Source: a bacterium (GTDB lineage Bacteria > Patescibacteriota > Minisyncoccia > Phycocordibacterales > Phycocordibacteraceae). From it: a stretch of 64,000 nt of DNA. The position numbers were made by a program, and so were the translations under genes. Positions 1 to 64,000 of this stretch are shown here, piece after piece (within the stretch, counting starts at the first letter, position 1; the number at the start of each line of letters is the position of its first letter). The DNA lies in NCBI GenBank assembly GCA_023267755.1, contig JAHFMR010000002.1:42463-106462 (forward strand). The letters are read 5' to 3'. Under the pieces are notes generated by a model. The model did no database searches, had not been told where the DNA came from, and saw only the letters and a list, made by a program, of their open reading frames with translations.

Positions 1-38
1 ATCTTTCGCTCGTCGCGATACCTGCAAACCTCATTACG

Positions 39-335
39 ATGCCGGTGGTCCCACTCACGATGGCACTCTCGGCGCTCGCCGGGCTTGCTGGCGTACTCTT
101 CAGCTCCTTCGCCCCGATGCTCGGCACCCTCCTCTCATTCCCAGCGTACCTATTAAATGCGTATCTCATATTTATTGCACAAAATGCGGCAGCGTTACCG
201 CTTGCCGCATTCATACTTCCCGCATTCCCGTTCTGGCTTGTCCTCGCTGCGTATGCGGGACTGATCTACTTCGCTTCTTCAAAACGCTTCTCGATGACCG
301 ACCAATTGAGCGCTGCGAGAAAAGCGTCGATATAG
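39..335 (+). CDS. Hypothetical polytopic membrane protein fragment. The ORF is open to the window start and could be the N-terminal membrane part of a ComEC-like protein.
   Basis: The ORF translates to three or more hydrophobic helices. Its 3' end overlaps the sodA 3' end on the opposite strand. There are no catalytic motifs. Confidence 0.3.
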   Translation: MPVVPLTMALSALAGLAGVLFSSFAPMLGTLLSFPAYLLNAYLIFIAQNAAALPLAAFILPAFPFWLVLAAYAGLIYFASSKRFSMTDQLSAARKASI

Positions 336-865
336 TTCTTCTTCTCGGCAGGCACATAGTCGACCATATACGCGTGCTCCCAGAGGTCGAGCGCGAGGAT
401 AATCGGGAGGCCCGCGAGTTGGCCAATTTCATGATCCCCGACAAACACTGTGTGAAGTGCCTTACCAATCGCATCATAATAGACAACGACCCAGCCGATA
501 CCGCGGCTACCAGCGACCTCTCTCACGTGCCCAATGAGCCCTCCATCTCCGTATTTCTCCTGTGCAGCTTGGCTTAATGCAGAGTGTTCGCGCTTGGCGG
601 TCGGACCGCCAAGTAACTGCTCGAAGTAATATTCGTGCATACGCATCCCGTCGAATTCAAACGCGAAACGCCGGCGGAGCTCGGCGATTGCAAATTTGTC
701 GCCATCACTCGCCTTATCGCCATACGCTGCATACCCCTTGAGTGTCTCCATAAGGAGATTCACATGCTTCACGTAGCCCTCATAGAGCGCGAGGTGCACC
801 TTCACTTGTTTCTCTGAGATCCCTTCGAGCACAGGTAGATTGAATGTTTTTGCAGTGTATGTCAT
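266..865 (-). CDS. sodA: Fe/Mn superoxide dismutase
   Basis: The C-terminal DLWEHAYMVDY motif matches the D-x-WEHAYY metal-ligand motif of Fe/Mn SODs. An N-terminal His and an MHEYYF region are also present. The start is chosen at the internal Met (MTYTAKT) to avoid the divergent ORF. Confidence 0.8.
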   Translation of the reverse strand: MTYTAKTFNLPVLEGISEKQVKVHLALYEGYVKHVNLLMETLKGYAAYGDKASDGDKFAIAELRRRFAFEFDGMRMHEYYFEQLLGGPTAKREHSALSQAAQEKYGDGGLIGHVREVAGSRGIGWVVVYYDAIGKALHTVFVGDHEIGQLAGLPIILALDLWEHAYMVDYVPAEKKNYIDAFLAALNWSVIEKRFEEAK

Positions 866-893
866 AGAGATAAAAGTACCATATACTTTATAT

Positions 894-1346
894 ATGTCTC
901 GCACCGTGCCAACGAGTGTATATGCACTACTTCTTCTTATACTCCTTGGCGTAAATATTTATTTCTACCGGATTATCCTCACGCCGAGTGCTCCGATGGT
1001 GTCAGTACTCCCGGTGGGGAAGGAAAGCGTGGTTCTCATCCGCACACAAGGGAAAACGTTCCTTATCGACACTGGTCCCGATGCGAGCGTCCTCCGCGCG
1101 CTCGGCACGGTGTTGCCGCCCTGGGAGCGGCAGCTCGACGCGGTACTCCTCACCAGCACCAAGAAAGCTTCCATCGGCGGCCTTTCTGCCATCTTCGAGC
1201 GTTACACGGTCTCGCAGCAAATTCCTCTTACTGCGAGTCGTCGTCTCATTATTGCTCCTGATACCTTTATAGATATCGTACTAACACAAAACGCCCTTGC
1301 GGGCGTCTACTTCTCGAACTCGGCTACCACAACGCGGATTAGATAG
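894..1346 (+). CDS. Membrane-anchored protein with a degenerate ComEC-type metallo-beta-lactamase-fold domain
   Basis: It has an N-terminal TM helix followed by VLPVGKESVVLIRTQGKTFLIDTGPD, a pattern that resembles the ComEC/Rec2 MBL-domain start (LDVGQGD..LIDGG). The HxHxDH metal motif is not conserved. Confidence 0.4.
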   Translation: MSRTVPTSVYALLLLILLGVNIYFYRIILTPSAPMVSVLPVGKESVVLIRTQGKTFLIDTGPDASVLRALGTVLPPWERQLDAVLLTSTKKASIGGLSAIFERYTVSQQIPLTASRRLIIAPDTFIDIVLTQNALAGVYFSNSATTTRIR

Positions 1347-1581
1347 CTCCCGCCTTCTTAAGCGCAGCAAAGGCGCCGTTCTTCTTAATCGTCTTCAATC
1401 CCTTCATCGAGACATCAACAACGACGGTCTTATTGAGTTCAGGGACAAAAATGCGACGCTTCTGGAGATTGGCCTTGCGGCGAACCTTGCCGGTGGGGTT
1501 AAACTGCGTTGCGCGAACGCGGTTAGAGTACCGCCCGCCAACTTGCGTGCTCTTGCCGGTGATTTCGCAGGCTCGTGCCAT
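1339..1581 (-). CDS. rpmB: 50S ribosomal protein L28
   Basis: MARACEITGKSTQVGGRYSNRVRATQFNPTGKVRRKANLQKRR matches the L28 signature (MAR.CE..GK....G...SH....T.R.F.PNLQ). Confidence 0.85.
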   Translation of the reverse strand: MARACEITGKSTQVGGRYSNRVRATQFNPTGKVRRKANLQKRRIFVPELNKTVVVDVSMKGLKTIKKNGAFAALKKAGAI

Positions 1582-1590
1582 AGTCGTCGC

Positions 1591-2253
1591 ATGGTACCAT
1601 TAGGCCTGCAAACGAGCAATATGGTCACCTTCTTCTCCATCGCCGTCCTTATCCTCTCTATTATTGTGCACGAGGTCGCCCACGGCTACGCCGCCGACTC
1701 GCTCGGCGACCCTACCGCCCGCCTTGCCGGCCGTCTGACCCTCAATCCGCTCCCGCACATCGATCTGATGGGTTCGATTATCCTCCCCGCACTCCTTACT
1801 TTCACCAGCTCGCCAATTCTCTTCGGCTGGGCAAAACCGGTCCCGTATAATCCGTACAATCTGCAGGCACGCCGTTGGGGCGAGACCCTGGTCGCGCTCG
1901 CAGGCAGCGCGACCAATCTCTTCCTCGCGCTTATCTTCGGGCTACTGGTGCGCTACAGCCAAACACTCGGTCTTGATCAGACCGCACTCTCACTCGCCGT
2001 GACCATCGCCTTCGTCAATCTCTTCCTTGGACTCTTCAATCTCATCCCGTTTCCACCGCTCGACGGCTTCACCGCACTACGCTCTGCACTGCCGTGGCAC
2101 CTCTCGTCTCATCTCACGCGCCTTGAGCACAGTGTTCGTGTGATGGGTCCTGTCTCACTCTTCCTGTTTCTTCTTATTTTCTCCTACCTATTCGCCGGAC
2201 CGTTTTTCAAACTTGTTTTATACATCTTCAATCTACTCACTGGCGGAGCATGA
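1591..2253 (+). CDS. Site-2 protease family (peptidase M50) membrane metalloprotease
   Basis: It carries an HEVAHG zinc motif (HExxH) inside a TM helix and a downstream LDG motif with multiple TM segments. The start is set after the rpmB end. Confidence 0.75.
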   Translation: MVPLGLQTSNMVTFFSIAVLILSIIVHEVAHGYAADSLGDPTARLAGRLTLNPLPHIDLMGSIILPALLTFTSSPILFGWAKPVPYNPYNLQARRWGETLVALAGSATNLFLALIFGLLVRYSQTLGLDQTALSLAVTIAFVNLFLGLFNLIPFPPLDGFTALRSALPWHLSSHLTRLEHSVRVMGPVSLFLFLLIFSYLFAGPFFKLVLYIFNLLTGGA

Positions 2254-2268
2254 GTTATACTTAGGCTG

Positions 2269-2679
2269 ATGGAATACCAGGTGCCGCAGTTCATTGAGGC
2301 CGAAGACAAGATTGTTGGGCCTTTAACCTTGAAGCAATTCATCTACCTCGCTGGCGGATGTGGGCTCTGCGTCGTCTCTTTCCATTTCTTGCCGATTGTT
2401 TTTGCACTTCTTATCTCGGCACTCATCGTAGCCTTTGTTGCTGCGCTTGCATTCTACACAATAAATGGGAAGCCGTTTATTGAAATGGTCGAGGCCGGCT
2501 TTAGTTATTACACACGTGCAAAGCTCTTCCTCTGGCAACATCAGGACCCGAAAATTGCGAAGGAGCCGGTCGCTCCTGCTGCTGTTCACGCACTCCGCGG
2601 GACGCCGAAACTGACGAGAGGGAAGCTCTCCGAGCTCGCGTGGTCGCTCGATATTTCTTCCAAAGGCGGACAAAAATAA
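2269..2679 (+). CDS. PrgI-family (VirB3-like) small membrane protein of a type IV secretion-like system
   Basis: MEYQVPQFIEAEDKIVGPLTLKQFIYLAGG followed by two TM helices. It sits directly upstream of the VirB4-like ATPase. The N-terminal pattern is typical of PrgI-family proteins. Confidence 0.7.
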   Translation: MEYQVPQFIEAEDKIVGPLTLKQFIYLAGGCGLCVVSFHFLPIVFALLISALIVAFVAALAFYTINGKPFIEMVEAGFSYYTRAKLFLWQHQDPKIAKEPVAPAAVHALRGTPKLTRGKLSELAWSLDISSKGGQK

Positions 2680-2680
2680 T

Positions 2681-3310
2681 ATGGCTATTACCTCGGCAAA
2701 TGCGACCCAGCAATTCGTCCCGGTCAAAGAGATTCGGAATGGCGTCATCATCCTCAAAGACGGCAGTTATCGCGGCGTGCTCATCTGCTCCTCGGTCAAC
2801 TTCGGATTGAAGTCGGCTGATGAGCAGCACGCTATTACACTTGGCTTCCAGAATTTTCTCAATACGCTCGATTTCTCGATACAAATCACCATCAATTCAC
2901 GACGGATGGATTTGCGCCCTTATCTCGCGTTTCTTGCCGAGAAAGAGCCCGATCAAAAGAGCGAACTGATGCGCATCCAGCTCCGTGAGTATATCGAGTT
3001 CATCCGATCATTTACTGACCAGTTAAATATTATGACAAAGTCCTTTTATGTCATCGTCCCATACGCACCGCACTTCTCTGCCGCAAGCTCTATAGGCTTC
3101 CTCAAACACGATGCCGGTGCGACACATATTGCAGAAAGTTCCTTCGAAGAAGACCGTGCCCAACTTGAACAGCGTCTCTCGCTCGTCGGGGGCGGGCTTG
3201 AGAGCATCGGCGTGCGTGCGGTCCCGCTCGGCACCGAAGAGGTTATTGAGCTTCTGTACCGCTCTTTCAACCCCGGCGAGCTCGAGAATCCTATTCGTCT
3301 CGACAATTGA
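2681..3310 (+). CDS. Hypothetical protein, either an accessory T4SS component or a split-off VirB4 N-terminal domain
   Basis: The 209-aa ORF is translationally coupled on both sides. Its stop is 1 nt before the VirB4-like start and its start is 1 nt after the PrgI stop. There is no TM segment. Confidence 0.55.
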   Translation: MAITSANATQQFVPVKEIRNGVIILKDGSYRGVLICSSVNFGLKSADEQHAITLGFQNFLNTLDFSIQITINSRRMDLRPYLAFLAEKEPDQKSELMRIQLREYIEFIRSFTDQLNIMTKSFYVIVPYAPHFSAASSIGFLKHDAGATHIAESSFEEDRAQLEQRLSLVGGGLESIGVRAVPLGTEEVIELLYRSFNPGELENPIRLDN

Positions 3311-3311
3311 T

Positions 3312-5129
3312 ATGGCACTCCTCGATTTCCTCAACAAGAAGAAAGAAGAAGCTCCTTCCATCCTGCCGGTATTGCCGAAGGATATCTACAATAAGGGTGC
3401 ACTTGACCTTATCGACACCATCGCCCCGACAGCACTCAAGGTGAGTCCGCGTGAGCTGGAGCTCGGCGAGAAGTTTGTTCGTGCCTTCTACACAATCTCC
3501 TATCCACGCTATCTTTCTGACAGCTGGTTCTCACCGGTCATCAATCTCGATAAAATGCTCGATGTTTCTATCTTCATCCACCCCATAGACACCGAGCAGG
3601 CGTTGCACACCTTTCAGAAGAAGGTCGCTGAATATCAGAGCCAAATTAACGAGCGCGAAGCAAAGGGGCTCGTGCGCGACCCTGCTCTCGACACCGGATA
3701 TCAAGACCTCGAGAGTCTCCGCGACAGCTTGCAACAGGCCCAAGAAAAACTTTTTGACGTCGGGCTGTATCTCGCACTCTACGGCGACACTAAGGAGGAG
3801 ATAGAGAAGACCGAAGGGAACATTCGTGGCCTTCTCGACTCGAAGCTGGTCTACACCAAGCCGGCACTCTTCCAACAAGAGCAAGGCTTCCGTTCTTGCC
3901 TCCCACTCGGCACTGACGAGCTCCTCGTCAACTCCAAGCTGAACTCCTCACCGCTTTCCTCCATCTTCCCCTTTGTTTCCTTCGACCTCACGAGCGACCG
4001 CGGCATTCTCTATGGGATAAACAGACATAATTCTTCGCTCATTCTCTTCGATCGTTTCTCCCTTGAGAACTACAACTCGGTCGTCTTCGCGAAGTCAGGC
4101 TCCGGCAAGAGCTATGCCACTAAGCTTGAGATTATCCGCTCGCTTATGTTCGGTACCGACGTCATCGTCATCGACCCTGAACGCGAATATGAGCAGCTCG
4201 CTGAAGCGACCGGCGGACGCTCGTTCCATATCTCACTCTCCTCCGAGCACCACATCAATCCATTTGACCTTCCGCCGGTGAAGGAAGACGAGGACCCGAA
4301 GGATATTCTGCGTTCTAATATCATCAATCTCGTTGGGCTCTTCCGCATTATGCTCTCCGGTCTCTCGCCAGAAGAAGACGCGATTATTGATCGTGCGGTG
4401 AGCGAGACATATGCGCTTAAGGATATTACTGGCGATACTGACTTTACCGGTGCCGAGCCGCCGCTTCTCTCTGACTTCGAGCAAGTGCTCTCGGGGATGG
4501 AGGGAAGTGCTTCACTCCTCGAACGCCTTTCCAAGTACACCCGCGGCACGTGGGCAGGATTCCTCAATCAACCGACCAATATCGATATCAAGCAACAGTT
4601 TGTGGTCTTCTCGGTGCGCGATATGGAGGATGAACTGAAGCCGATCGCGATGTATATCCTCACGCACTATATCTGGAACGCGGTCCGTCACGAGTTGAAA
4701 AAGCGTCTCCTGATTATCGACGAGGCGTGGTGGATGATGAAGAGTGACGACACCGCAAGCTTCCTCTACAGCCTCGCTAAGCGCGGCCGCAAGTACTATC
4801 TCGGCGTCTGCACGATTACTCAGGACGTCGAAGACTTCCTTAAGAGCCCGTATGGTCGCCCGATTCTTACCAACTCATCGCTCCAACTTCTCTTGAAGCA
4901 GTCGCCCACCACTATCGATGTTCTCCAGAAGACATTCAACCTTACCGACGAGGAGAAGTATCTCCTGCTCGAAGCGGGGGTGGGGGAAGGGCTCTTCTTT
5001 GCCGGACTGAAACACGTCGCTATAAAGGTCGTCGGAAGCTACACCGAGGATCAGATCATCACCTCTGACCCCTCACAGCTCCTCGCGATAAAGAAGGAAA
5101 AGGATCGCCATGCCGCTGAGAAGAGCTAA
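3312..5129 (+). CDS. virB4: VirB4/TrbE/CagE-family type IV secretion ATPase
   Basis: It has a Walker A motif (VVFAKSGSGKSY), a Walker B/DEAW-like motif (LLIIDEAWWMM) and the C-terminal architecture of VirB4-like conjugal-transfer ATPases. The start is taken at MALLDFL because the upstream in-frame extension overlaps the preceding gene. Confidence 0.85.
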   Translation: MALLDFLNKKKEEAPSILPVLPKDIYNKGALDLIDTIAPTALKVSPRELELGEKFVRAFYTISYPRYLSDSWFSPVINLDKMLDVSIFIHPIDTEQALHTFQKKVAEYQSQINEREAKGLVRDPALDTGYQDLESLRDSLQQAQEKLFDVGLYLALYGDTKEEIEKTEGNIRGLLDSKLVYTKPALFQQEQGFRSCLPLGTDELLVNSKLNSSPLSSIFPFVSFDLTSDRGILYGINRHNSSLILFDRFSLENYNSVVFAKSGSGKSYATKLEIIRSLMFGTDVIVIDPEREYEQLAEATGGRSFHISLSSEHHINPFDLPPVKEDEDPKDILRSNIINLVGLFRIMLSGLSPEEDAIIDRAVSETYALKDITGDTDFTGAEPPLLSDFEQVLSGMEGSASLLERLSKYTRGTWAGFLNQPTNIDIKQQFVVFSVRDMEDELKPIAMYILTHYIWNAVRHELKKRLLIIDEAWWMMKSDDTASFLYSLAKRGRKYYLGVCTITQDVEDFLKSPYGRPILTNSSLQLLLKQSPTTIDVLQKTFNLTDEEKYLLLEAGVGEGLFFAGLKHVAIKVVGSYTEDQIITSDPSQLLAIKKEKDRHAAEKS

Positions 5130-5790
5130 GGTCGAGCCTGAGCCGCCGGTGATGACCTGGAGGAAGGCCGCACCTGTCCTCGCAGTAGCGGGCATCTTCG
5201 ACTTCCTGCGTCTCCTCTGTATCTTCTTCTGGTTCCTCGGGCCGGCGCTCGCAGCGATTTACTGCGTTAACAAAGTGAGTGGGTGGGTGGGGTCACTATG
5301 GGGATTAACCGCTACAGTGTGCGCCGCGACGTCTGGTGCCGCTGGCATTGCCGCCTCGGAAATAACCATACCGCTCGGTGCCATTCTCGCTGACGCGGCC
5401 GCCCTCATCGGCTTTCTCACGCTCGGGATGATTATTATTATGAGTAATAAGCGCATTCTGAAAACCGTCACTTCAGCCCCGCTCCAGTTCACCGCGGCCT
5501 TCGGCGTGAGTGCTATTCCTTTTATCGGCTCTGTCTTGCCTGCTTTCACCTTCATCCTCTGGCGACTGTATCGAGGACAGATTCGTGTCGAAAAAGCGGC
5601 CCATAAAAAATGGGGGGAGGAGACGGCTGCTGCCAGAAAGGAGACACGGAATCAGCAACAAGCGCAACTACTTCAGCAGCAGGCAGTCATACAGGCACAG
5701 ACAGCACAAGAGGCGGCCAATGATGAGGCTTTTGCTCAAACAGAAAATGAAGAAAACATATCCCCTGAAGAAGAGCCGTTGGCGGCCTAA
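5110..5790 (+). CDS. Hypothetical polytopic membrane protein with a Q-rich C-terminal tail, likely a T4SS-like locus component
   Basis: It has 4-5 TM helices and a C-terminal QQAQLLQQQAVIQAQTAQ low-complexity tail. It overlaps the virB4 stop by 20 nt, indicating operonic coupling. Confidence 0.55.
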   Translation: MPLRRAKVEPEPPVMTWRKAAPVLAVAGIFDFLRLLCIFFWFLGPALAAIYCVNKVSGWVGSLWGLTATVCAATSGAAGIAASEITIPLGAILADAAALIGFLTLGMIIIMSNKRILKTVTSAPLQFTAAFGVSAIPFIGSVLPAFTFILWRLYRGQIRVEKAAHKKWGEETAAARKETRNQQQAQLLQQQAVIQAQTAQEAANDEAFAQTENEENISPEEEPLAA

Positions 5791-5819
5791 CCTCCTTGTG
5801 CAGGCTATATACTAGAAGT

Positions 5820-6803
5820 ATGCGTCCGTATCTTCTGTCGGCACTTATTCTCTTGTCGCCCTTTGCCGCCCTCGCACAGCTCGGCGATACGCCGGGGAGT
5901 CTTGATCCTTTCACACTGTCAGTCAGCCCGCAGTATGTGGCCCCCTACAGCCGAGCGACCCTTTTTGTACAATCATCTTCCCTCAATCTCGCTAATGCGA
6001 CGATGGTTGTTACCGTTGCTGGCAAAGACATCTACCAAGGTAGTGTGCAGTCTATCCCTATTCCCGCAGGGAAGGCGGGAGTTGCTATCGTAGTGAGAGT
6101 GAAAATTACGTCCGGCGGCACGCCGTATACACAGACGGTGTCTATCCAGCCCCAGGACGTCTCCATTGTCGTGGAGCCGGTCTCTTCGGCTCCGGTGCTC
6201 TACCCCGGGAAGCCCGCGATACCCGCGGGGGGCAGCTCGCGCATCGTCGCGGTGGCAAATATGCGCACTGCCCGCGGCGCGCCGGTCGACCCGACGACGC
6301 TCTCGTATGCTTGGGCAGTCGATGGAACCCAGATTGAGAACTCCTCCGGCATTGGCAGGTCATCTCTCTTGGTCGCCTCGCCCATTGCCTATCGTTCTCG
6401 CCCGGTCTCGGTCACGGTAACGAACTCAGACAGCACGCTCATCGGCGGTGATTCGACTACCCTCTATGCAAAGGATCCGTCCGTGCGCATCTACGCAAAT
6501 GATCCACTCCTCGGTATCCGCTTTGACCACGCTCTCACGGAGACTTATGCTATCTCCGGTGCAGAAGCCACTCTCTACGCCGCCCCGTTTTCATTCCCGA
6601 CCACCGGCGGCGCTCCGCTCCTCCAGTGGTTCCTTAATGGCGCTGTAGCACAAACAGGCGCTTCTATAACGCTCCGGCCGACTGGAAATGGGCAGGGAGA
6701 CGCCTCACTCTCGCTCACTGCCTCTGCTGGGCAGTCTACGCCGGCGACCGCGAGTCTCTCGCTCATCTTCGGTACCGCAAGCTCTAACTTCCTTGGCCTA
6801 TGA
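5820..6803 (+). CDS. Hypothetical secreted protein
   Basis: It has an N-terminal signal peptide (MRPYLLSALILLSPFAALAQ) and is Ser/Thr/Ala-rich and beta-rich. Its stop overlaps the next ORF start. Confidence 0.55.
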   Translation: MRPYLLSALILLSPFAALAQLGDTPGSLDPFTLSVSPQYVAPYSRATLFVQSSSLNLANATMVVTVAGKDIYQGSVQSIPIPAGKAGVAIVVRVKITSGGTPYTQTVSIQPQDVSIVVEPVSSAPVLYPGKPAIPAGGSSRIVAVANMRTARGAPVDPTTLSYAWAVDGTQIENSSGIGRSSLLVASPIAYRSRPVSVTVTNSDSTLIGGDSTTLYAKDPSVRIYANDPLLGIRFDHALTETYAISGAEATLYAAPFSFPTTGGAPLLQWFLNGAVAQTGASITLRPTGNGQGDASLSLTASAGQSTPATASLSLIFGTASSNFLGL

Positions 6804-7450
6804 AACGTCTGACCCTCACTTCTTTTATCCTTTTCCTCCTCTTTACCTCTTTTGCTACGCTCGCACACGCAACAGGGTTCGTCCCGCTCGCTCCTATCTC
6901 TGGCCTCACGACAGTCCAGCCGACAGATGCCGGATTGTCTACCTTCTTCAACAATCTCTACAAATATCTCATCGGCCTTTCCGCGGCACTCGCGGTCATT
7001 ATGATTGTCTGGGGCGGGCTCGAGATCTCTACCCAGGACTCGGTCAGTAAACAGGGGGAGGGGAAAGAGAAGATACGCGGAGCGCTCTTCGGCCTCGCGC
7101 TCGTCCTCTCACCCGTGCTTGTCTTCACCATCATCAACCCCAAGATTTTGAACCTGTCGGTTGGTCTCGAAAAACTTAATGTGAATGCTCCGACGTCAAT
7201 TTTTGGGTCCTTTGGATCTTCCCCTTCATCTAGTCTTATTCCTAGCACCGCAACAAGTGGCCCCTCCTTCCCGCAATCTGAATTCCAGACAAGCTGTTCA
7301 TCATACTCAAATTCAACCAATGAAGTGATAATTGCATCTCTTCCAAAGACTTGCTCCGATTTCAATGGAACATCTATCGCTATGCTTTGTTGTTTCCCGA
7401 ATGGCGGTGTGAATACAACTAATTTCTCATGTTGCGTACACCCGAAATAA
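6800..7450 (+). CDS. Putative TrbC/VirB2-like pilin-type protein with a Cys-rich C-terminal extension
   Basis: A signal peptide is followed by two hydrophobic helices separated by a short polar loop (LSAALAVIMIVWGGLEIST ... ALFGLALVLSPVLVFTII), which is the VirB2/TrbC topology. The C-terminal tail contains 8 Cys. Confidence 0.45.
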   Translation: MKRLTLTSFILFLLFTSFATLAHATGFVPLAPISGLTTVQPTDAGLSTFFNNLYKYLIGLSAALAVIMIVWGGLEISTQDSVSKQGEGKEKIRGALFGLALVLSPVLVFTIINPKILNLSVGLEKLNVNAPTSIFGSFGSSPSSSLIPSTATSGPSFPQSEFQTSCSSYSNSTNEVIIASLPKTCSDFNGTSIAMLCCFPNGGVNTTNFSCCVHPK

Positions 7451-7455
7451 TTTCT

Positions 7456-8643
7456 ATGCGCCGAACACTTATTATTACCGGAATAGTCGTTGTCATCATC
7501 GGAGTCGGGGTCGCTATTTATTTCCTCTTCTTCGCGAAGCCGGCGATTACTGTCCCCGACACGACTCTTCCTTCTGCGGGGCAGGGGACCCTCCCTTCGG
7601 GGAGCGCTTCGGACGCTACAGCCCCCCAGAGCGGCCCCAAGGCCGTTACTGCGCGCTTGGTTAAGATTAGTGCTGGCCCGGTCGTCCCGGGCGAGGCGGT
7701 CGTTGATAAACGCGGATCCACTGCGAGCTCATCGCCTGAGGTTGTGGTCAATTACATCGAGCGCCAGAGTGGTAATGTCTTTATCTACTCTGAGACTACC
7801 CGGACACTCACTCGCGTCTCCAACAAAACACTCCCGGGTATCCAGTCCGCCGCGTGGCTCTCCGATGGCTCGGCGGCGCTGGTGCGGTATCTCTCGGGCG
7901 CGGACTCCTCCACGATAAACACTTACGCACTCTTCGCGACAAGCTCAGACGGGTTTTTCTTATCCCAAAACCTTACCGATGTCGCTGTCTCTTCGACAAA
8001 CATCCTGACGCTCGCCTCTGGTGTGAACGGTTCTGTCGCCTCACTCTCGAACAAAGACGGTTCCCATTCGGTCTCCATCTTCACTTCGCCGCTCTCTGCC
8101 CTCCGGCTCTCGTATGCGGGGAAGGATCATTATCTCGCTTTCACCAAGCCTTCAAATGCTCTTGCCGGTGGCGCATTTCTTGTTGATACCGCTGGGAATT
8201 TTTCCCGTGTCGGTGGCGCCCACAACGGTCTTGTCGCGCTTGCGAGTCCGAGCGGCAAATGGGTTCTTATCAGCTCGGCCCGCGGAGGCACGATGCAGCT
8301 GGAACTGGTAGACACTACTACCAGTGAGAGTATTGCTCTCCCGGTCGCCACTATCGCGGATAAATGCGTGTGGGCTACTGATGATTCGGCCATCTACTGT
8401 GGTGTTCCGACAACGTCTCCCGCTGGCGCTGTGTATCCTGATGACTGGTATCAGGGTGCGGTGCACTTCTCTGATCGTATCTGGAAGATTCAGGTCGCCG
8501 GCCGCTATGCACAGCTCGTGCTCGATTTTCCAAAGGAGGCCAAGGATGTGTTGGATGCCTGGGCACTTGCGCTCGACCCATCAGAGACGACGCTCGTCTT
8601 TGTTAATAAGAATGATGGCTCTCTCTGGAGCTATTCTCTATAG
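7456..8643 (+). CDS. Hypothetical membrane-anchored extracytoplasmic protein, probably a beta-propeller-like fold
   Basis: It has a single N-terminal TM anchor and a long Ser/Thr/Gly-rich ectodomain. It is the last gene of the co-directional block downstream of virB4. Confidence 0.5.
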   Translation: MRRTLIITGIVVVIIGVGVAIYFLFFAKPAITVPDTTLPSAGQGTLPSGSASDATAPQSGPKAVTARLVKISAGPVVPGEAVVDKRGSTASSSPEVVVNYIERQSGNVFIYSETTRTLTRVSNKTLPGIQSAAWLSDGSAALVRYLSGADSSTINTYALFATSSDGFFLSQNLTDVAVSSTNILTLASGVNGSVASLSNKDGSHSVSIFTSPLSALRLSYAGKDHYLAFTKPSNALAGGAFLVDTAGNFSRVGGAHNGLVALASPSGKWVLISSARGGTMQLELVDTTTSESIALPVATIADKCVWATDDSAIYCGVPTTSPAGAVYPDDWYQGAVHFSDRIWKIQVAGRYAQLVLDFPKEAKDVLDAWALALDPSETTLVFVNKNDGSLWSYSL

Positions 8644-9366
8644 GCCGTCCGTGACAAGCCGGCGGCGGACATAGAGCTCTTGCAGTGAACCGGCAAGGTT
8701 CGTGGTGATAAAGTAGAGCGCGATAGCACTCGAGGTGGTGTAGGAAATAGTTCCGATGAGGAAGGGAAATACATATTTCAGCTGCATTCCCATCACTTTC
8801 TGAAAATCGTTCTGAACTCCTTTTGTGTCCGAAGGCTTCATCGTACCTGAGAGCGAGAGGTGTGCCTGGAGGAATTGGGTGAGGCCCGCAATAACCGCAA
8901 GAATAAGGCTCTTTCCGGCGACCGAGAGAATCCCGAGGAATTCGAGCGACACGAGATGTGGAAGGGGTGTGGCTGTATAGAGCCGGGCGGTATTGATAGT
9001 CGAGAATGGCTCGTAGAGGAAGACAAAATAGAGCGCGAGGAGGACGGGGATCTGGATAAATGCCGAGAGAATACTGACAAACGGGTTCACCTGCGCTTCG
9101 CGGTAGAGATCGAGTGTCTCGAGCGCTTCTTTTTCCTTATCACCCTTATGCTTCTCTTTCAGTTCTTTTATCTTGGGCTCCAGTATCTTTATCGCTCGTT
9201 GAGTGCGTGCTGCAGAGAGTGAGAAAGGGAGCAGAATGAGCCTGATGATTATCGTGAGGATGATAACCGCGACTCCCACATCGCCCCCGGGGACGAGCGC
9301 GACGAGCGCGACGAGCGTGTTATAGATCGGGTTATAAAAAAAGGAGTTGAAGAGAGAAGAGATCAC
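8638..9366 (-). CDS. yidC: Membrane protein insertase YidC (short form)
   Basis: It has a YidC/Oxa1-like core with conserved TM helices and the LYREAQVNPF and IQIPVLLALYFVF motifs. It lies immediately downstream of rnpA in the canonical origin arrangement. Confidence 0.85.
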   Translation of the reverse strand: MISSLFNSFFYNPIYNTLVALVALVPGGDVGVAVIILTIIIRLILLPFSLSAARTQRAIKILEPKIKELKEKHKGDKEKEALETLDLYREAQVNPFVSILSAFIQIPVLLALYFVFLYEPFSTINTARLYTATPLPHLVSLEFLGILSVAGKSLILAVIAGLTQFLQAHLSLSGTMKPSDTKGVQNDFQKVMGMQLKYVFPFLIGTISYTTSSAIALYFITTNLAGSLQELYVRRRLVTDGL

Positions 9367-9383
9367 AAGGGTATTGTACGTTA

Positions 9384-9695
9384 TTAACGAATTTTAGAAA
9401 GAATATCGGCGAGTTCTGCTTGTATATCCTGATAAGACATCCGTGCAACGGTCGCGCGCGGGAAGAGGATAAGGGCGGCAGGGAGAAGTGGAGTAGCACG
9501 GAGTACTGAGAGAATCTGGCGTTTTATCCTGTGCCGTGTCACCGAAAGCCGCGCAATCTTCTTGGGCACCACTACCGCGTACCCCGTAGCTGCTGCGGGG
9601 ATGATGGCCGTAAAATTGGCTGAGGAGAGTCGCTTCCCCGCAGAGAGCGCCGCAGGGAAGGATGCTCGAGAAAATCTTCTCCGACGAGGAAACAC
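9384..9695 (-). CDS. rnpA: Ribonuclease P protein component
   Basis: It is a basic protein carrying a RnpA-type RNR-like motif (VTRHRIKRQILSVLR). It is positioned between rpmH and yidC. Confidence 0.8.
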   Translation of the reverse strand: MFPRRRRFSRASFPAALSAGKRLSSANFTAIIPAAATGYAVVVPKKIARLSVTRHRIKRQILSVLRATPLLPAALILFPRATVARMSYQDIQAELADILSKIR

Positions 9696-9701
9696 AGTAC
9701 C

Positions 9702-9845
9702 CTAGACGGACGTTGTAAGACTCTTTCGTCCGACACGCCGACGGCCCTGGACAATCTTGCGGCCAGAGGCTGTTTTGCTCCGAGTAAGGAAGCCGTGCGT
9801 CTTAGCACGCTTCCTTTTCTTCGGCTGATAGGTCATTTTCGCCAT
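9702..9845 (-). CDS. rpmH: 50S ribosomal protein L34
   Basis: Hand translation of the minus strand gives [47 protein letters not shown], the canonical L34 sequence. At 47 aa it is below the ORF-track cutoff and so not listed there. Confidence 0.9.
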
Positions 9846-9943
9846 ACTGAATGCAAATTAGGTTATACCCATGATACTAACAGGTTCTCCCCGAAACACC
9901 ACCCTGTCTTGTTTTAGTGTAAAAGCGTATACTCCAGAATATT

Positions 9944-11293
9944 ATGGACAAAGGGAATCCGAAGGAATTGTGGGAATACATTCTTACTCAGGTTGAACTC
10001 TCTGTTTCTCCAGCAAACTTCAATACATGGTTCCGAAACAGCTTCATCGTAAAGATTGAAGATGGAGTTATCTATGTCGGCGTGCCGAGTCAATTCTTCA
10101 AAGACTGGTACCTTAAGAAGTTCCACACACTCCTTCTAAAGATTGTCCGTGATATTTCTTATGAGTTCCGCAATATTGAGTATCTCATTGTGAAGGATGA
10201 ACGCCGTAAGGTGCAGAAGGAGGTAAAAAACACTCGTGGCGTACTCGAACTTCCGCTTGATGAGTTTTATATCAACAAAAGCGATAGTCTAAACCCACGT
10301 TACACCTTCGACACGTTCGTCATTGGTTCCTTTAATAATCTCGCTTATGCAGCAGCGCAGGCGGTGCTTACGCGTCCTGGTATCACCTATAACCCTCTCT
10401 TTATTTACGGTGACACGGGGCGCGGCAAGACCCATTTAATTCAAGCTATTGGTAATCAGTATAAGAAACAATATCCAGGGCGTAAGGCGTTTTATCTGAC
10501 TTCAGAGAAGTTTACAATCGACTACACTGACTCGGTTCAGGCCGGTACGGCAAACCGTTTTAAAGATAAATATCGTCAGTATGATCTGCTTATTATGGAT
10601 GATGTGCAGTTCCTATCGAAGAAACTAAAGACTGAGGAGGAGCTCTTCCATCTCTTTAACACACTTCACGACACTAATAAGCAGATTATTTTCTCCTCTG
10701 ATCGTGCGCCTGCGGCTATTCCTGATATAGCCGACCGCCTGAAGGGGCGCCTCGCGAGTGGTATGACCATAGATATCGGCGAACCCGATCCTGAATCCCG
10801 TATGGCGATAGTGAAGAGGAAAGCTGCTTCTCACGGGGTGATGCTCTCTGATGAAGTGGTTGAGTATGTCGCCACTACTATGAGTGGTTCTATTCGTGAA
10901 CTTGAGGGTATGGTGAATAATCTTATCTGTCACGCACAAGTAAAAGGTTTTGCGCCGGATATTCTTGAAGTTCGTCAGTCACTCCGATCATTTACCCGCC
11001 CCCAGAAGACTATTTCTGTAAAAAATGTCGTTGATAAGGTTGCTTCTTTTTATGGTATTGATGAAGAGAGTATTTATGAGAAGACTCGTAGAAGGGAGGT
11101 GGTGCGCCCGCGCCAAGTAATTATGTACATCCTTCGAGAAGATTTTAATATTTCATATCCCACTATTGGAACAAAACTTGGTGGTCGTGATCACACGACT
11201 GTTATCCACTCCTGTGAAAAAATAAAACGTGAAGTAGTTGTTGATACTGATCTCGCAAAAGAAATTCAGAATATTCGCACTCTTCTTGTATGA
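9944..11293 (+). CDS. dnaA: Chromosomal replication initiator DnaA
   Basis: The AAA+ Walker A GDTGRGKTHL and Walker B LLIMDDVQF motifs are present, together with a C-terminal DnaA-box-binding HTH domain (IGTKLGGRDHTTVIHSCEKI). Confidence 0.95.
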   Translation: MDKGNPKELWEYILTQVELSVSPANFNTWFRNSFIVKIEDGVIYVGVPSQFFKDWYLKKFHTLLLKIVRDISYEFRNIEYLIVKDERRKVQKEVKNTRGVLELPLDEFYINKSDSLNPRYTFDTFVIGSFNNLAYAAAQAVLTRPGITYNPLFIYGDTGRGKTHLIQAIGNQYKKQYPGRKAFYLTSEKFTIDYTDSVQAGTANRFKDKYRQYDLLIMDDVQFLSKKLKTEEELFHLFNTLHDTNKQIIFSSDRAPAAIPDIADRLKGRLASGMTIDIGEPDPESRMAIVKRKAASHGVMLSDEVVEYVATTMSGSIRELEGMVNNLICHAQVKGFAPDILEVRQSLRSFTRPQKTISVKNVVDKVASFYGIDEESIYEKTRRREVVRPRQVIMYILREDFNISYPTIGTKLGGRDHTTVIHSCEKIKREVVVDTDLAKEIQNIRTLLV

Positions 11294-11405
11294 CTTCTTT
11301 CAACGTATTGTACACAGGTTATCTTTTTGAAAAGAGTAAAAATAATCAATATATACAAGCATTTTTTGACCTATCCCCACTATCCACTATACTAATAAGC
11401 ATCGT
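11294..11405. promoter_or_regulatory. Candidate oriC segment (dnaA-dnaN spacer) with an AT-rich unwinding stretch and degenerate DnaA boxes
   Basis: The AT-rich run aaaagagtaaaaataatcaatatatacaag is followed by ctATCCCCActATCCACTa, two 7/9 matches to TTATCCACA. The spacer sits between dnaA and dnaN. Confidence 0.5.
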
Positions 11406-12506
11406 ATGATTATTTCTTTAGATAAAAAAATATTCTCTGAAGCAGTGCATACTGTTGCTCGTTTTGCAGAGCGGAAGAGTGGAACACTTCCTGTACTCTC
11501 ATCCATCCTTATTCTTGCTGGAGATGAAGGAATTAAATTACGTGCAACAAATCTTGAAACAGGTATTGATTTAAAACTCGAAGGAACCTGTACTACAAAA
11601 GGAGTAGTTGCTGTCCCCGCAGTAGTCTTACAACAAATTGCTGGATCACTCACAAATGAGGGGAGTATTACTCTTGAACACACTGGAGATATTCTTTCAC
11701 TCTCAAGCGGCACAGGGAAAAGTTCAATAAAAACAATTCCTTACGATGATTTCCCCTCAATTCCATTCCCAGAAAATCCAAAAAATAGAATCATCCTCCC
11801 GGGAATCATTTTAAAAAACCTCTTCACCACTATCGCCTCCTGCGCTTCCTCCTCAACTATCCGCCCAGAACTCTCAAGTATCTATCTTTCTATTGAAGGA
11901 GGAGTATTAACAGCTGTTGCAACAGACTCATTCAGGCTCGCAGAAAAGAAAGTTCCCCTCACTAATAAAGGGACACAAGGAAAATTCCTTATTCCCGCGA
12001 AGAATGCACTCGATATAGCGCAAGCACTTCCAGATGACGATATTATTATTTCATTTGATGAGCACCAATGCGCTTTTGTGAGTCAGGGTGGTATGCTCGT
12101 TTCGCGTCTTACGAACGCAACCTACCCCGACTACCGGCAAATAATTCCAAAAGAGTCTGTTGTTGAAGCGGTAATACTTAGGAAAGATTTTGAGACCGCA
12201 CTAAAACGAACAACTATCTTCTCAGATGCATTCCAGAAAATACGTATCAGCTTCGATCAGAAGAAGAATAAATTTATATTATTCGCGCGAAATACTGATA
12301 TTGGAGAATCCACCGAGACAATCTCTGCAAACATATCTGGAACTGCACTCGACCTCTCGTTTAATCACCGGTATCTCTCAGCGGTGCTCGCACTTACTAA
12401 TGCCGAGAGTCTCTCGCTTCTTGCTGCGGGTATCGGCCGCCCACTTATCATCAAGGGTGTTGGAGACACCTCACTCCTCTACCTCGTTTCACCGATGAAT
12501 CAGTAG
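11406..12506 (+). CDS. dnaN: DNA polymerase III beta sliding clamp
   Basis: It is 366 aa, has a three-domain clamp pattern and lies immediately after dnaA. Confidence 0.9.
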   Translation: MIISLDKKIFSEAVHTVARFAERKSGTLPVLSSILILAGDEGIKLRATNLETGIDLKLEGTCTTKGVVAVPAVVLQQIAGSLTNEGSITLEHTGDILSLSSGTGKSSIKTIPYDDFPSIPFPENPKNRIILPGIILKNLFTTIASCASSSTIRPELSSIYLSIEGGVLTAVATDSFRLAEKKVPLTNKGTQGKFLIPAKNALDIAQALPDDDIIISFDEHQCAFVSQGGMLVSRLTNATYPDYRQIIPKESVVEAVILRKDFETALKRTTIFSDAFQKIRISFDQKKNKFILFARNTDIGESTETISANISGTALDLSFNHRYLSAVLALTNAESLSLLAAGIGRPLIIKGVGDTSLLYLVSPMNQ

Positions 12507-12508
12507 AG

Positions 12509-14677
12509 TTACGGTGCTGTAGTTGAAACAGAAGAGAGCGGTACGGGGAGTAATGGGCCACCAATAAAGAGTTCAGGATGAGTGGTATACCAAAACTGCA
12601 CACCATATTCCCAGTACGCATACTGGGGATCTTGTGCGGGATTTGTCGGCGGGGCCCCTTGGGGGTTATTTTTATCCGTCCAGTAGAGGAGATCGTGTGG
12701 GGCGATAGTTCCTATTGCGTCTGGAATACGCCATTCACCACGAAGCATTGGGGGTACCCCAGAAGAGATAGAATCAGGCTCTCCGAAATAAGCTTCTGGA
12801 TATTTTGAAAGTGCGTAGGCCATTACCTCGTGCCACATCGGCACGGCTATGAAACCAGCAATCGTCTTCACCATTGGTGTATTGTCGTTATTACCAACCC
12901 AGACGCCTATGGCGATAGAAGGGGTATAGCCGACCGTCCAAGCATCACGAGTATCGTTGGTCGTACCCGTCTTAACCGCGACATCATAGCCAGGGAAGGA
13001 CATTGGTGAGTTGAGTGCATACTCTGGAACACGCGCAGGAGCGTCGGAGAGCATTGCTGACATATCGCGCGCAATGTTGCTTGGCAACACTTGGGAAGGA
13101 TTTGCCGCATATGACTGGAGGGTGGCACCCGCAGCACCCTTCACTTCAAGGATACCTGTCGGGGTGTTGAGAACACCGTCATTTGCGAATACTGAGTAGG
13201 CCCCTGTGAGATCAAGGAGGCGCACTTCGCCGCCGCCGAGCACGAGTGTGAGGCCATATTGGTTCGGATCGCCAAGAGTTGAAAGGCCGAACGACTTAGC
13301 AAGATTGATGGCTTGTTGGATGCCGACGAGGTAGAGCACTTTCACTGCGGGGACGTTGATTGATTGGGCGAGTGCGGTCTCAAAGGTCATTGGGCCGCGG
13401 TAGGTGTTATCAAAGTTCCCAGGAGAGTAGCAGGGCGGTGTGGTCCCCACTTTATTATTAATGTCAGAAGGTTTGCAGGCGGTCGAGAATTGCGTTGGAG
13501 TGTCAAAGACAATGGTGTCGCGTGTGTAGCCCTTCATAAGAGCGAGGGAGTAGATGAAGGGTTTCATCGTCGAGCCCGGCTGGCGAGACGCGAGAGTTGC
13601 ATTGTACTGGCCGTCAATATCTTTATCAAAGAAGTTGCGTGATCCGACCATCGCGAGAATCTGGCCAGTCGCAGGATCAAGCGCGATCAGCGAGGCGTTG
13701 GTCGCGTTGAAATTCTTCACATTCTGGAGGGCGTAGGTATTTAAGATTGATTCTGCCTTCACCTCAAGATCAGCGTCGAGTGTGGTGATTACACGAAGGC
13801 CCGACGTCAGTGCCTGGGAGCCATACGCGTTCTCAAGTTGACCAAGAATATAGAACACGAAATGTGGTGCGATGATAGAGTTCTGGCCCGCAGGAGCAAA
13901 CGAGACTTGCTCTGTCTTCGCACTCGCAAAGGCGGCGTCATCGATAAAACCGAGCTTATGCATACGCTCAATAACAAGATCCTTACGGGTGTCGAGTGCA
14001 GCACGGTTCGCGCCGTATGGGGAGTAGAAGGAGGGGGCTTGGATCATCGCGGCGAGGTAGGAAGCTTGTGCAATCGAGAGATCCTTGGCCGGTCGTCCGA
14101 AATAAGATTCAGCTGCCGCTTCAATCCCATAGAGCGTCCCACCGTAAGGGATATTGTTTAAATAAGATTCTAGAATCTGCTCCTTTGAGTACATCTGCTC
14201 GAGTTTAATCGCCAAGACCCATTCATTAATTTTACGAACGAAACTCTTCTGATTGGTGAGGAGCTCATTCTTCACCACCTGCTGGGTAATCGTCGAGCCA
14301 CCCTGCGAGAGGGAACCAGCAAGGATATTAATGAAGATAGAACGGAAGATAGAGGTAAGACGGATACCGCCGTGTTCATAAAAACTCGAATCCTCGATAG
14401 CGATAGTGGCGTTAATCGTATTTGGAGAGATGTCTGAGATAGGAACGATACTCCGCTTCGTGTCGCGATTATAGTCATAAAGCAGGACTTGCCCGGTGCG
14501 GTCGTAAATCTTGGTCGATTGATCGACCTGGCGAGCAGCAAAGGAATGAATATCTGGAACGGGGGTGAGTGCGACAGCAATAAGGAGGCTTCCCGCCGCG
14601 AGGAAACCTACTCCACACACAAGAAAAAACAGTATGAGGAGCTTATGTCTCCATAAGACCGTCTGACGAGAAGTCAT
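12509..14677 (-). CDS. mrcA: Class A penicillin-binding protein (PBP1A; transglycosylase + transpeptidase)
   Basis: It carries the GT51 motifs EDSSFYEHGG and GGSTITQQ, an N-terminal TM anchor and a C-terminal transpeptidase domain. Confidence 0.9.
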   Translation of the reverse strand: MTSRQTVLWRHKLLILFFLVCGVGFLAAGSLLIAVALTPVPDIHSFAARQVDQSTKIYDRTGQVLLYDYNRDTKRSIVPISDISPNTINATIAIEDSSFYEHGGIRLTSIFRSIFINILAGSLSQGGSTITQQVVKNELLTNQKSFVRKINEWVLAIKLEQMYSKEQILESYLNNIPYGGTLYGIEAAAESYFGRPAKDLSIAQASYLAAMIQAPSFYSPYGANRAALDTRKDLVIERMHKLGFIDDAAFASAKTEQVSFAPAGQNSIIAPHFVFYILGQLENAYGSQALTSGLRVITTLDADLEVKAESILNTYALQNVKNFNATNASLIALDPATGQILAMVGSRNFFDKDIDGQYNATLASRQPGSTMKPFIYSLALMKGYTRDTIVFDTPTQFSTACKPSDINNKVGTTPPCYSPGNFDNTYRGPMTFETALAQSINVPAVKVLYLVGIQQAINLAKSFGLSTLGDPNQYGLTLVLGGGEVRLLDLTGAYSVFANDGVLNTPTGILEVKGAAGATLQSYAANPSQVLPSNIARDMSAMLSDAPARVPEYALNSPMSFPGYDVAVKTGTTNDTRDAWTVGYTPSIAIGVWVGNNDNTPMVKTIAGFIAVPMWHEVMAYALSKYPEAYFGEPDSISSGVPPMLRGEWRIPDAIGTIAPHDLLYWTDKNNPQGAPPTNPAQDPQYAYWEYGVQFWYTTHPELFIGGPLLPVPLSSVSTTAP

Positions 14678-14694
14678 ACGGCTATGGTACCATT

Positions 14695-14832
14695 TTAATG
14701 AGTTTCTTCTTCGAAATTATCTTCAGAAAATCGATCGTGCCCATCGTTTTCACTATGAGCATCGAGGCCGTCTTCCTCGAGGAGATCGTCCTCGAGATTT
14801 TCATCAAGAATTTCATCCGGGTCATCCAACAT
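14695..14832 (-). CDS. Putative hyper-acidic micro-protein (45 aa), or non-coding
   Basis: The ORF MLDDPDEILDENLEDDLLEEDGLDAHSENDGHDRFSEDNFEEETH is about half Asp/Glu. It sits between the ruvC terminator and the PBP1A start, 17 nt upstream of mrcA. There is no homology basis. Confidence 0.2.
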   Translation of the reverse strand: MLDDPDEILDENLEDDLLEEDGLDAHSENDGHDRFSEDNFEEETH

Positions 14833-14890
14833 ATGAATATATGTACCAAAAAAAATACCGCACGCAAGGGGGCGTTTTGCGGGGTGTGGA

Positions 14891-15367
14891 TTAGTGAGCA
14901 GGAAGACCGAACGCAAGCGCTGTGATGCCCACCGCAATCGCGTCGAGTTCGTCATCAAGGCGTTTCTTCGGGGGGAGAGGTAGGAGGCGCGGAATCATCA
15001 GCGCAATAGCGGCTTTATCAGAGCCGCCGTGGCCGGTGACCGCGAGTTTTATCTGTTGTGGAGAGCACTCGATGATGGGTAGGGAAGCGAGACCAGCAGC
15101 TGCGAGGATAGCGCCGCGTGCCTCAGCGACACCGATGGCCGTCTTCTTGTTGATACTGAAGAAGAGCGTCTCGAGAGCAACAGCATCAGGGGTATACGTT
15201 GCTATCGCACCAGTGACGGCACGAGATACGTGAGCAAGGCGCACCTCACGAGCGCCTTTCTCCGGCTGGACACAATCACTCATCAGAAGTGTCGGGCGCG
15301 AGGGGTCTCCCTCGATGACTGCGATACCGAGTCTGTCGTAGCCCGGGTCAATCGCCAGTATTCTCAT
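14891..15367 (-). CDS. ruvC: Crossover junction endodeoxyribonuclease RuvC
   Basis: MRILAIDPGYDRLGIAV has the catalytic-Asp N-terminus and is RNase H-fold RuvC-like. The start is taken at an internal Met, giving a 20-nt overlap with yebC. Confidence 0.85.
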   Translation of the reverse strand: MRILAIDPGYDRLGIAVIEGDPSRPTLLMSDCVQPEKGAREVRLAHVSRAVTGAIATYTPDAVALETLFFSINKKTAIGVAEARGAILAAAGLASLPIIECSPQQIKLAVTGHGGSDKAAIALMIPRLLPLPPKKRLDDELDAIAVGITALAFGLPAH

Positions 15368-15917
15368 CGTCGGTGCTCTCATAGCCACGCGCATTGGTGA
15401 ACACCTGTTGGACGTCTTCGTGTTCGTCGAGCATCTCGAGGAGCGCGCCAAGCTTCTCCTCATCAGCACCCGAGACGTCGGTGAGCGGCTCGTTCGGGAT
15501 ATATCTCGCACCGACCTTAGTGAAGGCCCAGGTAGCAGAACCAGGAGCGGCAACCTCGAGACCTTGTTTAGCAAACAAGTGTTTAATCTCGGGAGTCGTA
15601 CGGTTCTTGTTGTCAGTCAGAGCATCGATGATAACAGCGACACCCGCGGGGCCGTAGGCTTCATAGACGATTTGCTCGAGATTACCAGAATCTTTTGACG
15701 CCCCTTTGGCGATGGCACGCTCGATGTTCTCCTTGGGCATATTAGCGGCCTTAGCACGCGCAATAGCGGCAGTAAGACCAGGGGCCGTAAGAATACCGTT
15801 TGCCTTCTTCGACTCGAGAGCGACGAGTCGCGCGAAACGTGAGAAGACACGGCTGCGTGCCGCGTCAGTGACGCCCTTCTGTCGCTTAATCTGTGACCAT
15901 TTACTGTGACCGGACAT
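15348..15917 (-). CDS. yebC: YebC/PmpR family DNA-binding transcriptional regulator
   Basis: MSGHSKWSQIKRQKG is the canonical YebC start. It lies upstream of ruvC, as in many bacteria. Confidence 0.9.
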   Translation of the reverse strand: MSGHSKWSQIKRQKGVTDAARSRVFSRFARLVALESKKANGILTAPGLTAAIARAKAANMPKENIERAIAKGASKDSGNLEQIVYEAYGPAGVAVIIDALTDNKNRTTPEIKHLFAKQGLEVAAPGSATWAFTKVGARYIPNEPLTDVSGADEEKLGALLEMLDEHEDVQQVFTNARGYESTDDENTGD

Positions 15918-15996
15918 ATGGGAACTATAGCAAAACCTGATTACAAACTGAAATAACTACTGTATCAGTAAGAGTGGGGTACAATAGAGATGCGTT

Positions 15997-16551
15997 ATGC
16001 AAAGAAACAAGCTCGTCATCGCGCTCGCCCTCACCACTGCCGTCTCAGCGTCTATTATGATGATCTCTGTCGCCTGGCGAGCTGGCTATGCTGATGGTTT
16101 CGTAAAGGGTGCTTCAGCGAAGCAACCACAAGGTCAGACACCAGCAGAAGTGAAAACTATCGTGGGGAAGATCAGTGGTATTACTGGTACGACAGTCACG
16201 ATACAAACATATATCACCGGATCAGCGAAACCTGTTACCTACCAGATTGGTACCAATTCTAGTACCACGTTTGAGCGGATGATACAAAAAGACCAGAAGA
16301 CATACCAAGCCGAACAAGTCACCTTTAGTGCGAAACTGAAAACAGCAAGGGCAAATGGTACTGTGACTCCTCTTGGTCCGATTCCTCCCGCCCCATTTAC
16401 TTTGCAAAAGAGTTCTCTAATCAATCTTCGTATAGGGGATGTTATTTTAACGATAATGCCTAGAAATACTCCAGCATCAGAGACACCTGTTGCGACAAGG
16501 ATACTTTTTGAGACTTTTCCTCAAACAGCGTCCTCATCACCACTACAATAG
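15997..16551 (+). CDS. Hypothetical membrane-anchored protein
   Basis: It has an N-terminal TM/signal segment and a Thr/Gly-rich ectodomain. A TACAAT -10 element lies 16 nt upstream. Confidence 0.5.
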   Translation: MQRNKLVIALALTTAVSASIMMISVAWRAGYADGFVKGASAKQPQGQTPAEVKTIVGKISGITGTTVTIQTYITGSAKPVTYQIGTNSSTTFERMIQKDQKTYQAEQVTFSAKLKTARANGTVTPLGPIPPAPFTLQKSSLINLRIGDVILTIMPRNTPASETPVATRILFETFPQTASSSPLQ

Positions 16552-16570
16552 ACATGCTGGAAAGCTTTGT

Positions 16571-18211
16571 ATGAAAAAGCGAAACATCCTCCTGATTTCA
16601 ATTTTCGCGGGAGTTGGGATGTTCTCTCCGATACCAGTCGATGCCCAGGCAGGGAATTGTTCTACCCTATATCTCACTCTCACTACCAATACTCAGAACT
16701 ATAGCGTCTATACTGCCGCTGTAGCGGCGGGTTGGAATTACGGCATGCAGGTCGTGCTCACAATAAACAGCGGCGTGTATGTATGGTCTGACAGTACGTA
16801 TCTCCCAGCGCTTGATACTTGGGGATTCCCAGAGAACACCGGCCTGACTATCATCAACAATGGGTACATCATTGGTAAGGGTGGAGATGGCGGGGGTTAC
16901 TTCTATATAGTCCCGCTTATTTATGGCCAGAATGGAGGGGACGCTATGTTCGTTACTATTCCAGTGACTATAGACAGTTCGCAAGGGTATATTGCAGGCG
17001 GGGGCGGTGGTGGTGGCTCTGGCGGTGGTGGTGGCGGTGGCGGCGCTGGTGGCGGTACTGGGGGTACTGCCGGGGGAGCGTATTATTTGGTTAGTGGTGG
17101 TATTGGGGGTAGTGTTGGAAATATAGGAAATGATGGAATAGGAGACAGAGAATTAATACCATCGGGTTTAGGCGGCGGTGCCGGAGGAGGAGGAGGAGCA
17201 TTTGGCGGTGGTTTTGGTAGTGCAAGTGGCGGTGGTGGCGGGAGAATACTCCCGGGAGTCGGTGGTAGCGGAGGTCGTGGTAATGCTGGCGGTTCTGGAG
17301 GTAATCCAGGTCTCCAAACTACTAGTGGTTATGGTGGTGATGGTGGTGGCGGTGGTGGCGGTTGGGGAGCTGTGGGGGGTGCAGGATACGCTAGCACAAT
17401 TGCGGGTGGGCAAGGGGGTAGGGCAATTAATACAAACGGCAATTTAATTACTTGGATCGGCGGACTCCCGGCCGGGCACGTGTTCGGTGATATCTTGCCG
17501 GCCCCAACTCAAACACAATCCGTGATCTGTTGCGCTCCAAACTCAGGCACGTTCTGCTCCGTCTCAAATGCGTGTGGTCAGGCTAATTACGGCATTACTC
17601 AATGTGACGGCTCCTGTTCCGCTTTCACTCTCCCAAATCCTTATGGGTATGGCACCTCCTGCACCTCCTCTCCCAACATCTGTGGACAGGCCAATACAGG
17701 AATCATTGATTGTGGTGGGACGTGTACCGCAACCGTGCCCGCTCTACCATCTAACTATGGCAATCTCTGCACTTCCGCTACGAATGCTTGTGGGAATAAT
17801 GTCGGAACAGTCAGTTGTGACGGAACGTGCTCGGCAACTGCACCATTCGTACCATCTAACTACAACACCCCCTGCACCCTTACTTCAGCAGCTAACGGCT
17901 GCGGTATGACCAACACGGCAACAGGCACCTACAACTGCTCTGGTGTCTGTGGTGTTGCCGCTCCCGCTACTCCCGCCAACTCCCTCTGCACCCCTCCTCC
18001 CGCTCCCACTATCTCCGGTCCTTATCAGAACGGACCATCCCTCATCAACCCCGCTTATGCCTATGATCCTCTCGGCTACCAAGTCTTCGCTCAGGCCACG
18101 AGCCCCTATGCCACTAATCCCGCAGTGGATTCGCATCTCACCTACTACTTCGAGTATTCTACCGATGGAGTGAACTGGACGAGAGGGGAGTGGGCGTCGC
18201 GAGTGAAGTAG
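16571..18211 (+). CDS. Secreted glycine-rich protein with four tandem Cys-rich repeats (putative surface/adhesin protein)
   Basis: It has a signal peptide (MKKRNILLISIFAGVGMFSPIPVDAQA), poly-Gly tracts of about 145 aa and four repeats of about 36 aa of the form C-x5-CGQAN-x-G-x3-C-x-G-x-C-x-A-x6-NYG. Confidence 0.7.
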   Translation: MKKRNILLISIFAGVGMFSPIPVDAQAGNCSTLYLTLTTNTQNYSVYTAAVAAGWNYGMQVVLTINSGVYVWSDSTYLPALDTWGFPENTGLTIINNGYIIGKGGDGGGYFYIVPLIYGQNGGDAMFVTIPVTIDSSQGYIAGGGGGGGSGGGGGGGGAGGGTGGTAGGAYYLVSGGIGGSVGNIGNDGIGDRELIPSGLGGGAGGGGGAFGGGFGSASGGGGGRILPGVGGSGGRGNAGGSGGNPGLQTTSGYGGDGGGGGGGWGAVGGAGYASTIAGGQGGRAINTNGNLITWIGGLPAGHVFGDILPAPTQTQSVICCAPNSGTFCSVSNACGQANYGITQCDGSCSAFTLPNPYGYGTSCTSSPNICGQANTGIIDCGGTCTATVPALPSNYGNLCTSATNACGNNVGTVSCDGTCSATAPFVPSNYNTPCTLTSAANGCGMTNTATGTYNCSGVCGVAAPATPANSLCTPPPAPTISGPYQNGPSLINPAYAYDPLGYQVFAQATSPYATNPAVDSHLTYYFEYSTDGVNWTRGEWASRVK

Positions 18212-18261
18212 TAGATGGCTGGCTAATGCTGCAGATACCCACGCCGTGTTAAGATTTTTCC

Positions 18262-18756
18262 ATGCAAAAGCCTCTCACGAATCACGCATATATAGATGGT
18301 GCGAATCTCCACAACGCGATGAGCGATCTCGGTTGGCGTCTTGATTACCAGAGACTGCACATCCTGCTCAAAGAAAAATACGGTGTTAAACAAGCGTACC
18401 TCTTCATCGGGCTCATACCGAAATACAAAGGATTATATGCGTATCTGCAGGAATGTGGCTTTATCCTTGTCTTCAAAGAAGTTACTTATGACGGAACAGG
18501 GAAGCCGAAAGGAAATTGCGATGCCGACCTGGTGTTGTATGCGATGCGGGATGCGTATGAAAAGAAGATGGAACGTGCGGTTCTCGTATCGAGCGATGGA
18601 GATTATGCAGAGCTCGTGAAGTTCCTCTGTGACCGCGGTCAATTCGCGACTATCTTATCGCCGAGTAAAAAGGAGAAATGCTCTCTGTTATTGAAGAGGA
18701 CGAATGCACCTATAGCTTATATCGCTGATAAACGGACAGTTCTCGAGCTGAAATGA
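18262..18756 (+). CDS. NYN-domain (LabA-like) putative RNase
   Basis: YIDGANLHN...DLGW is followed by the acidic residues typical of a PIN-like NYN fold (SSDGDY). Confidence 0.65.
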   Translation: MQKPLTNHAYIDGANLHNAMSDLGWRLDYQRLHILLKEKYGVKQAYLFIGLIPKYKGLYAYLQECGFILVFKEVTYDGTGKPKGNCDADLVLYAMRDAYEKKMERAVLVSSDGDYAELVKFLCDRGQFATILSPSKKEKCSLLLKRTNAPIAYIADKRTVLELK

Positions 18757-18855
18757 AAAAGCCCCCGGTAGAGACGGAACTCTACAGGGGTCTTCTTCGT
18801 GGTGATTAGTTTCAGTATAGCAAGATTGACTCAGGGCGCAACAATTGTGCAAGAA

Positions 18856-19869
18856 TTATCCTTGCAGATACTCGCGACCTTTAGCAGTGAGGACACGACC
18901 AGAGGAGGTGCGCTCGATAAGGCCGAGGCGGAGAAGAAACGGCTCATAGACGTGCTCGATAGTGTCGGGGTCTTCGTGGAGCGCGGCGGCGAGGGCATTA
19001 ATACCAGCTGGGCCGCCGCGGAAGCTCGCGAGGAGCATCTCGAGATAGCGACGATCGTCCTTAGTGAGACCAAAAGCGTCGATACCGAAGAGCTCGCACG
19101 CTTCGTCGGCGAGCGCGACCGAGAGAGGGCGTTCGTGTACCTCGGAGAAGTCGCGAACGCGCTTTAGAAGCGCATTCGCGACACGCGGGGTCGCGCGGCT
19201 GCGCACGGCGATGTGCTCGATAACGTCCGCGGGGGCCTCGAGCCCGAGGAGCTTCGCCGACCGGGCGATGATGTCACGCAGGTCTTCGTCGCTGTAAAAA
19301 TCGAGCTGGTAGGTGCCACCGCCAAAGCGTGAGCGCAGCGGTCCCGAGATCTCTGCAGCGCGCGTGGTAGCCCCCACAAGGGTGAAAGGGGGAAGCGCAA
19401 GCTCCACGGTGCGCGCTGAAGGACCCTTGCCGAGGATAATATCGAGGTGTCCCGACTCGAGTGCGGGGTAGAGGAGCTCTTCTATCTTGTGGGAGAGACG
19501 ATGAATCTCATCGATAAAGAGGACCGTGCTCGGTTCGAGGTTGGTGAGAATAGCAGCGAGGTCGCTCGCGCGCTCTATCGCGACACCCGAGGTGCTCTTC
19601 AGCGGTGATCCGAGCGTCGTCGCGACGAGGTGAGCGAGAGTCGTCTTACCGACCCCTGGTGGCCCATAGAAGAGGATGTGTTCGGGCATCCCCCCGCGCT
19701 TCTTAGCCGCGTCTATAGAGATGCGGACGTTCGCCTTAATCTGTTTCTGGCCGACATAGTCGTCCCACTCACTGGGCCGCAGCGCAGCATCGAGCACATG
19801 GTTACCCGGTTCGGCGGGGAAGTTCACTTGGGAGGGTCCCCGCCCTGAGCTTGGTCGAAGGGTTGACAT
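18856..19869 (-). CDS. ruvB: Holliday junction branch-migration ATPase RuvB
   Basis: It has the Walker A motif GPPGVGKTTLA and the RuvB N/AAA/winged-helix architecture over 337 aa. Confidence 0.95.
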   Translation of the reverse strand: MSTLRPSSGRGPSQVNFPAEPGNHVLDAALRPSEWDDYVGQKQIKANVRISIDAAKKRGGMPEHILFYGPPGVGKTTLAHLVATTLGSPLKSTSGVAIERASDLAAILTNLEPSTVLFIDEIHRLSHKIEELLYPALESGHLDIILGKGPSARTVELALPPFTLVGATTRAAEISGPLRSRFGGGTYQLDFYSDEDLRDIIARSAKLLGLEAPADVIEHIAVRSRATPRVANALLKRVRDFSEVHERPLSVALADEACELFGIDAFGLTKDDRRYLEMLLASFRGGPAGINALAAALHEDPDTIEHVYEPFLLRLGLIERTSSGRVLTAKGREYLQG

Positions 19870-20073
19870 AAAAAAGCGCTATGCTAACATTCTAGCACAG
19901 ATTGTTGATCCTGTTCATACTCCTCTAGGCAAGGCTTGACGGCTTCGGGCGTTTCCCCAAGGACTTCCTGGTTCTCGTACTTCGGTGCGATTGCTGGGAG
20001 ACTCCTCAGGTGTCTCGTCCACCCCGCATTTATGCGGGTTTTGCCTTGAGGAATATGGACGGGATTTTTGTAT

Positions 20074-21726
20074 TTAGTACGGGAGGTCGACAGCACCAGC
20101 GACTTCAGCGAGAGAGCTGATGCCTGCAAGCGCCTTGATGACACCATCTTGAGCCATCGTGAGGTAGCCCTGCTTGCTCGCCATTTTTGCAATCTGATTT
20201 TCAGCAGGATTATCGCGGAGGAAGTCGGCGAGCTCATCGTCCATAAAAATCGCTTCATAAAGACCGACGCGGCCGTGATAGCTATCAACATCTATCGGAT
20301 CCCACACCGTCTCTATCTTTTCAGGAATAAGCGACTTGTCCGCGAGCGGCTCAAACACTTTAGCAATCATCGTCTTCTCCTCTGCAGTGAGCGGACGTTC
20401 TTTCCGCTTGTCCGGATTGAGCTTGCGGATGAGGCGCTGTGCCATCGAGACAGTGACCGCCGAACCAAACGATTTCGGGTCTGCACCGAGGTCGACAAGG
20501 CGCGGGAAAGTTCCTGCCGCATCATTGGTGTGGAGTGTCGAGAAGACGAAGTGCCCGGTGAGTGCTGCCTGGATAGCGATATCTGCTGTCTCGGCGTCGC
20601 GGATTTCACCGACCATAATGATGTCCGGATCCTGACGCACGATTGACTTCAACCCTTCGGCGAAGGTGTACTTGGTTCCCTCCACCTGCGTCTGCACGAT
20701 GCCGTCGAGATGATACTCGATTGGGTCTTCTATCGTAATAATCTTTGTTTCGGGTGAATGGATCTCGCGGAGGAAGGAGTAAAGCGTGGTGGTCTTACCA
20801 GAGCCGGTGGGGCCGGTGGTGAGCAGCATACCGTTGGGCCGACGAATTTCTCGTTCGAGACGTTCAAGGAGCTTGGGGTGGATACCGAGTTCCTTATAGG
20901 AGACCTTGGTCGCTTCGGGGTCGAGAATACGCATCACAATAGACTCACCATAATTGCCGGGGATGAAGGAGATACGCGTCTCGATCTGACTCTCGCCGCG
21001 CACGATACTAAAGCGCCCATCTTGAGCCTGGTTTGTGACATTCAGCTTCACTCCCGAGAGCAGCTTGATGCGTGAATTAAGTTGGTGATACGTTGCTGGA
21101 TCAAAGAAGAAAGCGTCAGAGAGGAGACCATCGATGCGCAGGCGCAGGAGCGTCTTCTCCTCGCCCGGCTCAAAGTGGACGTCAGAGGCGCGCAGAGAAA
21201 AGGCTCCGGCAAAGATTGTCTCGAGGACGCGCGAAACACGATCAAGCGACTTCTCGGTCACCGCCACTTCAAGCTCATCCTGAAGCTTCCCCGAGGAGAG
21301 CTTCGTGAGCGTTTCTTCGGTAACCGTAAAGACGCCCGACTTCGATTCGGTCGCGAAGGAGAGCTCGCTATAGCGTTCAAAAGCCTTATCAAGGCTCTTC
21401 CGCGAAACGAGGAACGTCTTCATCGAGTAACCGCGCTCGGCGAGATCGGCGGCGAGCTTATTGAGCGCTTGGCTATTTGGCGTATGTATCGCGACCGAGA
21501 GCACCTTCGCCGCCTTCGCGAAGGCGGCAGCCTCAGCGGCACGCGCGTCTGCCTCGGGGATGATGCGAAGCGCGTCCGTGTCAATCTGCTTCAGCGAGAG
21601 GTCGACATAAGGTATGTCGTACTTCTCGGAGAGGATGCGCGCGACATCTTCTTCTTCGCGTTCGCGCACTTCAGCAAGCTCGGCATCAACGTGCGTGGTG
21701 TCGAAAGGGAGGTCCATATACGTCAT
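20074..21726 (-). CDS. pilB: Type IV pilus assembly / type II secretion ATPase (PilB/GspE family)
   Basis: It has the Walker A motif GPTGSGKTT, the Asp box, the His box and an N-terminal GSPII-like domain. The start is taken at MTYMDL, internal to a longer ORF. Confidence 0.9.
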   Translation of the reverse strand: MTYMDLPFDTTHVDAELAEVREREEEDVARILSEKYDIPYVDLSLKQIDTDALRIIPEADARAAEAAAFAKAAKVLSVAIHTPNSQALNKLAADLAERGYSMKTFLVSRKSLDKAFERYSELSFATESKSGVFTVTEETLTKLSSGKLQDELEVAVTEKSLDRVSRVLETIFAGAFSLRASDVHFEPGEEKTLLRLRIDGLLSDAFFFDPATYHQLNSRIKLLSGVKLNVTNQAQDGRFSIVRGESQIETRISFIPGNYGESIVMRILDPEATKVSYKELGIHPKLLERLEREIRRPNGMLLTTGPTGSGKTTTLYSFLREIHSPETKIITIEDPIEYHLDGIVQTQVEGTKYTFAEGLKSIVRQDPDIIMVGEIRDAETADIAIQAALTGHFVFSTLHTNDAAGTFPRLVDLGADPKSFGSAVTVSMAQRLIRKLNPDKRKERPLTAEEKTMIAKVFEPLADKSLIPEKIETVWDPIDVDSYHGRVGLYEAIFMDDELADFLRDNPAENQIAKMASKQGYLTMAQDGVIKALAGISSLAEVAGAVDLPY

Positions 21727-21841
21727 ATTACCATCCGCACACGCTCCAAAGCAGGGGGCTTGACAAAGTACCATTTGGGGGTATATAATAGCCCTAGGCC
21801 GTTGAAGGTAGACGGTACCCCACAAACTTAGGAGGTGCGCC

Positions 21842-22156
21842 ATGAAAAACCTTTCCGCTGTTCTTTTTATTGTCCTCACGACAGTCTTGGGCGGATGTGC
21901 GACCTACAACGTCAGCACGACGTCCACTCCAGAGCCGACGTCACGAGCGCCCCAGCAAACACCCGCGCAGCAGCAAGCAGCAGAATGCGCCGCACCTGGC
22001 GAATGGGTGCTGACGGGCGGCCGGTGGGTGTGCATCGCCAAGCCGGTAGTGATCGAGAGGCCGGTTGCGGTGTATCCGTACTACTATCCGCCGCTGATGT
22101 ATTACTACCCGGCAATCCGACTGGACTTCCGGTTTGGTGGTGGGCACCATCGGTAA
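21842..22156 (+). CDS. Hypothetical lipoprotein
   Basis: It has a signal peptide with a lipobox (LGGC), a Pro/Gln-rich linker and a Tyr/Pro-rich C-terminus. Confidence 0.5.
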   Translation: MKNLSAVLFIVLTTVLGGCATYNVSTTSTPEPTSRAPQQTPAQQQAAECAAPGEWVLTGGRWVCIAKPVVIERPVAVYPYYYPPLMYYYPAIRLDFRFGGGHHR

Positions 22157-22225
22157 GCTCCACCCGTGCGCTCGTCTTCTAAGGAAGGCGGGCGCACTTT
22201 TGTTTTCAGCGGTACAATTACCCCT

Positions 22226-22666
22226 ATGGAGCAGACAATACGGACCCTAGCAGAGCTCGAGACAGAGGCCACTCGGTTTTTGAATACGCTCGTCCCGGGA
22301 GAGCGAGCGACCCTGGTAACGCTCTCGGGCGACCTTGGAGCAGGGAAGACAGCGTTTACCAAGACGGTCGCCTGGGCGCTCGGTGTTGAGGAGTCGGTGA
22401 CGAGTCCCACCTTCGTGCTCGAGAAGATTTATAAAATAGAGAAGCCCGATTTTCCTTTTAAACATCTCGTGCATATCGACGCGTATCGGCTCGAAGAAGG
22501 CGCCGAGCTCGCGGCACTCGGCTTCGATGAGCTAATGAAGGACAGTAGTAACCTTATCCTGCTCGAATGGCCTGAGAAGGTCGCTGACATACTTCCAGTC
22601 CCAACAGTAAAGATTTCAATAACCGTGAATATCGACGATTCAAGAACTATTTCATATGCGCGGTAA
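22226..22666 (+). CDS. tsaE: tRNA threonylcarbamoyladenosine biosynthesis ATPase TsaE
   Basis: The P-loop LSGDLGAGKT and the SPTF motif are TsaE/YjeE signatures. Confidence 0.8.
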   Translation: MEQTIRTLAELETEATRFLNTLVPGERATLVTLSGDLGAGKTAFTKTVAWALGVEESVTSPTFVLEKIYKIEKPDFPFKHLVHIDAYRLEEGAELAALGFDELMKDSSNLILLEWPEKVADILPVPTVKISITVNIDDSRTISYAR

Positions 22667-25052
22667 ACTTGGCAAGAAGAGGATAGTGCTGCTCGATAGC
22701 CACGCGATTATTCATCGTGCGTATCACGCGCTTGCTGCGGCAGAGCTCACCAGCCCCACTGGCGCGCCCACTGGCGCGCTCTATGGTCTTGTCACGATGC
22801 TGCTTAAGATTGTCACCGACTTAAAGCCTGATTACATTGCTGCTTGCTACGACCTGCCGAAGCCGACCATCCGTCACGAGGCTTTCGCTGACTACAAAGG
22901 GACGCGCGCCAAGATTGATGACGCGCTCGCCGAGCAGCTGGGAGAATCAAGGAAAGTGTTTGAAGCGTTCTCTATCCCGCTCTACGAGAGAGAAGGGTTT
23001 GAGGCCGACGATCTGCTCGGGACCATTGCCCACGAGCTCAGGGAGAACAAAGACGTGGACGTTATCATCGCCTCGGGCGATATGGACACGCTGCAGTGTG
23101 TTGATGGTGCGCGCGTGCGCGTCTACACCCTGAAGAAGGGGTTGAACGATACGATCCTCTATGATGAAAAAGCAGTGGAGGAGCGATTCGGCTTCGCACC
23201 CGCACTCATCCCCGACTATAAAGGGCTCCGTGGCGACCCCTCGGACAACATTAAGGGCGTTAAGGGCATCGGCGAGAAGACCGCGACCGAACTTATCACC
23301 GGGTTCGGTTCAATTGAAAAAATCTATACCGCGCTCGCCAAGAGCGACAAGAAGTTCTTGGAGAAGGGGATTAAGGCGCGCATCATCGCGCTTCTGAAGG
23401 AACACGAGGAGGACGCGCGTTTCTCGAAGTCACTCGCGACTATTCGTACCGACGCGCCAATCGCCTTCGCGCTCCCGGAGCGTGTGTGGCACGATACGGT
23501 GGATTTTAAAAAAGTACTCGCGCTCTTTGAGGATCTTGGCTTCCGCTCTCTGCGTGAGCGGGCGCGCTCTGTCCTCGTAAAGACATCAGACGAAATCGGA
23601 GAGAGTGAAGGGGCACAGCAAGAGCTTGTTCCCGAAGAGGTTGTCGATCCACTACTCTTCGCCAAGGCGCAGGTGAAGCTCTGGCTCCTCGCCTCGGACT
23701 TCACCAGTCCCACACTTGATGACATCCTCGCGTACACCAAGCAGACGACCTTTGCCGAGGCAGACGCGGAGCTCACCAAGCTGGTGGGCGCTGCGGGGCG
23801 TCTGCGCGAGGTATACGAACAAATTGAGGAGCCGCTCATCCCTATCGCGCGTGAGATGGGCGTGCACGGCATCCTCGTCGACACAGGAGTGCTCGAGAAG
23901 CTCGCTAAGAAGTATCGAGCTGATCTTGAGGAGATTGAGAAAGAAATCTACGCGCTCGCGGGACGCGAGTTCAACGTCAGCTCGCCCAAGCAGCTCGGAG
24001 ACGTCCTCTTTGACGAGCTCGGGATTACGCCGGAGCGGATGAAGAAGACGGCAGGCGGCCAGCGCTCCACGCGCGAGAGTGAACTCGAGAAGCTCCGCGA
24101 TGCGCATCCGATTATCGGCAACATCCTCGAATATCGCGAACTGAAGAAGCTCCTTAGTACCTATATCGACAATCTCCCACCGATGCTCGACGCACAACAC
24201 CGCCTACACGCAGAATTTGTCCAGACGGGTACCACCACGGGGCGCATGGCGAGTCAGAATCCGAATCTGCAGAATATCCCGCTCCACTCCGAGCGCGGCC
24301 GCGCTATTCGCGACGCCTTCATCGCACCTGCGGGGTGGCAGCTCCTCGCACTCGACTACTCGCAGATAGAACTGCGCCTAGCGGCTATTCTCTCGGGTGA
24401 TGAAAAGCTCTGTGCAATCTTTAAAAGTGGACGCGACGTGCACAAAGAGGTGGCCGCACAAGTGTTCCACGTGGAGCCCGAGGCGGTTGACGCAGAGATG
24501 CGTCGACGAGCCAAGGTAATCAACTTCGGTATCCTCTACGGAATGGGTATCAACGCACTCCGGCAACAACTGGGCACCACGACCGCCGAGACGCACGCGT
24601 TCTACGAAGCATACTTCGGCCAATTCAAAACACTCTCGGAGTATCTCGAGAGCACCAAGGGCTTCGCGCGTAAAAACGGCTACACCGAGACGCTCTTCGG
24701 ACGTCGACGCCAATTCCCCGAGATGAAGTCGACCCTCCCCTATGTGCGCGCACAGGCGGAGCGTATGGCGATTAACGCACCAATACAAGGGACGCAGGCA
24801 GATATCATCAAGCTCGCGATGGTGCGCGTAGACACGATGCTGGATGCGGAGAAAGCGCGTGAGGACGCACACCTCCTTCTCCAGGTGCATGACGAACTGG
24901 TGTACGAGATACGTGAATCAAGGGTGAAAGAGCTCGCGGAGCGGGTACAGAACATTATGGAGAGCGTGTTGGGAGAAGAGGAGACACGCGGAGTGCCGCT
25001 CATCGCGATGCCGAAGGTGGGTCCGAACTGGGGGCAGATGAAGCCGCTCTAA
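22656..25052 (+). CDS. polA: DNA polymerase I (5'-3' exonuclease + polymerase domains)
   Basis: The N-terminal FEN-like domain (LLDSHAIIHRAYHA) and the pol A motifs (RRxAKxxNFGxxYG; LLQVHDELVYE) are present. At 798 aa it has a reduced proofreading-exonuclease region. Confidence 0.95.
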   Translation: MRGKLGKKRIVLLDSHAIIHRAYHALAAAELTSPTGAPTGALYGLVTMLLKIVTDLKPDYIAACYDLPKPTIRHEAFADYKGTRAKIDDALAEQLGESRKVFEAFSIPLYEREGFEADDLLGTIAHELRENKDVDVIIASGDMDTLQCVDGARVRVYTLKKGLNDTILYDEKAVEERFGFAPALIPDYKGLRGDPSDNIKGVKGIGEKTATELITGFGSIEKIYTALAKSDKKFLEKGIKARIIALLKEHEEDARFSKSLATIRTDAPIAFALPERVWHDTVDFKKVLALFEDLGFRSLRERARSVLVKTSDEIGESEGAQQELVPEEVVDPLLFAKAQVKLWLLASDFTSPTLDDILAYTKQTTFAEADAELTKLVGAAGRLREVYEQIEEPLIPIAREMGVHGILVDTGVLEKLAKKYRADLEEIEKEIYALAGREFNVSSPKQLGDVLFDELGITPERMKKTAGGQRSTRESELEKLRDAHPIIGNILEYRELKKLLSTYIDNLPPMLDAQHRLHAEFVQTGTTTGRMASQNPNLQNIPLHSERGRAIRDAFIAPAGWQLLALDYSQIELRLAAILSGDEKLCAIFKSGRDVHKEVAAQVFHVEPEAVDAEMRRRAKVINFGILYGMGINALRQQLGTTTAETHAFYEAYFGQFKTLSEYLESTKGFARKNGYTETLFGRRRQFPEMKSTLPYVRAQAERMAINAPIQGTQADIIKLAMVRVDTMLDAEKAREDAHLLLQVHDELVYEIRESRVKELAERVQNIMESVLGEEETRGVPLIAMPKVGPNWGQMKPL

Positions 25053-25053
25053 T

Positions 25054-25713
25054 ATGTTGTACCTCTTTTACGGCAGTGATAGCGAGAAGGCGCGACGGAA
25101 GGCATTTGAGTGGGTCACGAAGGCACGCGAGAAGGAACCAAATCTCGCATATGTGCGTCTCGCGCGCGAGGAGCTTAGCGAGGGTGCGCTGCTCGAAGCG
25201 GCGACAGCGAACAGTCTCTTCGCGAAGCGCACCCTCACCCTCATCGACGATCCCTATCAAGAGAGTGAAGAGGAAACAAAGGCAGTGCTCGATGACTACA
25301 TCGACATACTCGCCGAATCTGAAAATGTCATCGTCATCCTCGCACCAAAATTGCTCGCCGCAAAGGCAAAGAAGATTGGAGTGAAGGCGAAGCTCGAATA
25401 CAAATTCGACAAAGCGCTCGCGCGTGAAGACGCGCGCGGGTTTAACTCAAATCTCGTAAACGCGCTCGCGAGCCGCTCGCGCGAGAAGCTCTGGCTCGAG
25501 GTCACACGCGCACTGCACGCGGGCGACGCTCCCGAGATGCTCCACGGGCTCCTCCACTGGAAGGCACGTGATTTGATGGAAAAGGGAAGCCGAGTATGGA
25601 CTGTGCAAGAATCACGACAACTATCGCTCGCTCTCATCTCTCTCCTTCAAGACGCCCGTCGTGGCGGCCTCTCGCTCTCCGAATCTCTCGAGCGCTTCGC
25701 GCTCAGCATCTAG
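25054..25713 (+). CDS. holA: Putative DNA polymerase III delta subunit (short HolA-like)
   Basis: The N-terminal MLYLFYGSD matches the HolA start consensus. It is only 219 aa, shorter than a typical HolA, and is adjacent to polA. Confidence 0.4.
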   Translation: MLYLFYGSDSEKARRKAFEWVTKAREKEPNLAYVRLAREELSEGALLEAATANSLFAKRTLTLIDDPYQESEEETKAVLDDYIDILAESENVIVILAPKLLAAKAKKIGVKAKLEYKFDKALAREDARGFNSNLVNALASRSREKLWLEVTRALHAGDAPEMLHGLLHWKARDLMEKGSRVWTVQESRQLSLALISLLQDARRGGLSLSESLERFALSI

Positions 25714-25774
25714 CCCTGTACTTTCTTGCTAGGGAGTGGTATAGTGCTGGTTGGTTCATTGAGAGGAGAACGTC

Positions 25775-26020
25775 ATGAAAGAAAGTTTGAAGCAACTGAA
25801 AAAGGCGCTTGAAGAGAAAAATTTGTCTCGAACACTTGCGTCCTTGAAGGACGCGGCGGCGCTGGGACACATCAGCCGAGAGACAGCACAACATCTTTTC
25901 GAGTTGGTTCGCGTGGAACAATACGAAGATGCGATCGATCTTCTCGACCGTCTCGACACGCCACACGATTTCCCAAATGCACCCTCGGCGGGGGTTTATT
26001 TCAACGGCACGGCGGCATAA
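25775..26020 (+). CDS. Hypothetical small helical protein
   Basis: The 81-aa ORF has a predicted coiled/helical character and is followed by a strong terminator. Confidence 0.4.
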   Translation: MKESLKQLKKALEEKNLSRTLASLKDAAALGHISRETAQHLFELVRVEQYEDAIDLLDRLDTPHDFPNAPSAGVYFNGTAA

Positions 26021-26040
26021 CTGCTGCACAGCGGCACTAC

Positions 26041-26073
26041 GGGCGCTCGTTACGACGAGCGCCCGTTCTTTTT
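26041..26073 (+). terminator. Rho-independent terminator
   Basis: The GC stem gggcgctcgt/acgagcgccc has a tacg loop and is followed by gttcttttt. Confidence 0.8.
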
Positions 26074-26122
26074 AATTATTGAAGAATGAAATAAGCAAAG
26101 CTTTCTTCCTGCGTTCGCCTCG

Positions 26123-26150
26123 AACAAATAAATGAAAACATTTATTTGTT
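26123..26150. promoter_or_regulatory. Perfect 12-bp inverted repeat (AACAAATAAATG-aaaa-CATTTATTTGTT), a putative operator upstream of the ABC-F gene
   Basis: The palindrome is AT-rich and exact. Its right arm ends 31 bp before the ABC-F start codon. Confidence 0.5.
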
Positions 26151-26180
26151 ACTCTGCTCACTTGGTAGTAGGGTGAGTCG

Positions 26181-27638
26181 ATGGCAAAAGAAGAAAGCAT
26201 TATACGGTTCGAGGGAGTCTCCTTCGGGTATGGGGTGAACAAGCCGATTCTCGAGGAGGTCGATTTTCCTATTCGCCGCGGGATGAAGATAGCGGTGATG
26301 GGTCAGAACGGCGCGGGGAAGTCGACCCTCTTCACGTTGATGACGGGAGCCAAGAAGCCCGAATCGGGAGAGATACACGTCTCGCGCGGGCTCACGGTGG
26401 CGACCGCGGCGCAGGTGATACCGCGCGGCGATCTCGATCTAACTGTGCAGGCATTTTTTGAAAAGTGCTTCAAGGAGAAGGTGTACGATATCGACCCCAA
26501 GATTGATGCGGTGCTCGAGACGGTGAACCTGAAGGCGCCCCACGACCGTGTGGTGAAGAGCTTCTCGGGCGGCCAGCAGGCGCGCCTTCTCCTCGCCTCG
26601 GCGCTCATCCAGAATCCGGATTTACTTCTCTTGGACGAACCAACAAATAATTTAGATAAAGCAGGCATCGAGCACCTCACACAGTTCCTCGTTGATTACG
26701 ACAAGACGGTTATCGTCATCTCGCACGATGCCGAGTTCTTAAACGCGTTTACCACCGGCGTGCTCTATCTCGATGTGTACACGCGTAAGATCGAGCAGTA
26801 TCAGGGCAACTACACTGATGTGCAGGCGGACATTCTCGCGCGTATTGACCGGGAGAATAGGAAGAACGCGCAGCTCGCGAAGAAGATCCAAGAGAATAAA
26901 GAGAAGGCAAACTTCTTCGCGCAGAAGGGCGGCAAGATGCGTCTTGTCGCTAAGAAGATGCGCACTGAGGTCGAGGAGATGGAAGAGGAGAAGGTGGATG
27001 TGCGCAAAGAGGATAAGACGATACGCCCCTTCATTATCCCTGCACAGCCGGGCTTAAGCGGGGTGGTACTCTCACTCACCTCGTATACTGTGCACAAGGA
27101 TCACAAGCCAGTGACGAAGAAGGCAAACGTGAACCTGCGTAAGAACCAGCACCTCCTCTTGAAGGGGCCAAACGGTATCGGTAAGAGCACACTGCTAGAA
27201 CGCATCGTGCTCGGCACCCCCGAGGGTTCGATGATTACGAAGGGGGTGAAGGTGGGTTATTATCGTCAAGACTTTTCCACACTCGACTTCGATGCCACCG
27301 TCTACGACGCACTACGAGCCGCTATGGGACAGCCCGACGACGAGAGAATGCGGTCGGTCGCGGCGAGCTTCTTGATTACGGGTGACACCATCTTCACCAA
27401 GATCGGCAACCTCTCAGAAGGGCAGAAGGGCTTGGTAGCCTTCTGCTCACTCGTGCTCGAGAAGCCGGGGCTGCTGATACTCGACGAGCCGACCAACCAT
27501 ATCAACTTCCGCCACCTGCCTATTATCGCGAAGGCGCTGGATCAGTATGAAGGTGCGATGATACTCGTCTCGCACGTACCTGAGTTCGTTTCTCAAATCC
27601 GCATCGACGATACGCTTGATCTCGGGGCAGGGGTTTAA
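26181..27638 (+). CDS. ABC-F family ATPase (translation-associated, tandem ABC domains, no TMD)
   Basis: Two Walker A motifs (GQNGAGKST; GPNGIGKST), two LSGGQ-type signatures and a charged inter-domain linker are present. Confidence 0.85.
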   Translation: MAKEESIIRFEGVSFGYGVNKPILEEVDFPIRRGMKIAVMGQNGAGKSTLFTLMTGAKKPESGEIHVSRGLTVATAAQVIPRGDLDLTVQAFFEKCFKEKVYDIDPKIDAVLETVNLKAPHDRVVKSFSGGQQARLLLASALIQNPDLLLLDEPTNNLDKAGIEHLTQFLVDYDKTVIVISHDAEFLNAFTTGVLYLDVYTRKIEQYQGNYTDVQADILARIDRENRKNAQLAKKIQENKEKANFFAQKGGKMRLVAKKMRTEVEEMEEEKVDVRKEDKTIRPFIIPAQPGLSGVVLSLTSYTVHKDHKPVTKKANVNLRKNQHLLLKGPNGIGKSTLLERIVLGTPEGSMITKGVKVGYYRQDFSTLDFDATVYDALRAAMGQPDDERMRSVAASFLITGDTIFTKIGNLSEGQKGLVAFCSLVLEKPGLLILDEPTNHINFRHLPIIAKALDQYEGAMILVSHVPEFVSQIRIDDTLDLGAGV

Positions 27639-28618
27639 GCGGAGAAGTATTTATTTTTGAGTGAAAGAGACAAATACCCAATTCCGATCATTGCGAGTCC
27701 GGCGATAACCAGAGCAAGCGGCCAACCGAGCCCACTTGAGAAATATTCGGAGGTAATCTTGAGAATATACATCATGAGGAAGATCGTACCCCATGTCAGG
27801 AATGATCTGCTCTTAACATAGACACTGAGGAATAACGTCCCAAAGATAAGTACTGGATAGATTAACTCCCAGAACACATTCTGGTTTGGCTTCCATCCGC
27901 CAAGAAACATCGCAGAACCAAGGAAACCAAGAACACCAAAACCATAAAGGAAGCCGGAGAGAGGCGCGTGCTCATTTTTCGAGAATGCGTAACCCAAGAA
28001 CATATAAGAGATGCCGACAACGAGTGTGCGGTATTCAGAGAATTTCCATCCATCGAAGTACGGACCGCTTCCAATCATGAAGCTCGTCAAGTTGAAGAAG
28101 AATTCGGTACCGAAGAGAATACTGAATAACAGAAAGACGTTTTTTCGAGACAAAGCATATGACAAGAGGAACGCACCAAGGAGTATCCCCGATATGAGAC
28201 TGTGCGTGCCGGAGCTGTTCATATCAAGACCCGCCTTGTCGAAGACGACATACAAACCGACGGGCATAACCAATGCGGATATGAGGAAGAATGCAGAGCC
28301 GACGGCCTCTGTGCGTACGTCCTTGTTAAACACGAGCCCTGCGAAATACGCGGCGATGCCAGTACCCAAGGTCGCCAATACTTTCGTGCTGAAGCTGAGC
28401 GTTGACCAGTTTTGTGCGAGCAGGATGGTGATGCCCAGGAACACAATTGCACCGCCTATGTAATAGAGAATCTCGGCAATATCGAGTTTTTTGATAAGAG
28501 TGTGATCAGCACGGACACCTTTCCCAGTATCAAATGCCGCAATAAGCTCCTCTTTGGTAACTACCTGGAGTTCTCCGAGCGTCTGGACGTACTGCAGAGT
28601 CTCTTCTTTTGTTGCCAT
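27635..28618 (-). CDS. Hypothetical polytopic membrane protein
   Basis: It has a cytoplasmic N-terminus followed by about 9 TM helices. Its stop overlaps the ABC-F stop. Confidence 0.55.
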   Translation of the reverse strand: MATKEETLQYVQTLGELQVVTKEELIAAFDTGKGVRADHTLIKKLDIAEILYYIGGAIVFLGITILLAQNWSTLSFSTKVLATLGTGIAAYFAGLVFNKDVRTEAVGSAFFLISALVMPVGLYVVFDKAGLDMNSSGTHSLISGILLGAFLLSYALSRKNVFLLFSILFGTEFFFNLTSFMIGSGPYFDGWKFSEYRTLVVGISYMFLGYAFSKNEHAPLSGFLYGFGVLGFLGSAMFLGGWKPNQNVFWELIYPVLIFGTLFLSVYVKSRSFLTWGTIFLMMYILKITSEYFSSGLGWPLALVIAGLAMIGIGYLSLSLKNKYFSA

Positions 28619-28624
28619 AGTAGT

Positions 28625-29152
28625 TTATTGTTTTATCCATCCTAAGAAATGGAAGTCGTTGTAATAATAGGTTCCGCTTGAACGCACCCAATTAATTTTC
28701 TTACTAACATTATGACCTTGAACGTATCGAGCGTTGTAGTCAACTCCAGAGTTAAAGTCGAAAGGGAAGATGCCCCCACCTCTGCCGCCAGGGACCACCT
28801 CAAAGTCATCAGGAGATACTAGATTCGAATTCAGATTCATTCCTCGAGCTTCATCGAATGAAATCTCACGACTTTCATCCCGAGTGACGTCATACAGGAA
28901 CAATCTTGATTCGGTTATTGTTCCAGTTGGGGGTTGATTTTTCTTTTCATTTTGTACCAACACACCATTCTGGACTACATATTGTTGACCGCCGTTATAG
29001 TAATAATTGTCACCGCCGGTTGCGTACAAGAAGTTGAATCTTGGTTGAATAAAGAGTCCTGGCAGATAGATGCTGCCGGCAACGAATATAATCATCAGCA
29101 CAGGGATAGCCATTCCTAGAACCAGAGACACATTCTTCTTTATGTATTCCAT
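28625..29152 (-). CDS. Hypothetical membrane-anchored protein
   Basis: It has a single N-terminal TM and an Asn/Tyr/Gly-rich ectodomain. Confidence 0.5.
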   Translation of the reverse strand: MEYIKKNVSLVLGMAIPVLMIIFVAGSIYLPGLFIQPRFNFLYATGGDNYYYNGGQQYVVQNGVLVQNEKKNQPPTGTITESRLFLYDVTRDESREISFDEARGMNLNSNLVSPDDFEVVPGGRGGGIFPFDFNSGVDYNARYVQGHNVSKKINWVRSSGTYYYNDFHFLGWIKQ

Positions 29153-29179
29153 ACGTCCATATTACTACAATTTAGGCGG

Positions 29180-29253
29180 ATTTTTTATGTGCGCCCGGAT
29201 GGATTTGAACCATCGACCCACGGCTTAAAAGGCCGCTGCTCTACCAGACTGAG
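29180..29253 (-). tRNA. tRNA-Lys (anticodon TTT)
   Basis: The hand-folded cloverleaf has a gcgcccg/cgggcgc acceptor stem, a cttttaa anticodon loop and a ggttcaaatcc T-arm. Confidence 0.85.
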
Positions 29254-29381
29254 CTACGGGCGCGAGTGAGGAAAAGAGAATGAGTGGCCTCAGTCATTCT
29301 CTTTCTCCGAACGAGCGCACAGTATGGTAGTCCATACGGGCGCGCTCATTTTCGTAATCTACTCTTTTTGTACCGTTTTTC

Positions 29382-30329
29382 CTAGTAGCTGAACGCATCC
29401 ACTGTGTTCCCTTGGGTATCGAGAAGCTTCACCAATTCATGTTTAGTGCGCCACATCGAGTTGGATCGGCCGAGATACACGCGCCACGTGGCGCTCTCAA
29501 AATCGGAATCGCTCCTGTGTGCCTCGACACACCCGTTGTAATTTAAGTACTTAATCAAAAAGCTCTGGCACACGCCTGAGATAGTAGGAGGCGGAGAGAG
29601 CACGACCTGACAGCGGGAGAGCTTGTCGACGTAGTCGATGCAAACCGCGTCACGGATATAGCCGGTGCCGTAGTCGGTCACGAGTTCACTTGCGGGGGTA
29701 GGGCAGTTCTGCGGGAGAGAGGGAGTAAATGTTTGGAATGTGCTGAAATAACCGATGCACTTATTCTCACGGAAGGATGCCCCGATGGGGGATTGGCCCG
29801 AGACAATAATCGCACGTTCGCCAGGAGTAAGTACGATGTCCTGGGCCGCGTTCACCACACCGCTCGTTGGTACCTCGGTTCCCTTCGGGATGACAACCGC
29901 ATTGCCGGTTGCGTCACTTGAGAGCGTCCATCCGGAAATATCAACCGGTGCGCTTGCGCTTAAGGCGACAGAAATCTCCACGTATTCGTTCTTTGGGTTC
30001 AGAGAGCCCGCGCCCGCGACATAGTGGTTCATCGAGATGAGTCCGCGATACGGAGAAGGAGTCCCGAAAGTACTTCCTCCGACGAACGTGGGGAGGCTCG
30101 AGCCACTGCCGCTGTTCGATGAGCCTGATGAGATTGAGACACCAGAACCGCCAATACCAAAGGGCGCACGCGGGAAGTTAAGATACGTGCCGCCGCCAAG
30201 CACATCGGGAGCAGCGAGCCGTGGACCAGCAAAAGCGAGAGGATGGAGCGGGCCGCCCATCGCCGCCCAGACAAGAAAGATGAAAACGAAGATGCCTATG
30301 AAGAACCACGCATCGTGCATATCACTCAT
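29382..30329 (-). CDS. Membrane-anchored protein with a lamin-tail-domain (LTD)-like region
   Basis: An N-terminal TM and a Gly/Ser-rich linker are followed by NEYVEISVALSASAPVDISGWTL, which resembles the LTD motif (EYVEL.N....VDLSGW.L). The C-terminal region contains 6 Cys. Confidence 0.55.
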   Translation of the reverse strand: MSDMHDAWFFIGIFVFIFLVWAAMGGPLHPLAFAGPRLAAPDVLGGGTYLNFPRAPFGIGGSGVSISSGSSNSGSGSSLPTFVGGSTFGTPSPYRGLISMNHYVAGAGSLNPKNEYVEISVALSASAPVDISGWTLSSDATGNAVVIPKGTEVPTSGVVNAAQDIVLTPGERAIIVSGQSPIGASFRENKCIGYFSTFQTFTPSLPQNCPTPASELVTDYGTGYIRDAVCIDYVDKLSRCQVVLSPPPTISGVCQSFLIKYLNYNGCVEAHRSDSDFESATWRVYLGRSNSMWRTKHELVKLLDTQGNTVDAFSY

Positions 30330-30360
30330 AGGGGAATAGTAGCAAATTTACACGGAGTGG

Positions 30361-30906
30361 TCAGTGATGAGACGAGAGGGAGGCCTTCAAGCGGGCATCC
30401 TTACCCTGAACACTGTCGGGGATAGCCTGGAGCGCCTTACGCGCCTCGCGCTCGGTGTAGCCGAGTGCGACGAGCGTGTCGAAGACTTCGCCATCGGCGT
30501 CGTCGTGTGCAGCAGGGCCAACTTTCTCAGATAATTCAACCAGCATCTTCTCAGCGCTCTTCTTTCCCAGTCCGACAATCTTGGTCAGATAATTCAGATC
30601 GCGCTTGCTGATGGCACCTTCAAGCGCGGCGCGCGGCGCGCGACGTAGCACCGAGAGAGCAGTCTTGGGCCCCACACCCGAGACCGAGAGCATAAGCTCG
30701 AAGAAGTCGCGATCGGCCACCTCGCTGAAGCCGTAGAGTTCCATCCCGTCCTGTTTGACCGCGAGATGCGTGGCGAGGGTCGCATTGGTGCCCATCGAGA
30801 GCGCTTGAGGCGCACTCATCCGTACCTCGATACCGAAGCCAGCAACCTCGATGACTGCCCCTACCGGAGTTATCGAGAGCACCTTTCCGCTAATCTGTCG
30901 GATCAT
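30361..30906 (-). CDS. ruvA: Holliday junction DNA helicase subunit RuvA
   Basis: MIRQISGKV is the OB-fold start, followed by HhH motifs (LSVSGVGPKTA) and C-terminal domain III. The start is at an internal Met of a longer ORF. Confidence 0.85.
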   Translation of the reverse strand: MIRQISGKVLSITPVGAVIEVAGFGIEVRMSAPQALSMGTNATLATHLAVKQDGMELYGFSEVADRDFFELMLSVSGVGPKTALSVLRRAPRAALEGAISKRDLNYLTKIVGLGKKSAEKMLVELSEKVGPAAHDDADGEVFDTLVALGYTEREARKALQAIPDSVQGKDARLKASLSSHH

Positions 30907-30961
30907 GGCGCTATAGTACCATTTGCCACAGGACGGGAGATACGGTATATAGAGAAGACAT

Positions 30962-31231
30962 ATGGCAATCACCAGTTCCGCAAAGAAGGCTATCCGCGTA
31001 GCGCAGAAGAAGCGCGTGTTTAACTTGCGTCGCAAGGGAGCTCTCTCCACTACGACCAAGACGCTCACCAAGGCGCTCGCGGCGAAGGATGTGAAGGAAG
31101 CAGAAAAGCTCCTCCCGGCGGCCTATAAGGCAATCGACAAGGCGATGAAGCGCGGTGTGATCAAGAAGAACACAGCAGCACGCAAGAAGTCTCGTCTCGC
31201 TCTCTCCATCAAACGCGCTTCGGCGAAGTAA
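30962..31231 (+). CDS. rpsT: 30S ribosomal protein S20
   Basis: MAITSSAKKAIRVAQKKRVFNLRRK is a basic helical S20 pattern. Confidence 0.85.
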   Translation: MAITSSAKKAIRVAQKKRVFNLRRKGALSTTTKTLTKALAAKDVKEAEKLLPAAYKAIDKAMKRGVIKKNTAARKKSRLALSIKRASAK

Positions 31232-31239
31232 TCTACTTG

Positions 31240-31311
31240 TGCTCCCACGAGGAATCGAACCTCGATCTCAGGCTTCGGAGGCCTACGCTCTATCCGTTGA
31301 GCTATGGGAGC
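31240..31311 (-). tRNA. tRNA-Arg (anticodon CCG)
   Basis: The cloverleaf has a gctccca/tgggagc acceptor stem, a ctccgaa anticodon loop and a T-arm cgagg-ttcgatt-cctcg. Confidence 0.8.
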
Positions 31312-31334
31312 AGTACAAAAACGATATCACCAAT

Positions 31335-32018
31335 TTAATGCCTCTGCTCAATTCGCGACGCAATCTCATGTCCGAGGGCAATCATTTCCCGTTGGATGAC
31401 ATTGGAAGAGTAATGCAGATTGCAGATGCCGTAAAAGTTTTTGCGGTAGCTTTTTCTGCGCCCGCTACGAGGTTTCAGATAAATTTTCCAAAACTGCGAA
31501 GCAGGAACCTTAAGTTTTTCAGACCAATATTCGCGCACTTCTTCGGGATTGTGGTAGTAATGGATTTGTAAACCGACGCGGAAGCGTGTTTCATCGATAG
31601 AATAATGCTTGCGTAACAGGGCGATAAACAAGCAGACAAGTTTTGGGTCCGTGTTCGTGAATTTCATATTATTATCTGTTTTGCCACCTTCTCCCCAGTA
31701 GAGCATCGCGAGTAGAGATTTCCCGACATCTTCCCGGTGCACAGGGATGGAGTTAGCGAGCTTTTTTGCGGTACGGTTGGCTGTCTCGAAGCGCAATTCT
31801 TTATTACGCCGTATGACGATAAGAGCGGCCGCACGAGCTTTCTTTAAATGTGCGATTTGTCGAGAACGATCTGGCTTTCTTCCGGCCTGACTCGACCAGA
31901 CGGAAAGAGTACTTTTCGGAATACCAAGAGCTTTCTTGATTTCAGCGTAAGTTTTTCCATTTTCAATTAACTTCAGTGCCTTCTTTTTAATCTCCTCGGA
32001 ATATCGTGCTCCTGCCAT
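31335..32018 (-). CDS. HTH-domain protein with a LAGLIDADG-like motif (putative homing-endonuclease-like protein)
   Basis: It has an N-terminal HTH (KKALKLIENGKTYAEIKKALGIPKSTL). A single LAGLIDADG-like motif KSLLAMLYWGEGGK is followed by the helical segment NTDPKLVCLFIALLRKHY. It is flanked on both sides by tRNA-Arg genes. Confidence 0.5.
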   Translation of the reverse strand: MAGARYSEEIKKKALKLIENGKTYAEIKKALGIPKSTLSVWSSQAGRKPDRSRQIAHLKKARAAALIVIRRNKELRFETANRTAKKLANSIPVHREDVGKSLLAMLYWGEGGKTDNNMKFTNTDPKLVCLFIALLRKHYSIDETRFRVGLQIHYYHNPEEVREYWSEKLKVPASQFWKIYLKPRSGRRKSYRKNFYGICNLHYSSNVIQREMIALGHEIASRIEQRH

Positions 32019-32128
32019 AAATCCATTGTATAAGATTTATGTGCCGTGAGTATATAGCTACGTTCAATATTGTGGATATCAGTAGAATTACTGAACGATG
32101 AGAGCAGTGCTCTCTTTATACTACCTTG

Positions 32129-32200
32129 TGCCCCCGCGAGGAATCGAACCTCGATTACGAACTCCGCAAGCTCGCGTCCTATCCGTTGAACGACGGGGGC
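32129..32200 (-). tRNA. tRNA-Arg (anticodon reads GCG, unusual for bacteria)
   Basis: The cloverleaf has a gcccccg/cgggggc acceptor stem and a ttgcgga anticodon loop. Its D-loop (aacggata) and T-arm are identical to those of the tRNA-Arg(CCG) 0.9 kb away. Confidence 0.65.
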
Positions 32201-32215
32201 AATAGAGAATGTATA

Positions 32216-32689
32216 TCAGAACCCGAGCCAAGCCGCCACCAGGTCAGAGAAGGAATGGTGGTGTTCGTCCTCGTCGACGTGCTGGAGGAAGTAGGTGTAG
32301 ACCAAATCTTCATCGACATCGTTCAGTGGGATGATGAGATGTGGTGAGAGCCAACTCATCGTTTTAATAGAAATTATTGAAGGGAGTTCACCCTCAACAT
32401 CTTCGAGTACTGAGAAGGACAGCATACGTTCAAAGGGGTGGAACTCGTCGCCGATAAGGATCCCAGTTTCTATGAGCCGGAAGCGGTGAACAGAAGGTTC
32501 TTTGGCGGCGTGGAGCGCGAGTGCCGCCGTTGCGACGACGATAAGGACAGCGAGGAGATAATTACCGAAGAGAATCGAAGCGATGATGCCCGCAATAGCG
32601 ATGATGCCGAGTGCCCAATACCAATCACCGCTCTTCGGGTTGTAGTCGTATTCCTTTCCTTCCCACTCCGCGAGAGTGTTGTTAGCCAT
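32216..32689 (-). CDS. Hypothetical membrane protein
   Basis: It has two N-terminal TM helices and an acidic C-terminal domain (DEDEHHH). Confidence 0.45.
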   Translation of the reverse strand: MANNTLAEWEGKEYDYNPKSGDWYWALGIIAIAGIIASILFGNYLLAVLIVVATAALALHAAKEPSVHRFRLIETGILIGDEFHPFERMLSFSVLEDVEGELPSIISIKTMSWLSPHLIIPLNDVDEDLVYTYFLQHVDEDEHHHSFSDLVAAWLGF

Positions 32690-32749
32690 AGGTCAATAAT
32701 AACAGAACGCACGCAGCACCTCTCTCATTACTTCGGCTCGTGTGTACAA

Positions 32750-32834
32750 GCGGATGGGGTGAGATTCGAACTCACGACACCTTGCGGTGTGGCGGTTTTC
32801 AAGACCGCTGCCTTAGACCACTCGGCCACCCATC
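32750..32834 (-). tRNA. tRNA-Ser (anticodon TGA)
   Basis: It has a long variable arm, a ggatggg/cccatcc acceptor stem and a cttgaaa anticodon loop. Confidence 0.8.
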
Positions 32835-32843
32835 CTCAATGTC

Positions 32844-33113
32844 CTATACCTGTGTTGATGAGCTTACCGCAGGTGCTTGAGGAGAGGAAGGGCGATACCA
32901 GATGAGGTACACGACTTCGAGGATGCCGAGTGTATTGACGGTGAGCAGGGTGATGAACCACCACTTCTGACTGTTGCGCGCCGCGTTCCAGAGCGCATAG
33001 CCTTTAACAACTACGACGAAGAGCACGAGGATAGCGATAAACGGAGCAAACGGAATAAGTTTATCGAGAAGGTCTGGAGCAAACGGGGAATAATAGGGTG
33101 CGGATGGTTGCAT
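32844..33113 (-). CDS. Hypothetical small membrane protein
   Basis: The 89-aa ORF has two TM helices. Confidence 0.4.
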   Translation of the reverse strand: MQPSAPYYSPFAPDLLDKLIPFAPFIAILVLFVVVVKGYALWNAARNSQKWWFITLLTVNTLGILEVVYLIWYRPSSPQAPAVSSSTQV

Positions 33114-33143
33114 ATGTCGTGATTATACCACACACTCTTTACT

Positions 33144-33557
33144 ATGCGGTATCTCGGTATTGATTATGGCAGTTCGAAAATCGGTCTTGCGCTTTCTGAT
33201 GAGGCGGGCTCGATGGGATTTCCGCACGCTATTGTGACGAATACGCCGCGGCTCGCGGGCGAGCTGTGTGCCCTTATCGCGAGAGAGGGTGTTGGCGCGA
33301 TAGTTATCGGGGAATCGCGCGACCTTGCCGGCGGCGAAAATGCGATTGCAAAGGATGCTCGTGCGCTCGGCACCGAGCTCGCAGCGAGATCAGGAGCGCC
33401 AGTCTTCTATGAATCAGAAATATTTACGACTGCCGAGGCGCGTCGCGCCCCAGAGAAGGAAGGGAAGTCGAGATCTCCCAAGTCGCGTGCGCCGGTAGAC
33501 GCCTCTGCCGCCGCACTCATTCTTACCAGCTATCTCTCACGCACGCACCATGGATAA
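33144..33557 (+). CDS. ruvX: Putative pre-16S rRNA nuclease / Holliday junction resolvase-like YqgF (RuvX)
   Basis: MRYLGIDYGSSKIGLALSD is the YqgF/RuvX RNase H-like N-terminus. Confidence 0.85.
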   Translation: MRYLGIDYGSSKIGLALSDEAGSMGFPHAIVTNTPRLAGELCALIAREGVGAIVIGESRDLAGGENAIAKDARALGTELAARSGAPVFYESEIFTTAEARRAPEKEGKSRSPKSRAPVDASAAALILTSYLSRTHHG

Positions 33558-33891
33558 GCTCCGCATCTCAATCGATGAGTTCAGTAAGATAGAAGTAAAG
33601 GTCGGCACGGTTAGAAGTGCCGAGCGCGTTCCTGACACCGACAAACTATTGAAGCTTATGGTCGATTTTGACGAGGAAGCTGGCCCGCGTCAGATTGTCT
33701 CCGGTATCGTTAAGTATGTGAGTGACCCCGACACTCTTGTCGGGCGCCAGCTCGCCTTCGTGACCAACCTTGAGCCACGCACTCTTCGCGGTCTTGAGAG
33801 CAATGGGATGCTTTTCGCGGTCGGATCAGATGAATCATTCGCTTTTCTTACTCCCGACAGAGTCGTTCCGCCTGGCACCAGTGCACATTAA
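33550..33891 (+). CDS. tRNA-binding (EMAP/CsaA-like) OB-fold protein
   Basis: FSKIEVKVGTV...KLLKLMVDF...IVSGI matches the tRNA_bind (Myf) domain consensus. Confidence 0.7.
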   Translation: MDKLRISIDEFSKIEVKVGTVRSAERVPDTDKLLKLMVDFDEEAGPRQIVSGIVKYVSDPDTLVGRQLAFVTNLEPRTLRGLESNGMLFAVGSDESFAFLTPDRVVPPGTSAH

Positions 33892-33939
33892 GTCGAGCGA
33901 CACGACGAAGCTTCGGCGAAGGGGAGGTATACTTGAAGT

Positions 33940-35037
33940 ATGTCTTTCGGTTTTAGTGAAAAATTGCGCACTGCTTTTGCACCGCCTCGATACCTTGCAC
34001 CACCGCTATCCGGCATTGATCTATCAGCCAGCGGCGTAAAGGCGGTACGTCTTGTCCAAAGCCCTGCGGGACTTACGCTTGGAAGCTATGTAGAAGAGCG
34101 ACTCGCGCCAGGAGCCTTTGCTGAAGGAGAGATTGTCGATCGCACGGCGGTTGTCGCGGCGCTTTCTGCAGCCGCAAAGGCAGCAGATATTTCGGCCGCT
34201 AATGCGGCGCTGCCGGAGTCAAAGTCGTACCTTTTCGAGACGACGGTTCAGAATGCATCAAGGGTCGAGTGGCGCACCACAATCGAGCAGCAACTCGACG
34301 AGCTTATACCACTGCCACCGCCCGACGTCGCTTTCGATATCGTGAGGATAGGACAGAGCACAGACGGAGGCGTGCGAGTCGCGGGGGTTGGGTTCGCACA
34401 CCGTATTATCGATGATACGCTTGCCGCATTTGACCAAGCGGGCGTTGAGATTCACGCGCTCGAGGGAGAGCCATTTGCGATGGCACGAGCGCTTATCCCC
34501 GCAGGAGATGCCGCGACCGTGCTCATCATCGACGTGGGTAAAACGACGACGAAAATCTCAATTGTCGCTGGACGCATCCCGCGCTTCGCGACGACCATCG
34601 GCATCGGCGGTCACGCGCTCACGCTCGCGGTGCAGAAGCACTTCGGCGTGACCGAAGCAGAAGCACGCAAGGTGAAGATTGAGCGAGGTATCGTCCCGGC
34701 TCCCGGCAACGAAGACTATCTCGCCGCGATGCTCTCGACAGTCTCTGCGATTCGCGACGAGATATTGCGGAGGCTCGAATATTGGCAAGAGAAGGCTTCC
34801 CTCACCGAGGCACACGAGCCAGTGTCGCGCGCGATTCTTGCCGGCGGAAATGCGTCGGTACGCGGGCTCCCCGAATATCTCGAGGGGGCGCTCGGAATCC
34901 CGGTCGCCGCCGGAGACGTGTTCACCAATCTTGCGTCAAGAGACACATGGATTCCGGAGCTCGACTACGCCGAGTCACTCGCGTACGCGACCGCAATCGG
35001 TCTCGCACTCCGGGACGATACACACCTCTATGCATAG
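33940..35037 (+). CDS. pilM: Type IV pilus assembly protein PilM (actin-like ATPase)
   Basis: It has an actin/HSP70-fold pattern and is in gene order with pilN and pilO, overlapping the pilN start by 8 nt. Confidence 0.8.
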   Translation: MSFGFSEKLRTAFAPPRYLAPPLSGIDLSASGVKAVRLVQSPAGLTLGSYVEERLAPGAFAEGEIVDRTAVVAALSAAAKAADISAANAALPESKSYLFETTVQNASRVEWRTTIEQQLDELIPLPPPDVAFDIVRIGQSTDGGVRVAGVGFAHRIIDDTLAAFDQAGVEIHALEGEPFAMARALIPAGDAATVLIIDVGKTTTKISIVAGRIPRFATTIGIGGHALTLAVQKHFGVTEAEARKVKIERGIVPAPGNEDYLAAMLSTVSAIRDEILRRLEYWQEKASLTEAHEPVSRAILAGGNASVRGLPEYLEGALGIPVAAGDVFTNLASRDTWIPELDYAESLAYATAIGLALRDDTHLYA

Positions 35038-35587
35038 CGAACTTACCAACTTACTTCCTTCCGATCGTCGACACATGCTCGCGCGAGGCTATCGTATGCG
35101 TCTTGGTGTTGTTGGGATTATTCTCGTCACCACCCTTATTATCATTGCGGCCGTGCTGCTCTTCCCGACCTATATGCTCCTCACAGGAAGTATGAGTGCG
35201 AAGCAGGCACGCCTCGCTTCGCTAGAGACGGCACTCACTTCGTCAAATGGGAAGGAATTAACGGCTCGTCTGACTGCCCTCACCAACAACACTGCGACAC
35301 TCGTAACGCTCGCGAGGACTCCTTCAGTAAGCGCGATTATCCGCAGTGCGCTCGATATCGCCCGTCCGGGAGTCTCTCTCACGGGTTTTGTATACGCCCC
35401 AGCGACAGACAAAACGTCGAAAGGGCAGCTGACGATCTCAGGGACGGCGGTAACTCGCGATGCTCTTCGGAACTATCAGCTCGCGCTCCAGAGCGCGCCT
35501 ATCACGCAATCCGCTGCACTACCAGTTTCTGCCTATGCGAAGGATAGCGATATCGCGTTTACCATCGTTATAACGCTCGCCCTATGA
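35030..35587 (+). CDS. pilN: Type IV pilus assembly protein PilN
   Basis: It has a short cytoplasmic N-terminus (PSDRRHMLARGYRMRLG), a single TM and a periplasmic coiled/ferredoxin-like domain. Confidence 0.7.
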   Translation: MHSELTNLLPSDRRHMLARGYRMRLGVVGIILVTTLIIIAAVLLFPTYMLLTGSMSAKQARLASLETALTSSNGKELTARLTALTNNTATLVTLARTPSVSAIIRSALDIARPGVSLTGFVYAPATDKTSKGQLTISGTAVTRDALRNYQLALQSAPITQSAALPVSAYAKDSDIAFTIVITLAL

Positions 35588-36111
35588 AGTCCTTAACATC
35601 TCAACTCGGGGCAGCTTTTCTCGTATGTGTAATCGCGATAATCGGGTACGGGTTCTGGTATGCCGCTATTGAAGCGAAGAGCACCGCAGTTGCGACTATT
35701 GAAAATCAGATTCTCACGAGGACTGAGACAGCGAGCCGCATCGCTTCCGTGCGGACATCCCTCGCTGAGATCTCAGGGGACGAAGCAAGCGTGCAGAATT
35801 ATTTCCTCCCAGAAACAGGCGTTGTCTCTTTTATCAATAATCTTGAGGACCAAGGGAAGAAACAGGGTTCAAGCGTAAGCGTCCTCTCTGTCGCCACAAA
35901 CACGATAGCCGGCCAATCAGTGCTCGCTTTCACACTCTCCATAAAAGGAACGTTCGATGCGGTTATGCGGACCATCGGGAACATTGAATATGCGCCATAC
36001 GATCTCTCGATTTCGACGCTCGCGATCAGTCAGGATGGTAAAAACGGCTGGCATGCCGACCTCACCTTCCTCGTCGGATCATCTCCTACGGCCACCACAA
36101 CACCATTATGA
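35584..36111 (+). CDS. pilO: Type IV pilus assembly protein PilO
   Basis: It is a single-TM bitopic protein after pilN, of similar size and topology. Confidence 0.6.
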   Translation: MKSLTSQLGAAFLVCVIAIIGYGFWYAAIEAKSTAVATIENQILTRTETASRIASVRTSLAEISGDEASVQNYFLPETGVVSFINNLEDQGKKQGSSVSVLSVATNTIAGQSVLAFTLSIKGTFDAVMRTIGNIEYAPYDLSISTLAISQDGKNGWHADLTFLVGSSPTATTTPL

Positions 36112-36416
36112 ACATACTTACTCCCATCAAGGCATTCTTCAGTCATCTGCGAGATGGCGCGCATCAGGATCCGGCGCGCGATTGGCTAGCGCTGATAACA
36201 CTCTCGTCCATAGCGCTCGCAGGTCTCATCGTATGGAATGCGCGGACGTTTGATACGGTCGCGAATGGAGGAGTTATCGGTGCACCGATGCCCCGGACGG
36301 CATCAATCTTTGATCAGGCTGCACTTAACACGGTGCACACGATTTTTGCGAATCGTGCGGCGGAGGAGGCGAAGTATCGGACCGGGACCTATCGGTTTAC
36401 AGACCCATCGCAATAA
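36108..36416 (+). CDS. Hypothetical membrane protein, possibly a pilus-assembly accessory protein
   Basis: The 102-aa protein has one TM and a 4-nt overlap with the pilO stop. Confidence 0.45.
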   Translation: MNILTPIKAFFSHLRDGAHQDPARDWLALITLSSIALAGLIVWNARTFDTVANGGVIGAPMPRTASIFDQAALNTVHTIFANRAAEEAKYRTGTYRFTDPSQ

Positions 36417-36450
36417 AGGCGCGAATACGCTAGGGTAATAAGGTGCGAGC

Positions 36451-36522
36451 GCCTCGGTAGTTCAATGGATAGAACTGCGGACTTCTAAGCCGTCGATGTT
36501 GGTTCGATTCCAACCCGGGGCA
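36451..36522 (+). tRNA. tRNA-Arg (anticodon TCT)
   Basis: It has a gcctcgg/ccggggc acceptor stem, a cttctaa anticodon loop and a T-loop ttcgatt. There is one A-G mismatch at the base of the anticodon stem. Confidence 0.7.
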
Positions 36523-36544
36523 CAGCTGGCGAGAGCGAGCGGCA

Positions 36545-36629
36545 GGGCATGTGGTGCAACTGGTAGACACGTACGTCTCAGAAGCGTATCCCGCAAGGGT
36601 TGAGGGTTCGAGTCCCTCCATGCCCACCA
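36545..36629 (+). tRNA. tRNA-Leu (anticodon CAG), CCA encoded
   Basis: It has a long variable arm, a gggcatg/catgccc acceptor stem, a ctcagaa anticodon loop and a genomically encoded CCA. Confidence 0.8.
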
Positions 36630-36702
36630 GGGCGATTAGCTCAGTTGGTAGAGCAACCCCTTTACACGGGGAAGGTCAGAGGTTCGAGTCCTCTATCGCC
36701 CA
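36630..36702 (+). tRNA. tRNA-Val (anticodon TAC)
   Basis: It starts immediately after the tRNA-Leu CCA. It has a gggcgat/atcgccc acceptor stem, a tttacac anticodon loop and a T-loop ttcgagt. Confidence 0.75.
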
Positions 36703-36740
36703 CTAGAAACAAAAAGCATGGTATACCGGTTTACATATCT

Positions 36741-37433
36741 ATGAACACTTCTACAGAGAGCGTAGTACCCGTGTGTGTCGGCATCATCCTCGACGGCAAT
36801 CGTCGCTGGGCAAAGGAGCGTGGGCTGCCGAAGCTCGAGGGACACCGTGCGGGTATGGAAAAAGTAAAAGAAGCGACACGTTTCGTGCGTGCGAGCGGTG
36901 TTGCGCATCTCGTGGTGTATGCGTTCTCCACGGAGAATTGGAATCGTACTGAGGAAGAAGTCGGATATCTGATGGATATATTCGGTAATGCGCTCCAAAA
37001 AGAGCTTGGAGAATTAGGGAAGGAAGGAGTGCGTGTGTGCTTTGTGGGGCAGCGTGAGCGATTTACGCCGGAGCTCCAGAAGGCGATGATTGCCACCGAA
37101 GAACAGACTAAGAAGAACGAAACATTCACACTGTGGGTATGTCTCTCATATGGAGGTCGAGCAGAAATCGTTGCCGCAACGCGTGCTCTTGTTGCGATAG
37201 GGAAAGAGATAACGGAAGAAAATATCTCGAATCATCTGTGGACAGGAGGAATGCCTGATCCCGACATCATCATCCGCACAAGCGGCGAACAGCGTCTCTC
37301 GGGATTCCTCACCTGGCAGTCGGTGTACAGCGAGCTTTTCTTCACCGACACCAAGTGGCCGGCCTTCTCTGAAGAAGAGTTCAAGACAATCCTCGCCGAA
37401 TATGCTGATCGAGAACGCCGACATGGGAAATAA
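36741..37433 (+). CDS. uppS: Undecaprenyl diphosphate synthase (cis-prenyltransferase)
   Basis: The ILDGNRRWA and ENW motifs are present, and the C-terminal RFLxWQ-like motif (SGFLTWQS) is also found. Confidence 0.9.
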   Translation: MNTSTESVVPVCVGIILDGNRRWAKERGLPKLEGHRAGMEKVKEATRFVRASGVAHLVVYAFSTENWNRTEEEVGYLMDIFGNALQKELGELGKEGVRVCFVGQRERFTPELQKAMIATEEQTKKNETFTLWVCLSYGGRAEIVAATRALVAIGKEITEENISNHLWTGGMPDPDIIIRTSGEQRLSGFLTWQSVYSELFFTDTKWPAFSEEEFKTILAEYADRERRHGK

Positions 37434-38133
37434 GCTTCAAATTCTCTACGAAGATGCAGATATTGTCGCGGTCGCGAAGCCGGCTGGGTTGATTACACAC
37501 AGCGATGGACGCACTGAAGAAGAAACTGCGGAGGACTGGTTTAAGAAAACATATGGCGCTGAAACCGGAGGTGGCTATGTGCACCGTCTCGATCGAGACA
37601 CCTCGGGCGTGCTCGTCTTCGCGAAGAATCTCCCAGCATATGAGTTCCTGCGGAAAGCTTTCCACGATCGAGAGGTGAAGAAGACGTATCTCGCCTTCAC
37701 CTATGGTGCACCGAAAGAGAAGAAGGGCGTTATCGACTTTGATATTGGACGTTCACGCCAAGACTTCCGTCTCCGCTCGGCGCAGCCCAAGGCGAAGGGG
37801 CGGCTCCGTGAGGCGCTCACGCGCTACGAGGTGGTGGGGGAGTATGGTGAGTATGCGCTGATGAAGCTTATGCCCGAGACGGGTCGCACACACCAGATCC
37901 GCGTCCACCTGAAGGCGATTCACCATCCAATAGTGAGTGACCCGCTCTATGCGCCTGGCCGCGAGCCAGCGATCGGCATCACGCGCCTCGGTCTCCACGC
38001 AGCACAGCTTGATCTCCCGCTTCCTTCTGGCGGGCGAGTAACGATTACGGCACCTGCTCCGGAAGACCTCACTGCTGCCTTTGCGCTCTTCCCGGACATG
38101 GCCGAGACATTTGCTCTCTCTCAAAGCGCGTGA
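37423..38133 (+). CDS. RluA-family pseudouridine synthase
   Basis: It has the HRLDRDTSG catalytic motif. Its size and context are typical of RluA/RluD. Confidence 0.85.
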   Translation: MGNKLQILYEDADIVAVAKPAGLITHSDGRTEEETAEDWFKKTYGAETGGGYVHRLDRDTSGVLVFAKNLPAYEFLRKAFHDREVKKTYLAFTYGAPKEKKGVIDFDIGRSRQDFRLRSAQPKAKGRLREALTRYEVVGEYGEYALMKLMPETGRTHQIRVHLKAIHHPIVSDPLYAPGREPAIGITRLGLHAAQLDLPLPSGGRVTITAPAPEDLTAAFALFPDMAETFALSQSA

Positions 38134-38148
38134 TAGAGTGCGCGACAC

Positions 38149-38646
38149 ATGAAGAAGGTTATTACTCCAGTCAATATTGAAGGGCGCGCGAAGCTTGGGA
38201 TTCGCGCGGGGGACACGATTCGCGTTGTGCAGAATATCGTCGACCTCAAGAAGGGAAAGGGCGCAGACAAGAAGGAGAAAATAATCAAGAATGTCCGCAA
38301 GCAGGTCTTTGAGGGCCTGGTCATCTCGACGAAGCACGGCACAGAGGCGGGCGGGATGTTCACCGTCCGCACGACGCTCTCGGGCGTGGGTGTCGAGAAG
38401 ACCTTCCCACTCTACTCCCCGGTCATCGACTCTATCGAAATAGTGAAGCGCTCCAAGGTCCGTCGCGCCAAGCTCTACTTCATCCGCGAGAAGGCGGCTA
38501 AGGCGGTCCGCCGCCAGCTCCGCAACGCGCGTATGATGCACCTGAAGAGCGACGAGACGGTCGTGCCGGAAGAGGTGGTGGTAGAGGCCGATGTGAGCGA
38601 GATGGCTGCTCCGGCAGCGGAGCAAGTCACAGAAGCTGTAGTATAG
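38149..38646 (+). CDS. rplS: 50S ribosomal protein L19 (with an acidic C-terminal extension)
   Basis: GDTIRV...VFEGLVIS...GVGVEKTFPLYSP...VRRAKLY are L19 hallmark stretches. Confidence 0.9.
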   Translation: MKKVITPVNIEGRAKLGIRAGDTIRVVQNIVDLKKGKGADKKEKIIKNVRKQVFEGLVISTKHGTEAGGMFTVRTTLSGVGVEKTFPLYSPVIDSIEIVKRSKVRRAKLYFIREKAAKAVRRQLRNARMMHLKSDETVVPEEVVVEADVSEMAAPAAEQVTEAVV

Positions 38647-38657
38647 TAATCTCACCT

Positions 38658-38742
38658 GCCCAGGTGGTGTAATTGGTAAACACGTATGCTTGAGGTGCAT
38701 ATGCCGCAAGGCGTGGAGGTTCAAGTCCTCTCCTGGGCACCA
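38658..38742 (+). tRNA. tRNA-Leu (anticodon GAG), CCA encoded
   Basis: It has a gcccagg/cctgggc acceptor stem, a ttgaggt anticodon loop, a long variable arm and an encoded CCA. Confidence 0.8.
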
Positions 38743-38750
38743 AAAAAATA

Positions 38751-38774
38751 AAACGCCGCGAGGCGTTTTCTTTT
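38751..38774 (+). terminator. Rho-independent terminator
   Basis: An aacgcc-gcga-ggcgtt hairpin is followed by ttcttttg. Confidence 0.75.
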
Positions 38775-38789
38775 GTATACTGACATTCT

Positions 38790-39323
38790 ATGCTCTATAC
38801 CGGTAAAGGAGACGGTGGGACGACCAAGGTGTTCGGCTGTGACCAGCAGCGAATCTCGAAGTCCTCCGAGCTACCCGAAGCGCTTGGCGCGCTCGACGAA
38901 CTGAATGCGTTCCTTGGATTCGTGAAGATGCGTGTGAAGGAATCAGCGCGAATCGCGGGAGCGATTCGCGCTGCACAAGAATCACTCTTCATCATCCAAG
39001 CAGAAGTCGCGGGAGCTGATAAGCGAGTGGGGAAGGAGCGCGTGGAAGAGGTTGAAGCGCTCGTGAACACGATAGAGAAAGAGATCCCACCTATCACTAG
39101 CTTCTCGATAGCGGGCGGCACCGAGCTCTCGGCACTGCTCGATGTCGCCCGCACGCTCTCGCGTCGCGCCGAGCGCCGTGTGGTCGCAGTAGGAGAGCTC
39201 GGTCTGCGCACTCTCTCCCCCGAGACACTGGCCTATCTGAACCGGCTCTCCTCGCTCCTCTTCGCGCTCGCGCGCCTCGCGAACCACGAAGCGGGCGTTG
39301 CCGACGAGCATCCGCGGTATTAG
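38790..39323 (+). CDS. PduO-type ATP:cob(I)alamin adenosyltransferase-family protein
   Basis: MLYTGKGDGGTTKVFGCDQQRISKSSELPEALGALDELNAFLG matches the PduO/MMAB N-terminal signature (T..GD.G.T.L......K.D.R.EA.G..DELN). Confidence 0.8.
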   Translation: MLYTGKGDGGTTKVFGCDQQRISKSSELPEALGALDELNAFLGFVKMRVKESARIAGAIRAAQESLFIIQAEVAGADKRVGKERVEEVEALVNTIEKEIPPITSFSIAGGTELSALLDVARTLSRRAERRVVAVGELGLRTLSPETLAYLNRLSSLLFALARLANHEAGVADEHPRY

Positions 39324-39380
39324 GGCGCAATCTCGGAATTTGTGTTATAAAAAATCTGCGCGGCTTATCTGCGCGTGTAT

Positions 39381-39453
39381 GGCGACTATGGTGTAACGGT
39401 TAACACTGGAGCTTGTGGAGCTCTCGATCAGGGTTCGATTCCCTGTAGTCGCC
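39381..39453 (+). tRNA. tRNA-His (anticodon GTG) with an encoded G-1
   Basis: It has a gcgacta/tagtcgc acceptor stem with an extra 5' G pairing to discriminator C73, and a ttgtgga anticodon loop. Confidence 0.8.
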
Positions 39454-39470
39454 CAAAATGAATTCAGGGG

Positions 39471-40142
39471 GTGCGTGATAGTATGGGCGATATGAAAGAA
39501 CTTTTTCTGGGTATTCTGTTGATTACCATCATCGGTTTTGGAGGGTTTGTATACAGAAACGCGGTCGAACACCCGCTCCAGCAGGTCGCGTGTCCGATGG
39601 ACGCAAAAGTGTGTCCAGACGGCACCTCGGTGGCGCGCACAGGCCTCTCCTGCGCCTTTGCGACGTGCCCGTCGCCGAACGTGACGATCTCAAGTATTAG
39701 CCTCTCCTTCGCGCTCCCGAGCGGATTTACAGAAGCGGTTCTCCCCGACGCGACGAGCATTGCCGCATACGAATCATCAGCAGTCGTTTCCTCATCAACA
39801 AGTGATGCTTTAATCATCGTCCGTCAGTATGCGGTCGATGCTTCTTCGACGCCGCTCGCGACTATTCAGAAGACCGCCATCGGCACGCCCTCCGATCTTC
39901 CGGTTAGCGCGACCTCCTTTACCTCTACGATGCTGGGGAATCACCGGTTCACGGTTGTCTCGATAGAGCGTTTTGAGGGAACAGTTGATACCGCGTATTA
40001 TCTTGCACGCACCACGGATGTGCTCCGTTTCGATGCTATCGACATGAATGTCGCACGGTGGACCGATGCCAATCTCGATATGCAGACACTTCCAGCACAC
40101 AGCGCACTTACGAAACTTCTCACCACCCTTCAAGGACAGTAG
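39471..40142 (+). CDS. Hypothetical membrane-anchored protein
   Basis: It has an N-terminal TM, a four-Cys cluster (CPMDAKVCPDG...CAFATCP) and a Ser/Thr-rich ectodomain. Confidence 0.5.
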   Translation: MRDSMGDMKELFLGILLITIIGFGGFVYRNAVEHPLQQVACPMDAKVCPDGTSVARTGLSCAFATCPSPNVTISSISLSFALPSGFTEAVLPDATSIAAYESSAVVSSSTSDALIIVRQYAVDASSTPLATIQKTAIGTPSDLPVSATSFTSTMLGNHRFTVVSIERFEGTVDTAYYLARTTDVLRFDAIDMNVARWTDANLDMQTLPAHSALTKLLTTLQGQ

Positions 40143-40146
40143 TTAG

Positions 40147-40992
40147 GTGGTACACTATAGGGAGTTATTCCTTATGTATTCATCTATGAATGATCACCCT
40201 TTCCTCAATATCTTCGGCGACAACGGTGTGCGCATTGCGCTTACCGGAGCACTCGCTATCCTCGCGCTTTTCCTGCTTGCACAAACGATTACGACAACAG
40301 CAAATTTCGGCCGCTCAGGTGTGCCGGCGACCGATACGGTCACGGTGCAGGGAAGCGGACAGGCGACGATGGCTCCAGATGTCGCACGCATCTCCTTCAC
40401 TGTGCAGAACACGGCAGCAACGGTTGCCGATGCGCAGGTCGCTACCACGAAGCAGGCCAACACCGCGACTGATTTTGTGAAAGGGCAGGGTATTGCCGAC
40501 AAAGACATAAAGACGCTCTCGTACACTATCTCGCCGCAGTATTCATATCCGAATCCGTGCCGGATTGGGGAAGTCTGTCCAGCATATAGCGGCGCACCGA
40601 AGATTACTGGGTACCAGGTTTCCGAATCAATTCAGGTGACGATGCACGACCTCACTGCGGTCGGCACGCTACTTGGCGGTATCGGGGGGCTCGGCGTGCA
40701 GAATGTGAATGGTCCTGATTTCGGTCTGGACGATTCAACTGCCGGCTACGCCGCTGCGCGTGCGGACGCGATCACCAAGGCGCGTGTGCAGGCGGAAGTA
40801 CTCGCGAGACAGCTAGGTGTTCATCTTGGTAAAATAGTGAACTTCAGCGAATCTGCCAGCGGGGGGACATATCCGATGATGTACGCGATGTGGGTAGGCG
40901 CCTCTGATGCGAAGGCAGCCCCGACGCCGTCGGTCCCGGCAGGGGAGAACACCTATAACGCGTCGGTCTCGATTACTTACGAGATTCGCTAG
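40147..40992 (+). CDS. SIMPL-domain (DUF541) periplasmic protein
   Basis: An N-terminal TM is followed by VQGSGQA...ARISFTVQ...ITGYQVSESIQV and C-terminal ENTYNASVSITYEI, matching the SIMPL/BP26 pattern. Confidence 0.7.
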   Translation: MVHYRELFLMYSSMNDHPFLNIFGDNGVRIALTGALAILALFLLAQTITTTANFGRSGVPATDTVTVQGSGQATMAPDVARISFTVQNTAATVADAQVATTKQANTATDFVKGQGIADKDIKTLSYTISPQYSYPNPCRIGEVCPAYSGAPKITGYQVSESIQVTMHDLTAVGTLLGGIGGLGVQNVNGPDFGLDDSTAGYAAARADAITKARVQAEVLARQLGVHLGKIVNFSESASGGTYPMMYAMWVGASDAKAAPTPSVPAGENTYNASVSITYEIR

Positions 40993-41047
40993 GGCAGGTA
41001 TAAAAAATGGGCCCCGTTCATCACGGGGCCCACACGGGGTGTACTCA

Positions 41048-41545
41048 TCACGATTTGCCGATGAGGGCATTTCGGAAATCGTTGATCTTCTGAGCAGCGC
41101 TCCGTTCGTCGGGGTTATCCCCGCTTCCCGTAGTGCTCACGTCGATGTCAACAGTCTTTCCATCCTGGCTCAGAGTCATGGTGACCCGGGTGTAGGAGAA
41201 GTTTCTCCTGCTACCAAAGAGCCCTCCCGCGCTCATGACTTGCTTCGTTGCGATAACCATCACACCGGTTCCCACCGGAGTGAGGCTGTTCCTCTGGTAT
41301 CCCAGACTGGCGATCGCGGCCTTTGCCTTGCTGACGAAGACCTCCGGCGACATCGGTTCGGCGAGCACGATTTTTGACAAATCGGCATCGGACGTGGGAG
41401 TGACGGCGTTTTTCTCTCCCATCTGCGACGCCATCACACTTGGCGCGAGAGCCACCATCTGATTCGCGAGGATTATTCCTTCCGCTCCGCCGCATCCGCC
41501 AAGAACGGGGATGACACAGAAAACAATCAACAATATCCTTTTCAT
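41048..41545 (-). CDS. Hypothetical lipoprotein
   Basis: It has a signal peptide with an LGGC lipobox. Confidence 0.5.
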   Translation of the reverse strand: MKRILLIVFCVIPVLGGCGGAEGIILANQMVALAPSVMASQMGEKNAVTPTSDADLSKIVLAEPMSPEVFVSKAKAAIASLGYQRNSLTPVGTGVMVIATKQVMSAGGLFGSRRNFSYTRVTMTLSQDGKTVDIDVSTTGSGDNPDERSAAQKINDFRNALIGKS

Positions 41546-41738
41546 GGTGCAATACCCTCCTAATAGTGTTGCAAGGATTGCTGCTAGGGAAGCCAGCTTC
41601 AGGTGCGTCTATTCCAGTTAATATTATACACTTGCTGGATATCTTGTCAACCGTGCTTGACTCAAGTGACACGCCGTACTATGCTTGTGTTATTGAAGGC
41701 CCGCGGGGCTTTTTTATTTACCAAAATATACGCTTGTT

Positions 41739-41924
41739 ATGATTTCACCCCTCGTCTATCTGAAGCATGTGCGCGAAGAGTTCGCACATATCGTCTGGCC
41801 GAGCAATCGGACCGCGGTGGCACACACACTCGTGGTTATTCTTATCGCGCTCGCAATCGCGGTGCTCGTCGGCATCGCCGACTACGCCTTCGGACTCTTG
41901 GTGAGTCACGTTGCTGGCGTTTAA
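41739..41924 (+). CDS. secE: Preprotein translocase subunit SecE
   Basis: The 61-aa protein has EFxxxVxWP-like (EFAHIVWPS) followed by a single TM. It lies immediately upstream of nusG. Confidence 0.85.
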   Translation: MISPLVYLKHVREEFAHIVWPSNRTAVAHTLVVILIALAIAVLVGIADYAFGLLVSHVAGV

Positions 41925-41939
41925 CGCTCCATATATTAT

Positions 41940-42581
41940 ATGGACGACAATCAAAACCTGCAGATGAGCGAGATGGACACTGTTGAGGAGGTTGGGATGG
42001 CGGATATCGCACCGGCCGTGCGTAAGGAGGTACGTGATGAGGTTACCCCGAAGCCCGAAGACGCGCGTTGGTACACTATCCACACCTACGCTGGTTACGA
42101 GAACGCGGTCGAGCGCAACTTGAAGCAGCGCATCGAATCGCTCGGGATGGAAGGGAAGATCTTCGACGTTATCGTCCCGACCGAGAAGAAGATTCGCGTG
42201 AAGAGCGGCAAGCGCATTGTCGAGGAGGAGAAGATTTATCCCGGGTATATCCTCGTGCGTATGATTGTCGACGACGACTCGTGGTTTGTGGTGCGTAACA
42301 CCCCACGGGTGACCGGCTTCGTCGGCAGCGGCAACACGCCGGTCCCGATGGAGGAGTCTGAAGTGGCGACACTGATGAAGCGGATGACGGCAGAGGCGCC
42401 CAAGCACCGCATCGATCTCGTGAAGGACGATCCAATCGTCATCGCGGATGGTCCATTTAAGGATCTCGAGGGTAAGGTTGGCGAGATAGACGAGGATCGC
42501 GGCAAGGTGAAGGTGATGGTCTCAATGTTCGGCCGCGAGACGCCCGTCGAACTCGACTTTTTGCAAATTCGCAAGTTATAA
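41940..42581 (+). CDS. nusG: Transcription termination/antitermination factor NusG (with N-terminal extension)
   Basis: It has the WYTIHTYAGYENAV NGN-domain start and a C-terminal KOW domain (GPFKDLEGKVGEID). Confidence 0.9.
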   Translation: MDDNQNLQMSEMDTVEEVGMADIAPAVRKEVRDEVTPKPEDARWYTIHTYAGYENAVERNLKQRIESLGMEGKIFDVIVPTEKKIRVKSGKRIVEEEKIYPGYILVRMIVDDDSWFVVRNTPRVTGFVGSGNTPVPMEESEVATLMKRMTAEAPKHRIDLVKDDPIVIADGPFKDLEGKVGEIDEDRGKVKVMVSMFGRETPVELDFLQIRKL

Positions 42582-42598
42582 CGTAAAGTCCTTCTATC

Positions 42599-43018
42599 AT
42601 GGCTACCGTTACAAAAAAGATTAAATTGCAGATTCCGGGCGGGAAGGCGACGCCAGCACCGCCAGTAGGTACGGCGCTCGGCCCTGCCGGCGTGAACATC
42701 GGTCAATTCGTGACTCAGTTCAACGAGGCGACCAAGGACAAGCAGGGCACGATTATCCCAATAGAGCTCTCGGTCTACGACGATCGCACCTTCACCTTCA
42801 TTATGAAGAATCCGCCGGCCTCCCGGCTTATCTTGAAGGCGGTCGGGCTCGAAAAGGGATCAAGCAAAGCGAAGAGCTCCAAGGCAGGAACTATCACCAA
42901 GGAACAAATTGCGACTATTGTCGCCGAGAAGATGCCCGACTTAAACGCGAACTCTCCCGAGGCGGCCGCACGCATCATCGCGGGTACCGCACGCTCGATG
43001 GGTATCGAGGTGAAGTAG
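42599..43018 (+). CDS. rplK: 50S ribosomal protein L11
   Basis: [26 protein letters not shown] is a canonical L11 N-terminus. Confidence 0.95.
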
Positions 43019-43033
43019 GGAACAGGGGAAATG

Positions 43034-43062
43034 AAAAAAGCGCTCGCGAGAGCGCCTTTTTT
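43034..43062. terminator. Bidirectional rho-independent terminator (rplK on + / folA on -)
   Basis: It is aaaaaa-gcgctc-gcga-gagcgc-cttttttg, with an A-run and a T-run flanking a GC hairpin. Confidence 0.8.
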
Positions 43063-43079
43063 GTTACTGCAACCCCGGA

Positions 43080-43610
43080 CTAGGGGAGCATGATGCGCTC
43101 GCGCATCTGGAAAGAGGTGACGTGCGTATCGCGCGGGTCCCAGTGTTTCGAGGGTTCGATACTCCGTATCGCCCACGACTCTGGCGGTACTGTCGGGAAG
43201 AACGTGTCGCCTGAAATCTGGGCATGAACGAGCGTGAGGTATATCCGCTGCGCGAGAAGCATCGCTTCTCGGTAGATCTCGCCGCCGCCGATGATGAAGA
43301 CCTCTTCAGCGCCGTGCGTACCCATAGCGGCGATACAAGCGTCTGCAAACGAAGGGACAACTATCGCACCCTCGGCTTGGTAGCCTGCTTGTCGTGTGAG
43401 GACGATATTGGTCCTTTCGGGGAGTGGCTGGAAGGCTTCGGGAAGAGACTCCCAGGTTGCCCGTCCCATAACGACCGGGTGTCCGGTCGTAATCCGTTTG
43501 AACCGCGCCAGATCGCTCGGGAGATGCCACGGCAGCTTGCCGCCCTGGCCGATAGTCCCGTTTGTCGCCCTCGCGACGATGATAGAAAGAACAGTCTTTG
43601 TATTGCACAT
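43080..43610 (-). CDS. folA: Dihydrofolate reductase
   Basis: LSIIVA...NGTIG..GKLPW, LP.D...FK..T and VVMGR.TWESL match DHFR signature segments. Confidence 0.85.
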   Translation of the reverse strand: MCNTKTVLSIIVARATNGTIGQGGKLPWHLPSDLARFKRITTGHPVVMGRATWESLPEAFQPLPERTNIVLTRQAGYQAEGAIVVPSFADACIAAMGTHGAEEVFIIGGGEIYREAMLLAQRIYLTLVHAQISGDTFFPTVPPESWAIRSIEPSKHWDPRDTHVTSFQMRERIMLP

Positions 43611-43797
43611 AATGCACTCCCTTTTTCGATATGAACCCCTGCATAGTCTCGCGATATGCCTCTGGCGTCAACTCCGACGCTACTGGTCGGAGCCCCGACT
43701 CTGACGTCGGGGCTGCTTGCGCCATGCCCCCTTCGAGCGTAGAGTGCGCACAGATTTACCCTGTTCCAAATCATCCCACACAAACTCAGGAGGCCAT

Positions 43798-44622
43798 ATG
43801 GCTGCAGCATTCAATGAAATCACCGTCCGCGTTCTCGCACGTACCGTCGTCGATCGACAAGCGGTGCGGGAATGGCTCGACGAAATGGGGGCGAATGAAT
43901 TCGAGATCCCTTCCGAAGAAACTGTATCCGATCCGGCTCTTCTCGTGGCGCTTGCAGCAAAGCAGTGCTACATGGCATTCCAGCCGGGGCTGAACCCGAA
44001 CGTCAACAAGGTCCGCAAGGATATGGTCGAATACCTCGACAATGTCCTGAAGCAACGCCACGGTTCTGTTCTCGAACATGCGGTGTTCAGTTTCGGCGTC
44101 AACGGATGTTCGAGGGTCTTTACAGGCGAAATGAATCGGCATCGGGCCGGTGTCGGTATTTCCGAGCGAAGCATGCGATACATCCGGTATACCAACATCA
44201 AGTTCTGGATGCCGGAGTGCTTCCGTGATGAGGAGGGTGATACCTCCGCCATTCTTGAGAAGAAACGACTCTCTCGGGAACGGCTTACAGCCCAATTCGC
44301 AAGTCAAGAGGACATGATGGCATTCTTTGCTGAAGTCTGGAAGGAAGAACTCGCTCCCGAGAGCACCTTCCATGCGAAGAAGGTCCTGACCTCGGCATTT
44401 CGGCGCGGCATCGGTATGGGCGTTGCGACCGGCGGTGTCTGGTCGCTCAACTTGCGGGCGCTTCGTCACGTGATTGCGCTGCGTACCGATGAAGGCGCCG
44501 AGGAAGAGATTGCTCACGTCTTCAAGAAGGTCGGCAAGATCATGCTTGCGCAAGTGCCGGAACTCTTCGGGGACTTCAAGGAAGTGAATGGAGTCCTCGT
44601 TCCTGAGTACTGGAAGGTGTAA
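43798..44622 (+). CDS. thyX: Flavin-dependent thymidylate synthase ThyX
   Basis: It has the RHR-x8-S ThyX motif (NRHRAGVGISERS). An AGGAGG RBS lies 6 nt upstream of the ATG. The start is at an internal Met of a longer ORF. Confidence 0.8.
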   Translation: MAAAFNEITVRVLARTVVDRQAVREWLDEMGANEFEIPSEETVSDPALLVALAAKQCYMAFQPGLNPNVNKVRKDMVEYLDNVLKQRHGSVLEHAVFSFGVNGCSRVFTGEMNRHRAGVGISERSMRYIRYTNIKFWMPECFRDEEGDTSAILEKKRLSRERLTAQFASQEDMMAFFAEVWKEELAPESTFHAKKVLTSAFRRGIGMGVATGGVWSLNLRALRHVIALRTDEGAEEEIAHVFKKVGKIMLAQVPELFGDFKEVNGVLVPEYWKV

Positions 44623-44648
44623 TCGGCTGGCCCTCCACGGCTCACTCA

Positions 44649-44676
44649 ACGGCGACTACGGTCGCCGTTTCTTTTT
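44649..44676 (+). terminator. Rho-independent terminator after thyX
   Basis: A ggcgac-tacg-gtcgcc hairpin is followed by gtttcttttt. Confidence 0.75.
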
Positions 44677-44778
44677 ATACAAAATTGCTTTTTACGCCTC
44701 CGGCGCGTACAGTTTGCCCGGGTTGCACACATTGTCATCAATCAGAAACCAAACGCTATAGGCGGAAGGAGTGCCATC

Positions 44779-45894
44779 ATGTTGGATAACGAAAAACCAG
44801 TCGTCCTTGCTGACCGGGACTTGCACGCGATCATCACGGGCGAGGCGCCCTTCATCACCAAGCAAGACAGCTTTACACTCGATCAGATTCAGGCTTCATC
44901 GCTCGATCTCACTCTCGGGTCGCAGGTGTTCGGTATGGGTGTCGCATCTCTGCCGCGCAGTGGCGGGAGTGTCGCCGATCTACTCAAAGGGAATCAGTAC
45001 GCCTTTGATCTCAATATCGGCCAGCCAGGCTTCCTGCATCGCGGCTACACCTACATCGTGCCGCTTAATGAAGGACTTCTGCTCCCCGAAGGGTTTTCGG
45101 CGAAGTTCTCACCCAAGAGCTCGACGGGTCGCACCGATACGTTCGTGCGCATTCTGGCCGACGGCGTACCGCGTTTCGACTACGTACCAGAAGGGTATCA
45201 GGGAAGTTTGTACCTCGAGATTACGCCGCTGTCGTTCCCGATCCTCATCCGTCCAGGCCTCTCGCTCGTGCAGATGCGGATTCGCAATGGCGATGCTCGT
45301 CTGACCGGCAAAGAGGTCGCCATCATGCATTCCCATAAGGGCATCTTTATGGACAAGGGCGGCAAAGTAATCCTGACGCACGACTTGAAGCTGGCCGAGC
45401 ACGGCGTGTATATGCACATCGATCTCGATCGCGATATTGTCGGATTTGCCTCGCGCACCAATGTGGCGAGCGCGCTTACGCTCTTCGACTCGGCAACGCA
45501 CGACTGGAGTGAGTTCTGGGAGCCGATCAGGCGCCCCCGAAACGGTCTCACACTAAATCCCGACCGGTTCTACCTCCTTCCAACAAAAGAGCGGGCGCGT
45601 ATCCCGAACGACGTGTGCGGCGATATCGCTCCCTACGACGCTTCAACCGGGGAGTTCCGTACACACTACGCGGGATTCTTCGATCCGGGCTTTGGTGGCG
45701 AGTTCGGCATCACGGGCGTCCTGGAAGTTCGCGGCAGAGAAGTGCCGCACCGCCTCTTCGATAACGATCCGATCTGCCTTATGAACTTCGAGCGAGTCAG
45801 TCCGGTCTCGAAGCCGTATGACGGGAACTACCAGAATCCCGGACCGTCGCTCTCGAAACACTTCAAGGAGCGATATGAAGCGTGGGGGACCTGA
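44779..45894 (+). CDS. Tandem-domain dCTP deaminase/dUTPase-superfamily protein (2'-deoxycytidine 5'-triphosphate deaminase-like)
   Basis: There are two dUTPase-fold halves. The first carries the KSSTGRTD motif (dCTP deaminase (K/R)SSxxRxG) and the second carries a DPGFGGE motif. At 371 aa it is about twice the size of a canonical Dcd. Confidence 0.6.
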   Translation: MLDNEKPVVLADRDLHAIITGEAPFITKQDSFTLDQIQASSLDLTLGSQVFGMGVASLPRSGGSVADLLKGNQYAFDLNIGQPGFLHRGYTYIVPLNEGLLLPEGFSAKFSPKSSTGRTDTFVRILADGVPRFDYVPEGYQGSLYLEITPLSFPILIRPGLSLVQMRIRNGDARLTGKEVAIMHSHKGIFMDKGGKVILTHDLKLAEHGVYMHIDLDRDIVGFASRTNVASALTLFDSATHDWSEFWEPIRRPRNGLTLNPDRFYLLPTKERARIPNDVCGDIAPYDASTGEFRTHYAGFFDPGFGGEFGITGVLEVRGREVPHRLFDNDPICLMNFERVSPVSKPYDGNYQNPGPSLSKHFKERYEAWGT

Positions 45895-45910
45895 TGGTGC
45901 CAAAATTTTG

Positions 45911-45947
45911 CCCGCGACGACGCCAGTCGTCGCGGGCTTCTCTTTTG
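45911..45947 (+). terminator. Rho-independent terminator
   Basis: A cccgcgacgac-gccag-tcgtcgcggg hairpin is followed by cttctctttt. Confidence 0.75.
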
Positions 45948-45998
45948 GCCGGCTTTTGTATAGGATGATCTTGGACTAATTATACGGAGGGTTCTGTT

Positions 45999-46646
45999 AT
46001 GAAAGCGAAATATGTGGTATTCGACGGTATGGACGGCTCAGGGAAGGGGACGCAGATCGAGCTCCTGAAGAGGGCACTCGGCGATTCGGTATTCTTCACA
46101 CGCGAGCCGGGTGGTCCGCCGCTTGCCGAGGAGATACGGAAGATTGTCCGCGATAGCCCTCTCGCAGGGCAATCAACAGCGCTTTTCCACTTCCTCGGTT
46201 TCTGGATGGCGAGAGAAGAGACGATGCACAAGCTCGTTATACCCACGCTGCAGTCGGGCAAGCACGTCTTTTCTGACCGGGGAGAGTCGTCGACCGTCGC
46301 GTTTCAGCTCTGGGGCGAGGAACATCACGAGCTCCAACACGCATTCGATATCATGCACGCATTGGTGTTTGACGAGCGGCACGAGCCCGATCTCTACATC
46401 ATCTTCGACCTGCCGGCCGAAGTCGCTCGCGAACGGGTGATGCGCGATGCAAATCGCGAGACGAACCATTTCGACGAACGTGATCTCGCGTACTACGAGC
46501 GCGTGCGCGAAGGGTTTCGCGAGTTCGCGAAACATCTGCCGGTCGAGTTCGTCGATGCAACGGGTTCGCCAGAAGAGATACACCGTTCTGTGCAGATGGT
46601 TCTTGCGCGACGAATGATTCTCCCCGAGCTGGCGTTCCTTGTGTGA
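45999..46646 (+). CDS. tmk: Thymidylate kinase
   Basis: It has the FDGMDGSGKGTQ P-loop and a TREPGG motif. Confidence 0.9.
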   Translation: MKAKYVVFDGMDGSGKGTQIELLKRALGDSVFFTREPGGPPLAEEIRKIVRDSPLAGQSTALFHFLGFWMAREETMHKLVIPTLQSGKHVFSDRGESSTVAFQLWGEEHHELQHAFDIMHALVFDERHEPDLYIIFDLPAEVARERVMRDANRETNHFDERDLAYYERVREGFREFAKHLPVEFVDATGSPEEIHRSVQMVLARRMILPELAFLV

Positions 46647-46710
46647 CAACCTCGTCCGTTCCCGGCGCGCTCTTGGCGCGCCGGTTTTTCATTTCTGGTA
46701 CAGTAGCCAG

Positions 46711-47976
46711 ATGAAATTCCCTTTCATAAAGAGAGAAGACCCAGAGATATACACCGCGCTCGTGGGTGAGGAGAAGCGGCAGGCCGAGGGACTGGAGCTC
46801 ATCCCCAGCGAGAACTACGTCTCGCACGCAGTGAAGGAAGCGATGGCCTCTTCGCTTACCAATAAGTATGCCGAAGGGTATCCCGGCAAGCGTTACTACG
46901 GCGGACAGGAGTTCACCGACGCGGTCGAGACACTCGCGATAGAGCGCGCGAAGAAGCTCTTTGGTGCGAAATTTGCAAACGTGCAGCCGCTTGGCGGCGC
47001 CAATGCGAACATCGCGATGTACTTCGCCCTCCTCTCTCCCGGCGACACCGTGCTCGGGATGGATCTCTCACACGGCGGCCACCTGACTCACGGCCACCCG
47101 GTAACCTATCTCACCAAGATCTTCAACTTCGTCCATTATGGGATGAAGGATGTCGAGACGGGCGAGATTGACTACGACGAGATGCGTCGCGTCGCCAAGA
47201 AGACAAAGCCTAAGATTATCCTCGCGGGCTTCTCGGCGTATCCGCGCGAGCTCGACTATGCGAAGTTTGTAAAGATTGCGCGCGAGGTGGGCGCGCTTGC
47301 GGTGATGGACATCGCGCACATCGCGGGACTCATCGCGGGTAAGGCGGCCAAGAATCCGTTTGACTACGGCTTCGATATTATGACCACCACGACGCACAAG
47401 ACGCTGCGCGGCCCGCGTGGCGGGATGATCCTCGTGCGCGAGAGCGAAGAGCTGGCAAAGAAGATCGACAAAGCAATTTTCCCAGGCTTCCAGGGCGGCC
47501 CGCATATGCACCAGATAGCCGCCAAGGCAGTCGCCTTCGGCGAAGCACTTCGACCCTCATTTAAGAAATACGCGAAGCAGATTATCAAGAATGCAAAGGC
47601 GATGGAAAAAGTCTTTAAGAAAAGTGGCGCGCGTATGCTCGCTGGCGGTACCGATAACCACCTTATCCTGCTCGACGTGTGGACCTCGTATGGCATCTCG
47701 GGTGGGGAAGCGGAGCGGCTGCTTGATAGGGCGGGCATCACGCTCAATAAGAACGCGATCGCTGACGACACAAGGAAGCCGATGGACCCGTCCGGCATCC
47801 GCTTTGGCACACCGGCGATCACGACGCGCGGACTCGGCTCTGCAGAATCCGCGCGCGTGGCCGAGCTGATGATCGAGGTACTCACTAAGCGCGACGACAC
47901 GACAGTCGTGCGCGTGAGAAAAGAGATTAAGAAGCTCGCAAAGGCCTTCCCAATACCAGACTCATTTGAGAAGTAA
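46711..47976 (+). CDS. glyA: Serine hydroxymethyltransferase
   Basis: It has the PLP-lysine region TTTHKTLRGPRGG and the N-terminal LIPSENYVS motif. Confidence 0.95.
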   Translation: MKFPFIKREDPEIYTALVGEEKRQAEGLELIPSENYVSHAVKEAMASSLTNKYAEGYPGKRYYGGQEFTDAVETLAIERAKKLFGAKFANVQPLGGANANIAMYFALLSPGDTVLGMDLSHGGHLTHGHPVTYLTKIFNFVHYGMKDVETGEIDYDEMRRVAKKTKPKIILAGFSAYPRELDYAKFVKIAREVGALAVMDIAHIAGLIAGKAAKNPFDYGFDIMTTTTHKTLRGPRGGMILVRESEELAKKIDKAIFPGFQGGPHMHQIAAKAVAFGEALRPSFKKYAKQIIKNAKAMEKVFKKSGARMLAGGTDNHLILLDVWTSYGISGGEAERLLDRAGITLNKNAIADDTRKPMDPSGIRFGTPAITTRGLGSAESARVAELMIEVLTKRDDTTVVRVRKEIKKLAKAFPIPDSFEK

Positions 47977-47994
47977 ATCTGGTACACTCGTCCC

Positions 47995-49572
47995 ATGGAG
48001 GAGCGGATACGAGAAGTGTTAGGGAAGAACGATATCACGATACGACGGCCACTGCCGGCGTTTGGCGACTACGCGGTCTTCGGAGGTGCCGAGGCAGAAG
48101 CACTTGCTTCGCAACTGCGCGAGGGGCTGGGAGCTACGGTAGAGAAGGTAGAGGTGGTGCACGGCTTCGTGAATATCACCATCTCTCGTGAGGCGGTAAC
48201 GCTCGCGGTCGCTGAAGCGGCTGCGCAGGGGAGCGAATGGGGAAAAAATGATAAAGAAGCGGGGAAGCGCGTGATGGTCGAATACAGCAACCCGAACGCG
48301 TTTAAGGAGATGCATATTGGGCATTTGGTCGGCTCCATTATCGGCGAGTCCCTCTCTCGGCTTATCGAGAGTGAGGGGGCGACCGTGATGCGCGACACAT
48401 TTGGTGGGGATGTGGGGCCGAACGTCGCTAAGGCACTCTGGGGGCTGAAGGAAGCCGGTATCACCACGCCGACAAAGGCCGAAGAGCTCGGTGCCGCCTA
48501 TGCTGCGGGCGCGAAGGCGTATGAGGAGAGCGAGGAGGCGAGAGCAGAGATAGACGCGCTCAATCAGGCTCTCTACGCCGGTACGGACTCGGCACTCATG
48601 GGGCTGTGGCGCACAGGCCGGGAGATCTCGATGGAAGAGTTCCGCCGAATATGGAGGATTCTCGGGACGCATTTTGATTTTGAATTCTTTGATAGTGATA
48701 CGATCGAGAGCGGTCTGCGCCTCGTGCGTGATGGGCTCGAGAAGGGAGTCTTCGAGAAGAGTGATGGTGCGGTCATCTACAACGGTGAAGGGAAGGGAGT
48801 GCACACAATGGTCTTTATCACCTCGCACGACACCCCGACGTATGAGGCCAAGGATATTGGGCTCGCATTCTTGCGCGAGGAACGTTATTCGAGCGATCAG
48901 GTCATCATCATCACCGGCAACGAACAGACCGGACGCTTCAAGACCGTCCTCGCCGCGCTCGGAGAGCTCGCGCCGCTCCTCGCGAAGAAGACGGCACATA
49001 TCGCCACCGGATTTTTGAAATTAAGTGAGGGGAAGATGTCCTCTCGCGAGGGGAATGTCATCACCGCATCAGAATTCATCAGGAGTGTTATCGAGAAGGC
49101 GAGCGAGAAAAACCCTGATCCGCTCATCGCTGAGCAGGTCGCTGTGGGGGCGATTAAATATATGGTGCTCCGTCAATCACCCGGATCAGATATCATCTTC
49201 GACCCCGAGAAGTCGCTCTCGCTCGAAGGCGACTCGGGGCCGTATCTCCAATACGCGCTCGTGCGTGCCAAGAAGATTCTCACGTACGCTGGCGGAGAAG
49301 CGGGAACTGGAGAGCCGGACACACCTTACGCGGTCGAGCGAGTCATCCTCCACTACCCAGAAGTGGTTGCGCGCGCGATTGCCGAGCGCGCACCAAGCGT
49401 GCTCGTGACCTACCTTATCGAACTCGCGAGCGAGTGGAACTCTTTTTATGCAACGGAACAGGTGCTCGGCTCTCCTGAAGAGGTATATAAACAACGTGTC
49501 GCACGCGCCTTCGCCACCACAATGACAAATGGCCTCACGCTCCTGAGAATCCCCACGCCAGAGCGGATGTAA
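47995..49572 (+). CDS. argS: Arginine--tRNA ligase
   Basis: It is a class I aaRS with a HIGH-like motif (MHIGHLVGS), KMSSR (KMSKS-like) and a C-terminal DALR-type anticodon-binding region. Confidence 0.75.
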   Translation: MEERIREVLGKNDITIRRPLPAFGDYAVFGGAEAEALASQLREGLGATVEKVEVVHGFVNITISREAVTLAVAEAAAQGSEWGKNDKEAGKRVMVEYSNPNAFKEMHIGHLVGSIIGESLSRLIESEGATVMRDTFGGDVGPNVAKALWGLKEAGITTPTKAEELGAAYAAGAKAYEESEEARAEIDALNQALYAGTDSALMGLWRTGREISMEEFRRIWRILGTHFDFEFFDSDTIESGLRLVRDGLEKGVFEKSDGAVIYNGEGKGVHTMVFITSHDTPTYEAKDIGLAFLREERYSSDQVIIITGNEQTGRFKTVLAALGELAPLLAKKTAHIATGFLKLSEGKMSSREGNVITASEFIRSVIEKASEKNPDPLIAEQVAVGAIKYMVLRQSPGSDIIFDPEKSLSLEGDSGPYLQYALVRAKKILTYAGGEAGTGEPDTPYAVERVILHYPEVVARAIAERAPSVLVTYLIELASEWNSFYATEQVLGSPEEVYKQRVARAFATTMTNGLTLLRIPTPERM

Positions 49573-49632
49573 ACAAGGGCGTATTGAATGAGGGAATATT
49601 TGTGGTAGAGTCCTAAGCGGACTGCACCCGTT

Positions 49633-49881
49633 GTGCAGATTTTGGGAAAAGGATACGACGTGAAGAAACCATTCGGAGTGAGTGATGCCCACGTGCGGGC
49701 AAAGATTGATGTGGTCACCTCCAGCCAGAAAATTTCACTCGGCAAGCTTTTCGAGGCGGCGGCCGCAAAACATGCCCCGCACTTGAGACCGAGAGAGATC
49801 GAGCGCAAATTGGGGCGGTATCTGGGAGGCTCCGCCCCGCCGGCCTTCGTGGCGGCACACGTACATGAACTGGTCGCTTAG
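49633..49881 (+). CDS. Hypothetical small protein (82 aa)
   Basis: It is a stand-alone ORF bracketed by a hairpin+T-run after argS (about 49611-49640) and another hairpin+T-run (about 49898-49935). There are no recognisable motifs. Confidence 0.35.
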   Translation: MQILGKGYDVKKPFGVSDAHVRAKIDVVTSSQKISLGKLFEAAAAKHAPHLRPREIERKLGRYLGGSAPPAFVAAHVHELVA

Positions 49882-49958
49882 CGCGACTCCACAACTTCGA
49901 CACAGCCGCCACCAGCGGCTGTTCCATTTTTACCCTGTAAACGCTACGATAGTCAGAT

Positions 49959-52784
49959 ATGGCCGATATGCCGGAGAAGTCAGACGCCGCTAAGAGAGAG
50001 GAAGCGATACTCGCGTTCTGGCAGAAGGAGCGCATCTTCGAGAAATCGCTCGAGAAGGAAGCTCCGGGGGGCGACTTTGTATTTTATGATGGTCCGCCGT
50101 TTGCAACCGGCACGCCGCATTATGGGCACATCGTCGCGAGCGTGATCAAAGACGTTGTACCGCGCTACTGGACTATGCGCGGTTACCATGTCCCGCGCGT
50201 TTGGGGCTGGGATTGTCACGGTCTGCCGATTGAAAATATTGTCGAGAAAGAGCTCGGCTTCAAACACAAGAAAGATATCAAGGAATACGGCATCGCGAAT
50301 TTTAATGAGCGTTGTCGCGAACGCGTGCTCACCTATGTCGACTACTGGAAGACGTTCATCCCACGCATTGGTCGCTGGGCTGATATGGAGAACGCCTACA
50401 GCACAATGGACAAATCTTTTATGGAGAGCGTCTGGTGGGTCTTCAAGACAATCTACGACAAAGGGCTTGTCTACGAGGATTATCGCGTGATGCATATCTG
50501 TCCGCGCTGTGAGACGACGCTCTCGCAACAGGAAGTTTCAGAAGGATACAAAGACGTGAAAGATATCGCGGTGACGGTGAAGTTCAAAGTAAAAAATCCG
50601 GAGCAGCTAGGAGTGCCGCATGATAATCAAGTCTGTATTCTTGCGTGGACTACAACACCTTGGACGCTTCCGGGTAACGTGGCGCTCGCGATTGGCGAGA
50701 AGATTCAGTATGTGATGTGGACTGACGCTGAGGAGGGCAGGGGCGCAGTTAGTTATATTGCATCAGCTGCTTGGTTCAATAAGAATCAAGTTCAGTCTGT
50801 TACCGTACCAGTTTCTACAGAAGTTCTTAAATCTCTCGAATACGAACCACTCTTTGATTACTACAGCAAAGATACATCACTCAAGAATCATGAGAATGGT
50901 TGGAAGGTGTGTGCCGCAGATTTTATAACTACTGATACTGGCACTGGCATCGCGCACGAAGCGCCGGCTTTCGGTGCGGACGATTGGGAACTCTCGAAGC
51001 AATACAATCTGCCATTCGTGCAGCACGTAAACTACGACGGCACGATGAAGAGTGAAGTGACGGCTTTTGCCGGCATGGAGGTGAAGCCGCGTTCAGATGA
51101 TGACTCAGTGCGGCTTGGTACCGACATCGCGGTGCTCAAATATCTACAGGAGCACAGCACGCTCTTCACGAAAGAGAACATAACGCACTCCTACCCGCAT
51201 TGCTGGCGCTGTGATACACCGCTCCTCAACTACGCGACGAGCTCATGGTTTGTTTCCGTTATGAAGATCAAAGAGAATATGCTCGAAAATGCCAAGAGCA
51301 TCTCGTGGTCGCCAGTGCACATTAAGGATGGCCGCTGGGGTAAGTGGCTCGAGGGCGCACGCGATTGGTCTATCTCACGTCAGCGCTTCTGGGCGAGCGC
51401 GATACCGATGTGGCGCTGTGACTCATGCAAGGGGGTACGTGTCTTCGGAGGGGCGGCCGAGCTTGAGGAGGCGAGTGGGAAGAAGATCGATGATTTGCAT
51501 AAACATATTGTCGACGAGATCACCGTGCCCTGCGCCTGCGGCGGCGTGATGCACCGTATCCCGGACGTGCTCGACACCTGGTTCGACTCCGGCTCGATGC
51601 CCTATGGAGAGAAGCACTATCCCTTCGAAGGGAAAGAAAGTTTTGATGCACAGTTCCCGGCACAATTTATCGCCGAGGGCATCGACCAGACACGCGCTTG
51701 GTTCTACTACCTGCACGTGCTCGCGGGCGCACTCTTTGAGAAGAATGCATTTCAAAATGTGATTGTAAACGGTATCGTGCTCGCCGAAGACGGCAAGAAG
51801 ATGTCGAAGCGCCTGCAGAATTACCCCGATCCGATGGATGTTGTAAATAAGTACGGCGCCGACGCACTCCGGCTCTATCTACTCGCTTCGCCTGTTATGC
51901 AGGCCGAGAATCTCGCGTTCTCCGAGAGCGGCGTTGACGAAATTGCTAAGAAGAATATTGGGCGCTTGAGTAATGTGCTCGCGTTCTACAAGCTCTTTGC
52001 AGGTGGCACTGCCGCCGCTACAAGCAAGAATATCCTCGATGTGTGGATCCTGGCACGACTCGGCGAGCTCCTACAAGAATCCACCGAGGGATATGAACAA
52101 TACCGGCTCGACAGTGCGACGAGGGCACTCGCACCGTTCATCGACGATCTCTCGGCGTGGTATGTGCGTCGCTCGCGCGATCGGTTCAAGGAAGGGAGTA
52201 ATGAAAGGGGAGAAGCCGTCTCGACCCTGCGCTATGTGCTCCACGAACTCGCTATCATCATGGCACCAGCGATGCCCTTCATCGCCGAGGAGATATTCCA
52301 GGAAGTACGCGAGAAAACGGATCCAGAAAGTGTGCATCTAGCTGGTTGGCCCTACTTCGCTGAAGCTACGAAGGGCGCGCCCGAAGTGAATGGAAAGCTG
52401 ATTGAAGAGATGGCGCACGTGCGCTCCCTCGCTTCGGAGACGCTCCAATTGCGTCAGAAAGCAAACATAAAAGTGCGTCAGCCGCTCGCCAAGCTCACCG
52501 TGCCTGAAGCCCTCTCGAGCGAGCTCGCGCAGATTCTCGCGGATGAAGTAAATGTGAAAGAAATCGTTATGGGAGGGGAGCTCGCACTCGACACCGAGCT
52601 CACCCCCGAGCTCATCAAGGAGGGCGATGAACGTGAAATGGCGAGCGCTGTCGCGCAAGCACGCAAGGCGGAGAGGCTCTCGCCGGCCGATGTGGCGCAT
52701 GCCACGATAAATGAAGGAGGGAAGTATAGTGCGGCGCTCTCGACAGGCGAAGTACGTTTCGACCTGATTAAAGATGCGGCATAA
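49959..52784 (+). CDS. ileS: Isoleucine--tRNA ligase
   Basis: It has HYGH (HIGH class I), KMSKR (KMSKS), a CP1 editing domain and C-terminal zinc-binding Cys pairs. It is 941 aa. Confidence 0.95.
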   Translation: MADMPEKSDAAKREEAILAFWQKERIFEKSLEKEAPGGDFVFYDGPPFATGTPHYGHIVASVIKDVVPRYWTMRGYHVPRVWGWDCHGLPIENIVEKELGFKHKKDIKEYGIANFNERCRERVLTYVDYWKTFIPRIGRWADMENAYSTMDKSFMESVWWVFKTIYDKGLVYEDYRVMHICPRCETTLSQQEVSEGYKDVKDIAVTVKFKVKNPEQLGVPHDNQVCILAWTTTPWTLPGNVALAIGEKIQYVMWTDAEEGRGAVSYIASAAWFNKNQVQSVTVPVSTEVLKSLEYEPLFDYYSKDTSLKNHENGWKVCAADFITTDTGTGIAHEAPAFGADDWELSKQYNLPFVQHVNYDGTMKSEVTAFAGMEVKPRSDDDSVRLGTDIAVLKYLQEHSTLFTKENITHSYPHCWRCDTPLLNYATSSWFVSVMKIKENMLENAKSISWSPVHIKDGRWGKWLEGARDWSISRQRFWASAIPMWRCDSCKGVRVFGGAAELEEASGKKIDDLHKHIVDEITVPCACGGVMHRIPDVLDTWFDSGSMPYGEKHYPFEGKESFDAQFPAQFIAEGIDQTRAWFYYLHVLAGALFEKNAFQNVIVNGIVLAEDGKKMSKRLQNYPDPMDVVNKYGADALRLYLLASPVMQAENLAFSESGVDEIAKKNIGRLSNVLAFYKLFAGGTAAATSKNILDVWILARLGELLQESTEGYEQYRLDSATRALAPFIDDLSAWYVRRSRDRFKEGSNERGEAVSTLRYVLHELAIIMAPAMPFIAEEIFQEVREKTDPESVHLAGWPYFAEATKGAPEVNGKLIEEMAHVRSLASETLQLRQKANIKVRQPLAKLTVPEALSSELAQILADEVNVKEIVMGGELALDTELTPELIKEGDEREMASAVAQARKAERLSPADVAHATINEGGKYSAALSTGEVRFDLIKDAA

Positions 52785-53337
52785 GTATGAGACGCGGGGC
52801 GTCGTTCTTTCGCGAGCGCCGCTCGGAGAAGCGAGTGCGTTTATCACGCTCATCACACCAGAACTCGGGACGGTACGCGCGCACACACAGAGCGTACGTC
52901 GGTCGGGCGCTAAGCTTGCCCATGCACTAACGACGTTTGCCGAGAGTGAGGTAGTACTTGTCCGCGGGAAGGAGGGGTGGCGGCTCTCGGGAGCGGTATT
53001 GCAGACGAATTGGTTCGCGCGGCTCTCGCCGCTCTCGCGCGAGCGAGCAGTGCGAATCTCTGGTTTGCTGCAACGTCTTGTTACCGGCGAAGCACCTGAG
53101 CCAGCACTCTTCCCGATTATGACCGGCTTCTTCGAATCACTCTCGAACGTTCCTCACGATCTGCACGAGGCCGCAGAGATACTCGCGGCACTCCGTATAC
53201 TCTCGACACTCGGATTTGATGCAGAACAGATCCCGCAGGAGAGCGACTTCACACTACTGTCGCTAGAGACAGTGCGCGCGGAGCGTACGGCCTACATCGC
53301 GCGCATTAATCAAGGCATTGCCGCCTCGGGGCTTTAA
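52774..53337 (+). CDS. recO: DNA repair protein RecO (short form)
   Basis: An N-terminal OB-fold (ETRGVVLSRAPLGEASAFITLIT.ELG) is present. At 187 aa it is a reduced RecO. Confidence 0.6.
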   Translation: MRHKYETRGVVLSRAPLGEASAFITLITPELGTVRAHTQSVRRSGAKLAHALTTFAESEVVLVRGKEGWRLSGAVLQTNWFARLSPLSRERAVRISGLLQRLVTGEAPEPALFPIMTGFFESLSNVPHDLHEAAEILAALRILSTLGFDAEQIPQESDFTLLSLETVRAERTAYIARINQGIAASGL

Positions 53338-53357
53338 ATTCTTGTATACTAAGAGGG

Positions 53358-55247
53358 ATGCAACCACTTCCCGAAGATGATGAGAGCGCGCTTGAACATG
53401 CACGCGAGTATTTGTATAAGCCAGGAGAGGATGTCCCGCACGCACACCCACTCCTTGACGGACTCGAAGCACACGTCTTGCCACATCAGTGGGAGGAGCA
53501 GGCTCCACTTGAACAGGTTGTCGCCACCGGGACGCACCATATGAAGCGTGCGTGGAAGTTTTTCATCGGCGCACTCATCTTCTTCCTCGTCGCAACAAGT
53601 GTTGCCAGCTACGTCTTCTACTTCGGAGGAAACGCAGTTTCGGTGGATAAGATTGCAATAGATGTGCAGGGTCCGACAACGCTCGCAGGAGGCGACACTA
53701 TTCCGCTTTCAGTCACCATCACGAATAAGAACGCGGTCCCGATTCAAAATGGGACCATCGCTATCGACTTCCCGAGTGGCACGCGCGACGCCACTGACGT
53801 TTTGAAGCCCTACCCGCACTATATTGAGAATCTCGGCACACTTGAAAGCGGAGCTTCGATAACGCGCTCGATAAAGGCAGTGGTATTCGGTGGGGCAGGC
53901 GAGAAGCTCTCACTCCCAATTGCCTTTTCTTATGGCACAGGAGGTTCGAACGCTCGGTTTGTGAAGAATGCGGCATATGACTTCCTTATTTCGTCGACGC
54001 CGCTCTCGATAGTTGTCGATACGCTTGCCGAGACCACCTCGGGACAGCCGCTCACACTTACGCTCACGGTGAACTCGAATGCGCCGGTGCCGATTGATAA
54101 TGTCGTCCTCACCAGCGCGCTCCCCTTTGGTTTCGTCGTCACCTCGTCATCACTCCCAATGAACAATGCGAGCTTCCTTGTTGGGACGCTCCTACCAGGA
54201 GCGCACAAGACGATTACACTCACCGGGACGCTCATCGGCCAAGACAGCGAGCAGCGCGTATTCCACTTTACTGTCGGAACTGCGCAGACGGCGCACGATC
54301 AGAATCTCGCGGTCACTTATATGACACAGGACGCGAATGTGAAGATTGCCGCGCCCTTCATCAATACGACGTTGGCGCTAAACGGAAATACGTCGGCAAA
54401 CGTTGTGGTGGCCCCGGGCGCTGCTCAGACAGTCACGCTCTCCTACACCAACACGCTCCCGACAAGCATCACAGACGCCATCATTTCGGTAGGCCTTTCA
54501 GGCGGAGCCGTTGACTACAACAGTATCCGGACTTCAGGAGGATTCTATAACTCGGCGACCCATTCGATACTCTTCAGTAAGGACACCGACCCCACCCTCG
54601 CGGTGCTTGCGCCGGGCGCCTCCGGTATCGGCACCTTCACGTTCCAGACGCTTCCGACAAATGCAGCACTCTCTGCACCGACTATCACCTTCACCACCTC
54701 GGTGTCGGGCACACGCGTCGGGCAGGCCAACGTTTCTGGACAGGTGAGCTCAGTAGCGATCAAGACGGCGAAGGTGACGACGGCTATCGTGCTCGCGGTT
54801 TCGACGCTCCACAGCTCGGGGCCGCTCGGCAATAGCGGCCCGATCCCGCCACGCGCCAATCAGGCGACGACCTATACCGTGGCGTGGAGCACGCAGAACT
54901 CAGGAAGCACGGTTGCTGGAGGAACGATGACGGCTACACTACCAACCTACGTCACCTACACCAGTAAGACGAGCGGCGACGGATCGTTCTCATACAACAG
55001 CGAATCGCGTATGGTCACCTGGAATGTCGGCAATCTCGCGCAGGGCACGAAGGCGCAGGGGTATTTCCAAGTGTCACTTACACCCTCGACTTCACAGAAG
55101 AACACTTCGCCGATGCTGGTCAAAACAGCTTTGTTCTCCGGGTATGACCGCTTTGCGGGCGTGCAGGTATCTTCAACAGCTGACTCGGTGACAACCGAGA
55201 CACTGGGAGATCCTGGCTATAGCTCAGTCAACGGCACTGTGCAATAA
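53358..55247 (+). CDS. Large membrane-anchored surface protein with repeated Ig-like (CARDB/DUF11-like) beta domains
   Basis: It has a single N-terminal TM (FFIGALIFFLVATSVASYVFYF) and about 5 repeats of roughly 100 aa of Thr/Ser/Val-rich beta modules (e.g. LTLTVNSNAPVPIDNVVLTSALPFGF). Confidence 0.55.
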   Translation: MQPLPEDDESALEHAREYLYKPGEDVPHAHPLLDGLEAHVLPHQWEEQAPLEQVVATGTHHMKRAWKFFIGALIFFLVATSVASYVFYFGGNAVSVDKIAIDVQGPTTLAGGDTIPLSVTITNKNAVPIQNGTIAIDFPSGTRDATDVLKPYPHYIENLGTLESGASITRSIKAVVFGGAGEKLSLPIAFSYGTGGSNARFVKNAAYDFLISSTPLSIVVDTLAETTSGQPLTLTLTVNSNAPVPIDNVVLTSALPFGFVVTSSSLPMNNASFLVGTLLPGAHKTITLTGTLIGQDSEQRVFHFTVGTAQTAHDQNLAVTYMTQDANVKIAAPFINTTLALNGNTSANVVVAPGAAQTVTLSYTNTLPTSITDAIISVGLSGGAVDYNSIRTSGGFYNSATHSILFSKDTDPTLAVLAPGASGIGTFTFQTLPTNAALSAPTITFTTSVSGTRVGQANVSGQVSSVAIKTAKVTTAIVLAVSTLHSSGPLGNSGPIPPRANQATTYTVAWSTQNSGSTVAGGTMTATLPTYVTYTSKTSGDGSFSYNSESRMVTWNVGNLAQGTKAQGYFQVSLTPSTSQKNTSPMLVKTALFSGYDRFAGVQVSSTADSVTTETLGDPGYSSVNGTVQ

Positions 55248-55256
55248 TCCACCTCT

Positions 55257-56582
55257 ATGGCTGATATGACTCTGATGGAGAAGATAGTCTCGCTCGCCAA
55301 GCGACGAGGCTTCATATTCCCAGGCTCCGAGATCTACGGCGGACTCGCCGGCACTTTCGACTATGGCCCCCTCGGGGTCGTCTTGAAGGAGAATATCGAG
55401 CGTCTCTGGCTCCAGATGTTCCGCGATGACCGAGACGATATGCAGGGCATCGATGCGGCGATACTGATGAACCCGAAGATTTGGGAGGCGTCCGGACACG
55501 TCGCGGGATTCTCCGACCCTCTGGTCGAGTGTGGTAAGTGCAAACGGCGCTTCCGCGCGGATCATCTCGAAGATACAACAAAATGTCCGGAGTGTGGCGG
55601 CGCGCTCGGGGAGGCACGCCAGTTTAATATGATGTTCAAGACGCACGCCGGTGCGGCCGAGGATGATTCGGCGACCGTGTACCTGCGGCCTGAGACAGCC
55701 GGCGGCATCTTTGCTAACTACAAGAACGTGGTGGACTCGATCCACCCGAAACTACCGTTTGGTATCGCGCAAATAGGGAAGGCCTTTCGCAATGAGATCG
55801 CGCCGCGCGATTTTATCTTCCGTCTCCGCGAGCTCTCGCAGATGGAGGTCGAATATTTCATACATCCATCAGAGTGGGAACAAGCCTTTGAGGAGTGGCG
55901 TAAGATGATGCATCTCTTCGCCAAAGCAATCGGACTGCCAGATACGATGGTGCACGAGCTCGAGGTCGCTGATGGCGACCGAGCACACTACTCCAAGCGC
56001 ACTATCGACTTCGAATTCGATTATCCCTTTGGCCGCAAGGAACTCTGGGGTCTCGCATACCGCACCGACTTCGACCTCTCGGCACACGAGAAGGGCTCGG
56101 GCGTCTCGCAGGGATATCTCGACGAAGAGACGAAGGAGAAGTTCACACCGCACGTTATCGAGCCGTCGCTCGGCGTCGATCGCACTATCCTCGCGGTGCT
56201 CGCGAGCGCCTATCGCGAAGACGAACTCGGAGACGAGACGCGCACCTACCTCGCGCTCGCACCGAAGATAGCGCCGGTCAAGGCGATGGTCTCGCCGCTT
56301 CTTAAGAATAAACCCGAGCTCGTGGAGAAGGCGCGCGCGGTGCGTGCGCAGCTGAAGAAGGTTCACCCGGCTATCGCCTGGGATGATAATGGGAACATCG
56401 GCAAGCGCTATCGCCGCCAAGACGAAATAGGCACTCCCTTCTGCATCACAATCGATTTCGATACGCTCGGCGAAAATCCGGAGCTTAAGGACACTATCAC
56501 CCTTCGCCATCGCGACACTGGCGAACAGGAGCGCCTCACCATCTCCGAAGCCGCCACCCGCATCCGCGACGCCATACAATAA
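55257..56582 (+). CDS. glyQS: Glycine--tRNA ligase (dimeric class II type)
   Basis: FIFPGSEIYGGLAGTFDYGPLG is the N-terminus of the alpha2 GlyRS, with class II motifs and an anticodon-binding C-terminus. Confidence 0.9.
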   Translation: MADMTLMEKIVSLAKRRGFIFPGSEIYGGLAGTFDYGPLGVVLKENIERLWLQMFRDDRDDMQGIDAAILMNPKIWEASGHVAGFSDPLVECGKCKRRFRADHLEDTTKCPECGGALGEARQFNMMFKTHAGAAEDDSATVYLRPETAGGIFANYKNVVDSIHPKLPFGIAQIGKAFRNEIAPRDFIFRLRELSQMEVEYFIHPSEWEQAFEEWRKMMHLFAKAIGLPDTMVHELEVADGDRAHYSKRTIDFEFDYPFGRKELWGLAYRTDFDLSAHEKGSGVSQGYLDEETKEKFTPHVIEPSLGVDRTILAVLASAYREDELGDETRTYLALAPKIAPVKAMVSPLLKNKPELVEKARAVRAQLKKVHPAIAWDDNGNIGKRYRRQDEIGTPFCITIDFDTLGENPELKDTITLRHRDTGEQERLTISEAATRIRDAIQ

Positions 56583-56758
56583 GCGAATCATTACAAGGTT
56601 GAACCTTGTTCTGTTCTAGGGCGTAGGTACGGGTTGTTTTGGGCTCTTCCCAAAGGGGCTTGCATTTTTACAAAGACTGTGGTATGGTGAACAGGACTAA
56701 TGAATGCGGGAATCCCTGCGTTTAGGATAGTCACAGTCCTTTTTAAGGAGATGACGCC

Positions 56759-57214
56759 ATGGGTAATACCATGATCCCATCTGATGAAAAGATCAGCAAC
56801 CTGGTTATCCGTCAGGTGGTCATCAACCGCAGTCGCACTTTACAGCAGGCGCTCAACGCTACCGGCCGCAAACAGTACATCAACAAGTCGGTCGTCGCCA
56901 CGATGCCGCAAGGCAAGGGCGACGAAGCAGACGTAGTCTTCTTCAATCTCGGCCGCTACATCCGCGACGCCGACCTGGACAAGGAATACGAGTTGCGCGG
57001 CCTCAAGCCCGTCGACCCGTTCACACTCGCCACAGTGAATGAAGCCGATTCGGCTTTTGCCGATGATCATCCAAACGGTACTCACTGGAAGGATGTGAAC
57101 GGCAAGTGGTGTTTCTTCACGTTCAGCAGGTGGAACGACGAGCGCATCATGGGTTGCGACCGCTACGAAAACGGTTGGGACGTCTATTGGTGGTTCGCCG
57201 GTCTCCGCAAGTAA
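56759..57214 (+). CDS. Hypothetical protein (orphan, Trp-rich C-terminus)
   Basis: The 151-aa ORF has an AAGGAG RBS 7 nt upstream, its own promoter-like elements, a leader hairpin and a downstream terminator. There is no recognisable domain. Confidence 0.5.
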   Translation: MGNTMIPSDEKISNLVIRQVVINRSRTLQQALNATGRKQYINKSVVATMPQGKGDEADVVFFNLGRYIRDADLDKEYELRGLKPVDPFTLATVNEADSAFADDHPNGTHWKDVNGKWCFFTFSRWNDERIMGCDRYENGWDVYWWFAGLRK

Positions 57215-57240
57215 CATTTGGGGCTTTGACCCTTTCCGAT

Positions 57241-57278
57241 CCGCATCTGGCTTTTATAGCAGATGCGGGTTTTGTTTT
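57241..57278 (+). terminator. Rho-independent terminator
   Basis: A ccgcatctg-...-cagatgcgg hairpin is followed by gttttgtttt. Confidence 0.8.
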
Positions 57279-57294
57279 ATGTTAGGATGCCCGT

Positions 57295-58338
57295 ATGGGT
57301 AAGGAAGTCCACGTTTCTATCACGCCGGGGACGGTTTTTACCGCGCTGTTTATCGTTGCGGGGGCATACGTCTTCTGGCTCTTGCGTGATCTCGCGCTCC
57401 TGGTGCTGACCGCTATTGTCATCGCCTCGGCTATCGAGCCGGGGGTCGCGTTCTTTATCCGCCATCGTCTCCCGCGTTTTGTGAGCGCACTGCTGGTCTA
57501 CATACTCGTCTTCGGCTTCACTTTCGGGCTTCTGTATTATCTTCTCCCGCCGATTATCGCGGATGCCGCCGGATTCCTCTCCGCGATGCCGAAATATCTC
57601 GACACGATTAATTCGGCGGCTTCTTTTCCAAACGCAGCCGGTCTTGCAAGTGGCGGATCGTCATCGTTCGTACAGACGCTCCTCTCGCTTCAGGCGCTCT
57701 TTACAGCCAGTTCGGGAGGCGTGCTGCAGCTCCTCGTAACCTTCTTTGGCGGCATCTTTTCCCTCTCTCTTGTTATCGTCCTCTCTTTCTACTTCGCTCT
57801 CCAGGACACGGGTGTGGACGACTTCCTCCGTATGGTGATGCCAGTTGCCTACGAGGAGTATTCGGTGGATCTCTGGAAGCGCTCACAGAAAAAGATTGGG
57901 CTCTGGATGCAGGGACAGATACTTCTCTCGGTTATTGTCGGCATCCTCGTCTACCTTGGCCTGCTTATTATCGGCATCCCGTATGCGCTCTTGCTCGCCG
58001 TCTTCACCGCTGTCGCGGAGATTATTCCCGTATTCGGCTCGCTCATCGCGGGTACGGCCGCGGCTATCGTCGCGTACTCTGACGGCGGCGTGTCACTCGG
58101 CCTTATCGTCGCCGGGCTCTACGTCGTGGTGAATCAGTTCGAGTCTAATCTCATCTATCCTCTTATCGTGAAGAAGATTGTCGGCCTCCCGCCGCTTCTG
58201 GTTATTGTCGCACTCATCGCGGGATATACGCTCGCCGGCTTCCTCGGCGTTTTGCTCTCGGTGCCGGTGGCGGCGGCAGTGCTCGAGCTCATTACCGACT
58301 TCGACAAGCGCAAGCGCCGTGGGGCGCACACACACTAG
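57295..58338 (+). CDS. AI-2E family transporter (UPF0118/PerM-like)
   Basis: It has 8 TM helices with the AI-2E pattern, including the conserved C-terminal PLLVIVALIAG...GVLLSVP region. Confidence 0.8.
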   Translation: MGKEVHVSITPGTVFTALFIVAGAYVFWLLRDLALLVLTAIVIASAIEPGVAFFIRHRLPRFVSALLVYILVFGFTFGLLYYLLPPIIADAAGFLSAMPKYLDTINSAASFPNAAGLASGGSSSFVQTLLSLQALFTASSGGVLQLLVTFFGGIFSLSLVIVLSFYFALQDTGVDDFLRMVMPVAYEEYSVDLWKRSQKKIGLWMQGQILLSVIVGILVYLGLLIIGIPYALLLAVFTAVAEIIPVFGSLIAGTAAAIVAYSDGGVSLGLIVAGLYVVVNQFESNLIYPLIVKKIVGLPPLLVIVALIAGYTLAGFLGVLLSVPVAAAVLELITDFDKRKRRGAHTH

Positions 58339-58344
58339 GAAGCT

Positions 58345-59778
58345 ATGCGTGCGCGCTATATCACCACGACGCTGCCTTACGTAAACGCGGATCCGCATAT
58401 CGGGTTCGCGCTTGAGATTATAAAAGCTGATGTGCTCACGCGTTGGTACGCCCTTGCGGGCGATGAGGTTTTTTTCAATACCGGTACTGATGAACACGGA
58501 CAGAAGTTGTGGCAAGAGGCGGTGAAGCGTGATATGGAGCCGCAGGCTTATGTCGACGAATACGCAGCGAAGTTCAGGTTGCTTAAGGAGAAGCTCGATT
58601 TATATCCCGATCTCCATTTTATCCGAACCACCGACCCGCATCACATAAAGGCTGCACAGGAATTCTGGAAGCGCTGTGTGGCGAAAGGGGATATTTATAA
58701 GAAGAATTATCAGATCAAATACTGTGTTGGTTGTGAGCTTGGAAAGACCGATTCAGAACTTGTTGATGGGCGCTGCCCATTGCACCCCAAAGTTGAACTC
58801 GAGATTATCGATGAGGAGAATTACTTCTTCCGCCTCTCGAGCTATCAGCAACAACTTCTTGATTTGTATACAGCGCACCCTGACTTTGTCGTCCCCGCTT
58901 TTCGTCAAAGCGAGATACGATCGTTCGTTGAGCGTGGGTTGCAGGACTTCAGTGTCTCGCGGCTGAAGCATAAAATGCCATGGGGCATTACTGTTCCTGA
59001 TGATGACGAGCATGTCATGTATGTATGGTTTGATGCACTCGTTAATTACGTTTCAACGCTCGGTTGGCCAGAGGACACGATTTCTTTTGAGAAGTTCTGG
59101 GGAAGTTTCGATAAGCCAAACGCCCTCCAGATTGCAGGCAAGGATAACCTGCGCCAACAGACCGTCATGTGGCAAGCGATGCTTATGTCAGCAGGACTTC
59201 CGAACTCGAAGCAGGTCGTCATCCAAGGGTTTGTGACAAGTGCAGGACAGAAGATGAGTAAGTCGCTCGGAAACGTGATTAGTCCGTTCGATCTCGTCGA
59301 GACCTATGGCACCGATGCTGTACGCTATATCCTCCTCCGGCACACGAGCTCTTTTGAAGATTCTGATATCACCCTCGAAGCTATCCGCGATCACTACACC
59401 GCGCACCTCACCAACGGTCTCGGCAACTTGGTCGCGCGCATTATGCAACTAGCCGAGACGCATCTGTCGGAGCCGGTAATCCCTCTCAATACCATCGCGC
59501 TTGAGTGTGCGAGTATGATCTCCGCATTTCAATTCAACGCCGCACTCGACTCTGTCTGGAGTGGAATACAGACGCTCGATGAGCGCATCACTCGTGAGAA
59601 GCCATTCGTGCTGGTGAAGGAGCGTCCGGAACAGGGAAGAGCGCTCATTGCAGAGCTGGCACAGAAGCTCGGTGATATTGGCATCGCGCTCGCACCCTTT
59701 ATGCCGAGCACGAGCGAGCTGATACAGAAGGCAGTTCGCGAGAACAAGAAGCCTGAGAATCTCTTCCCACGACTTTGA
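58345..59778 (+). CDS. metG: Methionine--tRNA ligase (short form)
   Basis: TTTLPYVNADPHIGF is the HIGH region, with a CxxC zinc knuckle (CVGC...C) and KMSKSLGN. Confidence 0.95.
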   Translation: MRARYITTTLPYVNADPHIGFALEIIKADVLTRWYALAGDEVFFNTGTDEHGQKLWQEAVKRDMEPQAYVDEYAAKFRLLKEKLDLYPDLHFIRTTDPHHIKAAQEFWKRCVAKGDIYKKNYQIKYCVGCELGKTDSELVDGRCPLHPKVELEIIDEENYFFRLSSYQQQLLDLYTAHPDFVVPAFRQSEIRSFVERGLQDFSVSRLKHKMPWGITVPDDDEHVMYVWFDALVNYVSTLGWPEDTISFEKFWGSFDKPNALQIAGKDNLRQQTVMWQAMLMSAGLPNSKQVVIQGFVTSAGQKMSKSLGNVISPFDLVETYGTDAVRYILLRHTSSFEDSDITLEAIRDHYTAHLTNGLGNLVARIMQLAETHLSEPVIPLNTIALECASMISAFQFNAALDSVWSGIQTLDERITREKPFVLVKERPEQGRALIAELAQKLGDIGIALAPFMPSTSELIQKAVRENKKPENLFPRL

Positions 59779-59854
59779 CAACTACGCTTCGTTGAAGCAT
59801 AATACAGAGCAGAGTTCATGCAGGGGCGCGGGCTCGTTAATAAAGGAGAATAAG

Positions 59855-60295
59855 ATGTTCGAGGCTCTTTACGGGTGGAATAAGCAGCTCACCGCGCTGG
59901 TGGGTCTGTCGGTGGTGTTTGGCGGGGTGTGCTTCGCGGACGTGAGTGTTGCACTGGGCTTTGTCAGTGCCATCACGATGATCTTCGTCCTGGTGACTAT
60001 CGTCGTTCAGAGAGACGGCGACTCGCCAGAGGGGCGAGATGTGAAGACCGTGCGTGTTGCGATGGTGACCATCACAACGCTCGCGCTGTTCACACTGGCT
60101 ATCGCGTTAGCAGGAGTGCCGTCGTTTGCACTCAGCATCTTGAGCGTGATTACCGGGGCGTTTGCCTACTTGATTGCGCGCGTCGCGCGCAACAGGGACG
60201 ATCGCTTCTCGGCAGGGATATTCTTCGTCCTCCTTTTCCCGTTCGGGTTCATCGTCGGGAAGGTAGCGATGGGGGCGCTTCTGACAAGGGAATGA
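59855..60295 (+). CDS. Hypothetical membrane protein
   Basis: It has 4 TM helices. An AAGGAG RBS precedes the MFEALYGW start. Confidence 0.5.
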   Translation: MFEALYGWNKQLTALVGLSVVFGGVCFADVSVALGFVSAITMIFVLVTIVVQRDGDSPEGRDVKTVRVAMVTITTLALFTLAIALAGVPSFALSILSVITGAFAYLIARVARNRDDRFSAGIFFVLLFPFGFIVGKVAMGALLTRE

Positions 60296-60304
60296 TGCAG
60301 ACCC

Positions 60305-60345
60305 TCGGGCGGCTTGGAGATTCTCCAAGCCGCCCAATTTGTTTG
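60305..60345 (+). terminator. Rho-independent terminator
   Basis: A gggcggcttggag-att-ctccaagccgccc hairpin is followed by aatttgtttg. Confidence 0.75.
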
Positions 60346-60362
60346 TGTGCTACGCTCGATAG

Positions 60363-61166
60363 ATGGAAACGAGATACGTAGACGCGCACTGTCACCTGCA
60401 GTTCGAACAGTATGTGCAGGACGACGTTGAGATTATCGAGCGGATGCGCGAAGAGGGCATCGCGGGTGTCGTCGTGGGCTGCGATCTCGCTTCATCAGAG
60501 AAGGCGGTAGCGCTCGCTGATACATATGACCATCTCTTTGCCTCAATCGGCCTGCATCCGAACAATGTAGCCGACGAATCTTTTGATACTGAAGCGTTTC
60601 GAGCACTCGCCACACACAAGAAGGTAGTCGCGATAGGGGAATGTGGCTTGGACTATTTCAGACCGAACGAGGTGAATGAAGAAGTGAAGCGGCAGCAGAA
60701 AGAAGTCCTCCAGAAACACGTCACCCTCGCTGCACAAGCAGACAAGCCGCTCATCATCCACTGTAGACCAAGTAAGGGTACGTACGATGCGTATCATGAT
60801 TTGATCGTTTTGCTGAAAGAAGCGAAGACAGAATATCCGAAATTGCGCGGCGATATGCACTTTTTCGTCGGGAGCGTCGCCGAGGCTGAGGCGTTTGTCG
60901 CGCTCGACTTCACTCTTTCCTTCACCGCGGTTATCACCTTCGCGCGCGACTATGACGAGGTCATACGCGCTGTGCCGCTCGCTTCTATCCTCTCCGAAAC
61001 CGACGCTCCTTATGTCGCTCCCGCTTCTCGTCGTGGGGAGCGGAACGATCCGCTCGCAGTTAAGGAAGTTGTTGCAGCGATAGCCAAGATCCGTGGGGAA
61101 GACGCGGAAACAGTCCGGCAGGCGCTCCTCGAGAATGCGCGGCTTGTATTCAAGCTCGCGGCGTGA
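60363..61166 (+). CDS. tatD: TatD-family metal-dependent hydrolase/DNase
   Basis: YVDAHCHL is the N-terminal metal site. GECGLDY and the HCR motifs are also present. Confidence 0.9.
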   Translation: METRYVDAHCHLQFEQYVQDDVEIIERMREEGIAGVVVGCDLASSEKAVALADTYDHLFASIGLHPNNVADESFDTEAFRALATHKKVVAIGECGLDYFRPNEVNEEVKRQQKEVLQKHVTLAAQADKPLIIHCRPSKGTYDAYHDLIVLLKEAKTEYPKLRGDMHFFVGSVAEAEAFVALDFTLSFTAVITFARDYDEVIRAVPLASILSETDAPYVAPASRRGERNDPLAVKEVVAAIAKIRGEDAETVRQALLENARLVFKLAA

Positions 61167-61181
61167 TAAGATGCCGGAATT

Positions 61182-61670
61182 ATGGCTAAGAATCGAGATA
61201 TAGAGGTGGATGCAGTGGAGCCCGAGGATATGGGTGCGGAGCCGCGCGTCTACGAGCTCGGCTTCCATCTCGACCCGGAACTCCCGACTGAAGAGGTGAA
61301 GAAGGCCTATCAAACGATTCACGACCTTATCTCGGGGAAGGGCACCCTCGTTGCCGAGGGTGAGCCGGAGAAGATCCAGCTCGCGTACACTATCTCTCGT
61401 CAGGAGACGACTGGTCGTCGTGATTTCAGCACCGCTTACTTCGCCTGGATCGCATACGAGATGCTCGCCACCGAGCACGCAGACATCCTTACCGCGATGA
61501 ATGCCAACAAGAGCATTGTCCGCTTCATCGACCTCATCACGACAAAAGACGCTGCACGACACGCGGTCGAGATGCACGAGCTCGCGATGAAGGCTCCAGA
61601 ACAGGAAGGAGAGGCTGATGCAATGGTCGGCACCGAGCTCGACGCGGTGCTCGAGAACGTGGTTGTATAA
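61182..61670 (+). CDS. rpsF: 30S ribosomal protein S6 (with N- and C-terminal extensions)
   Basis: Core YELGFHLDPEL...LAYTI matches the S6 pattern. It sits in the conserved rpsF-ssb-rpsR order. Confidence 0.7.
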   Translation: MAKNRDIEVDAVEPEDMGAEPRVYELGFHLDPELPTEEVKKAYQTIHDLISGKGTLVAEGEPEKIQLAYTISRQETTGRRDFSTAYFAWIAYEMLATEHADILTAMNANKSIVRFIDLITTKDAARHAVEMHELAMKAPEQEGEADAMVGTELDAVLENVVV

Positions 61671-61677
61671 TACTGAC

Positions 61678-62121
61678 ATGTACCTCAACAAAGTATTCCT
61701 CTACGGCAATCTCACTCGCGACCCAGAGCTGAAGGCGCTCCCGTCGGGGAGTCAGGTGGCGAACTTCGGTCTCGCGACGAATCGCACCCTCAAGGATAAG
61801 AACGGCCAGAAGCAGGAGACAACCGAGTTCCACAACATCGTTGCCTTCGGCCGCACTGCGGAGGTTATCGCACAGTATGTGAAGAAGGGTCGCCCCATTT
61901 TCGTCGAGGGACGTCTCCAGACACGCGCCTGGGACGACAAAGAGACTGGCAAGAAGAATTACCGCACTGAGATTATCATCGACAACTTCCAGTTCGGCGC
62001 TGATGCTAAGGGCTCCCCGACGGGTTCGGAGCAGGTCTCGCACGGCGAACAACCGGCGCCAAAGGGCGATGAGATCCAGTATCCCGATGAAGAGATTAAT
62101 CCCGAAGACATTCCCTTTTAG
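61678..62121 (+). CDS. ssb: Single-stranded DNA-binding protein
   Basis: MYLNKVFLYGNLTRDPEL is the OB-fold start. The C-terminal acidic tail ends in DIPF. Confidence 0.95.
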   Translation: MYLNKVFLYGNLTRDPELKALPSGSQVANFGLATNRTLKDKNGQKQETTEFHNIVAFGRTAEVIAQYVKKGRPIFVEGRLQTRAWDDKETGKKNYRTEIIIDNFQFGADAKGSPTGSEQVSHGEQPAPKGDEIQYPDEEINPEDIPF

Positions 62122-62138
62122 GGCGTAACCAACTTTTT

Positions 62139-62345
62139 ATGGCATACCAAGCTGAACGTGAAGAGATAGAGATTAAGAAGTTTATCGACTACAAGGACGT
62201 CGCGTACCTGAAGCAATTCACCAGTCCGCACGCCAAGATGCTCGCCAAGAAGCGCACCGGCGTCCCAGCAGGCAAGCAGCGCGATATTATGCAGGCAGTT
62301 AAGCGCGCGCGCTTTATGGCGCTCCTCCCCTACGTCGCTGCGTAA
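62139..62345 (+). CDS. rpsR: 30S ribosomal protein S18
   Basis: IDYKDVAYLKQFTSPHAKMLAKKRTG...QRDIMQAVKRARFMALLPYV is an S18 signature. Confidence 0.95.
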   Translation: MAYQAEREEIEIKKFIDYKDVAYLKQFTSPHAKMLAKKRTGVPAGKQRDIMQAVKRARFMALLPYVAA

Positions 62346-62366
62346 CGCATAACTAATTTCACAATC

Positions 62367-62390
62367 AAAAACCGCCGTAAGGCGGTTTTT
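62367..62390. terminator. Bidirectional rho-independent terminator (rpsR on + / efp on -)
   Basis: It is aaaaa-ccgcc-gtaa-ggcgg-ttttt. Confidence 0.85.
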
Positions 62391-62412
62391 GATTGTTCAC
62401 GACAGAAAAGTT

Positions 62413-62988
62413 TTACGATTTGCTCACACGTTCGGCGTAGTCGCCGCTATCGGTGTTGATGCGGACAATGTCTCCTTCGTTGATGAAGAGCGGGACATTT
62501 ACCTTAGCCCCAGTGGAGAGCGTGGCGAGCTTGGTGCCGCCCGAGACGGTGTTGCCCTTGACCGCCGGGGGGGCTTCCTTAACAGCGAGATCCACCTTGA
62601 TAGGAATCTTAATCGTCATCGGCTTTTCCTCATAGGTGAGCACCTCGACGACCGAGTTGGGCGCGAGCCATTGCACTTGGTCGTGTACCGCGTCAGCAGG
62701 GAAGGAGAAGCGATTTTTCGGGGCGCCTTCCTCGGCAAACCAGCTCTCCTTGCCGTTGCTGTAGAGATAGACCGCGTCCATACGAGCCGTCTCGGCCTCC
62801 TCGACGGTCTCGTTCGAATGGAAGGAAATCTCAAGGACCTGTCCGGTGACGACATTGCGCAGCTTGGTCTGATTGACCGGCTTACGCTTCTGCATACGGA
62901 AGATATGGGCGGAGAGCACCTCGTAGGGGGCGCCACTGTAGTCGATAATGCACTTCGGGAGGATTTCGTTATAGCTTAGTACGGCCAT
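62413..62988 (-). CDS. efp: Elongation factor P
   Basis: It has a three-domain EF-P pattern with the conserved loop K(32)PVNQTKLRNV in domain I. Confidence 0.9.
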   Translation of the reverse strand: MAVLSYNEILPKCIIDYSGAPYEVLSAHIFRMQKRKPVNQTKLRNVVTGQVLEISFHSNETVEEAETARMDAVYLYSNGKESWFAEEGAPKNRFSFPADAVHDQVQWLAPNSVVEVLTYEEKPMTIKIPIKVDLAVKEAPPAVKGNTVSGGTKLATLSTGAKVNVPLFINEGDIVRINTDSGDYAERVSKS

Positions 62989-63053
62989 ATGGGGAAACTA
63001 TGCGCGGATAAGATTCGTTATAAAAAGAGTCCCGTCAAGACGGGAACTAGTGT

Positions 63054-63647
63054 ATGCTAGCAGACATTATGAGTTTTTCAAATACAGAGCTCTCCTTGCT
63101 CACGGACGCTGAGATCCTCGCGCGCTCCCAGAAGGAGCCAGACCTCTTTGCCCTCCTGGTGCGCCGCTACGAGGCGGCACTGCTGCGTCGTGCCCGGACT
63201 ATCCTGAAGAGCCCTGAAGACGCCGAGGAGGTCGTGCAGGACGCCTTCACCAAGATGTACCTCTATGCCGATCGGTATCATGCACAGGAGGGGGCGAGCT
63301 TCTCCTCCTGGATGTATACGATACTCAATCGCGTTGCGTACACCAAGTATGTCGCACGGCGTAAGGATTGGGACAAGACGGTCGAACTCGAGCCCGAGCA
63401 CTATGAGTCGCTTCCCGATGCGCATGCGGAATTCCTCGAAGATCTCTCGATACGCGACGAAGTCATCGCCGCACTCGCCAAACTCCCCGAAGCGGCAGCG
63501 AAGATACTACGACTGCAGTTTATCGAGGGGAAGACACAGGAGGAGATAGCACAGACAGAAGATCTCTCTATCCCGGCGGTGAAGACGCGCGTGCATCGCG
63601 CCAAGAAACTTTTTAAACAGGCATATGATGAACAACACTATGATTGA
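63054..63647 (+). CDS. ECF-type sigma-70 family RNA polymerase sigma factor
   Basis: The region 2 motifs (LLVRRYEAALLRRARTIL...DAEEVVQDAF) and the region 4 HTH (TQEEIAQTEDLSIPAVKTRVHRAKK) are present. Confidence 0.85.
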   Translation: MLADIMSFSNTELSLLTDAEILARSQKEPDLFALLVRRYEAALLRRARTILKSPEDAEEVVQDAFTKMYLYADRYHAQEGASFSSWMYTILNRVAYTKYVARRKDWDKTVELEPEHYESLPDAHAEFLEDLSIRDEVIAALAKLPEAAAKILRLQFIEGKTQEEIAQTEDLSIPAVKTRVHRAKKLFKQAYDEQHYD

Positions 63648-63966
63648 ACAGACAAACATCGAGAAGATTGTGATGCAGCGCGTACGACGTATGCGTATCC
63701 TGCTTCTCATCATCTCGACTCTCACACTCGCCGCGCTCACCACTGTCGCTGCACTCTGGGGCATCGGCAAAGAAGTATGGGTTGCGCGCGTATTCGAGAA
63801 TGCCCCGCACGACTTCTTCGGGCGTGCGCAGTATCTCTGGTATGCCTTTACACACACCCACGTCATCGTTCAATCCCTCTCTATCCTGACTCTCGGCTCG
63901 CTCATTCTCCTCGCGCGCGAGCTCGCGCGCACCGTCCTTACGCATCTCTCTTCTACACACGATTAG
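63625..63966 (+). CDS. Putative membrane anti-sigma factor
   Basis: It overlaps the sigma gene stop by 23 nt. A short cytoplasmic N-terminus is followed by a TM helix and a small extracytoplasmic domain. Confidence 0.45.
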   Translation: MMNNTMIEQTNIEKIVMQRVRRMRILLLIISTLTLAALTTVAALWGIGKEVWVARVFENAPHDFFGRAQYLWYAFTHTHVIVQSLSILTLGSLILLARELARTVLTHLSSTHD

Positions 63967-64000
63967 CTCCTCTATTCAGCCAATTTTGCTTTGATCTGTT

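Follow-up and report, generated by a model that had tools for sequence, protein, structure and literature searches.

The window (the whole 64,000-nucleotide stretch of DNA analysed) encodes at 16571..18211 on the (+) strand a protein of 546 aa, read from an ATG to a stop codon, which on balance we favour as a secreted adhesin, probably associated with the cell surface, whose binding head is of phage type. The protein is built of three modules and belongs to a member of Ca. Kaiserbacteria (Patescibacteria/CPR), the DnaA being 81–94% identical to that of Ca. Kaiserbacteria/Paceibacterota genomes assembled from metagenomes. Given that a gp38-type Gly-lattice head, predicted to be folded, is carried on Cys repeats, a role in cell recognition is the most likely one. 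The original prediction had described a secreted, modular protein and proposed that it was an adhesin. The first point is supported, and adhesion is still the best reading of its function, which we draw from its gp38-like fold and sequence. The episymbiotic lifestyle that had been invoked is consistent with the taxonomic assignment, as far as lifestyle can be extrapolated to an uncultivated lineage.

The product of this open reading frame (ORF) is identical to the NCBI protein P0001, called from M17. A second, independent assembly (ENA) encodes a 546-aa protein, P0274, that matches it at 545 of 546 residues, the sole difference being L173W in a variable segment of the Gly-rich region. P0274 is the same 546-aa protein without an indel, so both assemblies carry an intact ORF, and we rejected a pseudogene or an assembly artefact. 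An alternative start, TTG at 16490, lies upstream of the ATG; we preferred the ATG because the TTG overlaps the preceding gene and removes the signal peptide. As read from the sequence, aa 1–27 (16571..16651, (+) strand) are a Sec-type signal peptide with predicted cleavage after VDAQA: the N-terminus, MKKRNILLISIFAGVGMFSPIPVDAQA cut before G, has the n, h and c regions and the AxA site of such peptides, and AF2 gave it a pLDDT of ~50. No paralogues of the protein turned up within the window, where an HMM of the Cys-rich repeat unit found nothing besides the four copies described below, and a promoter and terminator scan of the locus returned background level only.

The first module, a gp38-like adhesin head at aa 28–312 (16652..17506, (+) strand), was identified by AF2, by Foldseek and profile searches against the PDB, and by comparison with PHROG. 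AF2 modelled it with a mean pLDDT of 89.6 and a pTM of 0.86. In the model, beta-helix rungs (aa ~28–140 and 286–312) enclose a Gly-rich lattice, and one short helix (aa 46–52) is all that lies ahead of the beta-helix. The Gly motifs and variable loops at aa 102–285 (16874..17425, (+) strand), with 87 Gly, are predicted to form a polyglycine-II sandwich; AF2 folded the Gly region compactly at a pLDDT of 88–98, with a single 10-residue block (aa 251–260) falling to 76. The only significant Foldseek matches in the PDB were to gp38, namely 9v85_C (E 5e-7) and 6f45_D (E 4e-5), with a probability of 1.00. Their TM-scores were 0.58–0.65 normalised to the target and only 0.47–0.48 normalised to the query, a consequence of a lattice far larger than those of the solved gp38 structures. 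A family profile searched against the PDB likewise placed 6f45_D (S16 gp38) best (E 4.6e-4), aligned over its Gly-rich region, and the PHROG matches to the head were phrog_10745, at 1.6e-16, and phrog_11439, a tail-fibre family, at 1e-7. With hmmscan, the Pfam family GP38 (PF05268) was not reported for the window protein even at E ≤ 10, probably through the composition filter. Membership of PF05268 by sequence rests on relatives, of which P0007, at 25.3 bits, and P0102, at 27.3, narrowly exceed the cutoff of 25 bits, and on precomputed annotation, which PF05268 constitutes for the identical P0001 and for most of the 120 matches listed of 1128.

An alignment of the head with 104 homologues at 41–55% identity showed ~8 conserved Gly motifs, with Gly columns that are invariant or almost so, alternating with ~7 variable, indel-rich segments (aa ~110–118, 148–153, 166–174, 190–199, 209–217, 248–257 and 272–277). 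The original prediction had seen in 16994–17425 (aa 142–285) some 145 aa of near-pure Gly forming a flexible stalk behind a separate globular segment of about 110 aa. A Gly-rich region is indeed present, with runs of 5–8 Gly beginning at aa 143, 151, 205, 220 and 258, but Gly makes up 53% of residues 141–285, which is rich and not near-pure. Nor is it flexible in the model, where the compact fold is continuous with the preceding ~110 aa and matches the beta-helix and polyglycine-II sandwich of gp38; the 'globular segment' and the 'Gly stalk' are predicted to be one folded domain, aa 28–312. The statement that no known domain was recognisable holds for the C-terminal half and fails for the N-terminal half, which matches gp38 adhesins. 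Since the Gly region has a gp38-like fold, the roles first assigned are likely reversed, with the Gly region as the binding head and the Cys repeats as the stalk. The tract had also been thought prone to length variation, which we did not find: it has the same length in two assemblies, its Gly codons are mixed, and perfect triplet tracts in the DNA encoding it reach 16 nt at most. Indels between the Gly motifs do, however, distinguish homologues of the head.

The closest sequence relatives of the head were proteins of ~300–350 aa from uncultured T4-like phages (e.g. P0013, P0018 and P0102), which align over the whole head at 41–52% identity and have in common with it the motifs GVYxWSD, NNGYIxGKGG, YIAGGGGGG, GGGGGRxxPG, GGGGWGA and NGN..TW. 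The phage relatives belong to PHROG families phrog_10745, phrog_11439 and phrog_2056, and where the window protein has a signal peptide they have a ~60–95-aa N-terminal extension of the form 'MALxxSGxISL...FYG'. Unlike the window protein, these phage proteins have neither a signal peptide nor a C-terminal stalk, and they lie in tail-fibre gene clusters. P0018 sits directly 3' of a 1301-aa gene on a contig that also has T4 gp13, neck, gp15 and gp53 genes, and P0102 is found among T4 gp59, gp32 and baseplate genes; the long gene beside the ~330-aa relatives in T4-like phage contigs is presumably gp37-like. A tblastn search of GenBank phages with the head gave no match, the low-complexity filter being the likely cause, so absence from these phages is not implied. 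The nearest relatives of the window protein, P0006 (55% identical in the head), P0008 and P0031, carry a Sec signal peptide, as it does. A neighbour-joining tree, which carries no support values, joined the window protein in one clade with these three and P0007, and by this sequence grouping it is a member of a small, signal-peptide-bearing cellular clade. The genomic context of P0006 is cellular, and P0007 comes from an Oligoflexia genome assembled from a metagenome. The C-terminal modules of these proteins are unlike that of the window protein: P0006 has an Ig-like region and a hydrophobic tail, and P0008 has a precomputed match to PF07705 (CARDB). Among signal-peptide-bearing gp38-like proteins, the Cys-repeat stalk is confined to the window protein and copies nearly identical to it.

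A linker with a CC pair (C320 and C321; 17507..17545, (+) strand) leads from the head to four tandem Cys-rich repeats at aa 326–360, 361–396, 397–431 and 432–470 (17546..17980, (+) strand), delimited by unit alignments and an HMM. The same CC precedes the first repeat in P0123, P0125, P0126, P0129, P0130 and P0137. Repeats start at aa 326, 361, 397 and 432, 35–36 aa apart, and the period is 35–39 aa with the last unit longer. The four repeats of ~36 aa had been credited with 4–5 Cys each; their number stands, and each in fact has exactly 4 Cys, in the arrangement C-x5-8-C-x8-11-C-x3-C with an N-x-C-G core and an S-A-x-x-P tail, while C30, C320, C321 and C473 lie outside the units. The commonest spacing is C-x6-C-x9-C-x3-C, the family form is C-x6-C-x9-11-C-x3-C, and the consensus of the family, defined by alignments A3 and A4, reads G-x-x-C-T-S-A-A-N-x-C-G-x-T-N-x-G-T-x-x-C-x-G-x-C-S-A-x-x-P-x-x-P.

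A repeat-unit HMM found the four copies at 37–46 bits; as these same units were included in building it, the scores show regularity and not independence. Independent support comes from recurrence of the repeat in other proteins. Of 20 proteins inspected, 19 yielded units, at least 46 in all, and a profile spanning repeats and C-terminal domain (built from alignment A2) matched 557 protein clusters at E ≤ 1e-3. A profile of two repeat units (A4) scored none of 429 candidates, probably owing to a composition filter. Many copies are present in large extracellular proteins, and other repeat-bearing proteins also have PKD, Ig or cadherin-like domains, or a TSP1-like insert. AF2 predicted the repeat array confidently (pLDDT 90–97), from only 20 sequences. 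No model for the repeat was found in Pfam or NCBIfam, even with the multi-unit proteins P0145 (~9 units) and P0138 (>20) as queries, and against the PDB a profile search gave 0 matches and Foldseek a best E-value of 3. Across Pfam, NCBIfam and the PDB, then, the repeat does not match well-characterised Cys-rich domains such as EGF, TSP1, granulin and others, and a search of viral contigs for the consensus, written as a DNA pattern, was negative. These alignments and searches indicate that the Cys repeat is a genuine, unnamed family. One candidate assignment, PF25670 (Phage_tail_C_2), appeared on the repeats at E 0.02–0.03, well under the cutoff, and was taken as chance.

The protein ends in a Pro-rich linker (with C473) and a conserved C-terminal domain of ~65 aa (17981..18208, (+) strand), which has the pattern PTISG...AYDPLGYQ...LTYYFEYSTDGVNW...W and a Pro/Tyr-rich tail. 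It is common to at least ten proteins whose N-terminal domains differ. AF2 confidence was low here (pLDDT 37–48); the domain had no Pfam or PDB match, and its alignment (A5) found no relatives in GTDB species-representative genomes or IMG/VR viral contigs. The segment YYFEYSTDGVNW was considered as a GH43-type beta-sandwich strand, a match that was not significant (E 0.086). We found no LPXTG motif, lipobox or C-terminal transmembrane segment in the window protein. Four proteins, P0002, P0017, P0153 and P0170, carry a different phage-tail-like Gly-rich head (PF21722, Gly_rich_2) on the same stalk and C-terminal domain, and in P0002 the stalk and C-terminal domain are 64–68% identical to those of the window protein. 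The PF21722 heads are another Gly-rich family, matching PHROG tail-fibre and minor-tail families and not gp38; in phage contig L002 a PF21722 gene lies two genes after a gp38-like gene.

Directly upstream, ending 19 nt before the ATG, is a partner gene (15997..16551, (+) strand) whose 184-aa product has a membrane anchor at its N-terminus and an ectodomain rich in beta structure. Homologues of this partner lie immediately upstream of Cys-repeat/C-terminal-domain genes in L001 (9445–9996; 38% identical, E 9e-23 to 1e-27) and L087 (3654–4265; 31% identical, E 1.6e-21), so that three loci have the partner. Among the proteins with PF21722 heads, P0017 has a homologous partner gene upstream, and P0002 is preceded by a 181-aa gene, a candidate partner by its position; P0122 (L088) is without a partner-like neighbour. 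A weak DUF5666 match in the L001 copy was the only Pfam signal for the partner.

Both genes, together with an NYN-domain gene (18262–18756, from a domain match), make up a 2.9-kb accessory insertion between yebC and ruvB (15918..18855), recognised by comparison with ~60 related genomes. The order dnaA-dnaN-PBP-ruvC-yebC-ruvB-pilB is kept in these genomes, yebC and ruvB being adjacent in nearly all, and none of the ~60 has a homologue of the adhesin candidate or its partner at this locus. The yebC-ruvB junction of other genomes holds unrelated mobile or toxin-antitoxin-like genes. Around the adhesin candidate lie yebC, ruvC, ruvB, the NYN-domain gene and a gene for a small membrane protein; no phage structural, integrase or lysis genes occur in the island or its flanks. 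A prophage tail-fibre gene was rejected on the lack of phage neighbours and the presence of a signal peptide. Its position in a variable insertion hotspot marks the cassette as an accessory trait specific to the strain, which is what one would expect of a determinant of partner or surface recognition.

We infer that the protein is displayed on the cell surface and that its ligand lies on another cell. After removal of the signal peptide, the head would fold as a short beta-helix from which the Gly motifs project, packing as polyglycine-II into a rigid lattice, and the non-Gly segments between motifs would form loops exposed at the distal end. Phage gp38 uses the corresponding loops to bind outer-membrane proteins of the target cell. 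The four disulfide-rich 36-aa repeats would act as a rigid spacer, or stalk. As the chain of a gp38 head both begins and ends in the beta-helix, on the side away from the loops, a stalk attached at the C-terminus should aim the loops away from the cell. The ~65-aa C-terminal domain may hold the protein on the cell, possibly via the membrane-anchored 184-aa partner, a tether that we propose from gene adjacency in three loci only. We put forward more tentatively, and as a rather doubtful extension, that a CPR bacterium, ultra-small and presumably an episymbiont, recognises its partner through this enlarged, Sec-exported gp38-type head on a disulfide stalk and membrane-partner tether, and that swappable heads in the hotspot are strain-level determinants of host range.

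Were the Gly region instead a flexible spacer projecting disulfide-rich Cys-repeat binding modules, the protein would resemble glycine-rich cell-wall or S-layer-associated proteins. Its 53% Gly and low-complexity DNA would suit such a role, and the Cys repeats, which are conserved and abundant in large extracellular proteins, could bind. We regard this as highly improbable: the Gly region was modelled as a compact fold at very high confidence, its Gly positions are invariant across the 104 homologues, which is unexpected for a spacer, fold and profile resemble the gp38 sandwich, and the head is N-terminal, so there is nothing on its N-terminal side to project. An origin in a prophage, with the adhesin acting on a virion or tailocin and not for the cell, draws on the facts that the family consists mostly of phage genes occupying the gene-38 position and that the hotspot holds mobile elements in other genomes. 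It is very unlikely in light of an island and flanks free of phage structural, integrase and lysis genes, a Sec signal peptide where phage proteins have their N-terminal extension, a fused stalk and C-terminal module not found in the viral-contig collection, clustering with signal-peptide-bearing cellular proteins (in the neighbour-joining tree, which has no support values), and a gene that is intact and near-identical in two assemblies.

Somewhat less unlikely, though still improbable, is a soluble secreted protein, whose head would bind polysaccharide, a mineral surface or ice, or would serve as a decoy blocking phage receptors, and which would not serve as an adhesin between cells. The protein shows no recognised anchoring motif, and polyglycine-II is not restricted to porin binding, since snow-flea antifreeze protein and the ligand-binding Gly-rich domain of ALK/LTK receptors are polyglycine-II bundles. 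The polyglycine-II 'sails' of mycobacterial PE_PGRS proteins have moreover been proposed to interact with membranes (PMC10216338). Against solubility, it is receptor-binding adhesins specifically that stand closest in structure and sequence. That a membrane-anchored partner is co-located and conserved, and that the C-terminal domain is conserved too, suggests that the protein stays on the cell, and the pattern of variable loops suits the recognition of diverse protein targets.

If the surface-adhesin reading is right, a chromosomally encoded, secreted protein with a T-even receptor-binding fold becomes a concrete candidate for how CPR cells find and hold their hosts, which is largely unknown so far; the recent CPR/Patescibacteria work that our literature search retrieved has type IV pili as its focus (PMC12206443). 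S16 tail-fibre protein has served as a probe for detecting Salmonella (cited in PMC6851490), and the expressed head could similarly serve as a probe for partner cells or receptors. Under the model, the polyglycine-II sandwich, a rare fold, would reach into cellular proteins and attain a lattice of much greater size. The unnamed Cys-rich repeat, widespread across 557 clusters, merits a family model and a structure, and Gly-rich 'low-complexity' regions should not be presumed during annotation to be disordered linkers.

Among other polyglycine-II proteins, PE_PGRS, snow-flea antifreeze protein and ALK/LTK are without the beta-helix scaffold and the gp38 motif set of the window head, and none gave a sequence or structural match in PDB searches with the window protein. 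All three, the PE_PGRS 'sails' (PMC10216338) included, do resemble the head in having Gly-rich motifs that form polyglycine-II helices in flat, indel-tolerant lattices of variable size. The gp38 proteins of phages S16 (PDB 6F45) and PP01 (PDB 9V85) combine a beta-helix with a polyglycine-II sandwich, as predicted for the window head. The gp38 proteins of T2-type/Straboviridae phages are long-tail-fibre tip adhesins (PF05268) with the same alternation of Gly motifs and variable loops, conserved Gly-rich motifs and hypervariable loops having been described for gp38 (PMC12032242, PMC6851490, PMC12892980). The N-terminal attachment domain with which gp38 caps the gp37 trimer is absent from the window protein, which has a signal peptide instead, and the Gly lattice is ~2.5 times that of S16 gp38 (~184 versus 73 residues; S16 figure from PMC6851490). 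Unlike gp38, the window head continues at its C-terminal end into the Cys repeats and another domain, and its gene lies in a bacterial chromosome beside housekeeping genes, whereas that of gp38 follows gene 37 in a phage genome. The type of head is thus a known one, that of gp38; what appears to be new, from sequence comparison and the structural model, is the Cys-repeat family, the enlarged lattice and a cellular, Sec-exported version of the adhesin.

The ORF at 16571-18211 (+) is genuine. It encodes 546 aa counted from its ATG, which lies 19 nt beyond the stop of the preceding gene, and a second, independent assembly (the ENA copy, P0274) encodes a 546-aa protein that is identical at 545 of 546 positions with no indels, so the gene is intact. 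The N-terminus (MKKRNILLISIFAGVGMFSPIPVDAQA followed by G) reads from the sequence as a Sec signal peptide. Glycine makes up 53% of residues 141-285, where runs of 5-8 Gly occur. Four tandem repeats start at aa 326, 361, 397 and 432 (17546-17980), each with four cysteines spaced C-x5-8-C-x8-11-C-x3-C (most frequently C-x6-C-x9-C-x3-C) and an N-x-C-G core, and are followed by a Pro-rich linker and a Tyr-rich tail of ~65 aa. The coordinates that the original prediction gave for these features were borne out on re-examination of the ORF. The Gly tract has equal length in both assemblies and is encoded by mixed codons, with a longest perfect triplet tract of 16 nt. No paralogues were found within the window.

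Sequence comparison and modelling indicate that the N-terminal half forms a single folded domain, the head (aa 28-312), akin to phage gp38. A database search with the protein yielded 1128 relatives, of which 120 were listed; these are mostly 300-350 aa long and carry a precomputed PF05268 (phage tail-fibre adhesin Gp38) annotation, which is also attached to the identical NCBI copy (P0001). GP38 was not reported by hmmscan of the target protein against Pfam, and two relatives, P0007 and P0102, fell narrowly above its curated threshold. In a 104-sequence head alignment, Gly positions are invariant or almost so; among the conserved motifs are GVYxWSD, NNGYIxGKGG, YIAGGGGGG, GGGGGRILPG, GGGGWGA and NGN..TW. 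The top PDB match of this alignment's profile was S16 gp38 (6F45_D, E 4.6e-4), over the Gly-rich region of gp38, while PHROGs gave phrog_10745 (E 1.6e-16) and the tail-fibre family phrog_11439 (E 1e-7). With the same alignment, AlphaFold2 modelled the head at mean pLDDT 89.6 and pTM 0.86, the Gly-rich part reaching 88-98 except for 10 residues at aa 251-260 (76). Foldseek against PDB found three significant matches to this model, each a gp38 adhesin at probability 1.00: PP01 gp38 (9V85; E 5e-7 and 4e-6) and S16 gp38 (6F45_D; E 4e-5). Target-normalised TM was 0.58-0.65 for 9v85_C and 6f45_D, and 0.35 for the GFP-fusion chain 9v85_A.

The ~330-aa relatives are genuine tip genes of phage tail fibres. 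P0018 immediately follows a 1301-aa gene on a 157-kb contig that also holds T4 gp13, neck, gp15 and gp53-like genes, and P0102 neighbours T4 gp59, gp32 and baseplate genes. The majority of the 104 aligned proteins have a ‘MALxxSGxISL...FYG’ N-terminal extension and no signal peptide, whereas the target has a signal peptide in its place. Signal peptides are also present in its closest relatives, P0006 (55% identity, cellular gene context), P0008 and P0031, which form a single clade with the target in a neighbour-joining tree without support values; an Oligoflexia protein and one bearing a Tat-like signal branch next outside this clade. From the signal peptides and this clade we conclude that the head is a cellular branch of a family found mainly in phages, and reject a stray phage gene. 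We also noted gp38-like heads in non-CPR bacteria (P0007, from an Oligoflexia metagenomic genome, P0024, P0074 and P0114) with Tat-like or other export signals; Oligoflexia are predatory, and cell-attaching bacteria may make wider use of such heads.

Searching with the C-terminal half brought up 17 proteins, of which two carry names, Candidatus Moranbacteria and Candidatus Paceibacterota. From 46 units in 19 of 20 proteins examined we built the repeat consensus G-x-x-C-T-S-A-A-N-x-C-G-x-T-N-x-G-T-x-x-C-x-G-x-C-S-A-x-x-P-x-x-P, and an exhaustive search with a profile of the repeats plus the C-terminal domain returned 557 clusters at E<=1e-3, of which 118 reached E<=1e-30. Certain proteins are repeat-rich (P0138, >20 units; P0145, ~9), and in some the repeat is joined to PKD, Ig or cadherin-like domains. 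The original prediction had recognised no known domain here, and this held: Pfam and NCBIfam gave no model for the repeat, multi-unit proteins included, and a PDB profile search gave no matches, so the repeat lacks a curated counterpart. AlphaFold2 modelled the array at pLDDT 90-97 from an alignment of 20 sequences. A ‘CC’ pair ahead of the first unit and a lone Cys past the last recur in many relatives. Two relatives, P0123 and P0125, carry among their repeats a segment recognised by eye as TSP1-like (CSGYWSDVSxSCSxTCGxGTLQQTYTRT), for which Pfam gave no match in P0123. Five others (P0128, P0133, P0134, P0135 and P0181) have C-terminal domains that look Ig-like by eye and share an extreme C-terminus, P-x-x-x-E-[FIT]-COOH (for instance PSFIEI, PTYNEF, PKVIEF), which could represent a sorting or attachment signal that has so far escaped recognition.

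The last ~65 aa of the target, PTISG...AYDPLGYQ...LTYYFEYSTDGVNW...W, are kept in at least 10 proteins. Family and structure searches with this domain gave no match, and its AlphaFold2 model is poor (pLDDT 37-48). The target-type stalk and C-terminal domain occur under a different Gly-rich head in P0002, P0017, P0153 and P0170, and with non-Gly N-terminal domains in P0121-P0124. The P0017 head matches PF21722 (Gly_rich_2) and PHROG tail-fibre and minor-tail families, and a phage contig (L002) has a PF21722 gene two genes past its gp38-like gene. Upstream of the target, the 184-aa partner (15997-16551, +) has a transmembrane anchor and a beta-rich ectodomain. Partner homologues lie directly upstream of genes with this stalk and C-terminal domain at loci L001 (38% identity, E 9e-23) and L087 (31%, E 1.6e-21); none lies upstream of P0122 at L088. 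The partner gene tracks the C-terminal module rather than the head, and we therefore propose it as a putative anchor. At L001 (GCA_038911915.1), three paralogues (7554-8792, 10001-11653 and 11726-12868) with Cys repeats, the same C-terminal domain and differing N-terminal domains surround one partner copy (9445-9996), which suggests a locus of interchangeable heads.

The window's DnaA is 81-94% identical to that of ~80 species-level metagenome-assembled genomes named Ca. Kaiserbacteria, Paceibacterota or Patescibacteria. The order dnaA-dnaN-PBP1A-ruvC-yebC-ruvB-pilB is kept in ~60 of them, with yebC and ruvB neighbours in nearly all of the ~60. In the window yebC and ruvB are separated by a 2.9-kb insertion (15918-18855), which contains the target, its partner and an NYN-domain gene; homologues of target or partner were absent among 80 related loci. 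Other genomes carry unrelated cargo at this junction, judged from translated sequences without family search: an IS200/IS605-like transposase with an NYN gene (L046), a HicB-like antitoxin (L078) and a 312-aa membrane protein (L042). At L080, a truncated NYN gene shares 86% identity with window 18262-18756. The junction, compared at L021, L034, L039, L042, L046, L078 and L080 and empty in most genomes, is an insertion hotspot in Ca. Kaiserbacteria, and the target cassette is accessory. L039 also has two small toxin-antitoxin-like ORFs outside the junction, between dnaN and the PBP gene. Next to the insertion, the ruvC ORF (14891-15574, -; TTG start, 227 aa) overlaps yebC (15348-15917, -) by ~230 nt; since conserved RuvC sequence starts at MRILAIDPGYD, translation probably initiates near 15364, which would leave an overlap of only ~17 nt. 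Elsewhere in the window, GC falls to 0.418 at 10001-12000 (dnaA/dnaN) against 0.49-0.58, despite the DnaA identity to relatives, and nine tRNA genes occupy ~10 kb (29190-39453), three in tandem at 36451-36702.

In gp38, the beta-helix holds both chain ends of the head, at the far side from the receptor-binding loops (PMC12032242), so a stalk at the C-terminus would turn the loops outward. The target would be exported and kept at the cell surface by its C-terminal domain, perhaps via the partner protein. Its disulfide-rich stalk would act as a rigid spacer between head and cell, and the variable loops on the polyglycine-II lattice would recognise a ligand, which could plausibly be a surface protein on another cell. 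For export and fold the support comes from sequence and prediction; surface display, anchoring and ligand we infer. Such a surface-held, stalk-borne adhesin is the reading we favour, as probable though far from certain. A soluble protein that binds a non-cellular ligand, or acts as a decoy, would share the export and the loops and part from it at the anchoring suggested by the partner gene; we consider it unlikely. The phage kinship of the head would suit a component of a phage or tailocin, and its clade of signal-peptide-bearing proteins speaks for a cellular role, making this very improbable. The original prediction's flexible Gly stalk bearing Cys-rich modules has the Gly runs in its favour and the confidently modelled gp38-like fold of that same region against it, and we give it slightly less credence still.

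The surface-held adhesin can be compared part by part with gp38, which comprises an attachment domain, a beta-helix and a polyglycine-II sandwich whose core is formed by conserved Gly-rich motifs and whose receptor contacts are made by hypervariable loops (PMC6851490, PMC12032242, PMC12892980). The target head resembles it in alternating ~8 conserved Gly motifs with variable, indel-rich segments (aa ~110-118, 148-153, 166-174, 190-199, 209-217, 248-257 and 272-277) in the alignment's conservation profile; the sole substitution between the two assemblies, L173W, lies inside one of these segments, a single data point. The target lacks both the attachment domain and a phage tail-fibre gene context, two features that define the phage family. 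In the best-ranked papers of a full-text search, ‘polyglycine’ was never paired with a CPR term, a faint hint that the combination has not been described before. The Gly-rich portion comprises ~184 residues (87 Gly) in the target and 73 (37 Gly) in S16 gp38 (PMC6851490), so the predicted lattice is considerably larger. The head belongs to the known gp38-type polyglycine-II adhesins, and is here fused to a repeat and a C-terminal domain that are both uncharacterised.

Follow-up and report, generated by a model that had tools for sequence, protein, structure and literature searches.

A native thymidylate-supply gene set in a mosaic rplK–argS slot of a Paceibacteria bacterium, with a probable in-place thyA/thyX exchange beside folA

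Several bacterial groups combine the flavin-dependent thymidylate synthase ThyX with dihydrofolate reductase (DHFR). All Rickettsiales use thyX, with folA present or absent (PMC11765544), and mycobacteria carry thyA, thyX and dfrA together (PMC3352284, PMC5954106); in the excerpts of these papers used here, ThyX coexists in both groups with canonical DHFR and serine hydroxymethyltransferase (SHMT), and the DHFR is read as supplementary. Some DHFR activity is still required in ThyX organisms, for folate synthesis or salvage (PMC1971073). CPR genomes are generally without de novo folate synthesis; folA is present in 54.8% of 4,581 of them, and CPR folA genes complement an E. coli folA deletion (PMC11974145). 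The pair folA–thyA has been treated as a two-enzyme adaptive unit (Schober et al. 2019, as cited in PMC11974145), and the non-homologous displacement and lateral transfer of thyA and thyX have been characterised by a sporadic distribution, the involvement of viruses, and genomes possessing both genes as transition states (Stern et al. 2010, as summarised in PMC5954106).

The locus described here lies in a 64-kb stretch of DNA (the window) from a Paceibacteria (Patescibacteria/CPR) bacterium and likewise joins ThyX to canonical DHFR and SHMT. That combination was initially annotated as unusual for a reduced genome, but it is already known from Rickettsiales, as far as the excerpted account goes (PMC11765544), and folA is frequent in CPR. 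Five intact genes lie on the strands first assigned to them: folA (43080..43610) on the minus strand, and thyX (43798..44622), a two-domain dCTP deaminase gene (44779..45894), tmk (45999..46646) and glyA (46711..47976) on the plus strand. All five identities hold, being backed by Pfam, NCBIfam or TIGRFAM profiles and PDB matches. In contrast to this contiguous arrangement, neither a single cluster nor an in-place alternation with thyA is reported for Rickettsiales/Wolbachia or mycobacteria in the excerpts cited above, whereas the synthase position alternates among close relatives of the window. The set occupies a slot about 33 kb from dnaA with conserved plus-strand borders, rplK (ribosomal protein L11; 42599..43018; Pfam Ribosomal_L11_N and Ribosomal_L11) on the left and argS (47995..49572; Pfam tRNA-synt_1d and DALR_1) on the right. 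DNA homology between the window and every relative ends at 43015-43024 on the rplK side, and argS comes next after the slot in almost every related locus. The rplK–argS position is found in 24 of 29 ThyX-anchored genome loci and in all NusG-anchored loci of sufficient length, and about 25 species-level Paceibacteria genomes place thyX and a dCTP deaminase gene, usually tmk and sometimes glyA, between these borders. Synteny this widespread in the lineage largely undoes the initial picture of an unusual, acquired module.

The dCTP deaminase (371 aa, tandem dUTPase fold, variant DCD2a; Pfam DCD_N, DCD_C and DCD) matches both domains of the PF06559/PF22569 family and the Agrobacterium tumefaciens structure PDB 2R9Q over its full length (E=1e-63), though its NF005734 score of 280.3 narrowly misses the NCBIfam equivalog cutoff of 283. 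Its homologues form an identity gradient from 85% down to 40%, and the window protein is only 25-35% identical to the two-domain DCD2b enzymes of other close relatives. The dTMP kinase Tmk (215 aa; Pfam Thymidylate_kin E=1.9e-26; TIGR00041 104.3 against a cutoff of 83.25) has the P-loop GMDGSGKGT in its translation. GlyA, the SHMT (421 aa; Pfam SHMT E=5e-151; NF000586 571 against 335), is 82-92% identical in relatives and most likely begins at ATG 46711, 3' of the tmk terminator, rather than the TTG at 46639. No dut gene was found within the window.

Four terminator-like hairpins with T-runs and predicted folding energies of -16 to -32 kcal/mol accompany these genes. The first (43040..43055), a GC-rich hairpin 3' of rplK and folA with a 6-bp stem and the tail CTTTTTTG (-16.3 kcal/mol including its A/U extension), is plausibly a bidirectional terminator for rplK on the plus strand and folA on the minus strand, since an A-run precedes it and a T-run follows. 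The terminators initially read between thyX, dcd and tmk are upheld: the other three hairpins lie on the plus strand after thyX (44648..44669; -16.5 kcal/mol), after dcd (45910..45937; a strong 12-bp stem with 10 GC pairs, -31.9 kcal/mol) and after tmk (46662..46684; a 10-bp stem with 9 GC pairs, -21.2 kcal/mol). Between glyA and argS the gap is 18 nt and folding of 47970-48000 gave no hairpin, so that glyA is probably co-transcribed with argS. The genes thyX, dcd and tmk would thus each be transcribed as a unit of its own and end at a terminator of its own, with glyA probably reading through to argS; this layout, together with a search that found no riboswitch, contradicts the suggestion of a tightly co-regulated module. 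The divergent folA–thyX intergenic region (43611..43797, 187 bp) carries an inverted repeat with perfect 9-bp arms at 43691-43714 and gave no sigma-70-like or Rfam match, and conservation upstream of thyX in relatives is limited to about 10-37 nt.

The reading favoured here, with a probability of about 0.72, is that of a native Paceibacteria thymidylate-supply set in a mosaic slot, in which an in-place thyA/thyX exchange produced a rare thyX–folA hybrid. The thymidylate synthase genes of every relative examined lie inside the rplK–argS slot, with none elsewhere in the 16-20 kb seen. Among relatives with NusG 85-96% identical, the synthase may be thyX of the 274-aa type, a long ThyX-like gene (352 or 458 aa) or a ThyA, of which at least four types occur; the deaminase may be DCD2a, DCD2b, DCD1, a tandem pair of single-domain DCD genes or a dCMP-deaminase fusion; and folA, tmk, glyA and dut are each present or absent depending on the relative. 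On the NusG+L11 tree, a neighbour-joining tree of short proteins like the others used here, the slot types are intermingled, and ThyA sets are carried by L055 and L096, the relatives closest to the window on both flanks (NusG+L11 tree; ArgS 76%). In the close relatives L037, L080, L090 and L143, a classical thyA stands in the exact position of the window thyX. As in the folA–thyA unit (in the form cited by PMC11974145), the window DHFR gene adjoins a thymidylate synthase gene, divergently; its partner here, however, is ThyX, and because ThyX yields tetrahydrofolate (THF) rather than dihydrofolate (DHF), the pair lacks the biochemical rationale that couples folA to thyA.

The extent of the exchanged segment can be read from L143, the closest relative by dcd (DCD2a 85% identical), which is arranged rplK–folA(-)–thyA–DCD2a–tmk–glyA. 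Homology detected by blastn to L143, L144 and L145 starts at 44661-44706; with L143 it resumes at 44661, at the thyX terminator, and runs through to the contig end, so that on the right the difference from the thyA-carrying locus stops at this hairpin. Two synthase genes share the slot in L096, L041 and L022, the last with folA-dcd-dcd-thyA2 next to a thyX that a 13-bp duplication has disrupted, and these loci fit the both-present transition states of thyA/thyX displacement (as summarised in PMC5954106). Compared with that summary, the present case is confined to one fixed position with conserved flanks in a narrow clade, and has a gene-precise boundary at the thyX terminator. The expectation that folA beside thyX is atypical was confirmed: folA is in the slot at 16 of 30 thyA loci and at 2 of 28 thyX-only loci, window included (Fisher p=1.6e-4), in a comparison where most loci are metagenome contigs and where the searches behind the ThyX and ThyA samples had different anchors. 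The only other genome with thyX and folA, L034/L023, has a different DHFR type, which implies that the hybrid arose independently there.

The window DHFR (176 aa; Pfam DHFR_1 E=1.8e-51 over nearly the full profile) looks fully functional from its sequence and most likely reduces salvaged folate. Its nearest non-self homologue is only 55-62% identical, and it shares only 47% identity with the L143 DHFR, so that folA itself has turned over or diverged fast. Three other accounts of its retention may be weighed. It is unlikely that folA is kept for a thyA or another DHF-producing step elsewhere, such as FolC in de novo folate synthesis, with no hybrid involved. The window covers just 64 kb of the genome, on a contig that measures at least 122 kb, and some slots of relatives do hold two synthases; however, relatives keep their synthase genes in the rplK–argS slot, CPR genomes generally do without de novo folate synthesis (PMC11974145), and neither thyA-like sequence (tblastn with four ThyA types; Pfam on 46 ORFs) nor a second folate gene was found in the window. 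Slightly less likely again is that folA is a functionless relic of the displacement of thyA by thyX, on its way to being lost, as would suit its association with thyA in the clade, its absence from the slot of thyX-only relatives and the similar case argued for Wolbachia, where folA loss is placed under genome streamlining (in the excerpt of PMC11765544). The open reading frame is nevertheless intact and preceded by a GGGAG Shine-Dalgarno sequence; 33 of the 34 columns at least 85% conserved among 145 compared DHFRs are kept; relative-rate tests give no acceleration and fewer unique changes than in ThyA-linked DHFRs; and folate salvage would still call for DHFR (PMC1971073). A role mainly in cross-feeding, with folate reduced to THF as a common good that would serve a host lacking folA, independently of the cell's own dTMP synthesis, has been proposed for Paceibacterales MAGs alongside experimental complementation by CPR folA (PMC11974145), but is improbable here, as folA is linked, both by position and by statistics, to the type of synthase gene, which points to cell-internal coupling, and no folate transporter was recognised within the window.

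The thyX product (274 aa) exceeds the profile cutoffs of both Pfam Thy1 (116 bits against 24.8) and TIGR02170 (105.2 against 87.9), upholding the initial call. Translation begins at ATG 43798, which has AGGAGG upstream and gives the length of all homologues; the TTG at 43717 was rejected on these grounds. The literal RHRxxxxxxxS motif expected of it is absent, the protein having instead RHRAGVGISERS, that is RHR-x8-S with a one-residue insertion, which is common to the subfamily (120 of 120 best matches, other phyla, and 21 of 23 viral loci). That the enzyme has the ThyX fold with another substrate, as this motif, about 45 additional residues at the N-terminus and only distant PDB matches (E ~1e-13) might suggest, is very improbable: it passes the TIGR02170 equivalog cutoff; alignment to M. 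tuberculosis ThyX (3GWC/2AF6) keeps all catalytic and nucleotide-binding equivalents (the E, R-H-R, both Ser and R-Y, along with the LEH histidine and two downstream Arg); it is the sole synthase candidate in a slot that always holds one in relatives; subfamily members adjoin dUTPase in phage replication modules; and ThyX is under extreme purifying selection. A literature search found no biochemical characterisation of the RHR-x8-S ThyX variant or of the PF06559 deaminase.

By its sequence affinities, the window ThyX belongs to a mobile, phage-linked and highly conserved subfamily. Within Paceibacteria subclade A it is 75-90% identical, and the sister of this subclade, at 63% identity and 100% bootstrap, is the ThyX of the IMG/VR phage contig L118, encoded in a module of the order exonuclease–thyX–dUTPase–UDG/PolA and sharing the RHR-x8-S motif. 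Subclade B groups with viral L124 and L133 (90% bootstrap), and the grouping of subclades A and B to the exclusion of others has 0% bootstrap. Unlike the phage copies, the window gene is chromosomal, and has housekeeping flanks and native composition, and its companions are dcd, tmk and glyA, not genes for replication.

All comparisons stand at 70-81% nucleotide identity with synonymous sites saturated everywhere, and capture no recent event. Least credible of all is a recently acquired, co-regulated operon or island at 43.0-47.9 kb, for although the genes fit together in function and mostly share one direction, the ThyX subfamily also occurs on phage contigs and the DHFR has no relative closer than 62%, GC content matches the window, the five genes have GC3 and codon-usage z-scores (0 to +1.6) like those of nusG, rplK and argS, thyX nucleotide identity to relatives (76-79%) equals that of the flanking nusG and rplK, no integrase, tRNA or repeat lies at the borders, slot and core genes recur across the lineage, terminators are predicted after thyX, dcd and tmk, and isolated-phage homologues are at most 41-44% identical, with none found for dcd. 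The composition check gives no support to the proposed horizontal acquisition as a module; horizontal exchange does matter here, but it has moved genes one at a time over deep time and has not brought in an island recently.

With enzyme identities taken from sequence and chemistry from the respective families, the deaminase would turn dCTP into dUTP, or into dUMP in one step should it be bifunctional, and SHMT would load a one-carbon unit from serine onto THF, giving CH2-THF. ThyX would then methylate dUMP using CH2-THF and reduced FAD/NADPH, and Tmk would make dTDP. As ThyX releases THF rather than DHF, DHFR would not be needed for folate recycling at each turnover, and would most likely prime and maintain the pool by reducing salvaged folate or DHF to THF. 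The rplK–argS slot would accordingly be conserved in function and mosaic in content, its individual genes being replaced in place over deep time by analogues or distant homologues. The window would represent a rare hybrid in which folA, otherwise found with thyA in the clade, adjoins a phage-linked thyX, most plausibly through an in-place swap between thyA and thyX beside an existing folA-...-dcd-tmk-glyA array. The enzymes are known, as is the phenomenon of thyA/thyX displacement, which may be seen here at an unusually fine scale.

In this Paceibacteria clade, the interval between rplK and argS may be a dedicated hot spot in which cells and phages trade deoxypyrimidine genes one by one. Synthases of unrelated fold (ThyX of a phage-linked kind, four or more types of ThyA, and long proteins resembling ThyX) would swap in place there, the window would be a living hybrid with a functional, uncoupled DHFR, and part of the turnover would come from DNA-base modification or phage conflict. 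We give this reading a probability of roughly two in five.

The five genes that fill this slot in the window have the identities proposed in the initial annotation, as borne out by an ORF listing and profile searches. On the minus strand, folA (43080-43610) matches Pfam DHFR_1 with E=1.8e-51, and on the plus strand lie thyX (43798-44622), which exceeds the cutoffs of both Thy1 (PF02511; 116.1 bits, cutoff 24.8) and the equivalog model TIGR02170 (105.2, cutoff 87.9), the two-domain dCTP deaminase gene dcd (44779-45894), tmk (45999-46646; TIGR00041 104.3, cutoff 83.25), and glyA, which encodes SHMT (46711-47976; NF000586 570.9, cutoff 335), with secE-nusG-rplK on the upstream side and argS-ileS-recO on the downstream side. 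The deaminase, of the PF06559 + PF22569 family, contains both DCD_N (E=3.5e-42) and DCD_C (E=6.4e-38) and resembles PDB 2R9Q over its full length (residues 9-363, E=9.9e-64), scoring 280.3 bits with the equivalog model NF005734 against a cutoff of 283; a literature search found no publication on the PF06559 deaminase family. The thyX start is ATG 43798, with AGGAGG ahead of it, giving a product of 274 aa as in all homologues, and glyA most likely starts at ATG 46711, 3' of the tmk terminator.

The ThyX motif RHR-x7-S, in the literal form in which it had been expected, is absent from the window protein, which instead has RHRAGVGISERS, that is RHR-x8-S, one residue longer. The same variant is present throughout the 120 top homologues, and also in other phyla and 21 of the 23 viral loci; judged by these alignments, the extra residue marks the whole ThyX subfamily and is not a defect. 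Aligned with M. tuberculosis ThyX (3GWC/2AF6), the window protein retains LEH, E-x-x-RHR and S-x-x-S-x-RY as well as the Arg before the 'VLP' equivalent and the Arg of 'ALR', residues that, from the T. maritima and M. tuberculosis structures, we take to be catalytic or substrate-binding.

For the proposed pathway, the sequence shows to which five families the enzymes belong, that their catalytic motifs are intact and that the terminators are separate; the reactions are taken from the established biochemistry of those families. The deaminase would convert dCTP to dU(T/M)P, SHMT would form CH2-THF from serine and THF, ThyX would use dUMP, CH2-THF and NADPH/FAD to yield dTMP and THF, and Tmk would carry dTMP on to dTDP, with DHFR presumably reducing scavenged oxidised folates to THF. 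Neither the 46 largest ORFs of the window nor tblastn with the proteins of relatives revealed thyA, dut, dCMP deaminase or ribonucleotide reductase there.

Terminator-like hairpins with T-runs lie 3' of rplK/folA, thyX, dcd and tmk (-16 to -32 kcal/mol), and the hairpins said to separate thyX, dcd and tmk were confirmed by folding energies of -16.5 kcal/mol after thyX, -31.9 after dcd and -21.2 after tmk; only the glyA-argS junction, alone among the gaps between co-directional genes, is without one. Since each gene thus has its own strong terminator, the genes do not form one tightly co-regulated operon, as the initial annotation had suggested, and no Rfam element was found in or near the cluster: there was no match at gathering score, THF and ZTP riboswitches included, nor, within 42.9-48.1 kb, with E as high as 1, and riboswitch or leader control of these types was rejected on this search. 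The divergent folA-thyX intergenic region holds a perfect 9-bp inverted repeat without a T-run at 43691-43714 (AGCCCCGAC-N6-GTCGGGGCT), a candidate operator or RNA hairpin that lacks conservation among the relatives compared.

The companion suggestion of a horizontally acquired module also fails if a recent island is meant. GC content is flat across the region (0.55-0.58), and the five genes have GC3 and codon-usage z-scores (synonymous-codon likelihood) between 0 and +1.6 SD of the window's genes, as do nusG, rplK and argS, so that comparison with the flanks gives a native composition and no signal of acquisition. No tRNA or repeat was found at the cluster borders, and the slot is conserved lineage-wide, thyX adjoining rplK, with argS at the far side of the slot, in 24 of 29 ThyX-anchored species-representative genomes, usually accompanied by tmk and a dCTP deaminase and often also by glyA.

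What the slot contains is nonetheless variable. In a survey that avoided ThyX anchoring, 80 metagenome loci were sampled via NusG (85-96% identity) and their rplK-to-argS intervals annotated by tblastn and Pfam; the slot functions (deoxypyrimidine and one-carbon metabolism) are constant in these loci, while the genes vary. Type 1 combines thyX-274, the 274-aa ThyX of the window type, with a deaminase of any of three types, tmk and glyA each being optional; type 2 is folA(-)-thyA1-DCD2b, DCD2a and DCD2b being two variants of the two-domain deaminase; and type 3 is folA(-)-DCD-DCD-thyA2-glyA. Type 4, in which folA may be present or absent, has a cytidylyltransferase-like gene followed by a dCMP-deaminase fusion, HIT(-), thyA3(-), optionally dut, and glyA, type 5 a long ThyX-like protein (352 or 458 aa, without the RHR motif) and a deaminase, and type 6 a 5-hmdU DNA kinase homologue and DCD1. 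These types are interspersed on the NusG+L11 tree, and the window's nearest neighbours by both flanks, L055 and L096 (ArgS 76%), both have ThyA sets. For every relative, DNA homology to the window breaks off at the end of rplK (43015-43024) and resumes only at the same gene type.

The start of the slot is itself peculiar. In most bacteria rplK is followed by rplA-rplJ-rplL; in the window (42599-43080 region) and in all relatives these genes are missing 3' of rplK and the thymidylate slot starts directly, and no L1 homologue was found among the window ORFs tested.

Several of the alternative contents depart from familiar thymidylate genes. Some close relatives, L108 (8897-9796, minus strand) and L107, have a homologue of phage 5-hmdU DNA kinase (PF18723, E=3e-17) after rplK, beside a single-domain dCTP deaminase and with no recognisable thymidylate synthase in the slot, a hint that a CPR chromosome, or an element integrated in it, may encode chemistry for thymidine hypermodification. 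ThyA2 (L096:13743-14729) and ThyA3 (L068:9491-10375) retain the equivalents of catalytic Cys146, Asn177, Glu58 and Asp169, with phosphate-binding Arg replaced at R21, R126 and R127 in ThyA2 and at R21 and R127 in ThyA3 (E. coli numbering); ThyA3 sets often lack folA and contain the dCMP-deaminase fusion and a HIT protein, and the substrate or product of both enzymes may be non-standard. Taken together, the kinase, the ThyA-like proteins without phosphate-binding Arg and the dCMP-deaminase fusions hint at modification or phage conflict, not plain dTMP supply, as a partial driver of turnover. Long ThyX-like proteins of 458 and about 350 aa without the RHR motif occupy the thymidylate synthase position in L035 (6423-7799, minus strand), L105 (11154-12212) and L093, the 352-aa form giving only a weak Thy1 match (E=3e-9). 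Relatives with thyA2 (L096:12576-13740, L041, L043 and others) have two adjacent single-domain DCD-like genes of about 190 aa each as against the one fused two-domain deaminase of the window, and these may be a split/fused pair.

The exchange of synthases is seen directly in L143, whose deaminase (85%) makes it the window's closest relative for that gene and which reads rplK-folA(-)-thyA-DCD2a-tmk-glyA where the window reads rplK-folA-thyX-DCD2a-tmk-glyA. Homology between the two (75% nucleotide identity) restarts at 44661, within the thyX terminator, and extends to the contig end; with the same flanks and position and an unrelated analogue, the pair presents what by gene arrangement is an in-place non-orthologous displacement between thyA and thyX. 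L145 has thyA-DCD2a-tmk without folA, and L035 and L105 have their long ThyX-like genes ahead of DCD2a, so that, with L143, the position 5' of DCD2a has been refilled several times. The reverse mixture occurs in L022, where a folA-DCD-DCD-thyA2 set stands beside a disrupted thyX (8001-8835) with a 13-bp tandem duplication (ATGGCGTTTCAGC twice) and a frameshift after about residue 63, a nascent pseudogene or else an artefact of assembly. Non-homologous displacement of thyA and thyX is a known phenomenon (PMC5954106), and the window is a clear new instance. By its gene content the window is a thyA/thyX hybrid in a slot that is mosaic gene by gene, and the change in its ancestry may have run in either direction.

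The DHFR of this hybrid appears sound. It covers positions 2-155 of 159 of the DHFR_1 profile (PF00186), retains 33 of the 34 columns whose conservation across 145 DHFRs is 85% or more (the sole change being R to Q), has by eye what we take to be the equivalents of E. coli FolA D27, L28, F31, R44, T46, R57, G95-G97, Y100 and T113, and is encoded behind a Shine-Dalgarno sequence. By relative-rate counts, changes peculiar to its own lineage are fewer than in the ThyA-linked DHFRs of relatives, and on these features it is not decaying; its long branch in a neighbour-joining tree had suggested relaxed selection, the opposite of what those counts show. None of the trimethoprim-resistant Dfr families (NCBIfam 'exception' models) was reached, the best being DfrA26 with 137 bits against a cutoff of 350 and all others also far under their cutoffs.

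In nearly every folA-bearing locus of the clade, the window included, folA lies directly 3' of rplK on the opposite strand, a few loci (L022, L041, L088, L095, L096) having it deeper within the slot. In-slot folA accompanies thyA in 16 of 30 loci and thyX-274 alone in 2 of 28 (Fisher p=1.6e-4, the loci being phylogenetically non-independent and the two samples anchored differently). Those two loci, the window and the MAG SMAG_U14070, have different DHFR types and thus arose as hybrids independently, and the identity of only 47% between the DHFRs of the window and L143 means that folA too has turned over or diverged. The co-occurrence of thyX and folA, flagged at the outset as unusual, is therefore a rarity within this clade and is not new to biology, since published cases exist: Rickettsiales have thyX and glyA with a variably present folA (PMC11765544), and some DHFR activity is still required by ThyX-dependent organisms for folate salvage (PMC1971073). 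Among CPR bacteria, folA is found in 54.8% of genomes, and copies of this origin complement an E. coli folA deletion (PMC11974145). In L003 (9111-9650; also L020 and L073), folA is replaced by a plus-strand gene between rplK and thyX for a 179-aa protein that might be a transporter; as a multi-pass membrane protein without a Pfam match, it was rejected as a DHFR analogue.

The history of thyX points to phages at some remove. The ThyX subfamily is common on IMG/VR viral contigs, and in bootstrap trees computed from p-distances the two Paceibacteria groups never join, subclade A, to which the window belongs, being sister to the ThyX of a phage replication module on contig L118 (bootstrap 100%) and subclade B joining other viral sequences (90%). 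Within subclade A, ThyX identity is 72-90% irrespective of L11 identity (49-96%), ThyX dN stays near 0.1 even at an L11 dN of 0.3, and the identity matrix is flat and weakly correlated with L11 (Spearman 0.32), which is compatible with old exchange and with very strong constraint and proves neither. The overall pattern indicates, as far as such comparisons reach, old exchange with phages together with very strong constraint, and no recent event. Recent thyX transfer was considered for relatives with 82-88% identity where L11 has only about 60%, and was rejected because synonymous sites are saturated: pS is 0.6-0.97 for thyX as for the flanks, L009 alone having a lower thyX pS, and thyX nucleotide identity to relatives (76-79%) equals the flank value. 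A donor among isolated phages was rejected on best identities of 41% (ThyX) and 44% (DHFR), dcd having no match. In the IMG/VR contigs L135-L138, viral thyX lies in two pieces about 1 kb apart (about 4744-6642), consistent with an intron or homing-endonuclease insertion.

Homologues of ThyX, DHFR and the deaminase carry names such as Patescibacteria, Paceibacterota, Parcubacteria and Kaiserbacteria. In the wider window, dnaA (9944-11293) and dnaN (11406-12506) adjoin a GC dip (0.42-0.48) and a change of GC-skew sign at about 7-9 kb, and the 9400-12506 region is the probable replication origin, which places the thymidylate cluster about 33 kb from it on the leading strand. Beside yidC and this region lie type IV secretion-like genes (3111-8643), among them a TraG/VirB4-like P-loop ATPase (3111-5129) and a T4SS pilin (6800-7450), several ORFs of the run having no Pfam match. 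A homologue of PduO-type cob(I)alamin adenosyltransferase (38790-39323, E=8.5e-43), whose place 5' of SIMPL-secE-nusG is conserved in L035, L036 and L141, is odd in a genome expected to lack cobalamin metabolism. IleS (49959-52784) has 941 aa in the window and about 1,110-1,140 aa in many relatives (L003, L035 and L141 were compared), the longer form carrying an inserted histidine-phosphatase domain (PF00300); the tblastn match splits at residues 487/512.

The enzymes themselves are ordinary, and the window leaves thymidylate biochemistry unchanged. For annotation, gene order cannot be used to name the genes 3' of rplK in these CPR genomes, since close relatives differ in what the slot contains. 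For evolution, the intermediate assumed by models of thyA/thyX displacement is visible here at gene resolution: two genomes share an array that differs in having thyA or thyX, the breakpoint falls at a terminator, and in a third genome a broken thyX stands by an incoming folA-thyA set. The hybrid further offers a clean test of the role of DHFR uncoupled from ThyA in a folate-scavenging symbiont.

Follow-up and report, generated by a model that had tools for sequence, protein, structure and literature searches.

A two-domain dCTP deaminase gene in a thymidylate cluster: a known double-length family and a predicted composite active site

The reading frame at 44779..45894 of the window, by which we mean the whole 64-kb stretch of DNA analysed here, encodes a protein of 371 amino acids that the initial annotation described as an unusual fusion of two halves, each with the fold of dCTP deaminases (Dcd) and dUTPases. 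The question raised by such a protein is whether its halves are equivalent, as in the pseudo-dimeric trimer with six sites and dUTPase activity that was put forward for it, or whether they contribute different parts of one active site, and the answer depends on what family the protein belongs to, on which catalytic residues each half has kept and on the genes among which it is encoded.

The gene, its two domains and their family

The open reading frame is a real one. It starts with ATG and is preceded by a Shine-Dalgarno-like sequence, and two other public contigs carry an identical 371-aa protein in the same gene order. The gene, its flanking signals and the domains of its product are as follows.

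44648-44669: terminator-like hairpin upstream of the DCD gene (consensus scan, pattern match only)
44764..44771, + strand: Shine-Dalgarno-like GGAAGGAG, ending 7 nt before the ATG (direct sequence reading)
44779..45894, + strand: coding sequence of the two-domain 2'-deoxycytidine 5'-triphosphate deaminase (DCD_N + DCD_C), stop codon included
44803..45291, + strand: N-terminal Dcd-like domain, residues 9-171 (PF06559 DCD_N, PF22769, hhalign)
45292..45375, + strand: poorly conserved inter-domain linker, residues 172-199 (secondary structure of the model, with a helix at 177-187; conservation)
45376..45864, + strand: C-terminal Dcd-like domain, residues 200-362 (PF22569 DCD_C, PF22769, TIGR02274, PDB alignments)
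45910..45937, + strand: terminator-like GC-rich hairpin followed by a T-rich run, right after the DCD stop codon (consensus scan, pattern match only)

The whole protein passes the Pfam gathering scores of both DCD_N (144.5 bits against a cutoff of 21.4, E 3.5e-42) and DCD_C (130.5 bits against a cutoff of 22, E 6.4e-38). The proposal that it is a fused pair of dUTPase-superfamily, Dcd-like domains, which would have had to be given up if only one half matched the fold, is upheld by the PF22769 'dCTP deaminase-like' profile, since the N half alone scores 83.1 bits and the C half alone 69.1 bits against a cutoff of 27. The two motifs on which that proposal was based are likewise found where they had been placed, KSSTGRTD at residues 113-120 in the N half and DPGFGGEFG at residues 302-310 (45682-45708) in the C half. 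Against E. coli Dcd, hhalign gives the N half a probability of 95.5% and an E value of 1.6e-8, and residues 254-365 of the C half align with TIGR02274 and with the PDB entries 4xjc, 8y1w and 9ln0. Direct comparison of the N half with the C half by BLASTP gave no significant match, and their profiles show a weak similarity (hhalign, E 0.0025); hence, the duplication is ancient and visible through profiles and structure only. The family as a whole would go back to this early event, in which a Dcd-like dUTPase-fold domain was duplicated in tandem. An AlphaFold2 model built from 106 homologues reaches a pLDDT of 95.2 and a pTM of 0.93.

The architecture, first taken to be unusual, proves instead to be that of a named Pfam/NCBIfam family with a solved structure and routine RefSeq annotation, and the 371-aa protein is an ordinary member of this double-length dCTP deaminase family. 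NCBIfam model NF005734/PRK07559 aligns with it from end to end (residues 5-364 of the protein with positions 7-367 of the 368 in the profile) at 280.3 bits, 2.7 bits under the equivalog cutoff of 283. PDB entry 2R9Q, a 370-aa protein of Agrobacterium tumefaciens with the identical product name, whose crystal structure was deposited in 2007, matches residues 9-363 (E 1e-63), and the three-dimensional arrangement of the two domains is as in this solved member. A word-indexed search returned more than 6,326 homologues, with both domains present in 120 of the 120 listed, and 1,003 representatives of 50%-identity clusters were recovered at E <= 1e-30. The family is spread over the Patescibacteria, Alphaproteobacteria, Nitrospirota and other phyla, and a genome scan confirmed at least 597 loci in the Rhizobiales, Rhodobacterales, Brucella, Bradyrhizobium, Nitrospirota, Nitrospinota, Acidobacteriota, Planctomycetota and Actinomycetota. 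RefSeq routinely gives the alphaproteobacterial copies the same product name. Among the matches listed, those with a name that come closest to the window protein are from Paceibacteria/Parcubacteria MAGs, at 43-48% identity, which makes a Patescibacteria-like genome the probable source of the window.

Two other affiliations were considered and rejected. Kinship to the phage dCTP deaminases was discarded because those are zinc-dependent, CDA-type enzymes unrelated to this fold (PMC12697855); a tblastn search of 50,697 phage records with the 371-aa protein gave no match. A dCTP deaminase of a nucleotide-depleting defence system was ruled out by the housekeeping thymidylate cluster in which the gene lies and by the full-length match to a housekeeping family.

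Conservation of catalytic residues in the two halves

Conservation was scored in 214 diverse relatives, comprising 50%-cluster representatives and genome loci that share 31-50% identity with the query. Motifs were mapped on E. coli Dcd, taken from NC_000913.3, with the profile of each half aligned separately.

45115..45138, + strand: motif II of the N half, K113-S114-S115-T-G117-R118-T-D120, corresponding to R110, S111, S112 and R115 of E. coli Dcd
45178..45219, + strand: motif III-like hairpin and strand of the N half, D134 to E147, present here and not strictly conserved in the family
45271..45279, + strand: Q165-M-R167 of the N half
45649..45660, + strand: G291-E292-F-R294 of the C half, at the place of motif II (alignments to 4xjc and E. 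coli Dcd)
45664..45726, + strand: motif III of the C half, H296-Y-A-G-F-F-D302-P-G-F-G-G-E-F-G ... L-E316, aligning with D128 and E138 of E. coli Dcd
45817..45864, + strand: C-terminal lid-like tail, Y347 to F362, with Y351 and K360, aligning with the Y..Y.. tail of single-domain Dcd

Only four residues are strictly invariant (214/214), three of them in the N half (S114, R118 and Q165) and the fourth, E316, in the C half. Around S114 and R118, motif II keeps G117 in 213 and K113 in 206 of the 214 sequences; D43, in motif I of the N half, is kept in 213, and R167 accompanies the invariant Q165 in 209. Both Q165 and R167 lie on the conserved strand that comes next in the N half, and from the motif pattern we would read Q165-M-R167 as motif IV-like. 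The best-conserved block of the protein is H296-Y-A-G-F-F-D302-P-G-F-G in the C half, where A298 is found in 213 relatives, G299 in 212 and D302 in 209, and it is followed by E316, which aligns with E138 of E. coli Dcd, and by the lid-like tail (Y351 in 212/214, K360 in 201/214). The four invariant residues, together with D43, G117, A298, G299, D302 and Y351, are all present in the window protein.

The halves differ from each other in what is missing from them. The N half is without a C-terminal lid, its last part being a helix-linker of poor conservation. The motif II position of the C half is taken by G291 (205/214), E292 (195/214), F and R294 (208/214), and the catalytic Ser and Arg of that motif, in the form of a Ser-Ser-x-x-Arg sequence, are absent in either alignment register, whether that to 4xjc or that to E. 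coli Dcd. The motif III positions are occupied in both halves but are not equally constrained. E147, which also aligns with E138 of E. coli Dcd, is kept in 194 of 214 relatives and replaced by L, I, V, M, F, S, Q or H in the other 20, whereas E316 is lost in none (Fisher p = 1.2e-6); D134 is kept in 193 and lost in 21, against five losses of D302 (p = 0.002). All 20 of the E147-less sequences retain D43, K/R113, S114, S/T115, G117, R118, Q165, H296, A298, G299, D302, E316, Y351 and K/R360. The surface that would face the other way, formed by the N-half hairpin and the C-half G-E-x-R, is nevertheless conserved well above background, G142 being found in 208 and Y140 in 198 of the 214 sequences, next to R294, G291, E292 and E147 at the counts given above.

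The thymidylate gene cluster

The DCD gene lies in a compact group of genes for thymidylate and folate metabolism.

43080..43610, - strand: dihydrofolate reductase (DHFR, folA; PF00186, E 1.8e-51)
43798..44622, + strand: flavin-dependent thymidylate synthase (thyX), 274 aa in the gene call for the identical contig (PF02511, E 2.2e-33)
45999..46646, + strand: thymidylate kinase (tmk; PF02223, E 1.9e-26)
46639..47976, + strand: serine hydroxymethyltransferase (SHMT, glyA; PF00464, E 5.3e-151, match from residue 31)

The SHMT gene is followed by that for ArgRS; on the upstream side, there are secE, nusG and the L11 ribosomal protein gene. On the contigs with an identical protein, DHFR, ThyX, DCD, Tmk and SHMT are encoded in the same order, and ThyX, ThyA and Tmk neighbours are found as well in relatives at 45-73% identity, including one locus (L083) where a ThyX of 458 aa adjoins the DCD gene and another (L084) where the order is DCD, a 482-aa fusion of MtrA, ThyA and pterin-binding domains, Tmk and a ThyX of 451 aa. 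The folA, thyX, tmk and glyA neighbours, together with these thymidylate links in relatives, support a role of the protein in supplying dUMP precursors for dTMP synthesis, and the earlier suggestion that it feeds thymidylate synthesis is a reasonable one, given that its gene adjoins thyX. The enzyme would deaminate dCTP to dUTP, from which pyrophosphate would be removed, by a separate Dut or by the same enzyme, to give the dUMP that the adjacent ThyX would methylate, and the co-encoded Tmk, SHMT and DHFR would complete the dTTP and folate steps. Without added dTTP or dUTP, a Caulobacter gene annotated as dCTP deaminase (dcd, CCNA_02320) is essential (bioRxiv 10.1101/870733), and these genetics fit a role in dUMP-precursor supply, if that gene is of the long form; the 80 loci kept from the genome scan had members from the Hyphomonadaceae and none from Caulobacter. 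For genome annotation, the DCD gene can be said to complete a compact dTMP module of folA, thyX, dcd, tmk and glyA.

Several features of the neighbourhood were observed in passing. The DHFR gene adjoins thyX divergently (43080-44622 of the window). Flavin-dependent ThyX leaves its folate un-oxidised, that is, not converted to dihydrofolate, and since ThyX yields no dihydrofolate, the thymidylate cycle does not require this pairing. The SHMT reading frame, as listed from 46639, begins with a TTG inside the 3' end of tmk, and a terminator-like hairpin lies within it at 46662-46684; given this overlap, the internal hairpin and the Pfam match from residue 31, the true start is probably an internal Met ('MKFPFIK') near 46711. 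The ThyX proteins encoded beside DCD at L083:8423-9799 and L084:13316-14671 are about twice the usual length, that of the window having 274 aa, and may be tandem or fused forms. Directly downstream of the DCD homologue, L084:11103-12551 encodes the 482-aa protein with Pfam matches to MtrA, Thymidylat_synt (ThyA) and PterinBD-DUF4346, and this looks like an unusual ThyA fusion with a ThyX in the same cluster. Farther downstream, L083:12858-16184 and L084:14774-18379 encode class I tRNA synthetases (1108-1201 aa) with an inserted histidine phosphatase (His_Phos_1) domain, for which Pfam found no match in the window counterpart at 49959-52784 (941 aa).

Elsewhere in the window, two replication genes were identified with Pfam.

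9944-11293: dnaA
11406-12506: dnaN

They lie in the stretch of lowest GC content in the window (0.418 at 10001-12000), and the GC skew turns from negative to positive near 8 kb; positions 8000-12506 are a probable chromosomal replication origin region.

Readings of the active site and comparison with known enzymes

In trimeric enzymes of this fold, each site is shared by two neighbouring subunits, of which one provides motif III and the other motifs I, II and IV (PMC12524310). The invariant residues of the double-length family form one complementary set of this kind, to which the N half contributes motifs I, II and IV and the C half contributes motif III, the Glu and the lid. As judged from these residues, the two halves appear to be complementary and not equivalent, which favours one composite site per N/C pair over two sites per chain. 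The best explanation of the protein, and the one that we hold with fair assurance on the strength of its sequence, is therefore that it would be a dCTP deaminase of the two-domain DCD family with one canonical composite site made from two specialised halves. The N half would supply the phosphate-binding face with the catalytic Ser and Arg (D43, K113-S114-S115-G117-R118 and Q165/R167), and the C half would bind the nucleoside with its hairpin (H296 to D302) and add the catalytic Glu316 together with the C-terminal lid (Y351, K360), giving one canonical deaminase site for each N/C pair, whether the pairing occurs within one chain or between chains. In this composite site, Glu316 would activate water, S114 and R118 would assist catalysis, and the triphosphate would be held by the lid and the basic residues of the N half. 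These catalytic roles are assigned by analogy, the model being the mechanism that Johansson et al. are said to have described for E. coli Dcd in 2005. What has been observed of the 371-aa protein is its family, the fold of each half, the pattern of residues and the genes nearby; its substrate, the geometry of the composite site and its oligomeric state are inferred. The reciprocal surface, made of D134 and E147 of the N half and the G-E-x-R of the C half, would be a vestige or, at best, an accessory site for binding a nucleotide. Some second site with a function may exist, because about 90% of the relatives, like the window protein, have the Asp and Glu of motif III in the N half, and because the C-half G-E-x-R is highly conserved. 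Both the prediction of a composite site and the status of the second surface belong to the whole family and not to the window locus.

The initial annotation had instead proposed that both halves are catalytically competent, so that a trimer of pseudo-dimers would have six sites and might act as a bifunctional dCTP deaminase-dUTPase passing dUMP directly to ThyX. Each half does pass a Dcd-like profile, and Asp and Glu occupy the motif III positions in both (D134/E147 and D302/E316), but the C half has G-E-x-R in place of Ser-Ser-x-x-Arg, the N half has no lid, and E147 is dispensed with in relatives that retain all other key residues, while E316 never is. Hence, six sites per trimer are not supported, the halves not being equivalent, and we regard this reading as improbable. 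Its bifunctional aspect could draw on the finding that no dut, short dcd or zinc-type deaminase motif was seen either in the 64 kb of the window or around 80+ related loci; the search, however, covered the window and 6-10 kb on either side of about 80 such loci, which are small fractions of the genomes, and for that reason has no bearing on bifunctionality. To our knowledge, there is no sequence signature that separates mono- from bifunctional Dcd enzymes and applies here, and bifunctional activity as such is neither favoured nor disfavoured.

An intermediate case would be a single catalytic composite site accompanied by a diverged second site, formed by the N-half hairpin and the C-half G-E-x-R, for binding a regulatory nucleotide, as in feedback by dTTP, or for hydrolysis of dUTP. 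The residues concerned are far more conserved than neutral positions, but they may do no more than hold the fold and the domain interface, the fact that 9% of relatives have lost E147 makes catalysis there less likely and, in single-domain Dcd, dTTP is reported to bind in the active site itself and not in a separate one. That single-domain Dcd enzymes are regulated by dTTP (PMC4827122) speaks for the idea; on balance, we find it rather unlikely. Its more specific form, a division of labour in which the composite N/C site deaminates dCTP and a site of D134, Y140, E147 and G291-E292-x-R294 either hydrolyses dUTP or senses dTTP allosterically, must be counted as unlikely too, although, if true, it would make the protein a single-chain equivalent of the Dcd plus Dut of other bacteria, one that, in Patescibacteria with their small genomes, could stand in for a dut gene that is missing. 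It might also be argued that the long-form family is misnamed, its members being dUTPases or deaminases of another cytosine nucleotide. Our literature search found no biochemical assay of any long-form member and no relevant paper discussing 2R9Q, so that the name rests on homology; some archaeal proteins annotated as Dcd have proved to be dUTPases (PMC5122711), and the N half weakly matches the archaeal dUTPase model NF002598 (E 5.6e-4). Yet the Ser, Arg and Glu aligned with S111, R115 and E138 of E. coli Dcd are invariant across the family, the thyX, tmk, folA and glyA neighbours are those among which supply of a dUMP precursor is expected, and dTTP or dUTP rescues the Caulobacter dcd phenotype, if that gene is of the long form, all of which makes misnaming very improbable indeed.

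The preferred reading, of one composite site built from two specialised halves, predicts that S114, R118, Q165 and E316 would be essential and E147 dispensable. If borne out, it would show how a duplicated enzyme of a trimeric fold has re-partitioned one active site between two domains. As a discovery, the locus itself is of small value, for the family has its own Pfam and NCBIfam models, a structure since 2007 and automatic annotation in many genomes.

Among known systems, single-domain homotrimeric Dcd (E. coli, 193 aa; TIGR02274) has the same fold as each half of the window protein, which keeps its R/K-S-S-x-x-R in the N half and its D-P-G-[FW] hairpin, catalytic Glu and Tyr-rich C-terminal tail in the C half. 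The window protein differs from it in being twice as long and in having the full residue set in neither half alone; TIGR02274 matches the C half only, at 54.1 bits against an equivalog cutoff of 92.8, and the catalytic residues are split between the halves. The bifunctional dCTP deaminase-dUTPases of M. tuberculosis (2QXX), B. halodurans (4XJC) and M. jannaschii (1OGH) are, unlike the window protein, single-domain enzymes. The monomeric dUTPase of herpesviruses (EBV 2BSY/2WE1, PRV 8ZWQ) is likewise a tandem duplication of the same fold, in which conservation of one complementary set of motifs leaves a single site between the two domains (PMC12524310), and the composite site proposed here follows the same single-site logic. 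The arrangement is reversed, however: in the herpesvirus enzyme, which is a hydrolase and not a deaminase, domain 1 provides motif III and domain 2 the motifs I, II and IV, whereas here motifs I, II and IV would be those of domain 1, and motif III and the lid those of domain 2. The herpesvirus-type order of III, I, II, IV and V along one chain is not found in the window protein. Closest of all is the two-domain DCD of A. tumefaciens (2R9Q), which resembles the window protein in length (370 against 371 aa), domains and invariant residues, and from which the latter differs in having its nearest named relatives in the Paceibacteria/Parcubacteria, not in the Alphaproteobacteria, and in being encoded in a cluster with thyX, tmk, folA and glyA.
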